Shown here piece after piece: positions 1-37,293 of a stretch of DNA of 37,293 nt (positions are counted from its first letter, which is position 1; each line of letters starts with the position of its first letter). The notes beneath the pieces were generated by a model. The model searched no databases. It was given only the letters and a program-made list of their open reading frames with translations, and was not told the DNA's origin. The DNA lies in contig JALTLO010000135.1 in assembly GCA_027001995.1 (NCBI GenBank), positions 1 through 37,293 of the forward strand, read 5' to 3'. Made by a program: the position numbers and the translations under genes. Source of the DNA: Planctomycetota bacterium (GTDB lineage Bacteria; Planctomycetota; GCA-002687715; DRQF01).

Positions 1-292
1 ATTGGATGGCAAAGAAGTTGCCGTCCGTTCCTGTCGCCGAAGCGAAATTCGCCGGGCCAATGAATGGCGAAGCCAATGTGGCAGGCAAGGTGGAAACACT
101 TTGCGTGACTCCCGTTCCTCCAGCCATTGTTACAGTGCCAAAGGAAGGCTCAGCCCTAAGCTCTAAAGCTTGTGAACCGCTGCCACCCCCACTACCTGAA
201 CCGCCACCACCGCAGGCTACGAAGCCCGTAGCTGCAATCATGACGATCAGTACTTTTGTCAACGAGTGCATCGCACGTTGAGTCTTGATCAT
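1..292 (-). CDS. Lipoprotein, N-terminal part (runs off the left edge; not in the ORF track)
   Basis: ATG at 292 preceded by GGAG. Translates MIKTQRAMHSLTKVLIVMIAATGFVAC-GGGGSGSGGGSGSQALELRAEPSFG...: signal peptide, lipobox FVAC, Gly/Ser tether. Frame open to the window edge. Confidence 0.8.
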   Translation of the reverse strand, partial: MIKTQRAMHSLTKVLIVMIAATGFVACGGGGSGSGGGSGSQALELRAEPSFGTVTMAGGTGVTQSVSTLPATLASPFIGPANFASATGTDGNFFAIQ

Positions 293-650
293 GTTTTCTC
301 CAACGAGAGCAAACGAAACTCTCTTCACCAGTCTATGTTTTGTTGTTCAGCTTCTCTGAGCCAACAAGTCTATGTCAGCAATTCGGCACTCAAGGTTGCT
401 CTGATACTTTCCCAATTGCTTCGTCAATCTACCAATTAGAACAGAAAAATGGCAGACGTTCTTATCCGGCTCGGGAATTCGATTTCGATCCCCTGCCCGG
501 CCCCATGCTACAACGTTGTAACGACTTAGGACACCACCTCCAGAATTCCGGGTGCCCATCAACGACCCAAGGAGAATCGGACCCATAAAACATAAAACAA
601 GTCACGAAGGATATAGAAGTGCCCTCTTGATGGGAATTAGGCTCCGCGCT

Positions 651-1388
651 TCACAAGGTGAAATGAAGCACAAGGTCATAAATGGCATGAGCGTAAACGC
701 ACACCGCCAGTCCCCGCATGAAGAATAGCTGGGCCAAAAGGAGACCAGCGACAAAGCGAAAGACCAAAAGAGGCCATTCCCAAGGGTCGCCGCCGGGCCC
801 AACATGATGATAGACAGCAAATGCCACCGCCGATGAAAGGACAGGAATCAGGAGAGTTGTTGAGGCAGAAACGAAAGCTCGCCCTTTCGATTCGCTTTCG
901 TCAAAAAAGGCGCAATAGGGATCCAACCCCAAGAGAAAAACGCAGCCACGCAACAGAATGAGTCGAAAAACGATCTCTTCGTAGACACCAGCCCCCACAT
1001 CCAACAACGCCCCGGAAGTAGAAAACGGCGCCAAGTATGGTCGTGCTACAAACAGAATTGCTGGCGAAAGGAGCAAGGCGTAAACCGTGCATTCCGCCAA
1101 GAATGGAGGAAAGTACCGCAGGATCGAACGGGACCTATGCAGGTAATAAGCCACAGCCCCAAGGAACAAAAGAAGTAAGCCACCATGAAAAACCTGAATA
1201 CCATGAGGGCCCAACCAAGTGAGTCCGTCCTTCAGCAACAAGTCGGCGGCGTTCCTATGAGGCTCATCAGTAATGATAAGCCCGATTTCGTAGACCACGA
1301 GCAAAGCAACAATCACAATGATGCTGAAGCTCTTGCTCCGCGTCCGCTGCAAATATTCTCGCAAAGATAAAGGGTGCGATTTTGCCAT
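651..1388 (-). CDS. CPBP family intramembrane glutamic endopeptidase (CAAX protease/Rce1-like)
   Basis: Multiple TM segments with family motifs EEIVFR, FAVYH, HAIYD. ATG at 1388 (MAKSHP) preferred over the ORF-track start at 1421. Confidence 0.85.
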   Translation of the reverse strand: MAKSHPLSLREYLQRTRSKSFSIIVIVALLVVYEIGLIITDEPHRNAADLLLKDGLTWLGPHGIQVFHGGLLLLFLGAVAYYLHRSRSILRYFPPFLAECTVYALLLSPAILFVARPYLAPFSTSGALLDVGAGVYEEIVFRLILLRGCVFLLGLDPYCAFFDESESKGRAFVSASTTLLIPVLSSAVAFAVYHHVGPGGDPWEWPLLVFRFVAGLLLAQLFFMRGLAVCVYAHAIYDLVLHFTL

Positions 1389-1540
1389 AGGGCTGATCTT
1401 AGAACTGCAAGAGCAAAACAAAAGGACAAGATTTCATCTTCACTGACTCTATCGTTCTTGGGGACGCTCAACATCGAACCGGGACTCTTACAGCAAGGAA
1501 ACGCGTCCCCTTACCCTCGTATTATGCAGGGAGCCAGACT

Positions 1541-2641
1541 GTGATGCCAGGGTATCAGACAGACAGAAACCCCGAGAATTGGGAGCAGGACGTGGACGAA
1601 TCCACAAACATCTTTGAATCCGACGTCGAGCTCACTGAGATCCGATCAGAGTGGAGCCTTCGCCCCCGTTCTTTCGCCGAGTTCGTTGGCCAAGACAACG
1701 TCAAGAACAACTTGGAGATTTACATCAAGGCAGCGCGCATGCGCAAAGAGCCCCTCGATCATCTTTTGCTCTCTGGCTTACCGGGACTCGGTAAGACCAC
1801 ACTGGCTGACATTGTCGCTCGGGAAATGGACGCCAATATCCATACAACATCGGGCCCCGCATTGGACAAACCCGGGGACTTGGCGGGCATGCTGACGAAT
1901 CTTGAATCCGGCGACATTCTGTTCATTGACGAGATTCACCGACTCCCCGCTACAGTTGAAGAGTTTCTTTATTCAGCCATGGAAGACTTCAGCTTGGACA
2001 TCGTACTCGACAATGGACCCCGAGGGCGAAGTGTTCGCATCGGAATCGAGAAGTTTACTCTCATTGGTGCCACGACCCGAGAAGGCCTCCTCTCTGCCCC
2101 TTTTCGTGATCGCTTCGGTGTCCAAGAGAAATTAGAGGTCTACCCCCCCCACCAACTCGAACAGATTTGCCACCGGTCAAGTGTCCTGCTCAACGTCGAG
2201 TTAGACAACTCCGGTCTTAAGCTTCTTTCTCAACATGCTCGCGGCACACCAAGAATCGTCAACCGTTTTCTCCGTCGCGTTCGTGACTTGGCACAGGTGG
2301 AGGAACGCCCCATCGTCACAGCGGAAATAGCGAAGCGGGGGCTTACGATGGTGGGAGTCGACGACAACGGACTCCAACGGATTGACCGGCAAATTATGGA
2401 GACCATTGCTCTGGCGGGAGGACGTCCGGTCGGCCTCAAGACCATCGCCGTCACAGTTGGCGAAGACGACCGGACCGTTGAAGATGTCTACGAGCCTCAC
2501 CTGATCCGTTGTGGCTTTCTGCTGAAAACACCACGAGGCCGCTTGTTGACCGCTCCTGGATACAAAATCATCGGTCAACTTCCCCCTGGTGAGCAAGGTG
2601 ACGAACACAGGGCACCTGCGACGGATTCCCAGGATGCCTAA
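1541..2641 (+). CDS. ruvB: Holliday junction branch migration helicase RuvB
   Basis: LRPRSFAEFVGQ, Walker A GLPGLGKTT, Walker B LFIDEIHR, GATTR, RGTPR, EDVYEPHL, TPRGR. Start at 1541 (GTG) or 1544 (ATG). Confidence 0.98.
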   Translation: MMPGYQTDRNPENWEQDVDESTNIFESDVELTEIRSEWSLRPRSFAEFVGQDNVKNNLEIYIKAARMRKEPLDHLLLSGLPGLGKTTLADIVAREMDANIHTTSGPALDKPGDLAGMLTNLESGDILFIDEIHRLPATVEEFLYSAMEDFSLDIVLDNGPRGRSVRIGIEKFTLIGATTREGLLSAPFRDRFGVQEKLEVYPPHQLEQICHRSSVLLNVELDNSGLKLLSQHARGTPRIVNRFLRRVRDLAQVEERPIVTAEIAKRGLTMVGVDDNGLQRIDRQIMETIALAGGRPVGLKTIAVTVGEDDRTVEDVYEPHLIRCGFLLKTPRGRLLTAPGYKIIGQLPPGEQGDEHRAPATDSQDA

Positions 2642-3824
2642 GACTCTGTTTAGGTCTCGTTTCATCCTCGTTTGCGGCGTCATTCTTGCAAGTATTTTCC
2701 TCGTCATTGAGTTCAGCAGCAAAGCCCCCTCGACACCAAGCATCAATCTTCCCACCTTGGATATTGAAGGTCCAACCCAAGAGATACGCGTCTTACTCCG
2801 AAGTCACGGAGCACCACCGTGGATCTTAAGAAGTGAATCCCCCATTGTCTTTGCCAACAAACAGCATCAATCCAAAGCTCAAAAGGAATGGACGATCCAT
2901 CGCCGTGGACACACCCTCACTCTCAATGGGCGACCATGGATTGGAAGCGCGACGATGAGCCGAGAGCAAAAGTTTCTCTTGAACGGAAAACAGCTCCATG
3001 GTCGGCTTCGCTTCTATCCAACGTCACTAGTAAAACGACCAGTTCTCTTCGTCCCTCTCCCTCGTTACTTGTCCCAAGTCTTGCCAGGAGAAATGCCTCT
3101 GTCCTATCCTCCCCAGGCCTTGGAGGCTCAGGTTATCGCGTCAAGGAGCTATGCTCTCGTGAAAATGAGGAGACGCGTGAGGAAATTGTGGGACCTTACG
3201 GATGGAGAAACATCTCAGATGTTTCAATCCATAGGAAAAAACAACTCCTTGGCCCAAGAGATTGTGAAGAAAACCGAAGGCATCGTGCTCACTGTCGACA
3301 AAAGCGTCCTTCCGGCTTACTTCAGCGCCAATTGTGGCGGCCACACCCGTAGCAACCAAGAGGCCTTCGGAGAGTCCCCATTGGATCCCCTCAAAGGAGT
3401 CCTCTGCCAACACTGTTCCTGGTCGAAAGACTACAGATGGTCAACGCGCATCTCATCCCAAGAACTCAGTCGCATAACAGAAATCGCCCTCCCCCAGATC
3501 AAATCCGTGGCCATATCCAAGGGACCCGGTTCTGGATACACCAATACCATCCGGCTAAGAACGGATTCTGGAACCACAAAAATCTCACCGAAGAGATTTC
3601 GAGCGCGTTTGGGCAATCGCCGAATCAAGAGTGACTGGGTCACAGGCATCGACTTAGGCCAAAATTCCCTTGTGATTGGAGGCCGTGGCTTTGGTCATGG
3701 CGTTGGTCTTTGCCAGAATGGCGCCAGTGGCATGGCCCGTCATGGCCACAGCGCTTTTGAAATCTTGAATCACTACTATCCTGGCGCGAGAATTCGCCAG
3801 GTACGAAAGACAATCACCCCATGA
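2634..3824 (+). CDS. SpoIID/LytB domain protein (peptidoglycan lytic transglycosylase family)
   Basis: N-terminal membrane anchor; VLPGEM, ALEAQVIASRSY, CGGHT, GRGFGHGVGLCQNGA, ILNHYYPG. ATG 2634 overlaps the ruvB 3' end. Confidence 0.92.
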   Translation: MPKTLFRSRFILVCGVILASIFLVIEFSSKAPSTPSINLPTLDIEGPTQEIRVLLRSHGAPPWILRSESPIVFANKQHQSKAQKEWTIHRRGHTLTLNGRPWIGSATMSREQKFLLNGKQLHGRLRFYPTSLVKRPVLFVPLPRYLSQVLPGEMPLSYPPQALEAQVIASRSYALVKMRRRVRKLWDLTDGETSQMFQSIGKNNSLAQEIVKKTEGIVLTVDKSVLPAYFSANCGGHTRSNQEAFGESPLDPLKGVLCQHCSWSKDYRWSTRISSQELSRITEIALPQIKSVAISKGPGSGYTNTIRLRTDSGTTKISPKRFRARLGNRRIKSDWVTGIDLGQNSLVIGGRGFGHGVGLCQNGASGMARHGHSAFEILNHYYPGARIRQVRKTITP

Positions 3825-4954
3825 GCCCCAATGGTGTTTTCAGCTTCCAAGAGCTTCATCGCGCCCCAGAGACCTTAGCCCGATGTGGCAAAGTCACAAC
3901 GAAACACGGTTCTTTTTCAACCCCTGCATTCATGCCTGTGGGAACCCAAGCCACGGTCAAAGGCCTCCTGCCTGAGCAAGTAGCTGACACGGGAGCCGAG
4001 ATCATCTTGGCCAACACCTATCACCTTCACCTCCGCCCTGGAGAAGCCACTGTCAAAGAATTGGGGGGGCTGCACACCTTCATGAATTGGCAAGGGCCGA
4101 TTTTAACCGACAGCGGCGGATTTCAAGTTTGGTCCCTCAGTGATTTGCGTTCTATCGATGATGGCGGCGTGTCCTTCAAGAGCCACTTGGATGGCAGCAA
4201 CTTGCGCCTCGATCCGAAGATCGCCATGCAGATCCAAACGGACTTAGGCTCTGATATTATCATGAGCTTTGACGAATGCATGGACTACCCCATCGAAAGG
4301 AAGGCGGCTGAAGAAAGCCTGCAACGCACCCATGCTTGGGAAGAAAAAACCCTCGCCTACCACCCTCGGGATGGACGGGCCTTGTTTGCCATCATTCAAG
4401 GGGGCGTGTTTGAAGAGCTAAGAAAACAAAGCGCAGAATTTCTCTTAGGCTTACCCTTTGACGGCTATGCCATGGGTGGTCTCTTCATCGGTGAAATACG
4501 AGATGATTCCATGGCCATGTTGGAGCTTGTCGGCCAAATGATCCCCCCAGGCTTTCCACGCTATGTCATGGGAGTTGGCACTCCTTTAGAGATTCTCGAC
4601 TGTGTAGCCCGGGGCTGGGACATGTTCGATTGTGTTTTACCCACGAGAAACGGTCGCCACGGTACGGCCATGACCATGTCAGGGCCAATCAACCTAAAAA
4701 ACGCCCGCTTCAAAGCTGACCAAGCCCCCATCGAAGAAGGATGTTCATGCTTGGCTTGCGCCTCATACTCTCGTGCATACTTACGCCATCTCGTCGTTGC
4801 CAAAGAAGTCTTGGCCCTCACCCTCATTTCTCATCACAACCTGAGCTTCATGCAGCGTCTCATGAAACAATGCCGCGATGCAATTCAAGGTGGTACATTC
4901 CTTCAATTCAGAAATAGCATGGCAGAATTCTGGACCAGAAAGCCCAGCAAGTAA
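3821..4954 (+). CDS. tgt: tRNA-guanine transglycosylase
   Basis: TPAFMPVGT, ANTYHL, LTDSGGFQV, FDEC, IIQGG, RYVMGVG, DMFDCVLPTRNGR and zinc motif CSCLAC. ATGA overlap with the upstream gene. Confidence 0.97.
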   Translation: MSPNGVFSFQELHRAPETLARCGKVTTKHGSFSTPAFMPVGTQATVKGLLPEQVADTGAEIILANTYHLHLRPGEATVKELGGLHTFMNWQGPILTDSGGFQVWSLSDLRSIDDGGVSFKSHLDGSNLRLDPKIAMQIQTDLGSDIIMSFDECMDYPIERKAAEESLQRTHAWEEKTLAYHPRDGRALFAIIQGGVFEELRKQSAEFLLGLPFDGYAMGGLFIGEIRDDSMAMLELVGQMIPPGFPRYVMGVGTPLEILDCVARGWDMFDCVLPTRNGRHGTAMTMSGPINLKNARFKADQAPIEEGCSCLACASYSRAYLRHLVVAKEVLALTLISHHNLSFMQRLMKQCRDAIQGGTFLQFRNSMAEFWTRKPSK

Positions 4955-4967
4955 GAGAATCCAGCCC

Positions 4968-6707
4968 TCAGTCGTCCTCAGAGAATACTTGGAGCGACTC
5001 TTGGGTTTCCTTTGAACGAACAGTTTTGAGAAACAAAGGACATGCCTCTCCAATTAACCAGATGGTGAGGAAGACCAAGAGTATGGCGACGACTATGAGA
5101 GGTATTTCAAGAGGTTGATTCTCAGTGCTTGCAAAAGTGAATCCGTTGGTAAAACTCTTCAAATTGAGAAACATCGCCACAATGGTCGTGACCAACATGA
5201 AAACCATGGGTAGCCCAGTAAACCAGGGGTTTCGCCCCCGCTTCATGAGATAGAGAGTTGCCACCATCAAAGCCAGCCCTGCCAGCAGCTGATTGACTGT
5301 GCCAAAAATCCGCCAAAGGGACTGTCCAGCCGGTCGGCCATTGATCTCATAAAAAGCAAAGAATGCGATAGCAAGAACAGCAAGGAAGCTAGCCACATAG
5401 CGATTGCCCAACTGTGGCAAACCGACAGAAGCGCCAATCTCCTCGACATTATAGCGCAACAAACGAGTGGCCGAGTCCAATGTCGTGAGAGCAAACGACA
5501 CCACCACGACGGCAATAAACCCTTGGGCCAAGGCCAAGGGGATCCCCAGATTCTCAATAAACCAAGCGGACCCGTCGATAAAGCGCGACATCTTTGCCCC
5601 GAGCCCAGATGCGGCCTGCCAACCATGATAATGATCTTGGGCCCAAACTTGGCTCGCACTTCTTGCCCCCAAAGAACTCATCCCTGCAGTCGTTGCTAGG
5701 ACCGCCAACAGCCCAAGAAGAGACTCCCCCAACATCCCTCCATAGCCGACGAAGCGCGCATCCGTTTCACGATTGAGTTGTTTCGCTGTAGTTCCAGAAC
5801 TCACCAAGGAATGAAATCCGGAAGCTGCGCCACAAGCAATCGTGATAAAAACGAAAGGATAGAAAGGCGGCGCGCCCTCAGGATTCGGATTGAAGACTGG
5901 GGCGGCAAATTCGGGAGCAGCAATAAAGAACCCTGCGAAGCACAAGATCAGACCCAAGTATAGCAAAAGAGAATTCAAAAAATCTCTCGGCTGCAACAAA
6001 GACCAAACGGGAAGAACACTGGCCAAGAAAGCGTAGCTCAGCAAGACCCATTTCCATCCGGTGGGATTGGCCCAATGAATCGGAAATTCTGCCCCAGCCC
6101 AAACCAAGAGTATCTGAATGAGAAAGCCGACGATGGTCATGGGCCCCAAAGCGAATCCACGGCGATGAAAGAGAAAACCAATGATGGCTGCAACAATCAT
6201 GAGACCGCCACAAGGAAGAACAGCACTCCCATATTTCGTCGAAAACAAAGAGGCGATCACCAAAGTGAAGACCCCCATTGCTAAAGATACGCCGAAGAAA
6301 ATGATGGCTAGGAACAAAGCCTTGGCTCTTTTCCCCACCACTCCCTCTGCCACCTTGCCAATGGACTGCCCTTTCGCTCGAATCGAAATCACCAAGGCCG
6401 AAAAATCGTGAACGCAACCGATTGATACAGCTCCCAATACAACCCAAATCATCGCCGGTGCCCATCCCCAAATGACGGCAATGGCTGGCCCCAGCATGGG
6501 CGAAAGACCGGTGATCGAAGCAAAATGATGGCCAAAGAGGACATAACGATTCGTCGGCAAATAGTCGTCATCATTGCGCAAGGTGTGAGCCGGTGTCAAC
6601 ACGGCGTCATTCAGTCCATAAATTTTCTCAGCCAAGAATTTGGAATAAAATCGATAGGCGAGAAAATACGCCACGAAACAACATAAGACGGGCCACACTG
6701 CCGACAT
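4968..6707 (-). CDS. cstA: Carbon starvation protein A family transporter
   Basis: LFGHHFASITG, WGWAPA, LLQPRD, FITIACGAASGFH, GYGGMLGE, TTLDSATRL, FGTVNQLL; many TMs. ATG 6707 has a GGAG SD. Confidence 0.95.
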   Translation of the reverse strand: MSAVWPVLCCFVAYFLAYRFYSKFLAEKIYGLNDAVLTPAHTLRNDDDYLPTNRYVLFGHHFASITGLSPMLGPAIAVIWGWAPAMIWVVLGAVSIGCVHDFSALVISIRAKGQSIGKVAEGVVGKRAKALFLAIIFFGVSLAMGVFTLVIASLFSTKYGSAVLPCGGLMIVAAIIGFLFHRRGFALGPMTIVGFLIQILLVWAGAEFPIHWANPTGWKWVLLSYAFLASVLPVWSLLQPRDFLNSLLLYLGLILCFAGFFIAAPEFAAPVFNPNPEGAPPFYPFVFITIACGAASGFHSLVSSGTTAKQLNRETDARFVGYGGMLGESLLGLLAVLATTAGMSSLGARSASQVWAQDHYHGWQAASGLGAKMSRFIDGSAWFIENLGIPLALAQGFIAVVVVSFALTTLDSATRLLRYNVEEIGASVGLPQLGNRYVASFLAVLAIAFFAFYEINGRPAGQSLWRIFGTVNQLLAGLALMVATLYLMKRGRNPWFTGLPMVFMLVTTIVAMFLNLKSFTNGFTFASTENQPLEIPLIVVAILLVFLTIWLIGEACPLFLKTVRSKETQESLQVFSEDD

Positions 6708-6789
6708 GAAACGGTTCTCCCCAGGATGCTGGCAACAGCTTAGCGTTCCTCGTCTGTTTTTGCGACTCGACCAGGAGGCCTCTTCGCAG

Positions 6790-6821
6790 AAAAAAACCCT
6801 CACAGCCAAGCTGCGAGGGTT
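6790..6821 (-). terminator. Rho-independent terminator after the PDZ gene
   Basis: Minus strand reads AACCCTCGCAGC-TTG-GCTGTGAGGG followed by a T run, about 50 nt after the stop at 6873. Confidence 0.8.
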
Positions 6822-6872
6822 ATCGGATGCGCTCCGCTTTCAATCTTGACCTCAAGTCAAGAAGAAAAGGTC

Positions 6873-8207
6873 TTAGTGACCATGGCCTTTACCACCCTTG
6901 TGGTTGTGCCGTTTCATGGGCTTTGAGGTTGGCTTCGTAGTTGGTTTAGATTGGAGCTTAGGTTTGGAGACTGGCTTCGTGGTTGGTTTCGTGGTTGGCT
7001 TGATCGGGGTAGCCGGAGCATCTTCGAAATCTTCGAAGCTCTCCATCTCCTCTGGCGGCCCCGTGTTGATCATGACCTTCACTCCTGGAAATTCCTTACG
7101 AATCGCCGCATTCAGTTCGTCAGCATCGGTGACCCCACTCTCAAGAAGCTCTTGGATGCGCTCCTGAATTCCCGCAAAGTCTTCGGGTAACTCATGATCC
7201 ATTTCTTCGATGATCTCTGGCTCTGGTTCTTCTTCTGGTTCATCGGTATCCAGAAGCTCATCCACCCCCAAGTCTCCCATCAGCTTCCTAAGGCTGCCAG
7301 CTTGAGCACCGATTTCAGGTGGCAAACCTCCCATGAATGAGCCCGCCATCTTGCGCATACCTTCCATGCCTCTCACGATGGAATCTAAGCGTTTGCTGGA
7401 AGCGCGAAGTCGAGCGATGATTGGGGCCAAAGAAGGGTTTTGCAGTTTCTCCAGCTCCGCAATGGACTTGTCGATGTCTGTTTTCACGGGTCCAATTGAC
7501 ATCATGTCCCGGAACATTCCCATGCCCGGAAAGTTCATCCCCTTCATGCCACCCATAGAGAATGGATTTCTTCGTCTTTGACCAGGACGAGGCATTTTCT
7601 TGGTGTCGAGCATCCCCCCCATGACCATTCCAGGAAACTTGGCCGTCAAGACCTTCACAGCTCCGCCGCGAAGGATTTTTACGACATAGGATGACCCAGA
7701 GCGAGCTTTGGACAAGGCGTGTTTGAGAGAGTCAAAGTCTTCAACGATATCGTTCCCAAATTCGGTAATGATGTCGCCATTCTTCATCCCAGCATCAGCG
7801 GCCACGCTACCGGGGTGTACTTTCGAGACATAAACTCCACTGCCCACAGTAACCCCCAAAATAAGCCCACCATCAGGGAAACTCGCTGGCAAGCGAAACT
7901 TGAGATTGACGATTTTACCATCACGACGGACAGCAAAATTTGACTGGGTTCCCGCAACCGCTGCGTCCTTGGCTTTCAGGACGTCATCGATGCCAGCGAT
8001 CAATCGACTGCCCCAAGCTGTGAGGTAGTCGCCGCTATGAAGACCGGCCTCCGCCGCTATGGAACCCTCTGAAACGGTATCAATTACAATGCCATCAACT
8101 TCCAAACTCACACCCAGCTTAGGTTTAGAGCCGAATTGAGCCGTAGAAGTTAAACATGCGACGGCCGAGAAAATGGCAGCCAAAGCCAGATACGAGAGAG
8201 TCTTCAT
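6873..8207 (-). CDS. Exported tandem-PDZ protein with low-complexity C-terminus
   Basis: Signal peptide; two PDZ-like repeats (LGV..V..GS.AA.AG...GD....VRR/ILR); then Met/Gly-rich, acidic, KPTT-repeat and His-rich segments. No protease motif seen. Confidence 0.8.
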   Translation of the reverse strand: MKTLSYLALAAIFSAVACLTSTAQFGSKPKLGVSLEVDGIVIDTVSEGSIAAEAGLHSGDYLTAWGSRLIAGIDDVLKAKDAAVAGTQSNFAVRRDGKIVNLKFRLPASFPDGGLILGVTVGSGVYVSKVHPGSVAADAGMKNGDIITEFGNDIVEDFDSLKHALSKARSGSSYVVKILRGGAVKVLTAKFPGMVMGGMLDTKKMPRPGQRRRNPFSMGGMKGMNFPGMGMFRDMMSIGPVKTDIDKSIAELEKLQNPSLAPIIARLRASSKRLDSIVRGMEGMRKMAGSFMGGLPPEIGAQAGSLRKLMGDLGVDELLDTDEPEEEPEPEIIEEMDHELPEDFAGIQERIQELLESGVTDADELNAAIRKEFPGVKVMINTGPPEEMESFEDFEDAPATPIKPTTKPTTKPVSKPKLQSKPTTKPTSKPMKRHNHKGGKGHGH

Positions 8208-8264
8208 TGATTTTGCTCCTGATTATTCCAGTCAACCTCTCATGGAGGTGTGATTCCATACGAA

Positions 8265-8292
8265 TGGCACCTAGGATGACTCCCAGGTGCCA
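8265..8292 (-). terminator. Hairpin between the SH3 and PDZ genes (terminator or mRNA stabiliser)
   Basis: TGGCACCTGGGA-GTCA-TCCTAGGTGCCA on the minus strand; only a weak U tail. Confidence 0.4.
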
Positions 8293-8317
8293 CGATTTTT
8301 TTCGCTCGTGAGACTCT

Positions 8318-9487
8318 TTATTCGAGGATTTCAAGGCGAAGAATCTTGACTCTCTCAAGCTTTGAGCCTGGAGCAGGAGACTGCATTTCCCACTTGGTGA
8401 TACCGATCTTCTTGTCGTGAAATTCACTCAGATCATAACGGTCAGAAGTGACGTGGTAGCGACTTTCCGATCCCTTCGTGAGCTTCCAGGTGGGCGTTGT
8501 GCCAACCCCCAAATAGACCCGGTGCAAGTTGCCGATCCCCAAACGAAGGAAGCGAGACTTAGAAGACGCGGCAGATGCTTTTTCAGCTTCCTTCTTGGTT
8601 CTGAAATTCTGTAAATCTCGGGCATATTCGGCGTCCCGTCGTTTCTGATCCAGTTCAAGTTTCTTCATTTGCGCGTCCGCTGCTGCGAAGCGACGAGCGG
8701 TGTCTTCCTTTCCTTTGAGATAGGCGATTTTCTCCCCAGCTGCTTGTGAAAGAGGAGAATTCGCTGGGGCTTGCCCACCGATTGCCTCAAACTCCGTGCG
8801 AAGACTGACCAAAGTTTCAAGATTCGGGCGCCCAGCCAACTCGCGAGCCATGCGCGCTTCGGCCAAATCAAAACGGCTTTGCAGGGTATCTTCTTGTTCA
8901 ATCTGCAAGACATGCTTGGATGACATGTTGCCAGTTTTCAGCAAAGCTAAACGGGCCTTTTGATCGAGGATAGCGAACTGAGATGCGGCAGCAGTCTGAT
9001 CTGGAGCCGGTTTGACATAATTCTTGTGAACGAAAACGTGGGTTGATGCCGGAGCCAACACCCGAAGCCAGTCATTGTCAACGCGGTCCAAGACCATCAC
9101 GGTTTGATTCGATCGGAGGGACCCCATGATAGGCCAATCCATGTTGGGGTGAGGCCGCAAGGAAAGGCGGCCCACTAAGACGCGGCCCCGCCCATTTTCG
9201 CCCACGGCGATAAACTGCTGCTCACCCCGTTTCTCTAGGACATATGCCGCAACACCGCCGGGAAATCGAATCTCAGCGAATTGACCTTTGATGCCAAACA
9301 TACGGACCAAATCACCAACGCCAGCCTTGCCTAACTGAGCATCAGGGACTCCAGCCCCGGATTTAACCGGTGTGTTCCGGTGGGTAATGACCCCGTAGAG
9401 CGTCGCCGTCTGAGCCAAGCTCAGTCCACCCAAGACACCAACAAAAAGAGCAGCCAAAAGTATCTTGTAAACAAGTATTCGCATCAC
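8318..9487 (-). CDS. Exported protein with two SH3b-like domains and a coiled coil
   Basis: Signal peptide ending SLA-Q; two SH3b-like segments (VKSGAG...FAEIRFPGG; LSLRPHPN...WLRVLAP...FVHKNYV); helical charged middle; beta-rich C-terminus. Start 9487 (GTG) or 9484 (ATG). Confidence 0.7.
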   Translation of the reverse strand: MMRILVYKILLAALFVGVLGGLSLAQTATLYGVITHRNTPVKSGAGVPDAQLGKAGVGDLVRMFGIKGQFAEIRFPGGVAAYVLEKRGEQQFIAVGENGRGRVLVGRLSLRPHPNMDWPIMGSLRSNQTVMVLDRVDNDWLRVLAPASTHVFVHKNYVKPAPDQTAAASQFAILDQKARLALLKTGNMSSKHVLQIEQEDTLQSRFDLAEARMARELAGRPNLETLVSLRTEFEAIGGQAPANSPLSQAAGEKIAYLKGKEDTARRFAAADAQMKKLELDQKRRDAEYARDLQNFRTKKEAEKASAASSKSRFLRLGIGNLHRVYLGVGTTPTWKLTKGSESRYHVTSDRYDLSEFHDKKIGITKWEMQSPAPGSKLERVKILRLEILE

Positions 9488-9706
9488 CGTGAGTCTCCGA
9501 CTTGATCCCTAAGCCCATGGCAACCATGGCAGGGTAATTGGACGTATGGGCCCAGACATCCGAGAGTCCAGACCCATGAACTTTATGAAAGAACGGGGAC
9601 CAACAAAGACAAAGACACAATCGCCGGGAGAGTTGTCGCAAAACGCTTCAGATCAGCGATTTAGAGTGCCTTCTCAGGAAGGCCCAAAGGATGGGTTAGA
9701 GCCATG

Positions 9707-10951
9707 TTAGCGGTTTTCGCGAAAAGTGCGTTCAACAAGAGCCATGACTTCGATCAAAGAGATGCCCGAAGCCTTGGCTAATCGATCACAATCGACGAAT
9801 TCTGGAGTGGCTTTGATCACTTCCCCGTGGAGGATGCCTAGCTTGATCCGAGCGCCTCCCAGGGGTGTGTGAACCGTGACCACTTGGCGCTCCAAAGATC
9901 TCCGCTGCGTGTCATGGCGGCGAACTCCAAATGTCGAAGTCGACCTCAGGATAATATCTTCCAGGTGCGAAGCCTTGTCAGGAGTCGCAACAACGGTCAG
10001 CAAGAACCCTGGACGGTTTTTCTTCATTTGAACCGATTGGATCAGAACGTCGAGGGCACCGGCATCCTCCAAGAGTTGGCGCGCTTGCCCCATGATCTCG
10101 CCACTGCAATCATCAACTTGAGTTTCGAGTACCGTGATGGTTTCTCTTGAGGTGCATGGATCTTCCCCCGCTGAGACACGAAAGAGCTGAGCTCTCACAA
10201 CATTCGGTGGGTCAGCTCGATCGGCTGTTCCAGCCCCATATCCTATGGCCTGAAGAACCAAGTCACCACAGGGGTGAAAGTCGTCCACGAGCACCTTGAG
10301 AATTGCGGCTCCCGTTGGTGTCAGAAGTTCGTCTTCCACCTCCGTCCTTCGTACCGGAAGCCCAAGCAAGATCTCGGCGGTTGCCGGCGCCGGAATTGGA
10401 ACTTCACCATGCGCCATTCGCCTGACGCCTCGGCCAATACCGATCGCCGAGCATGTCACTCTTGAAATACCCAAAAGCTCAACAGCTAAAGCCGCAGCAC
10501 AAACGTCGACAATGCTATCGATGGCACCCACTTCATGAAAATGAACCTCTTCCACGGAGGTTCCATGAACTCGCGCTTCAGCTTCGGCGATTGTTCTGAA
10601 GATGGCCAAAGCCCGCGCTTCCGTCCCTGGGGAGAATTGCCCCCGACGAATGGTTTCGATGATCCTACGATAACTACGTCCGTGACTATGGCTATGAGAC
10701 GACTGGTGGTCGTGGAAACGATCTTCCGTCTGCTCACGGCCCTCTGCGGTGATGTGTACTGCAACATGGCAAGCCCGAATGGCCCCCCTCTTGACTTCCT
10801 CCGATGTGATTCGAAAGTTATCAAGGGGGAGCTTTCGCAATTCGTTTTCGAGCACCTGGAGATCGAGACCACAGTCGATGAGGGCGGCCACAAACATATC
10901 CCCAGCCATGCCAGATGACGGGTCTAGATGGAGCCCAAGATCTCCGCACAA
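9707..10951 (-). CDS. larC: Nickel pincer nucleotide cofactor nickel insertase LarC
   Basis: SGMAGDM, His-rich HDHQSSHSHSHGR, VHFHEVGAIDSIVD, PAPATAEIL, TPTGAAIL, ETQVDD, MKKNRPG, STFGVR. Confidence 0.95.
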   Translation of the reverse strand: MCGDLGLHLDPSSGMAGDMFVAALIDCGLDLQVLENELRKLPLDNFRITSEEVKRGAIRACHVAVHITAEGREQTEDRFHDHQSSHSHSHGRSYRRIIETIRRGQFSPGTEARALAIFRTIAEAEARVHGTSVEEVHFHEVGAIDSIVDVCAAALAVELLGISRVTCSAIGIGRGVRRMAHGEVPIPAPATAEILLGLPVRRTEVEDELLTPTGAAILKVLVDDFHPCGDLVLQAIGYGAGTADRADPPNVVRAQLFRVSAGEDPCTSRETITVLETQVDDCSGEIMGQARQLLEDAGALDVLIQSVQMKKNRPGFLLTVVATPDKASHLEDIILRSTSTFGVRRHDTQRRSLERQVVTVHTPLGGARIKLGILHGEVIKATPEFVDCDRLAKASGISLIEVMALVERTFRENR

Positions 10952-10964
10952 AGATTTATGAGAG

Positions 10965-12296
10965 TTAATCTTCAGGATCTCCGAGTATGTCCATGAGTCG
11001 TTGCTTGCACACCTTCATGGTCTCATCGTCGTCGGCTTCCACGTTCAGGCGCAACAAAGGTTCCGTATTGCTCTTTCGTACATTGAACCACCAATGATCA
11101 TATTCAACGGTAATGCCATCGAGATCGGAGAATTTGCCATCGGAGAATTCTTCTTTGAGGCGAGCAATCATCCCGTCTTTGTCTTCGATATGAAAATTAA
11201 CTTCGCCAGTAGCCGGATAGCGAAGTAGTGGTTTCGCCAGTTCAGAGAGCTTCTTGCCATCGCGTTGCATGATCTCGAGAACAAGCAACATGGCAATCAC
11301 ACCACTGTCCGAAGTGAAGTTGTCTTTGAAATAGTAGTGTCCTGAAAGTTCACCACCGAAGACGGCATCCTTTGCCCGCATGGTTGCTTTGATGAAGCTA
11401 TGGCCCACTCTTTCCTTGATGGGAACACCACCAGCAGCTTCCACTTCTTCGGCAACAACCCGACTCGAGCGCAGGTCATAGACCACGTGAGCACCGGGGT
11501 GGCGATTGAGCATCTCCTTGGCAACAATGGCCGTCATGATGTCGTTGGCAACAATTTCGCCGTTTTCATCAACGAAGGCACAGCGATCAGCATCCCCATC
11601 ATAGGCCAAACCAATGTCAGCTCCGTTTTCTTTTACCTTGGCCATCACGTCCAACATGTTCTCAACTTTGAGAGGGTTGGCTTCATGATTGGGGAATGTG
11701 CCGTCCAACTTGAAGTATAGGCAATCCGCATCAATCTGCAAGCGCTCTAAGACTGGCGGCAATTCAAAGCCTGCCATGCCGTTGCCCGCATCAATCACGC
11801 ACTTTAGGTCGATCTTCGTCTTGATGAATGACGCCACGTGATCGACATAACCTGTGCCTATGGCCACGTCTTTTCGGCTACCTGGCTGGTCCACCGGAGC
11901 AGGCAAGTCTTGAGCACAAGCATTTTCCATCTCGACAATGCCCGTGTCGTAACCCACAGGAACACATCCTGCCCGACAGAATTTCATCCCGATGTATTGG
12001 GAAGGATTGTGAGAAGCGGTGATTTGCACACCACCGTTAACTCCCATGCTTCCGATAGCATAATAGGTCATGGGCGTTGACGCCAAGCCAATGAATATCA
12101 CATCGGCCCCCTGGGATTGAGCCCCTTTCATGAATGCTTCCGAAATACTCGGAGCGCAATCGCGCATATCATGCCCAACAACAATGGGCCCACCGCCAAT
12201 GAGCTTGACGAAACTTGCCCCAATTTTTTCAGCTAAGGTCTCATCAATCTCTTCGCCGTAGATACCGCGAACGTCGTAAGCTTTGAAAACACTCAT
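10965..12296 (-). CDS. Phosphomannomutase/phosphoglucomutase
   Basis: FKAYDVRG, ITASHNP (catalytic Ser), DGDADR metal loop, GGELSGH, RKSNTEP. Confidence 0.95.
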   Translation of the reverse strand: MSVFKAYDVRGIYGEEIDETLAEKIGASFVKLIGGGPIVVGHDMRDCAPSISEAFMKGAQSQGADVIFIGLASTPMTYYAIGSMGVNGGVQITASHNPSQYIGMKFCRAGCVPVGYDTGIVEMENACAQDLPAPVDQPGSRKDVAIGTGYVDHVASFIKTKIDLKCVIDAGNGMAGFELPPVLERLQIDADCLYFKLDGTFPNHEANPLKVENMLDVMAKVKENGADIGLAYDGDADRCAFVDENGEIVANDIMTAIVAKEMLNRHPGAHVVYDLRSSRVVAEEVEAAGGVPIKERVGHSFIKATMRAKDAVFGGELSGHYYFKDNFTSDSGVIAMLLVLEIMQRDGKKLSELAKPLLRYPATGEVNFHIEDKDGMIARLKEEFSDGKFSDLDGITVEYDHWWFNVRKSNTEPLLRLNVEADDDETMKVCKQRLMDILGDPED

Positions 12297-12305
12297 CTTT
12301 TTCTC

Positions 12306-13322
12306 CTAAGGCAATGATACGGCGAGAACGCGATCCACGTCCCTATCGTCAATATCTTTGTGGGTAACAAATCTCAAGGTGTCATCATTCAATGCCAAGG
12401 TCAAGACATCATGGGCTGCACACGCGTCAACGAAACGATGAGCCCTTCCAGGACAAGTGACATAGACAAGGTTTGTGTCGGGCATCACTACATCAAATCC
12501 ATCTTTGGCGTTAAGCCCAGAGGCCAAGGTCTTAGCACGCCGATGGTCATCGACTAAGCGACTCCTCATATCGCGCAGAGCCAACAACCCAGCGGCCGCA
12601 ATGACCCCAGCTTGGCGCATCCCGCCGCCGAATAGCTTTCGGACACGACGAGCAGCGCAAATGAACTCCCTGTTGCCCACAAGAACTGTTCCAACAGGAG
12701 CGGCAAGTCCCTTCGAAAGACAACAAGAAAGCGAGTCAGCGCAGGCCCCATAGTCAGCCAAAGAAATGCCTGTCTCCGCAGCGGCGTTGCAAATCCGCGC
12801 TCCATCGATATGCAATTTCAGTTGATGGCGGGCAGCAAAATCCTTGGCGGCTTCCATGTAATCAATTGGAAGAATGGCACCACCTGCTGAATTGTGAGTG
12901 TTTTCAAGAACAAGAAGACTCGTGACAGGAAAATGAGGATCATCCCCCCGCACCAAAGTTTCGAGTTCTTCGATGGGCATCACCCCCCGCTGACCTCTAA
13001 CCGCTCGCGCCTGAAGACCTGACAGTTGTGCCAAGCCTCCCTGTTCATAGAGAAAAATGTGGCTCGTTGCTTCCAACAAGACTTCTCCGTCGCGCTCACA
13101 ATGGAGACGGCAAGCAATCTGATTGGCCATGGTTCCCGATGGCACATAAATGGCCGATTCTTTGCCGAATGTTCGAGCTGCGTAGTCCTCCAACTCTAAG
13201 ACACTGGGATCATCACCAAAAACATCGTCTCCCACTGGTGCGTCTGCCATCGCCTTATACATGCCCTCGGTAGGACGGGTCACGGTGTCGCTACGAAAAT
13301 CTGAATTGCCTTGAAAACCCAT
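12306..13322 (-). CDS. ltaE: Low-specificity L-threonine aldolase
   Basis: DFRSDTVTRP, GDDVFGDDP, PSGTMANQ, ENTHN, HIDGARI, LSKGLAAPVG, GGGMRQAG. Confidence 0.95.
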   Translation of the reverse strand: MGFQGNSDFRSDTVTRPTEGMYKAMADAPVGDDVFGDDPSVLELEDYAARTFGKESAIYVPSGTMANQIACRLHCERDGEVLLEATSHIFLYEQGGLAQLSGLQARAVRGQRGVMPIEELETLVRGDDPHFPVTSLLVLENTHNSAGGAILPIDYMEAAKDFAARHQLKLHIDGARICNAAAETGISLADYGACADSLSCCLSKGLAAPVGTVLVGNREFICAARRVRKLFGGGMRQAGVIAAAGLLALRDMRSRLVDDHRRAKTLASGLNAKDGFDVVMPDTNLVYVTCPGRAHRFVDACAAHDVLTLALNDDTLRFVTHKDIDDRDVDRVLAVSLP

Positions 13323-13334
13323 GACAAACTCCGC

Positions 13335-14501
13335 TCAGAGAACTTTCGCAATTCGGTCAAGAGCCCGACTGATGTTCTCTCTTGAGTTAGCAAAGGAAAG
13401 GCGCAAGAAACCCTCACCGTGTTTTCCAAAGGCAGTTCCAGGCAAAACGGCAACCCCCGCATCATAGAGAATGCTGTTGGCTAAGGTTGCCGCATCTCTT
13501 CCTGTTCCTTCGATATTTGGGAAGACATAGAAAGCCCCCCCTGGCAAAGCGCATCGAACTCCAGGCAATGCGTTTAAACCATCAACAATCAGTTTGCTTC
13601 GGGCTTCGAACTCAGCCACCATTTCTTCCACCGGCCCTTGATCTCCAGTCAAGGCTTCGATGCCAGCGATCTGAGTAAAACTCGCTGTGCATGAGTTGAA
13701 GTTAATGGCAATCTGCGTCATTCGTTCGGCCAACGCCACTGGCATCACACCGTAACCAAGGCGCCAACCCGTCATCGAATAGGTTTTCGAGAATCCATCT
13801 AAAATACAAGTTCTGTCCAACATGCCCTCCACTTTGGTGATGGAGAAGAAACTCGTATCGCCGTAGAGGATGCGTGAGTAAATTTCGTCAGCGAGGACGA
13901 AGACATCGTGTTTCTTACAAATCTCTGCGACTTCCCGCAAAAGTTCGTCAGACAAAGCACCACCAGTTGGATTACCAGGAGAGTTAAGGATGATCAACTT
14001 CGTCTTGTCGGTGATGAGAGCTTCAACTGTAGCGGCATCAAAACCGAACCCCTTGTCTTCCAGTAAAGGAAGTGGGACAGCCTTGCCGCCCAAGAACTCG
14101 ATCATCGATTCGTAGATGGGAAAACCCGGATTGGGATAAATGACTTCATCGCCCTCACCAATCAAAGCCAACATCAAATAAGACATGACTGGTTTCGCGC
14201 CGGGAAAAACCACAACATTTTCCGGCCCGACGGAGATGCCTCGGGTCTGGTTTATTTCGTTGGCAATCGCCTGACGGAACTCCGGCAATCCCGCCGCAGG
14301 TCCGTAGTGAGTAAAGCCATCCCTGAGGGCCTTGGCCCCAGCTTCCACAATGTTCGCTGGAGTATCATAGTCAGGCTCGCCAATTTCCAAATGGATAATG
14401 TCCTTGCCATCAGCTTCGAGAGCTTTTGCCCTAGCCAGGACTTCGAACGCACTCTCCGTGCCTAAGCGGTTCATTCGGTCAGCAAATTTTAGGTCGGTCA
14501 T
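13335..14501 (-). CDS. PLP-dependent aminotransferase class I/II (aspartate aminotransferase-like)
   Basis: IGEPD, NSPGNPTG, DEIY, GFSKTYSMTGWRLGY, GAFYVF, LRLSFA. Confidence 0.95.
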   Translation of the reverse strand: MTDLKFADRMNRLGTESAFEVLARAKALEADGKDIIHLEIGEPDYDTPANIVEAGAKALRDGFTHYGPAAGLPEFRQAIANEINQTRGISVGPENVVVFPGAKPVMSYLMLALIGEGDEVIYPNPGFPIYESMIEFLGGKAVPLPLLEDKGFGFDAATVEALITDKTKLIILNSPGNPTGGALSDELLREVAEICKKHDVFVLADEIYSRILYGDTSFFSITKVEGMLDRTCILDGFSKTYSMTGWRLGYGVMPVALAERMTQIAINFNSCTASFTQIAGIEALTGDQGPVEEMVAEFEARSKLIVDGLNALPGVRCALPGGAFYVFPNIEGTGRDAATLANSILYDAGVAVLPGTAFGKHGEGFLRLSFANSRENISRALDRIAKVL

Positions 14502-14686
14502 GGCAAACTCTCAGCTATCAATGAGTTACTGCAATCTAAGTGCGCAACGATGAGGAATATCGGGATCGTTCGATTCGAGCCAAAGGATAAGCATCAGGAG
14601 GGGAATCGTCAATGTCCGCTCTGGTGAGCCAGGATTTCAGTTCAGGCCAGTCGAATTGAGGGGCATCCAGGAAGACAGTAGCTTGA

Positions 14687-15952
14687 TTACCTGAGTTCGT
14701 CCCCCCGGGCTGCCTTGCCCTTGAGTAAGCGCAGCGTGGTCATACCGCCAGTGACCTCCAGGGTTTCGACGCGCCCAACGACTCGACCTTTCCGAATCAC
14801 GGACAAGCGGCTTCCTGGTTGGATATTGACCTGAGGTTTAATCTGAGAAAACACGATGCCTTGGCCCTGATCAAAGCCCATGACCTTACCAAGAACGAAA
14901 CGCTCGTCAGAAGCCTGAACTTGAACTTGGACCAGGATGTCGACGGTGAGTTCTGGAGTTGATTCTGGCTCATTTGCGAAGGGCAACACAATGCCGGAAA
15001 CACGGAACCCTGCTTCCTCCGGCCCTAAGACAATACGGTCAGAAGCCCAGCGAAGAGAGACAATCTCTGGGCTTTCAATAAGGTAATCCCTTCCAAGTAA
15101 GGTCACCTTTTTCCTCATCACAGGTTGAATCAAGACACCCAAACCAAAATCACAATTCACAACAATTTCCCGAGCCCCAGGCAAGAGCAATGCTGCTACG
15201 CTTCCTTGCAAACCTTCGTAAGCGGTTTTGATTTCCGGTACGACAATGTCGCCAGACTCCAAGTGTTCAACCTTCACTTGTCGCAGAAATTTTCTAGGTT
15301 TGAGATCGCGCTTGCGGTCCCTTCTTCCATTCCACAAGAGATAGGACAAATGCCTCAAAGATCCTTGAAACGTCGGCAGCAAGATGTCCAAAGACTCCTG
15401 AGTCAAACACTCAACCTTGATTTCATGGGGATCGCCGGGGGATGATTTTCGGGTCAACAAGTGGCAATCCACTATGATCCGGGTTTCTCTCAAACTGAGA
15501 AGCTCGTGAATCCACTTCTCTGCCGTCGCCAGGGCTTTCTTGTCGCCATAGATCTCCAGATCTCTGCGGCTTGACGAGACCAAATCAACTCCCGTGTCAC
15601 GAGACAGGATCGTCTCAAGCATTTCGACTCGTTCAATGCCAGGGAAGCGCTGGGGTAGGTCTTGCCGCAGCCAATCAACAAGAAAACTGGGACGATCAAC
15701 CTGGATTCGCCCTTTCTCATCCATGGTCACAGGTTGCAAAGGCTCAAAAGGAACCCGGAGGCGCCCCCGCCCACCGCCAAGATCAATGGTCCGGGCCCCA
15801 CCACGGGAATCCAAAACCACATTTTGCCCACTTGGGGACGGAGACACTTCCGGACTCCTTTTGACCTTGTCAACCTGCGCCGAAACCCTGAGCGCCGAAA
15901 TGGCTAAAAGCAGGAGTCCGAGATGTGCGTACTTGGAAATCGACCCCATCAT
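14687..15952 (-). CDS. Exported hypothetical protein, secretin-like, paralog of 16440..17651
   Basis: Signal peptide ending VSA-Q; collinear shared motifs with 16440..17651. ATG 15952 overlaps the upstream stop (ATGA). The secretin resemblance is my inference. Confidence 0.6.
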   Translation of the reverse strand: MMGSISKYAHLGLLLLAISALRVSAQVDKVKRSPEVSPSPSGQNVVLDSRGGARTIDLGGGRGRLRVPFEPLQPVTMDEKGRIQVDRPSFLVDWLRQDLPQRFPGIERVEMLETILSRDTGVDLVSSSRRDLEIYGDKKALATAEKWIHELLSLRETRIIVDCHLLTRKSSPGDPHEIKVECLTQESLDILLPTFQGSLRHLSYLLWNGRRDRKRDLKPRKFLRQVKVEHLESGDIVVPEIKTAYEGLQGSVAALLLPGAREIVVNCDFGLGVLIQPVMRKKVTLLGRDYLIESPEIVSLRWASDRIVLGPEEAGFRVSGIVLPFANEPESTPELTVDILVQVQVQASDERFVLGKVMGFDQGQGIVFSQIKPQVNIQPGSRLSVIRKGRVVGRVETLEVTGGMTTLRLLKGKAARGDELR

Positions 15953-16443
15953 CGGATCCACTCCATTTCTCCATGAGGAGAATCTCTACGGGAACCCAGG
16001 GAGCCAAACGCCCCAACAGACCTGGTGGAGACTGCCTGGTTAGCAGAGATATGGGTCCTTCCGAATTCGACCGTCGAATAATGCTCAGGTAAGATACGAG
16101 AAGGGAGGGTTAGAGGCACATCTTCGGCCACGTCCACCTCAACTTCACCTTCGCCGCCAAATCCCCGCTCGACCAAGAAAAGGGAGGTGACAGCCATCAT
16201 GAATACGGCAGCACAAGCCATTATGGTCCACCGGAATGAACGTTTCGAAGTTTCGGGAATCTTCGAATCCACTTCGGAGAGTTGTCCATAGAACCAAGAG
16301 AGTTCCGGTGCCTTTTCCTGACAATCGACACAGTTTGATAGATGCGCGGAGATAGCCACTTTGTCTGGCTTCGTGTCGACCCCTTCAAGACTCAAGAGAG
16401 CATCAATGTCGCTGCACGTCATGTCATGGTTCTTCTTGGTCAC
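15949..16443 (-). CDS. Zinc-binding (ZAS/zf-HC2) membrane anti-sigma factor
   Basis: MTC...HLSNCVDC (HxxxCxxC), a single TM helix (WTIMACAAVFMMAVTSLFLV) and a short extracytoplasmic tail; in the ECF sigma operon. Confidence 0.8.
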   Translation of the reverse strand: MTKKNHDMTCSDIDALLSLEGVDTKPDKVAISAHLSNCVDCQEKAPELSWFYGQLSEVDSKIPETSKRSFRWTIMACAAVFMMAVTSLFLVERGFGGEGEVEVDVAEDVPLTLPSRILPEHYSTVEFGRTHISANQAVSTRSVGAFGSLGSRRDSPHGEMEWIR

Positions 16444-17651
16444 CGGATTTGATCTCCCGCGATGACTTCACCTTCATCCACATAGACAGTGACAACATTG
16501 CCAATCATCTCAACCACGCGGCCTTTGGCAATCGAAGCATTGTGCCGCAAGAACTCTATCTTCATGTCTTTTTCGAATGAGACTGATTGGGTCACTTGGA
16601 CAAAAGCGAGCTTGGTAGCCCGATCATAACCCTGAACCGAGCCCAAAATACGTTCTCCAGACAAGCGTTCCACATCAAAACGAACAATCAGAACAACCTC
16701 AGCTTTGCGACCAACCCCGGCCAATTGGGTGACATCTCGCAGGCGAATGCCAGAGACGACAAAACCCGCATGTTTAGTGCCACATACTAAGCCCTCTGAA
16801 TTCCAACTGGTCTCCGCCAAGATGGGCTTTTCAATGACTAATTCCCGATCATCCCAGCCGACCTTGCCGCGAAACTTAGGAATAGGTCTCTGAACTTGAA
16901 CGAACTTAAAATGGGAATCGATGAAAACGCTCTTTGCAGGCGAATCGTAGACCGCTCCTATGGACCAAGTCATTCCTTCTTTGAAATTGTCTACAACGGG
17001 CTCCAAGAACAGTCGATCCCCAGCTTGTGAGAGTTTGTAGTCCTTCACATAGCTCACCCTCGACCCGGCGCTCATAGAAGCACTTCGGCCATTGAGAAAT
17101 TCCAAACCGCCCGTCTCAATCATGGTTGCGGATTCGTCCCTAGCGATTTCTTCCAGCCTTTGTTCAAGCTGACTTTGCCCAAGGAGTTTGACTTGAGTGG
17201 AAGGGGGGCGTTTCTGCTCAACAGGAAAACGAACAATGGCCGCCCAGATTTTGAATTTCAAGGTACGCATGGGCTCAGCAAGAACCCGTCGAATCACCGC
17301 ACTGGCCGCTTCCACCGATGAGGTCGGGCCGACGATCTCAAGAAATCGCTCAGCGGTTGCTGCGCACCCCGATGGACTGGTTCGAACCAAAGCTCGGTCA
17401 ACAATGTCGACGCCAGAAAGATCCGGAAACAACCGGGGTAATTCTTTCTGCAACCACTGATCGCGAAACTCAACTCTACCGAGGCTGACCGAACCTGTAT
17501 TTTTTGCAGCCGGGACACCTCGCCTTTCAACGATGGTGCAGCGAAGTCGGCTTCTCCCCAGCCCCACCGACTCCAGCTGGAAATTAACGTTCTGGGCACT
17601 GGAAGAAGAGGCGGTTAGCAACACGAAGAAAACCACAGACAGGGCTCTCAC
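16440..17651 (-). CDS. Exported hypothetical protein, secretin-like
   Basis: Signal peptide ending SSA-Q; LEIVG...IRRVL, LNGRSA...SYVKDY...EPVVDNFKEG; small C-terminal beta domain ending GDQIR. GTG start overlaps the sigma stop. Confidence 0.6.
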   Translation of the reverse strand: MRALSVVFFVLLTASSSSAQNVNFQLESVGLGRSRLRCTIVERRGVPAAKNTGSVSLGRVEFRDQWLQKELPRLFPDLSGVDIVDRALVRTSPSGCAATAERFLEIVGPTSSVEAASAVIRRVLAEPMRTLKFKIWAAIVRFPVEQKRPPSTQVKLLGQSQLEQRLEEIARDESATMIETGGLEFLNGRSASMSAGSRVSYVKDYKLSQAGDRLFLEPVVDNFKEGMTWSIGAVYDSPAKSVFIDSHFKFVQVQRPIPKFRGKVGWDDRELVIEKPILAETSWNSEGLVCGTKHAGFVVSGIRLRDVTQLAGVGRKAEVVLIVRFDVERLSGERILGSVQGYDRATKLAFVQVTQSVSFEKDMKIEFLRHNASIAKGRVVEMIGNVVTVYVDEGEVIAGDQIR

Positions 17652-18130
17652 GCTCTCTCCTCCATTTGGTCCGCATCCGTCAACTTGCGTTTGAGTTTAC
17701 CTCGAGCTCGAAACATCCAAGTCTTAACTGTCCCCGTGGGAACTCGAAGCTGCTCAGCGATCTCTTTAACGGAACATTCTTCCCAGAAGAAAAGGACCAA
17801 ACAGGCCCTTTCCTCCCAATTGAGACAATTGAGATCAACCTCAATAGAGGGCACATGAACCTCTGACGAGGGTTCGACAATCAACCCTGTTTCCATGCGA
17901 CCATTGCGCTGGGCAATGCGAATTCTGTCTATTGCCTTGCGCACAGTCGTTTTGCGAATAAATGGCCAAGGATCTCTGCCCCATTTCAGCCGCTCCACAG
18001 CCCGCCACATGGAGAACCACACCTCTTGACAAGCATCCTGGGCATCATCTTCATTGACCAAGATCCGGCGACATAGTGACAAGACGCGGCCTTGATATTG
18101 CTGAATCAGATTGTCGATTGGTTTGCTAAT
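17648..18130 (-). CDS. ECF-type sigma-70 factor
   Basis: Region 2 LIQQYQGRVLSLCRRIL...DAQDACQEVW; region 4 SVKEIAEQLRVPTGTVKTWMFRAR. Start extended from TTG 18082 to ATT 18130, which has AAGGAG 7 nt upstream. Confidence 0.9.
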   Translation of the reverse strand: MSKPIDNLIQQYQGRVLSLCRRILVNEDDAQDACQEVWFSMWRAVERLKWGRDPWPFIRKTTVRKAIDRIRIAQRNGRMETGLIVEPSSEVHVPSIEVDLNCLNWEERACLVLFFWEECSVKEIAEQLRVPTGTVKTWMFRARGKLKRKLTDADQMEERA

Positions 18131-18159
18131 GGTTTTTCTCCTTTGACTTCGCCAAATAC

Positions 18160-18186
18160 TACGCTAATCCCCCCCATTGGGTTTCA
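18160..18186 (-). promoter_or_regulatory. Putative ECF-type autoregulatory promoter
   Basis: Minus strand TGAAAC-N17-CGTA, 30 nt upstream of the sigma start; matches the general ECF AAC/CGT pattern. Confidence 0.6.
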
Positions 18187-18313
18187 AGTCTTTCTTTCCG
18201 AGACAAGTCCACTGCCATGAGAGAGACGAAGGAAAGCCGCATTTACTTCAAATGCCGAAAATCCCGGCCCATCATCACAATTGTCGGTCAATTGAAGAAA
18301 AAGAGGCCTTGAA

Positions 18314-18331
18314 CTCCTAAAAATTTAGGAG
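18314..18331. promoter_or_regulatory. Putative BlaI-family operator 1
   Basis: Inverted repeat CTCCTA-AAAATT-TAGGAG upstream of the BlaI-like gene. Confidence 0.8.
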
Positions 18332-18354
18332 AACACTGGACACGGAGAAATTAA

Positions 18355-18372
18355 CTCCTAAAACAATAGGAG
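18355..18372. promoter_or_regulatory. Putative BlaI-family operator 2
   Basis: Inverted repeat CTCCTA-AAACAA-TAGGAG, 41 bp after operator 1. Confidence 0.8.
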
Positions 18373-18397
18373 ATAGTGACCCCATTGAGGAATATCC

Positions 18398-18814
18398 ATG
18401 GCAACACGAAAATCAACAGAGTTACTCACCAAGCTTGAGCTATCGGTCATGCGCGTCATCTGGGACTCCCAGGGCGACCCCATGACAGTGCGAGAAGTCA
18501 CAGAGCTGATCAATCGCGGCCAAACAAAGGCTCTGGCCTACAATACCGTCCAAACTGTTTTGACCATTTTGCGTGACAAAGGCTTCGTCAAAACCAAACG
18601 AGGCCCTTCCCGGGCACACCTCTTCATGGCCAAGAAAGAACGGGGTCAAGTCAGCGCCAAGATGATCGGGGACTTAGTAGAACGGCTGTTCGACGGAAAA
18701 GTCGAACCCCTGCTCCACCACCTGGTGGACGACGAAGCTCTCTCCCGGACTGCGTTAGAAGATCTGCGGTCATTCATCGAATCCAAATTGGATGATGGGG
18801 AGGAAAAACAATGA
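18398..18814 (+). CDS. BlaI/MecI/CopY family transcriptional repressor
   Basis: LTKLELSVMRVIW, TVREV, LAYNTVQTVLTILRDKGFV, LVERLFDG..LLHHLV; paired with an M56 gene. Confidence 0.95.
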   Translation: MATRKSTELLTKLELSVMRVIWDSQGDPMTVREVTELINRGQTKALAYNTVQTVLTILRDKGFVKTKRGPSRAHLFMAKKERGQVSAKMIGDLVERLFDGKVEPLLHHLVDDEALSRTALEDLRSFIESKLDDGEEKQ

Positions 18815-21120
18815 TGGCTCTTTGGAACACTCATTTTCTGATCAGTTCCGTGACATTAGGGGTGGTGACGGCTCTGACGATCTACTTGGGCCGTGCTCTC
18901 CTCAGTCGGCGCCCAACGATCTACCACGGTTTCTTGGTTTTCATCCTCATGGCATTTTTGATCACTCTGCCTTTGCAGTTCGGAACAGCATATTTACAAA
19001 ACAGTCACCATGAAGATCCCGAACCGCTCAAGAGATCCTCAGACCCTCTTATGCAAAAAGGCGTCGATATCGTCGGAGAAAATGTCATCCCCTTGAAAGA
19101 AATCTTCAGCTCAGAAGACTCCCGTGTAACACGCGCAACCCAGTCCCCCGAGTCATTCTTCGCAGAAAGCCTTACCACAGATTCTGCCACCCCATGGCCC
19201 AGAGACTCGCAGACGGCCTTCGGCCAAGAGCCATTCGTTAGTTGGGTGGAAGCTGGAGAAAATGCAGACATGGGCAGTTCTTCACTAGATTTCACCGACA
19301 GCCAGAATCAAAACCAAGAGCTCAGTCCAAGAGATTCCTCAGCAGCACTGGCCACATTGGTAAACGATGAAAGAAAACAAACGACCCTCGAGCGCCTATC
19401 AAGTTCCTTAGCACCCCATGTTGGTGCTCCTTGGTTGATTTACCTTCACCTATTCGGCGTGGCAATCACCTCAGTTATCGAGCTCTTAAGACTTCGTAAA
19501 ACCCAAGAGATTACAAACACAGCGACACCTGTCACCGACGAACTTACCCTCAAAGTATGGCGGGAAGTGGCCGGGTCCGCATCGGACCGGATTCAATTGT
19601 GCCAATCGCCTCTTGTTCATGCTCCTGTATGCTGGGGAGTCTTCAAGCCTATGATCATCGTCCCAAACTTGATCATCAGAAATGAAAACAAGACACCTTT
19701 CAAATGGGCTTTGCGTCATGAACTCGTTCACCTCAAACGGGGTGACCCACGAACGACATTGTTTCAGAGTGCCTTGAGAATCTTGTTCTGGTTTCATCCT
19801 GCAACCTGGTTCTTCAATTCTGAGTTGAACCGGATGCGTGAGATATCTTGCGACCACACAGTTGTTGGTTCCCAGGGCAGCCGAAAGAGTTACGCCTTGG
19901 CCCTTCTTGAATACGCCGAACAAAAAAACAAGACGTCACGTCTACCAACCTTGTCCCCCACCGCGCCGGCCCTCATTCCTTGGTCGGGCTCCATGTCCCA
20001 ATTAGAAAGGAGAATCAAAATGTTAGCTCAGTCAGAACGGAACACGATTCGCCCCTTGCGCCTCATGCAGGTGTTAGGTGCAGCCTTCGCAGCAGTTTGC
20101 CTCTTTGGAAGCCAAGTCGCCCTTGCCGCCCACATGCCTATTCCTCAATCAACGGACACGGCGCCGAAGGCGGCTCAGATCGATGCCACAACGACGGACA
20201 CCCTGTCTCCACCAGCGCCAGAATTACCTCCGAATGCGACCATCGATTTCATCAAGGCCCCCCGCCCCATGGATGCCACCCTTAAGAGCATCAAGTCATG
20301 GAAAAAAACCAAAACAAAATTCGAGATTGGTGTCATCTTGAAGTCATTCGATTCCAAGTTGACGGAAAATCTGGGCATGCCTAAAGGCACAGGGCTCATC
20401 ATCACAAAGATAATCAAGAACTCTCATGCCGAGCGTTCCGGCCTCAAGGTCAACGATCCCATCGTCAAGATCGACGGGGAGTATGCTTCCATGAAGCAGA
20501 TCAGAGCGGCCAAGAAACGGAGCGGTGGCAAGACACCCATCAAGTTCCTTGTCATGCGCGGGGCATCCATCAAAACGATTGTTGTTAGCTTCAACCACAA
20601 GAAGCAAGTGAAAGTCGCCCCGAAAAGGATCGTCGAGATCTTCGAAGATGAAGAATTAGAAGAAGTAAGTGAATTGGAAATAGTAGAAGAACAGCCATCT
20701 TCAAGAGCTCGGGCGCGCCAAAGCCGGGCCCGAAGCACTGTCGACCGCCAGATCATGAACCTCAACCGACGGATCGATCGCTTGACCAAGACCATGGAAC
20801 GGCAAGCGCGCCTCATCGAACGCCTGATGAAGAGAAACGAGAGCGCCCATCGAATCGCCAAGACAAAGAAAGAACTCAGCCAAGTTGAAACTCTGCTCAA
20901 CGAGCTCAGGAGCCGAAACGCCCTTGAAAGTCGCTTGCTCCAGGTCGATCAAGACTTGAAGAATAAATCCGAAGAGCGCGAACAAGTCAACGCATTGAAG
21001 AAAGCACTCATCGCAGAAAAGGTGGCGAGAATCAACGCCCTGAAATCTGCATCTGCCGAACTAAGAAAACGGGCTCGAGCTAAGAAATCCAACAAGAATA
21101 AGAAAACAAACGGTCGCTAA
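18811..21120 (+). CDS. BlaR1-like M56 metallopeptidase with C-terminal PDZ and coiled coil
   Basis: PVCWGVFKP, HELVH (HExxH, 19717-19731), LFWFHP, REISCD, YALALL, LERRIKML; HtrA-type PDZ at about 20320-20590; charged helical tail. Confidence 0.9.
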   Translation: MMALWNTHFLISSVTLGVVTALTIYLGRALLSRRPTIYHGFLVFILMAFLITLPLQFGTAYLQNSHHEDPEPLKRSSDPLMQKGVDIVGENVIPLKEIFSSEDSRVTRATQSPESFFAESLTTDSATPWPRDSQTAFGQEPFVSWVEAGENADMGSSSLDFTDSQNQNQELSPRDSSAALATLVNDERKQTTLERLSSSLAPHVGAPWLIYLHLFGVAITSVIELLRLRKTQEITNTATPVTDELTLKVWREVAGSASDRIQLCQSPLVHAPVCWGVFKPMIIVPNLIIRNENKTPFKWALRHELVHLKRGDPRTTLFQSALRILFWFHPATWFFNSELNRMREISCDHTVVGSQGSRKSYALALLEYAEQKNKTSRLPTLSPTAPALIPWSGSMSQLERRIKMLAQSERNTIRPLRLMQVLGAAFAAVCLFGSQVALAAHMPIPQSTDTAPKAAQIDATTTDTLSPPAPELPPNATIDFIKAPRPMDATLKSIKSWKKTKTKFEIGVILKSFDSKLTENLGMPKGTGLIITKIIKNSHAERSGLKVNDPIVKIDGEYASMKQIRAAKKRSGGKTPIKFLVMRGASIKTIVVSFNHKKQVKVAPKRIVEIFEDEELEEVSELEIVEEQPSSRARARQSRARSTVDRQIMNLNRRIDRLTKTMERQARLIERLMKRNESAHRIAKTKKELSQVETLLNELRSRNALESRLLQVDQDLKNKSEEREQVNALKKALIAEKVARINALKSASAELRKRARAKKSNKNKKTNGR

Positions 21121-21154
21121 GCTCTTCCCGCCAATCACAGTCCTTGCTCTTTGG

Positions 21155-21188
21155 AAGCGAGTCACATCCCAGTGGCTCGCTTTTTTTT
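21155..21188 (+). terminator. Rho-independent terminator of the BlaI-M56 operon
   Basis: GCGAGTCAC-ATCCCA-GTGGCTCGC followed by T8. Confidence 0.85.
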
Positions 21189-21302
21189 GGGGGGGGGCCA
21201 AAAACAGCAAACGCCGAGCACACATCACCAGGGCCCAGTTTCCTTTTTCTGAATTTCAAGTAGATTGAGGCACCGAGCATCCACCACAAACCGGAGCACC
21301 TT

Positions 21303-23195
21303 GTGAGAGACCTAACAATCGGAAACGGAAAGTTAACCCTAGTGTTTGATGCCAAAGGGCGGGTACGCGAGGTGTTTCACCCTATCCCTGGTCTGTGGAA
21401 CCACACCTTAGGGGCTCCCTGTGAAATCGGCATCATCACCAAAGGAACGACAAACTGGATCGGGGATGGTGGCCAACACGCCACGATCATGAAGAGCTCA
21501 CGGCACCTGGAGGCGCAATGGGAGTTGTCTGGCCCCCAAATCGCGTTGTCTATGTCGACCCTAGTGGACGACACTCTCCCCTTGGTGCGGCGAGACTTTC
21601 ACCTGCAAGCCCATCCAGGGCAACATCTCACTCTTCTACTCCACCATGACTTTCGTCTATTAGAAACGGAATACCAAGATGGAGTTCGATTTCTCCCAGA
21701 TGAATCTGAAATTCGTCACAGCAAACGGCAGCAGTCAATCGGCATCGGTCTTCTTGACTCAAGTCTGACTCCGCGATGGACTCTCGGACGAAGAGACAGT
21801 GAAGATGGCCGGGGTATTCGTGCTCTTGTGGAGCGGCAAGGACTCGACAATAACCCCTGTGCTGTGGGGGCAGGGGAAAGCGTCTTGGGCATTGACCTTA
21901 CCTGCGATGAAAACGGTACCGCCGTGGTTTCGACCTACTTGGCTGCTTGGCAGCACAAAGATGTGGAGACCGCACTTCGCAAGGAGATCTCCGGCACCTG
22001 GAGCATGAAACAATGGGACAAAGAAGAAACCGCCTCCAGACCCAGTTGGACGATCCCCGCTGTGACCTCTCTTTCCATCGACGTCCTCAGCGTTTTCGAA
22101 GACGCGGTCATCGCTTCTCCAGACACGGAAAGCCTCTCTCAAGCCCGAGAACACTACGCCTATGTCTGGCCCCGGGACGGGGCTTTTGTTGCCATGACAT
22201 GGGATCAATTGGGAAACAGGCTAGCCGCCAAGAAGTTCTATGATTTCTGTGTCTCAGGCCTTTCCAGGGAAGGCTTTCTCGGGCAGCGCTATTCTCCGGA
22301 TGGTTCTCCCGGCAGTAGTTGGCACCCAGACTTTGAAAGAGCAAACCCCTACCGTCCGATCCAGGAAGACTCCACGGCTCTTTGCTGTTTGGCTGCGGCT
22401 AAACACGTCGAAGCGGGGCTCCTGAGGGGGGAATCATCTCAATTGGCGGATGATTTGGTGTTTCCTTGCGGCCGATTCTTGCTCAATTATCGCAACGCAG
22501 AAACTGGACTCCCTCATCCCTCCCATGACCTTTGGGAAGAACGATTCGGAATTCACACCTTCACCGTAGCCAGCGTCATAGCTGCCTTGAAAGCCTGCGG
22601 AACCTTGGGGCATAAACTCAATAGAGACGATTATAGAGAATATCTCCAGGCCGCAAAAACCATGGAAGAATCCATGCGCACCCGGCTCTTCCATCAAGAC
22701 GCCGGCCGCTATGCCCGCATGGCCACAGTGGCCGAAAACGGTGATCTTCATTTAGATACCACACCGGACGCATCACTCTGTGGCCTTTTTCTCTTCGATC
22801 ACGACCTTATTCACGACGATTTGATCAAGAAGACAATAGAGTCTATCGAACCTCTCCTCACCGTCGACCAAGGGGTTGGTGGGATTGCTCGCTATTCAGA
22901 CGACCACTATCATCGTCGGAGCAGAAAACCCGAGGTGATCCCTGGCAATCCCTGGCTCATTTGCACCCTCTGGTTCGCTCATTGGCATCTCTTGGTCGGC
23001 GGCAAGTCTTCCAAGGAACAAGCGAGAAAGCTCATGGATTGGGTCATTCGACACATGCGACCCAGCGGCGCCATGCCTGAACAGGTACACCCTCTCAACG
23101 GCGAGAGCATCTCCGTTTGCCCCCTTCTTTGGAGCCACAGCACCTGGATTGACGTCGCCATGGCTGCTCGAAATCCAGACAGCCAGATTCCATAG
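21303..23195 (+). CDS. Glycoside hydrolase family 15 (glucoamylase-like)
   Basis: IGNG N-terminus, YVWPRDG, QEDST, DLWEE, GIARY, GNPW, MPEQV, PLLWSH. Confidence 0.9.
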   Translation: MRDLTIGNGKLTLVFDAKGRVREVFHPIPGLWNHTLGAPCEIGIITKGTTNWIGDGGQHATIMKSSRHLEAQWELSGPQIALSMSTLVDDTLPLVRRDFHLQAHPGQHLTLLLHHDFRLLETEYQDGVRFLPDESEIRHSKRQQSIGIGLLDSSLTPRWTLGRRDSEDGRGIRALVERQGLDNNPCAVGAGESVLGIDLTCDENGTAVVSTYLAAWQHKDVETALRKEISGTWSMKQWDKEETASRPSWTIPAVTSLSIDVLSVFEDAVIASPDTESLSQAREHYAYVWPRDGAFVAMTWDQLGNRLAAKKFYDFCVSGLSREGFLGQRYSPDGSPGSSWHPDFERANPYRPIQEDSTALCCLAAAKHVEAGLLRGESSQLADDLVFPCGRFLLNYRNAETGLPHPSHDLWEERFGIHTFTVASVIAALKACGTLGHKLNRDDYREYLQAAKTMEESMRTRLFHQDAGRYARMATVAENGDLHLDTTPDASLCGLFLFDHDLIHDDLIKKTIESIEPLLTVDQGVGGIARYSDDHYHRRSRKPEVIPGNPWLICTLWFAHWHLLVGGKSSKEQARKLMDWVIRHMRPSGAMPEQVHPLNGESISVCPLLWSHSTWIDVAMAARNPDSQIP

Positions 23196-23252
23196 TGGCG
23201 CTAAAAGGATAGCCGCGTTAGGATCACATGCCCCTTCATCGAGGAGAGAGAA

Positions 23253-24488
23253 ATGCGCAAACGCGTCCTTGGAATGATCATGGCCGGCGGCAAAGGAACA
23301 AGACTCTTTCCCTTAACCCGGGATAGGGCAAAGCCTGCGGTACCATTTGGCTGCAAGTATCGCATCATCGACTTTGCGCTCTCGAATTTCATGAATTCAG
23401 AGATCTACTCAATCTACGTGCTCACTCAGTTTAAGTCCCAGAGCCTGACCGAGCACCTCCAAAGGGGTTGGGGTCACATATCCCTTCTAAAGAATCATTT
23501 CATCATACCCGTGCCAGCCCAAATGCAAACCGGTGAAAGCTGGTACAAAGGAACTGGCGATGCCATCTTCCAAAACCTCAACTTGATCCGTGAGAACCGC
23601 CCCCAATACGTGGCCGTTTTCGGTGGCGATCACATTTACCGCATGGACGTTACCCAAATGGTGAACTTCCATGAGGCCCAAAAAGCCCACGTCACCATTG
23701 CTGGCATTACTGTGCCAATCGAGCAAGCCACAGAATTCGGCGTGATGAAGATTGACGATGATGGACGCATTCTCGATTTCGAAGAAAAACCGGCCAATCC
23801 TTCACCCATGCCAAACGACCCAAGTCGCGCCCTGGTAAGCATGGGGAACTACGTTTTCTCTGAACGCACTTTGACCACCGCTTTGACAGAAGACGCGGCT
23901 ACCGAATCATCTTCTCACGATTTCGGTCAAGATATTCTTCCCCGACTCTTGGCCGAAGGAAAAGACCTCTTCTGCTACAATTTCGAAACGAACATCATTC
24001 CCGGAACCACAGACGAGCCTAATACGTATTGGCGCGATGTTGGAACCATCGACGCCTACTATGAAGCCACCTTAGACTTGAGGGACGTAGTGCCACGCTT
24101 CGATCTATTCAATCCTTATTGGCCCATTGGCACCGCTCAGAGAGATCTCCCTCCGTCAAAATTCGTCCATGACGAACAAGGGCGACGCGGAGAAGCGGTC
24201 CAAACTCTCATCGCTGAGGGAAGCATAATTTCTGGGGCCAGCGTCCAAGGAAGCGTCATCGGGCGTAACGTGCACATCCATTCCTTCGCTGAAATCACAG
24301 ATTCCATCATCATGGACAATGTCGACATCGGTGAAGGTGCCAAGCTCCGGGGAGTGATCATTGACAAGAACGTCCACGTTCCTGCCGGAGAAATCATCGG
24401 CTACGACCGCGAGAAAGACGAAGAGAGATTTTTCGTCTCCGAGTCGGGCATCGTCGTGATTCCCAAGGAACCCAGCAACATGGGTTAG
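23253..24488 (+). CDS. glgC: Glucose-1-phosphate adenylyltransferase
   Basis: MAGGKGTRLFPLTRDRAKPAVPFG, GGDHIYRMD, FEEKP, SMGNYVF, DFGQDI, YWRDVGT, C-terminal beta-helix. Confidence 0.98.
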   Translation: MRKRVLGMIMAGGKGTRLFPLTRDRAKPAVPFGCKYRIIDFALSNFMNSEIYSIYVLTQFKSQSLTEHLQRGWGHISLLKNHFIIPVPAQMQTGESWYKGTGDAIFQNLNLIRENRPQYVAVFGGDHIYRMDVTQMVNFHEAQKAHVTIAGITVPIEQATEFGVMKIDDDGRILDFEEKPANPSPMPNDPSRALVSMGNYVFSERTLTTALTEDAATESSSHDFGQDILPRLLAEGKDLFCYNFETNIIPGTTDEPNTYWRDVGTIDAYYEATLDLRDVVPRFDLFNPYWPIGTAQRDLPPSKFVHDEQGRRGEAVQTLIAEGSIISGASVQGSVIGRNVHIHSFAEITDSIIMDNVDIGEGAKLRGVIIDKNVHVPAGEIIGYDREKDEERFFVSESGIVVIPKEPSNMG

Positions 24489-25588
24489 GACATGAGCCCC
24501 TCATGGGTTTCGTCAATAATCCCCTGAGTTGCCGTCTTTGTGTCGTGAGTTTCTTCGAATCGTGCCAACTGGCGTTGGGCCGAATTACCGCCCTCCAAGA
24601 TTCTTTCAATAACTTCAACCCATCTTTCCGAACCCAAAGCCGCAAAATCATCTTTGAGGAATCGGCAAAGATCGCGAATAGCGTCTCTTGTGGGCACTTC
24701 CTTGGCTTTCTGGAAATCAATCAAATGCCCATCAAGTCCCCACCGGGCCGCCCGATAGACGTTTTCGGCGATCAAGGCTCGACGATACAAGCGATGGCCC
24801 AAATTGTTCTCGTAGAGGTTGAGCAACTTGTGCACGATGGCCTGAAGTAAGGCTGCGATCGCCGCAGTTTCTTCTACTCTTGTGGGCGTATCGCAAACTC
24901 GAAATTCAACCGTATCAAAGAACGGGTGGGGCCGGATATCCCAATAGATCATCTTAGCATTGTCGATACACTTGGTCTTCACCAAGAGTTCAACGAAACG
25001 ACGATACTCATCATAGTCTCCGTAGTAGTCAGGTACTCCCGTGCGCGGGAATCGCTTAAAGATGTGGCTCCTGATCGATCTGTGCCCCGTCATCTTCCCC
25101 TGCCACAAAGGACTGGAGCAACTGAGGGCCAAAAGATGAGGTAGAAAATAGCGCGCCGCATTCATCACTTGAATGCGAGCCTCAGGATCGTCAATTCCGA
25201 TATGACAATGCATACCGTAGATCAGATTAGCTCGGGCTAAGTCTTGAAGTCGATCAAGGATTTCACCGTAACGTTTGCCTTCCGTCAGGTTCACATCTTT
25301 CCAATGAGTCGAAGGGTGGGTTCCTGCTGCCCCCACCAAGAGATTGTGTTTCGTGGCCAAACGAATCACATCTTGGCGGTGCCTGGAAAGTTCGCTGAAT
25401 ACTTCATCTACCGAGCCGCAAACATCCGTCACAATTTCGATGCAAGCCGCGTGAAATTCCGCTTTCAGGTTTTCTCCATGAATCTCTCCAGCTTCCGCAT
25501 GAAACGATTCGGTCTTATTGGAAAGCTCCAGAGTTTCCGGATCGATGAGCATGAGCTCTTCTTCGACACCGAGAGTTAAATTTGCCAT
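24485..25588 (-). CDS. Carboxylate-amine ligase, YbdK/GCS2 family
   Basis: TLGVEEE, GTHP, GMHCHIG, FPRTG, YWDIRP, TVEFRVCD. ATG 25588 has an AAGGAG SD overlapping the upstream stop. Confidence 0.93.
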   Translation of the reverse strand: MANLTLGVEEELMLIDPETLELSNKTESFHAEAGEIHGENLKAEFHAACIEIVTDVCGSVDEVFSELSRHRQDVIRLATKHNLLVGAAGTHPSTHWKDVNLTEGKRYGEILDRLQDLARANLIYGMHCHIGIDDPEARIQVMNAARYFLPHLLALSCSSPLWQGKMTGHRSIRSHIFKRFPRTGVPDYYGDYDEYRRFVELLVKTKCIDNAKMIYWDIRPHPFFDTVEFRVCDTPTRVEETAAIAALLQAIVHKLLNLYENNLGHRLYRRALIAENVYRAARWGLDGHLIDFQKAKEVPTRDAIRDLCRFLKDDFAALGSERWVEVIERILEGGNSAQRQLARFEETHDTKTATQGIIDETHEGLMS

Positions 25589-25598
25589 GTGAGACTCC

Positions 25599-26933
25599 TT
25601 AGAGCGACTTGCCAACGATCAATAGCGGTACTTGCCCGCCACCAGAACTAACATTACACAAACCACCAGCGCCCAAGCGAGCCAATGCCCCGCGCATCTT
25701 CCCTAAGTACATGTAGGGATCGAGATCAACAAAGAGGCTTTGCGACTGGAGGCCATCGTCCATAGCCGGAAACTCTTCAGGAATCATGTGCAACCGCGTT
25801 TGCACGACGTAATCACCCTTCGTCGCTTCCTGCAGCGCCTCAGACCAGGCAGCATCATCCATTTCCCAACCGAGGTAGATCCCTGCGCCGCCATAGTCAT
25901 CATTTGGTTTCATAACGAACATGGCACGATTTTCCGCGACGAAAGGCAACAAGTCGACTTCTTGCCCTTCAAACCTCGTTTTGCATTCCTTGACGTTGCG
26001 CGTCCATGGAACAGCTTGGTCAATTCTCTGGGCCAAATCCTTGGGCAACCAGACATCTCGATCATCGCTGGTCAAAATGGCAAATATAGCTTTTTTGTGA
26101 ACTAACTTGGAGCGAAACGGATTGACCACACAGACATTTCGGTCCCGGTAGGCAAGATACATGTTCTTGACTTCATCGTATTTCTCGATGAACTCGTTCA
26201 TGAGAACACGCTTATAGACCAGGTCAATTTTGCGTCCCTTGGCAGTCAAGTGTTCACCGTCGTACTCCAACTCCCGGGGATCACACACGATCGTCGGGTA
26301 ACCCTGAGACTCGAAATATTCGGCACAGAGATTGAACTCGACCACCGTGGGCACATGGTCATAGTCGACGATGGCGATGGAGGGTGTCTTTCGCCCACCA
26401 TACTCCTGATAGCAGGCTAAGAGCGTGTCCAAGAGTGGCGGCAATGTACGCACATATTCCGTGTCAAACTGTTGAGCGAACTCAAGAGAAATCGGGTGAG
26501 CGAAGAAGACGTCCGCCAACTGATCGCCGAAGGCAGGACCGGCAGGACATTCTCCATTGAGCTCAACGAATTGAACACCTTTGTCAGTAATGAAAGAATC
26601 GAGACGAACGCAAGGAGCAACATGGGCATAGCCAGGGTCATGGGAGACCATCTCCTTTTCGACCTCCGTCAGACACAGCATGGACATCAAAGCTGGATCG
26701 GAAAGAAGCCGGTCTTTCGCCGCCATAATACCACTCATGACGGCCTCAGAGATCAAAGTGAGATTCGCAGCTTCTTCCCGCGTCAAGAATTTCGGCCGCA
26801 AATGATTGCAAAGGTGGCGGCCGCCAAAAACAACCCCAGCGGCTTCCAGTTCCTTTTTGAGACTCGGGATCGACTCGATCCAGGCATCACGCTTGCCGTC
26901 CAAGAGCCCCTGCCATACAGTTTCAGCCGTCAA
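25599..26933 (-). CDS. Circularly permuted ATP-grasp ligase (glutathionylspermidine synthase-like fold)
   Basis: RLDSF, FVELNGECPAG, IDLVYKR, VVNPFRSKLVHKK, VPWTR, VMKPNDDYGGAGIYLG, YVVQ. TTG 26933 has a GGAG SD. Confidence 0.85.
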   Translation of the reverse strand: MTAETVWQGLLDGKRDAWIESIPSLKKELEAAGVVFGGRHLCNHLRPKFLTREEAANLTLISEAVMSGIMAAKDRLLSDPALMSMLCLTEVEKEMVSHDPGYAHVAPCVRLDSFITDKGVQFVELNGECPAGPAFGDQLADVFFAHPISLEFAQQFDTEYVRTLPPLLDTLLACYQEYGGRKTPSIAIVDYDHVPTVVEFNLCAEYFESQGYPTIVCDPRELEYDGEHLTAKGRKIDLVYKRVLMNEFIEKYDEVKNMYLAYRDRNVCVVNPFRSKLVHKKAIFAILTSDDRDVWLPKDLAQRIDQAVPWTRNVKECKTRFEGQEVDLLPFVAENRAMFVMKPNDDYGGAGIYLGWEMDDAAWSEALQEATKGDYVVQTRLHMIPEEFPAMDDGLQSQSLFVDLDPYMYLGKMRGALARLGAGGLCNVSSGGGQVPLLIVGKSL

Positions 26934-27001
26934 TGGAATTCTCCCGATAAAAGTACGAGGCGTTATTATCCACATTGGGGCCAAGCTGTAAATCTACCAC
27001 G

Positions 27002-27029
27002 TTGACAAAAACATGAGGTGCTTGATAAT
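27002..27029 (+). promoter_or_regulatory. Sigma-70-type promoter, probably giving a leaderless mRNA
   Basis: TTGACA-N16-GATAAT, then 6 nt, then ATG 27036. Confidence 0.55.
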
Positions 27030-27035
27030 CCTCGT

Positions 27036-28463
27036 ATGAGTATTTCAATCACATTTTATGGAGCGGCCCAGGGAGTCACTGGTTCCCGGCACGTTCTGGA
27101 CGTCGATGGCACCAAAATCCTCTTCGATTGCGGTATGTTCCAAGGGCGCAGACAAGAGAGTCGCGAACGCAACTCTGCTTTTCCAATTGATCCCAAAACT
27201 ATTTACAATATGGTCCTCACCCATGCTCACATCGATCACAGTGGGGCCTTGCCTATTTTGATCCGTGAAGGTTTCGAAGGCCACATCTATTGCACCCGCG
27301 CAACCGCAGACCTAGCCAAAATCATGCTCAGAGATAGTGGTAACATTCAAGAGCGTGACGCTGAGCATCTGAACAAGAAACGCAAGAGCCATGCCCGCAA
27401 AGAAGGCAAGAAAACACCGAAGAATTTGGTCGAGCCCATTTACACTGTCAAAGACGCCGAGGCTTGCGACTCTTTTTTCTTCCCTGTGTCCTACGATCAG
27501 GAATTTGATGTTGCTCCAGGAATCACAGTCCAGCTGACCGACCAAGGACACATCATTGGGTCTGCCTCAGCCCATGTGACCATCAAACGCCCTGGCAAGA
27601 AAGACGTGCGCGTCGTGTTCAGCGGTGATTTGGGGCGGCCGAATATGCCCATTCTCCGAGATCCAGTTCCCTATCCTCCCTGCGAATACATACTCACAGA
27701 AAGCACCTACGGCGACCGTCTCCACGAACCGATCGGCGACATGGAAGCGCAGCTCGTTGAAGTACTCAAAGAGACCAAGAAACGGGGAGGTCGTCTCATC
27801 ATCCCGGCTTTCTCCGTGGGCAGGACGCAAAACATCATCTACTTCCTGCAAAGCATTTTCTCTCGTGGGGAAATCGAGCCAATCCCGACCTACGTCGACA
27901 GCCCCTTATCGAAAAAGGCAACCAAGGTTTACTTCAATCATCCTGAGTGTTTCGATAAAGAAACTCTGGCTTTTCTAAAGAAGGAAGACGAAGACCGCAT
28001 GAGCAACTTCCATTACGTCGAGTCTGTCGACGAATCGAAGGCACTCAATGACATGCCAAATCCCATGATCATCATCACGTCTTCGGGCATGTGCGAAGCG
28101 GGTCGTATCCTCCACCATCTCAAACGAACTGTTGAAGACCCAAAGAACGTCATTTGCATCGTTGGCTACATGGCGGAGCACACCTTGGGGCGGCGCATAC
28201 GAAAGAAAGAAAAGAACATCCGCATCTTCGGCCAAGAGTACGAACTCAATGCAGGGGTGGTAACAATGAATGGATTCTCCGCCCATGGTGACCAAGCTGG
28301 CATCATCCACTCTTTAGAGCACCTGAAGGATACACTCAAGAAAGTCATCCTGATTCACGGAGAAGAAACTCAAAGCCTCCCCCTAAAGGAAAAGCTAGAA
28401 GATGAAGGCCACAAGAACGTTGAGATTGCCAAATTATTCTCAACCATTGTCCTTGAGGATTAG
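27036..28463 (+). CDS. Metallo-beta-lactamase fold, beta-CASP family hydrolase/ribonuclease
   Basis: GAAQGVTGS, DCGMFQG, THAHIDHSG, GHIIGS, SGDLG, ESTYG, PAFSVGRTQ, GMCEAGRILHHL, FSAHGD, IHGE. Confidence 0.93.
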   Translation: MSISITFYGAAQGVTGSRHVLDVDGTKILFDCGMFQGRRQESRERNSAFPIDPKTIYNMVLTHAHIDHSGALPILIREGFEGHIYCTRATADLAKIMLRDSGNIQERDAEHLNKKRKSHARKEGKKTPKNLVEPIYTVKDAEACDSFFFPVSYDQEFDVAPGITVQLTDQGHIIGSASAHVTIKRPGKKDVRVVFSGDLGRPNMPILRDPVPYPPCEYILTESTYGDRLHEPIGDMEAQLVEVLKETKKRGGRLIIPAFSVGRTQNIIYFLQSIFSRGEIEPIPTYVDSPLSKKATKVYFNHPECFDKETLAFLKKEDEDRMSNFHYVESVDESKALNDMPNPMIIITSSGMCEAGRILHHLKRTVEDPKNVICIVGYMAEHTLGRRIRKKEKNIRIFGQEYELNAGVVTMNGFSAHGDQAGIIHSLEHLKDTLKKVILIHGEETQSLPLKEKLEDEGHKNVEIAKLFSTIVLED

Positions 28464-28519
28464 AAAACGAACAAGCCAATGGACCTATTCAGGAGAGTAA
28501 GAGCCATCGGTGTTCAAAT

Positions 28520-28557
28520 CGAAGGGAAAGGTCCACACTAACCGGACCTTCCCTTCG
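28520..28557. terminator. Hairpin between convergent genes (likely bidirectional terminator)
   Basis: CGAAGGGAAAGGTCC-N9-GGACCTTCCCTTCG (one bulge) between the stops at 28463 and 28571; no clear U tract. Confidence 0.55.
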
Positions 28558-28570
28558 TCCGCCGACTTGG

Positions 28571-29653
28571 CTACTTAGCGGCGCTTTTTCTTTTCGACTT
28601 CTTCTTTGCAACGGTCTTTTTCTTAGTCGATGCTTTCTTCTTCGTGGTTACTTTTTTCTTGGCGCTCTTCTTGACTGCTGCCTTCTTGGTCGAAGACTTT
28701 GTTGATTTCTTCTTAGCTCGTTTCTTGGGTAGAGGAATGCCCCCGGCAACAAAGGCGTCCGAAGTCAAAGACTTGTATTTCACCTTGCCAGATTCCAAAG
28801 CCAACTTGACGACGGCATCCATAATGCGATCGAAGTAGACGGGGGTCACCGACCAATACTCCATGTCGGGAGCGAAGTTGGTGAAGTCGATAGCGTAAGG
28901 AACACCGTCTTCGAAGGCGAACTCGACTGTGTTGATGTCATAACCCAGGCCTTTGTTGATATTGCGACAATCCTTGATGACGCGCTTGGTCTCAGCTTTT
29001 GTCAGATAATCATCATCCAACGGCAGGTAACAACGATTCTCGACGTCATAGCGGGTGATGATCACATCTTTGCCGCCGAAGCAGAAGCATCGAATGTAGC
29101 GGTCGAAGTCGACGGCTTGTTGCATCACCATGGTCTCTGTGCCGGACTGGTCATAGCGATGAATCAGTTCTTCAACGCTGTGCACTTGGTCCACTTGCTT
29201 CCATCCCCCGCCGGTGGCAGGTTTGAGAAACGCAGGAAGGCCCACCCACTCCACATGCTCTTCCCAAGGGATGGGGTACATGAGGTTGCGCAAGGTTTCA
29301 GGAGCCACATCATCGCTGTGGTCCTTATTGGGCAAAAGCACAGTTCTGGGAATGGCAAGTCCCAAACGATCCGCTAAGGCATAGCCGAAGAATTTATCGT
29401 CGGCAGTTGTCCAAAATGGATTATTGATCACCCGTGTACCCGCCAGTTGGGCCTGCTTGAGTGCCAATTTGTAGTAAGGCACGTCATGGGAGATACGATC
29501 GATAATGACATCGTAGTCAGCCAAAGCATCATGGCGAGTTCCGCCCAATTCGATCATCTCCGCCGTCACATCATCCCGGCCAAGATCCGCGATTCGTTCT
29601 AAGAACACCTTGGGAAAAGACTCTTCCCGACCGACCAGCAATCCAATTTTCAT
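28571..29653 (-). CDS. RimK-like ATP-grasp ligase with Lys-rich histone-H1-like tail
   Basis: VIIDRISH, VINNPFW..ADDKFF, IPRTVLLP, FLKPATGGGW, NTVEF, IDFTN; last ~52 aa are almost all K/A/S/T/R/V. Start ATG 29653 (or GTG 29662). Confidence 0.85.
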   Translation of the reverse strand: MKIGLLVGREESFPKVFLERIADLGRDDVTAEMIELGGTRHDALADYDVIIDRISHDVPYYKLALKQAQLAGTRVINNPFWTTADDKFFGYALADRLGLAIPRTVLLPNKDHSDDVAPETLRNLMYPIPWEEHVEWVGLPAFLKPATGGGWKQVDQVHSVEELIHRYDQSGTETMVMQQAVDFDRYIRCFCFGGKDVIITRYDVENRCYLPLDDDYLTKAETKRVIKDCRNINKGLGYDINTVEFAFEDGVPYAIDFTNFAPDMEYWSVTPVYFDRIMDAVVKLALESGKVKYKSLTSDAFVAGGIPLPKKRAKKKSTKSSTKKAAVKKSAKKKVTTKKKASTKKKTVAKKKSKRKSAAK

Positions 29654-29889
29654 CACATTCACCTTTGGAAATCATGAGTTCAGGCTGCAGCAACCCGACC
29701 CCTTGTTTTGTATGAGTTGAGGGTATCTCCACCCCCGAGGTGGTGAATTCTATTTGTCTGCCAGCGCCCTCCCAACCACCAGCTTGACTTTATTCCCGTT
29801 CTTCACCAACTCAGAAGGGAGAGATTGAACTTCTGACATTTCCTGGGTTTCACAAATCCTCAGCGAGGGTTATCTTATCCCACTGTTCC

Positions 29890-31800
29890 ATGGGAAATCA
29901 TATGACCGACAATACACGGGTGCTTTTTGTCACGCCTGAGCTTTCGCCCTACTCCAAGGTTGGTGGATTAGGTGAAGTATCTGCTGGCCTCACGAAAGCT
30001 CTTAAATCACTCCAAGTCGATGTGCGGATCATCACGCCCCTCTATTCTCATATGCGAGAGTCGCTGGGGCATCTGAAAACCGTTGCTCAGAGTATCCCCT
30101 TCGCATTCGCTGGTGAAAACCGCCCATTTAACCTTTTAGCTATGGACACGGACCCCCGGGACGTCCCGGTTTTCCTCATCGAGGCCCCAGACTTCTTCGA
30201 GATTGAGGATGCTATCTATGGCAATGAGCTAGGACCCACCGGCCTCGGTGACCTGCGTTGGCTTTACTTCAGCGCGGCTATTCGCCATGCCTGCGAGCGC
30301 ATGAGCTTTAAGCCCAACCTCCTTCACGTTCACGATTGGCATAGCGCTTTAGTGCCTGCCCTTTACCGTTCAGAACATTACTTCGACGAAGATTGCGCTG
30401 ATACGGCTTGCGTCCTGACGATTCATAACGCCGCTTTTCAAGGCCGTATGTCCACAGACGACTACCGCAGAAGCGGATTGAGAACAGATCTGCTCAGCGA
30501 CTGGTACCTGCTTCAGGGAGGAGATATCAACCTTTTGAAGGCTGGAACCATCTTTGCAGAACGGGTCACCACCGTTTCCAAACGTTATGCAACGGAGCTC
30601 AAGAGCCCAGATCAAGGAAAAGGGCTGGAAGCCATTTTTGAAGCGCGAGCCGAGCACTTCCACGGCATTCCCAATGGCCTGGATAGCCAAGAGTGGGATC
30701 CGGCCCATGACACACTCATCCCCCATCACTTTGACGCCAATAACATGGAAGGCAAAAAAGCCAACAAGAAAGCCCTTCTGGAAGCCTTCGCCTTGGACCC
30801 CAGTTCTGGCCCTCTCTTAGCGGTTGTTGCCAGGCTCACATGGCAAAAGGGCATCGACATCATCTTAGATGCCCTCCCTGCCCTTTTCGCCAGGCGAAAG
30901 GACCTTCGGTTAGTGATCTTAGGCCAAGGGGACAAGGACGTCGAGTTGGCGGTCACGGAAACCGCAAAGAAGTACCCTGGCCGGGTAGGAGTTGCTCTTA
31001 AGTTCGACCCGGCTTTGGCCCACTTAATCGAAGCGGGTTCTGACATCTTCCTCATGCCATCTCGCTATGAGCCTTGCGGACTCAATCAAATGATCTCCCA
31101 GCGCTACGGCACAATTCCTATCGTTCGCGAAACGGGTGGTTTGGCCGACACGGTTGTCGCCTACGAAGGGGGCAATCTGAAAGAAGCCACGGGGTTTGTC
31201 TTTTCGAAGGCCAGTGCTGAGGCATTCACCGACATCACCAAACGGGCCCTCACTTTGTTTCGAAGAAGTGGTAGCTGGAGACGCTTGGTCCAAAACGCCA
31301 TGGCTCAAGATTGGGGCTGGGACGAAAGTGCCTCTGCATACTTGCGGGTTTACGAAGAGGCCATTGCCATGCGCCTCAATCGAGAAAGAGAAACAGAATT
31401 ACTGTCTCATATGCGCTTGGAACCTACTGCAACCCTGCCAGAAGAGCAGGCACAAATCCCGGTTTACTACCACAAAGACACCTTGCGCTTGATGCTCAAA
31501 GACCCTGAGACCATTTGGGCCTATTGGGAAGTCCAAGGACCTCGAGGTAAGGCCATCTTGGATTCCCTTTCTGAAAGCCAGAAGTGGGAATCGACCTGGA
31601 CTCTGAGAATCGAAAACCTGGACACGCATTTCTCCTGGGAAATCGAAGTCGAAGGCATGGCCAAGAATTGGTTTATCACCGTTGATCCCAATCAGCGCTA
31701 TCGTTGCGAACTCTTGATGCAGACCACAGATTTCCCCCGATGCGTCATCCTGGGATCCAACACAATTCAAACCCCAAAGAAAATGGTGCCCCTAGGATGA
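29890..31800 (+). CDS. glgA: Glycogen synthase with a C-terminal DUF4912-like extension
   Basis: KVGGLGEV, HVHDWH, TIHNAAFQG, VTTVSKRYA, RLTWQKG, MPSRYEPCGLNQM, TGGLADTV; extra domain from about 31456 (LRLMLKDPETIWAYWEV...NWFI...SNTIQTP). Confidence 0.93.
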   Translation: MGNHMTDNTRVLFVTPELSPYSKVGGLGEVSAGLTKALKSLQVDVRIITPLYSHMRESLGHLKTVAQSIPFAFAGENRPFNLLAMDTDPRDVPVFLIEAPDFFEIEDAIYGNELGPTGLGDLRWLYFSAAIRHACERMSFKPNLLHVHDWHSALVPALYRSEHYFDEDCADTACVLTIHNAAFQGRMSTDDYRRSGLRTDLLSDWYLLQGGDINLLKAGTIFAERVTTVSKRYATELKSPDQGKGLEAIFEARAEHFHGIPNGLDSQEWDPAHDTLIPHHFDANNMEGKKANKKALLEAFALDPSSGPLLAVVARLTWQKGIDIILDALPALFARRKDLRLVILGQGDKDVELAVTETAKKYPGRVGVALKFDPALAHLIEAGSDIFLMPSRYEPCGLNQMISQRYGTIPIVRETGGLADTVVAYEGGNLKEATGFVFSKASAEAFTDITKRALTLFRRSGSWRRLVQNAMAQDWGWDESASAYLRVYEEAIAMRLNRERETELLSHMRLEPTATLPEEQAQIPVYYHKDTLRLMLKDPETIWAYWEVQGPRGKAILDSLSESQKWESTWTLRIENLDTHFSWEIEVEGMAKNWFITVDPNQRYRCELLMQTTDFPRCVILGSNTIQTPKKMVPLG

Positions 31801-33392
31801 GTCCAAAGCAAGGATCCGTGTGCATCGTCCTTCACACCCACCTTCCCTATGTCCACCACCCAGACTTCGAAGACTTCCTGGAAGAAGATTGGCTATTTGA
31901 GGCCATAACAGAGACTTATCTGCCTCTGCTCTTCGTCATGAATGACTTATGGATAGACAAGGTTCCTTTCCGACTCACATTTTCCATGACTCCACCTTTG
32001 GTGCATATGTTGAGATGCTCCGACCTCATGGCGAAATTCGAGATCTACCTTGAGAAGAGAATCAAATTAGCTGGCTTAGAAGTCAAACGGCATGCCGGAG
32101 ATCGGCTTCGCTTAGAAACTGCTCGCCACTACCAGCTTCGGTTTGAGCAAATGCTTAGTTTCTTCCATGCCTGTGACCGAGATCTCTCCGCCGCATTCCG
32201 CAGATTCCAGGACTTAGGTCTCATCGAGATCATTGCCAGCGCAGCGACTCATGGTTTCCTCCCCCTGTTTCGGACTGAAGCGGCCACCAAAGCCCAGATT
32301 GCCTTGGGTGTTCAACTACACAAAGATGTCTTCGGCGGGGCTCCCAAGGGATTCTGGCTACCAGAATGTGCTATTGGCCCAGGAATCGATCGCATGTTGG
32401 TGGACGAGGGAATCGCCTTCACAGTGTTGGACACCCATGCCCTCACCGGCGCGGAACCACCCCCTGAAAACGGGAGCTTTCGTCCCGTCAAGACACCGGC
32501 CGGTTTAGCTGCTTTCGGTCGAGACTCGGAATGTTCCCAACAAGTTTGGTCATCCATCGTCGGTTATCCTGGGGACCCAGACTACCGGGAACTCTATCGA
32601 GACATCGGCTACGACGCTGACTACCGCTACATTCTGCCCTTCCTCAAACAAGATGGTGTGCGCCGCAATATCGGCATGAAATACCACCGCATCACCGGGG
32701 ACGTGCCCCTTCATGAAAAAGAACTCTATTCCCCTTCCTTGGCGAAGGCCCGTGCGGCCACCCACGCGGGTAATTTCCTTTTCAATCGAGGACAGCAGAT
32801 TGCTCACCAAAATGAAGTACAGGGGAAACCCGTGGTCATCACAGCACCATTCGACACCGAGTTATTCGGCCACTGGTGGTACGAAGGGCCATGGTTCTTA
32901 GAGGAGGTATTTCGACAGGCGGCGGATCATGCCGACGATGCCACCTTCAATCTCTGTACTCCCAGTGAAATCCTCCAGCAGTCGGCAGAAATCCATGAGG
33001 CCAAAATCGGCCCTTGCTCCTGGGGCGAAGACGGTTTCTACAAGGTCTGGTTGAATGACAAAAACCAGTGGTTTTGGCCCCATCTCCATGAGATGGAAGA
33101 GCGCATGGTCGTCTGGGCCAAGAAAACTCTGCCTGACAGAGAATTGCAACGCCGCATTCTTCACCAGATGGCCCGGGAGCTGCTCCTGGCTCAATCCAGC
33201 GATTGGCCCTTCATTTTGACCATGGAAACATCCACTTGGTACGCAGAGAAACGCTTCCGCGACCATGTATTTCGTTTCTTCACCTTGGAAGACATGCTGC
33301 TCAATGATGAGGTAAACGTCGAGGAATTGGCATCATGGGAGCGGCAAGACGCGATTTTCCCCGACATGGATATCCGTATCTTCGCTTCTTAA
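31797..33392 (+). CDS. GH57 1,4-alpha-glucan branching enzyme (DUF1957-type C-terminus)
   Basis: HTHLPYV, EEDWLFEAITETYLP, ATHGFLP, GFWLPEC, PFDTELFGHWWYEG, RELLLAQSSDWPF. ATG 31797 overlaps the glgA stop (ATGA). Confidence 0.93.
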   Translation: MSPKQGSVCIVLHTHLPYVHHPDFEDFLEEDWLFEAITETYLPLLFVMNDLWIDKVPFRLTFSMTPPLVHMLRCSDLMAKFEIYLEKRIKLAGLEVKRHAGDRLRLETARHYQLRFEQMLSFFHACDRDLSAAFRRFQDLGLIEIIASAATHGFLPLFRTEAATKAQIALGVQLHKDVFGGAPKGFWLPECAIGPGIDRMLVDEGIAFTVLDTHALTGAEPPPENGSFRPVKTPAGLAAFGRDSECSQQVWSSIVGYPGDPDYRELYRDIGYDADYRYILPFLKQDGVRRNIGMKYHRITGDVPLHEKELYSPSLAKARAATHAGNFLFNRGQQIAHQNEVQGKPVVITAPFDTELFGHWWYEGPWFLEEVFRQAADHADDATFNLCTPSEILQQSAEIHEAKIGPCSWGEDGFYKVWLNDKNQWFWPHLHEMEERMVVWAKKTLPDRELQRRILHQMARELLLAQSSDWPFILTMETSTWYAEKRFRDHVFRFFTLEDMLLNDEVNVEELASWERQDAIFPDMDIRIFAS

Positions 33393-33455
33393 GCGAAAGA
33401 GAGTCCATTTAAGGGGCAATCCGGCGGAGCCATGAACTTTCATCCACCCTGTGCC

Positions 33456-33484
33456 TTGAAGCGCCACGGACCTGCTGATATATT
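33456..33484 (+). promoter_or_regulatory. Sigma-70 promoter of tRNA-Ala
   Basis: TTGAAG-N17-TATATT with an extended TG and a GC-rich discriminator (CGCGCC). Confidence 0.6.
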
Positions 33485-33496
33485 TCGCGCCTCAGA

Positions 33497-33569
<73 letters not shown>

Positions 33570-33576
33570 CTCCCTC

Positions 33577-33611
33577 AAAAGGACTCCACCCAACGGTGGG
33601 GTCCTTTTTTT
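33577..33611. terminator. Bidirectional rho-independent terminator
   Basis: AAAAGGACTCCACC-CAAC-GGTGGGGTCC-T7 between the tRNA and the convergent lipoprotein gene. Confidence 0.9.
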
Positions 33612-33632
33612 GTCGGGAATCGCGAATGATGG

Positions 33633-34142
33633 TCAATAGAGATCCCAGCTCATGACAATCCAGTCAGGACCGACAACCTCAGGGCGCTGAGGATAGGAAC
33701 GCCCATTGTCGACCCAGGCAAAGCGAACGACGAATTCTCGCAACAAGGGGTGAGAAGCGTGGCGCTGATCAGAATACCGCCATGTGTAGACGGTGGCGTT
33801 GTAGTCATTGCCCCCGCTATCCACATTCTGAAGCTCCACATCCTCGCGCACCGGATCCCCCAATAAAGAGAAAACCTCACTCTTGGTCATCCGTCGTTTG
33901 ACTCTTTTGATGGATTCCAGGGGAAGCTCGGGGTATTCAGCAACGGCGGGAATCGGAACGTCACGCTCCAAAATCGAATCATATCGCCAATTCTCAGGGG
34001 GACGGACGTGGCCAGATCCGGTGCCATCCAGCCGTGAACCGACGCCAGAATCATCCAAATCATCAGCACTGATAGGGTCCACTTGGATACAACTGGGCAA
34101 GCAGCAGAGCAAAGCAGTAATAAGTATGTTCTTCCATTTCAT
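33633..34142 (-). CDS. Lipoprotein with a BamE/SmpA-like motif
   Basis: MKWKNILITALLCCLPS-C lipobox; IKRVKRRMTKSEVFSLLGDP resembles the SmpA/OmlA MT..EV..LLG.P motif. Confidence 0.7.
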   Translation of the reverse strand: MKWKNILITALLCCLPSCIQVDPISADDLDDSGVGSRLDGTGSGHVRPPENWRYDSILERDVPIPAVAEYPELPLESIKRVKRRMTKSEVFSLLGDPVREDVELQNVDSGGNDYNATVYTWRYSDQRHASHPLLREFVVRFAWVDNGRSYPQRPEVVGPDWIVMSWDLY

Positions 34143-34211
34143 GACGCCATCATACCGTCAATTGATCTCGACGCCATCCATTCCAATGAGGCGAAGTGAA
34201 CGCCATGGGAG

Positions 34212-34251
34212 GAAAGAAAAGGCCGAGGGCGATGAAGGCATCACCCTCGGC
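34212..34251 (-). terminator. Terminator-like hairpin upstream of the lipoprotein gene
   Basis: Minus strand GCCGAGGGTGATG-CCTT-CATCGCCCTCGGC followed by CTTTTCTTTC. Confidence 0.6.
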
Positions 34252-34530
34252 AAGTCATCGACCCCGGAGCGACTCCTTCAGGATCACAGGGCAGATCAAA
34301 GTCTGTCGCCTTCAATATGACCGCGCTCCTCAGGAGAGCGCATCACTCGCCTGTCCTGTAACCAAGACGCCGCGATGGACGATAGCTGGAAAATATTAGT
34401 CCGAAGAGCGGTTTTCATGAAACATCTATTTCAGAATTCCATCGCTAAAATACTTGCTCGACTTGACTTACAACCAAACACATGGAGCACGAAAGAACGA
34501 ATTCCAAGGCTCAAAACCGTCTTGAAAGAT

Positions 34531-34613
34531 TGTGGATAAGTCTGAAAGAGTGCCCTTTTTTCACCGCATCTGGCCCATAACCTCCAATTTACACAGCAAC
34601 ATCTTGTGGATAA
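34531..34613. promoter_or_regulatory. DnaA-box-like cluster
   Basis: TGTGGATAA (reverse complement of TTATCCACA) at 34531-34539 and 34605-34613; one-mismatch ATTTACACA at 34587-34595. Confidence 0.45.
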
Positions 34614-34802
34614 TCGGTCGAGTTTCTTGGGGACAATCGAGTCATCATGATTCCCCAGAATGACCTAACTTTCTCGTGCTCCATGGCTAAAAACCCAAAC
34701 GAAGTGCCCAAGAGATGGAGAAAATGGGGCTCCCCCAAGCACCCATCAAGGTTTTGCACCGATAAATCCGAAAAATGATACGGGCTTTTCAGTGGAGTCC
34801 CA

Positions 34803-35024
34803 GTGGCCGAAACGCGAGATCTAAGCATGTTTGAATTCTTCAATCGATTCGACGCAACGACTGAGATCGCGACCGTAGATCGCAATCTCATCCACGAGCG
34901 CATGGCGAAGGCTCTCATTGATGCCGGCCTGAATCCAGATGGAAAAGCCTATCTATCTCTTTTCAAGATGATCTCAGACGACTTGGATTGGTATTTCGAA
35001 AACCTGGACGAACAGGACCTTTGA
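34803..35024 (+). CDS. Small acidic hypothetical protein
   Basis: GGAG before GTG 34803; 73 aa, helical and protein-like; ends 8 nt before the HEAT gene. Confidence 0.6.
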   Translation: MAETRDLSMFEFFNRFDATTEIATVDRNLIHERMAKALIDAGLNPDGKAYLSLFKMISDDLDWYFENLDEQDL

Positions 35025-35032
35025 CTTAGATC

Positions 35033-36940
35033 GTGGCCAAACCCAGCAATCAAAAAGACCGGGATGTTGTCGATTTCTTGGTTCGCTCCCAAGATATCGA
35101 GGGCTTAGAACGCCTCTTGCTCGACCCCAATGTCAAAGGGCTTCAGTCGAGGATGGCCACGATCGGTCTCTTCGAGATTGCATCCCCAGAATCACTGGAA
35201 GCCTTAGGAAACGTCTTATCCCGTTGCGAAGCCCCTATCGTCGAAGGTATTATCAGCCTCTTAGACGGCACCGATGAAAGCAAGGACATTCGCCTCCTTT
35301 CAGAATGCCTCAGCAATCCAGACATTTTCAATCGCTCTTCAGCAGTACAAGCTTTATCGAGGATTCAGAGCCCAAAGACTCTCCCCCATTTGCTCCGAGC
35401 GGCACGAGATCCAGAAAAGACCCTCTCCCGCATGGCTGCCAGAATCATCCTCCGCCGGGTCGAGCGTTCTTCTGCAATATTGGGACACGTTTCCGAAGCC
35501 ACAGTGGAAGGTGTCCTCGACTTAATGGACGACCGTTGGGCAATGGAGCTTTTGTCCCCAAGCTACCCCCAGAACATTCGCATGCTTGCCGCAAGTCGCC
35601 TCGGAAAAATTGGCGGCGATGAAGCCTCTCAAGCTCTTGCCAGCATTGCGGTGAGCGATGTCACTGAATTGGCTGACGTCTGCTGGCGGGCCTTAGAAAA
35701 CTCTCATGGGGTATCAGACTTCATCCTGCTTCCACTCTTGGTCAATCCGAAAGCTGAGATTAAAGCCCGAGCCATTGCCCTCTACGCCAAAGCCATGTGC
35801 GGCGAGGCCACAGACTTGTTCACTGGCCTTTGCTCCGATGCTGCTCCCTGCGTACGACTTGCAGCCCTGAAAGCACTCTCGGACGTTGCTGGCCAAGGAG
35901 CGATTGCCACCCTGGTTCAGGCTTTGGATGACGTCGACGACAGCGTACGAGAACAAGCTATCTCCTTGCTCTGCCAAGAAAAGGACTCAACACCCGAGCT
36001 TGTCATGGCAGTCAGGACACAAGACGGCGATATTCGTAGACGAGCCTTGGTCACATTGGCCAATCGGCAAGTTGTCACCTCAGAACTGATTCAACCCTAC
36101 ATCGAGTTTCTCTATCAAGGCTCCTCCTGTACGGATCTGAGTCAGCGAGAATACTTGGACAGCTTGGCTGTTACCGCCAAGACTCTGGGGAAATCCCAGA
36201 ACTTTGAAGCCATGCTGGCACTCACATCACTGGCTCGCAGTGTGATTCGCCGCATGAGACGCGCTGCCATCACTGGCCTTATGGAATACCCACCGGAAGA
36301 CCGAGCCGACGCCCTCTCATCCTTGGCGGATTCCCACGACCCTGACATCGTCAAGAACGTGGCATTCGGCCTCCATGACAGCCAAGACGATCGAGCGATC
36401 CTTCCCCTCATTCGAGCCAGTATCGAATGTCGTGGCAGACCCATGGTGCGAGCCAAAGAAGCACTCAAAGAATACGAAAAGACCCAAGACGTTGAGTTCC
36501 TCATCTCTTGTCTTTCAAACCGCTGGGGAGCAGTCAAACGATTCGCTGCCGAACAACTTCGAGACATCTCTGATGAACGTTCGATTCCAGCCCTCTTGGA
36601 GACCAGCCGAGACGAGGATGTTGAAGTTCAGTTGGCGGTCTTCGAAGCTATGGGGCCCTTCGCCAGCCACCACGAAGATGTTCGCAACCGCATGCTCGAA
36701 GGGATTGGTTACGGCGACATCAGTGTCCGCCAGGCCGCTTGCGAGTCTTTGGGGATGGCCCGTTGCAAAGAAGCTGTGCCGGATCTCATCCGTGCTCTCC
36801 ACAACTTCTTCCTCAGACCCCGAGCCTCCCAGGCCTTGAGAATGATCGGCGACCGCAAAGGTTTCTTGGCCATAAAGAGGCTCGAGATCCGTGAACGCCT
36901 GTTCAAAAAGCGCCCAGACAAAGAGACGATAAAAGCATAA
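35033..36940 (+). CDS. HEAT-repeat protein
   Basis: Many repeats of type D.D..VR..A..AL (DVDDSVREQAISLL, DEDVEVQLAV, GDISVRQAACESLG). Confidence 0.9.
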   Translation: MAKPSNQKDRDVVDFLVRSQDIEGLERLLLDPNVKGLQSRMATIGLFEIASPESLEALGNVLSRCEAPIVEGIISLLDGTDESKDIRLLSECLSNPDIFNRSSAVQALSRIQSPKTLPHLLRAARDPEKTLSRMAARIILRRVERSSAILGHVSEATVEGVLDLMDDRWAMELLSPSYPQNIRMLAASRLGKIGGDEASQALASIAVSDVTELADVCWRALENSHGVSDFILLPLLVNPKAEIKARAIALYAKAMCGEATDLFTGLCSDAAPCVRLAALKALSDVAGQGAIATLVQALDDVDDSVREQAISLLCQEKDSTPELVMAVRTQDGDIRRRALVTLANRQVVTSELIQPYIEFLYQGSSCTDLSQREYLDSLAVTAKTLGKSQNFEAMLALTSLARSVIRRMRRAAITGLMEYPPEDRADALSSLADSHDPDIVKNVAFGLHDSQDDRAILPLIRASIECRGRPMVRAKEALKEYEKTQDVEFLISCLSNRWGAVKRFAAEQLRDISDERSIPALLETSRDEDVEVQLAVFEAMGPFASHHEDVRNRMLEGIGYGDISVRQAACESLGMARCKEAVPDLIRALHNFFLRPRASQALRMIGDRKGFLAIKRLEIRERLFKKRPDKETIKA

Positions 36941-37146
36941 CCGTTGTCCAAATCATACATTTTCGTATCGCGCTCACACGATTCCTCAATTTGGTCGATA
37001 AGACACACAGGCACACTGCCACCAATCTCGTGGTCGATGCCCGAAGATAAACAATGAGCCACCAAGGCTTTGGGAAGAATTGAGCGAAATCAAGGGAGTC
37101 GCAGTGATCAAGCGATTCAGACAAATTTCGCTGTTGGAGAGTGAGA

Positions 37147-37293
37147 ATGCCAGAAATCGGACAAGCACTGCTCGATGCCAATGTCATCAATGCGGAACAA
37201 TTGCAAAAAGCACGGGGTGCTGGTGGGTCCTTAGCGGAAGCCCTGGTAGATGGCCGCGCCATCGATGAGCGAGAGTTCTGCGCCACCATCTCC
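37147..37293 (+). CDS. N-terminus of an MshEN/T2SSE_N-like protein, possibly a GspE/PilB ATPase (truncated; not in the ORF track)
   Basis: GGAG-N7-ATG; MPEIGQALLDANVINAEQLQKARGAGGSLAEALVDGRAIDEREFCATIS shows the twice-repeated (I/L)(G/A)..L(L/V)...I...(L/F) pattern; open to the edge. Confidence 0.6.
   Translation, partial: MPEIGQALLDANVINAEQLQKARGAGGSLAEALVDGRAIDEREFCATIS

Follow-up and report, generated by a model that had tools for sequence, protein, structure and literature searches.

Three amide-ligase genes placed within the glycogen gene cluster of a Planctomycetota bacterium are part of a wider uncharacterised gene module

Introduction

Gene neighbourhoods combining several amidoligases with peptidases, their product being left undefined, were reportedly described by Iyer, Abhiman, Burroughs and Aravind in 2009. 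The Escherichia coli carboxylate-amine ligase YbdK (1r8g) is said, by the title of a study by Lehmann from 2004, to have gamma-glutamyl:cysteine ligase activity, and to our knowledge its true amine substrate has not been established. YbdK and enzymes of the glutathione synthetase (GS) fold have small molecules as substrates. The cyanophycin system CphA/CphB combines ATP-dependent synthesis of an amide polymer with a serine peptidase, and S51 is the cyanophycinase family of peptidases. S6 receives as many as fifteen glutamates from RimK (PMC4431377), and Cp1B, which has the GS fold, uses a dicarboxylic acid (PMC12568646). The Anbu operon likewise unites several amide ligases with peptidases (PMC6376114). 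Here, we compare with these systems a locus in a window of 37,293 nucleotides, by which we mean the whole stretch of DNA that was analysed.

Results

On the plus strand of the window, a GH15 glucoamylase-like glucan hydrolase gene (21303-23195; PF00723, E 1e-17; TIGR01577 under cut-off) precedes glgC, encoding ADP-glucose pyrophosphorylase (23253-24488; TIGR02091, 471.8 against a cut-off of 424.9), and glgA, encoding a GT5 glycogen synthase with a C-terminal DUF4912 (29890-31800; TIGR02095, 503.4 against 328.45; PF16258, E 4e-14), precedes a GH57 glycogen branching enzyme gene (31797-33392; PF03065 and PF09210), the start of which overlaps the stop of glgA. The two pairs enclose three minus-strand ligase genes, for a YbdK/GCS2 carboxylate-amine ligase (24485-25588), a circularly permuted ATP-grasp ligase of the GS/GspS fold (25599-26933) as well as the 360-aa RimK-like ATP-grasp RimK1 (28571-29653). 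Genes and coordinates thereby agree with the preliminary description, as does the divergent orientation of the RimK-like gene and glgA, which are separated by a gap at 29654-29889. The genes for glgC and YbdK are convergent and their stops overlap by 4 bases. The nesting of the ligases in the glycogen cluster was borne out as regards placement, but they do not form one unit: a plus-strand metallo-beta-lactamase/beta-CASP nuclease-type gene (27036-28463; 475 aa; PF10996, PF07521 and PF00753; Pfam Beta-Casp E 5e-38), missed in the first reading, lies between the permuted ATP-grasp and RimK-like genes. In a consensus scan, back-to-back putative sigma-70-like sites precede the permuted ATP-grasp gene (26992-26965, minus, 10/12) and the beta-CASP gene (27002-27029, plus, 11/12), and two weak putative matches (9/12 each) lie in the gap next to glgA (29775-29747, minus; 29849-29876, plus); of 10 such sites altogether, a number that does not exceed that in shuffled sequence (8.5 ± 2.9), 4 fall within these divergent gaps. 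A single operon of the three ligases was ruled out by the beta-CASP insert and the separate promoter-like sites. The beta-CASP gene occurs at the locus in 5 of 22 relatives, all of family f1, and at none of 193 loci outside the family; this lineage-specific insert is probably not a member of the system, and on these counts it was rejected as a module component.

The source genome holds a GlgC-GlgA glycogen pathway, comprising GlgC, GlgA, a branching enzyme and degradative enzymes, with a phosphorylase on contig C58 and a second glgA on C202. Since GH13 (PF00128) gave no match in this genome, the GH57 enzyme is the only branching-enzyme candidate found. DUF4912 is in frame with glgA in all 17 distinct loci of relatives where this domain was detected. 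The locus differs from the Anbu operon in that no alpha-E, transglutaminase or Anbu gene was found among the 29 window ORFs scanned.

Of the three ligases, only YbdK exceeds a curated cut-off (NF010039, 446.5 against 371 bits; TIGR02050, 289.3 against 176.4; PF04107, 197 against 21). The protein of 367 aa starts with an ATG behind an AAGGAG site overlapping the upstream stop and shares with E. coli YbdK, besides the family, the metal- and substrate-binding motifs GxExE, HxHxG, WDIRP and ExRxxD in an alignment over 335 residues (E 7e-49), whereas it differs in being apparently translationally coupled to the permuted ATP-grasp and placed tail-to-tail with glgC. The other two ligases were assigned from modelled folds and motifs. 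The permuted ATP-grasp (444 aa, TTG start) fails the Pfam gathering cut-off (PF14403, 19.4 against 32 bits), and in Foldseek its AF2 model (pLDDT 94.5) resembles human GS (E 2e-17), Cp1B (4e-14) and GspS (1e-13); over eukaryote-type GS, GspS, YgiC/YjfC and Cp1B the E values span 2e-17 to 6e-12 at TM of about 0.6-0.7. Among its invariant columns, RxD at 110, ExN at 124 and KP/GxG are present and the catalytic set is intact, RxD and ExN being as R139/D141/E163/N165 of Cp1B (PMC12568646). It differs from GS, GspS, YgiC and Cp1B in its identity of 12-16%, its scores under the Pfam cut-offs and its lack of an amidase domain. Its subfamily comprises at least 2938 proteins, and no characterised member was found among the solved structures searched.

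RimK1 lies far under the TIGR00768 cut-off (33.6 against 143.4 bits; E 2.5e-8), with motifs DDKF, KPxxGGGW, NTVEF and IDFxN intact, and is predicted to be a RimK-like ATP-grasp of three domains in which the ATP-binding lysines, the glycine loop and the metal ligands are kept. Its fold was read from the model of a 43%-identical paralogue on contig C58, which matches RimK (Z 21.8), ArgX (21.0) and LysX/ArgX (20.8) in fold and size with Z within about 1 of each other. It differs from these enzymes in its identity of 16-20% and in the motifs DRISH, KPxxGGGW and IDFxN of its own subfamily, and neither rpsF nor LysW was seen as a neighbour of the RimK-like genes. The protein ends in a tail of 55 residues, 25 of which are lysine, and a lysine-rich tail recurs in 44 of 120 homologues. 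Judged by their sequences, all three ligases retain catalytic motifs.

Within this small Planctomycetota order, 19 of 22 relatives, from 4 families, have two or three of the ligases in their glycogen cluster, which is more than chance given that 1.4% of the source genome lies within 10 kb of a glucan gene; because these kin are not independent, the 19 of 22 amount to one event. All three ligases are so placed in only 7 of 22, which rules out a fixed trio. Two genomes of genus g2 keep the GS-fold gene but gave no YbdK, the permuted ATP-grasp is missing from the cluster in 3 genomes of genus g7, and RimK1 is missing from 7 relatives and degenerate in 8 of the 12 that have it, the ATP-binding lysines, GGGW loop or DxxN being lost or changed. 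In three tested pairs, dN/dS of about 0.09-0.18 shows that RimK1 is kept by purifying selection (YbdK 0.02-0.12). The source genome (G000) carries a second pair of RimK-like and permuted ATP-grasp genes, on contig C58, and glgP follows a few genes downstream of such a pair in 4-5 of the 8 loci, whether long or short, from family f1 (G000, G001, G002, G004 and G007). Genome G005 (88% complete) retains RimK2, a second permuted ATP-grasp and the esterase described below, while glgC, glgA and GH57 were not found in it.

Comparison across genomes revealed that the three ligases are part of a wider uncharacterised module, consisting of a RimK-like ATP-grasp, a PF00756 esterase and a GCS2 ligase, often accompanied by the permuted ATP-grasp and a peptidase. 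The esterase, rather than a ligase, is the steadiest partner: 20 of 22 genomes in the order have it, and at 57 of 80 metagenome loci it lies next to the gene for the RimK-like enzyme. Its residues S119, D194 and H226 are conserved. The absence of an esterase noted in the preliminary description is true of the window, but the partner esterase is encoded elsewhere in the genome (G000:C83:10410-11126). As for peptidases, 49 of 193 loci from outside the family have M29, 26 of the 38 loci examined from Planctomycetota have S51, 3 loci have class I GATase and 8 of 73 RimK2-type loci have S8; with those queries, the source genome yielded no partner of the M29, S51, S8 or GATase type. These esterase and peptidase partners, which define the wider module, had gone unnoticed in the preliminary description. 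In the RimK4 version there is a second esterase, which has an N-terminal domain of Fes-like type and counts enterochelin and feruloyl esterases among its closest solved relatives. The module is frequent: one RimK-like query gave 8000 of 8000 scored candidates, a lower bound, and carriers include Acidobacteriota, Chloroflexota, Planctomycetota and further groups, mostly uncultured, in a genome sampling without Bacteroidota. Plasmids gave no match to three RimK-like queries and only 22-28% matches to the permuted ATP-grasp query, and viral contigs gave no match. No conserved target or small carrier gene was found among neighbours common to at least 4 loci, and a precursor-peptide (RiPP) system was rejected, no shared small ORF being seen among ORFs of at least 100 aa.

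Outside the order, glucan linkage recurs with other, non-monophyletic versions of the module. Glucan genes stand beside 20 of 28 RimK4 loci, a distant subfamily in other Planctomycetota, and beside 4 of 4 loci of family f46, where glgB and glgC flank the module in an arrangement similar to that of the window. Judged from glgA and glgC coordinates at 14 RimK4 loci, linkage also occurs in another phylum, that of G045, in 5 of 14 genomes; glgA is located upstream on the same strand at the RimK4 version in 4 genomes there. A subtilase fused to the glycogen-binding domain CBM48 heads the operon in 8 of 73 RimK2-type loci, all from Chloroflexota. A single clade of glucan-linked versions was rejected (AU p 2e-4 and 2e-68); at least three different RimK-like clades are linked, with different glucan genes (glgC, glgA, glgB, glgP, CBM48) and orders. 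The 118-row tree used here is a quick tree. The co-occurrence of ligases and glucan genes, proposed beforehand as a test, was thus upheld within the order and recurs with these versions. The glycogen link is nonetheless not general and is missing at most loci outside Planctomycetota: no glucan gene was found at any of 25 Acidobacteriota loci or 73 RimK2-type loci (8 of which carry CBM48), and 2 of 80 metagenome loci, many of them short, have one. Obscuribacterales carry the whole operon in 7 loci; in one of their genomes (G043, completeness not given) no glgA and no glgC over cut-off was found, and 4 genomes (completeness not given) have weak GT5 matches or none. Obscuribacterales genomes have GH13 genes. 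Truncated ORFs at the ends of loci L241 and L250 might encode alpha-amylases.

With respect to known amide products, searches limited to canonical families detected GshB (PF02955) and GST (PF13417) in none of 5 genomes of the order (86-97% complete), which weakens the refuting possibility that the trio merely makes glutathione. Neither EgtB nor CphA exceeded its cut-off in any of 5 genomes tested for each, with one partial CphA match in the source genome (119.6 against 850 bits). The module thus differs from cyanophycin synthesis in lacking CphA over cut-off, in its separate single-domain ligases and in the absence of a detected S51 from the source genome, while the RimK4 module does carry S51.

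Discussion

We propose, at roughly even chances, that the module makes and recycles a glutamate-based amide or short peptide, serving as nitrogen reserve or stress solute, in step with glycogen. The product would be made under the same conditions as glycogen, and the location beside glycogen genes would serve shared control rather than indicate glycogen as substrate. Going by the enzyme families, YbdK may couple an amine or amino acid to glutamate through its gamma-carboxyl, the permuted ATP-grasp, by analogy to glutathione synthetase, GspS and YgiC, could extend that product at its free carboxyl with an amino acid or polyamine, and the RimK-like enzyme, as in RimK and ArgX/LysX, might add at least one glutamate; peptidases of the M29, S51, class I GATase or S8 type and the Ser-Asp-His esterase would then release the units. 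We infer the order of the steps, the substrates and the co-regulation; the three folds, the intact catalytic motifs, the recurrent linkage of the genes and the partners, of which the esterase is almost constant, are observed. That most versions also include a peptidase agrees with a product which is degraded again after its synthesis. A carboxylate-amine ligase, treS and glgX all fall in a Mycobacterium smegmatis sigF mutant (PMC4694148). The losses of YbdK, the permuted ATP-grasp and RimK1 in different relatives fit badly with a fixed three-step line, and the GS-fold family is not tied to glutamate, since Cp1B uses a dicarboxylic acid. For several phyla, a combined carbon-nitrogen store can be imagined, in which the glycogen granule would hold a glutamate-rich peptide made by the module, either covalently by way of esters or by physical attachment, and esterases and peptidases bound to the granule, such as the subtilase-CBM48 fusion, would mobilise it, although we regard this as unlikely.

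Glycogen itself might be the substrate, the ligases building an aminoacyl or peptidyl group that the PF00756 enzyme attaches to or removes from glucan hydroxyls to give reversibly acylated, nitrogen-bearing glycogen. PF00756 includes sugar acyltransferases (antigen 85), and the steadiness of the esterase as partner, the Fes-like second esterase and the upstream glgA of RimK4 versions and the CBM48 fusion are in line with this; we nevertheless consider it quite unlikely, as the operon persists in G043 and much of the module in G005 where glycogen synthesis genes were not found, and a Pfam scan detected no carbohydrate-binding domain on the window's ligases. Conversely, the tie could be no more than a shared sigma factor in a general stress or stationary-phase neighbourhood. 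The opposite strands of ligase and glg genes, the unrelated beta-CASP gene inserted among them, the near-background linkage in Acidobacteriota and metagenome loci and the chance that each linked clade is one ancestral event speak for such a history, which remains rather improbable against the 1.4% background given at least three linked clades with varied glucan genes and orders, the f46 arrangement and glgP near the C58-type pair in several family-f1 loci.

A comparably improbable reading is that the ligases add glutamate to proteins, perhaps to GlgA, GlgC or those of the granule, with peptidases reversing the mark and the glg-linked RimK-like copy acting partly as a non-catalytic regulator. 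RimK as top structural match and a RimK1 that is often degenerate yet under purifying selection would suit it, but no conserved target or carrier was seen among neighbours common to at least 4 loci, YbdK and GS-fold enzymes act on small molecules, and seven relatives have no RimK1. Least probable of all, and in our view very unlikely, is that YbdK and the GS-fold ligase make gamma-glutamylcysteine and then glutathione or a close analogue by non-canonical enzymes. Eukaryote-type glutathione synthetases are the best structural matches of the permuted ATP-grasp, the activity attributed to YbdK agrees and no GshB is otherwise available for the job; against this, 5 of 5 genomes gave no GST and 5 of 5 no EgtB over cut-off, GS itself is matched at no more than 12-14% identity, the GS-fold gene occurs without YbdK in genus g2, and the RimK-like enzyme, the esterase and the glucan link would be left unexplained.

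The repeated glycogen tie suggests when (carbon storage, starvation) and where (the granule) a product of the module might be sought. No paper on the gene set or its glycogen link and no described product of the module were found in a literature search conducted largely outside subscription journals. If confirmed, a new nitrogen reserve or modified glycogen would extend the short list of bacterial storage compounds, and the three ligase subfamilies represent unexplored amide-forming catalysts. Among neighbouring genes, glutamine synthetase adjoins 2 of 4 f46 loci and PPK2 adjoins one RimK4 locus.

The ligases and their glycogen cluster

The cluster is real and is predicted from its sequences to be of the non-ribosomal amide-ligase type. 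The seven genes named in the preliminary description were recovered at the positions and on the strands assigned to them, and the ligases do lie inside a glycogen cluster, but the inventory had overlooked a beta-CASP nuclease-type gene on the plus strand (27036-28463), which separates the RimK-like gene from the permuted ATP-grasp. The YbdK and permuted ATP-grasp genes are coupled, with a ribosome site overlapping the upstream stop, and the RimK-like gene forms its own unit, oriented divergently to glgA. Both divergent gaps hold sigma-70-like sites, namely four of the ten found in 12.7 kb, a total no higher than in shuffled sequence. The glgA gene, which immediately precedes that of the GH57 branching enzyme, carries a DUF4912 fusion (29890-31800), as also observed in 17/17 distinct relative loci with detected DUF4912; the domain, not mentioned in the literature searched, may serve to bind glucan or GH57. 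The cluster is closed by a tRNA-Ala (33497-33570). An ARAGORN tRNA-Ser at 13590-13681 lies inside an aminotransferase gene (13335-14501) and is probably false. Just upstream of GH15 (17648-21120), an ECF sigma factor gene is divergent from genes for a BlaI-type repressor and a BlaR1/M56 peptidase carrying a PDZ domain, and this repressor-peptidase pair precedes GH15 in two relatives as well.

YbdK, the only member of the trio that falls in a characterised subfamily, exceeds curated profile cut-offs, and its alignment to E. coli YbdK has an E value of 7e-49. The 444-aa permuted ATP-grasp scores under Pfam cut-offs; its predicted model (pLDDT 94.5) has structural matches among eukaryote-type glutathione synthetases, GspS, YgiC/YjfC and Cp1B, with sequence identity of 12-16%, and R, D, E, N and K residues are unchanged across 30/30 aligned homologues, as they are in Cp1B (PMC12568646). 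The RimK-like protein is far under the TIGR00768 cut-off and keeps all motifs, and the best structural matches for the model of a 43%-identical paralogue were RimK (Z 21.8), ArgX (21.0) and LysX/ArgX (20.8). All three ligases look catalytically active.

Conservation within the order and the rest of the genome

Co-occurrence of the ligases with alpha-glucan genes was borne out in a comparison of 22 relatives from four families: 19 have two or three of the ligases flanked by GH15-glgC and glgA-GH57, a layout inherited once and so not to be counted as 19 separate events. All three ligases are present in seven relatives (two of these split over two contigs), YbdK with the permuted ATP-grasp in seven, the permuted ATP-grasp with RimK1, the glycogen-linked RimK-like copy, in two, and YbdK with RimK1 in three. 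The exceptions are G001 (a 3.3-kb contig), G005 and G021; glgA was not found in the latter two genomes (88% and 76% complete). The beta-CASP gene occurs in 5/22 relatives, in family f1 without exception, and the esterase in 20/22, mostly unlinked to the cluster. RimK1 is intact in four relatives and degenerate in eight (L036, L038, L040, L041, L042, L345, L346 and L347), where catalytic motifs are lost or altered and the position is kept. Three degenerate pairs gave dN/dS of about 0.09-0.18, with dS saturated in one pair; held under purifying selection, these copies are possibly pseudo-enzymes. In genus g7 (L047, L048, L049), a divergent permuted ATP-grasp outside the glycogen cluster has two M14 carboxypeptidase genes nearby.

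The names carried by its closest homologues assign the organism to Planctomycetota. The window genome (92% complete) holds a second RimK-like and permuted ATP-grasp pair on contig C58; downstream, in the same orientation, come genes for a low-complexity protein, a cyclophilin and an alpha-glucan phosphorylase. C83 carries the gene for a PF00756 esterase that has S119, D194 and H226, C48 one for a GCS2-CBS protein, and C202 a second glgA. GH13 was found neither here nor in G012 and G005, and glycogen metabolism in the order seems to depend solely on GH57, GH15 and a phosphorylase. In family f1, what follows this additional ligase pair is a 331-aa repeat protein rich in Cys, Lys and Ala (L050:7841-8836 on C58), which starts like a signal peptide and has no Pfam match.

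The wider module and its linkage to glucan genes

Multi-ligase neighbourhoods were reportedly predicted by Iyer et al. in 2009, and literature searches returned no paper on these ligases as a group or on their link to glycogen. In loci beyond the family, the RimK-like gene shares its operon with YbdK, the esterase and a permuted ATP-grasp from either of two subfamilies, and a peptidase is often present. The esterase is present in 57 and YbdK in 61 of 80 metagenome loci, M29 aminopeptidase in 49/193 outside loci, the 400-aa permuted ATP-grasp subfamily in 40/193 and class I GATase in three loci of low GC. The 73 GTDB loci of RimK2 type include the permuted ATP-grasp in 56, YbdK in 17 and the esterase in 17. 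RimK4, a distant subfamily in other Planctomycetota (31% identity to the window protein), belongs to an operon of S51 peptidase, Fes-like esterase, RimK4 and esterase, often with three more ATP-grasp genes and GCS2-CBS; one such operon includes a polyphosphate kinase 2 gene (L354:12005-12928). The versions share a RimK-like and esterase core, and the window adds another, with YbdK and a GS-fold ligase, tied to glycogen genes. The M29, S51, S8 and GATase partners of other versions were not found in the window genome.

Beyond the order, co-occurrence held in part. The loci compared came from other Planctomycetota, the phylum of G045, Acidobacteriota, Chloroflexota, Obscuribacterales, metagenomes and the RimK2-type set; as background, only 1.4% of the window genome is no more than 10 kb away from a glucan gene. 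In other Planctomycetota, glgC, glgA or glgP accompanies RimK4 at 20/28 loci (8/12 families), three of the eight unlinked loci being near contig ends. All four RimK3-type loci of family f46 adjoin GH13 or glgC, with the GH13 confirmed as GlgB in L393; glnA, for glutamine synthetase, lies beside two of them (L393:14899-16314, L398:765-2180). In the phylum of G045, 5/14 RimK4 genes are 3-8 kb from glgA or glgC, judged from coordinates only, and 9/14 genomes are unlinked. By contrast, a search for glgC, glgA, GH57, GH15, glgP and GH13 found such a gene in 0/25 Acidobacteriota loci (23/25 matching genomes; 22 loci of at least 15 kb) and in 2/80 metagenome loci (21 of at least 15 kb); RimK2-type loci gave 0/73 (45 of at least 15 kb). 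Chloroflexota are linked at 2/15 loci, each by a GH57 about 3 kb off, and a subtilase (S8)-CBM48 fusion heads the operon in eight of their loci (L112, L114, L116, L118, L120-L123). Several subtilase-CBM48 loci have two tandem YbdK genes. Obscuribacterales carry the full operon (seven loci) and GH13 genes; in G043 neither a true glgC nor a true glgA was found, and a GT5 search of four genomes gave only weak matches or none (completeness of these genomes not stated). As linkage is frequent yet missing in many loci and lineages, glycogen looks like a frequent companion of the module and not its required substrate.

In a quick tree of 118 rows and in a second tree of 37 rows, linked sets fell into separate clades interspersed with unlinked ones. 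A single clade of linked sets was rejected (p-AU 2e-4 and 2e-68), with groups set by linkage but the test chosen after inspection of the first tree. These unrooted trees do not discriminate between repeated gain of linkage and an ancestral linkage that was lost many times.

Proposed function and alternatives

Reasoning from family chemistry, we propose that YbdK would perform gamma-glutamylation, the GS/GspS-fold permuted ATP-grasp extension and the RimK-like enzyme glutamate addition, and that peptidases and esterase would reverse the ligation. The product could be a glutamate-based reserve or stress solute that can be recycled and is expressed together with glycogen, a reading to which we give an even chance. 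A precedent for shared control is the M. smegmatis sigF mutant, in which a carboxylate-amine ligase, treS and glgX are lowered (PMC4694148). The main weakness for any fixed pathway is the variable gene content; the C58 and C48 paralogues may substitute for absent members.

Decoration of the glucan is rather unlikely. That the association is one of neighbourhood only, to which the single inheritance of the order's layout and the unlinked lineages would be congenial, is a slightly weaker candidate, set beside the recurrence of linkage in RimK4 and f46 loci. Protein glutamylation or a pseudo-enzyme regulator, a shade less probable again, would suit the degenerate RimK1 copies. Least likely is a glutathione-like thiol, raised in the preliminary description as a possible known product. 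The module resembles glutathione, glutathionylspermidine and RimK systems in chemistry, and cyanophycin as a store, but does not qualify as a member of any of these pathways by the criteria applied. Neither GshB nor GST, nor any CphA or EgtB over cut-off, was found in the window genome. The RimK-like protein has a lysine-rich, histone-like tail (28571-28740; 25 K in 55 residues), with similar tails in 44/120 homologues; its binding partner could be DNA, polyphosphate or a polyanionic product.
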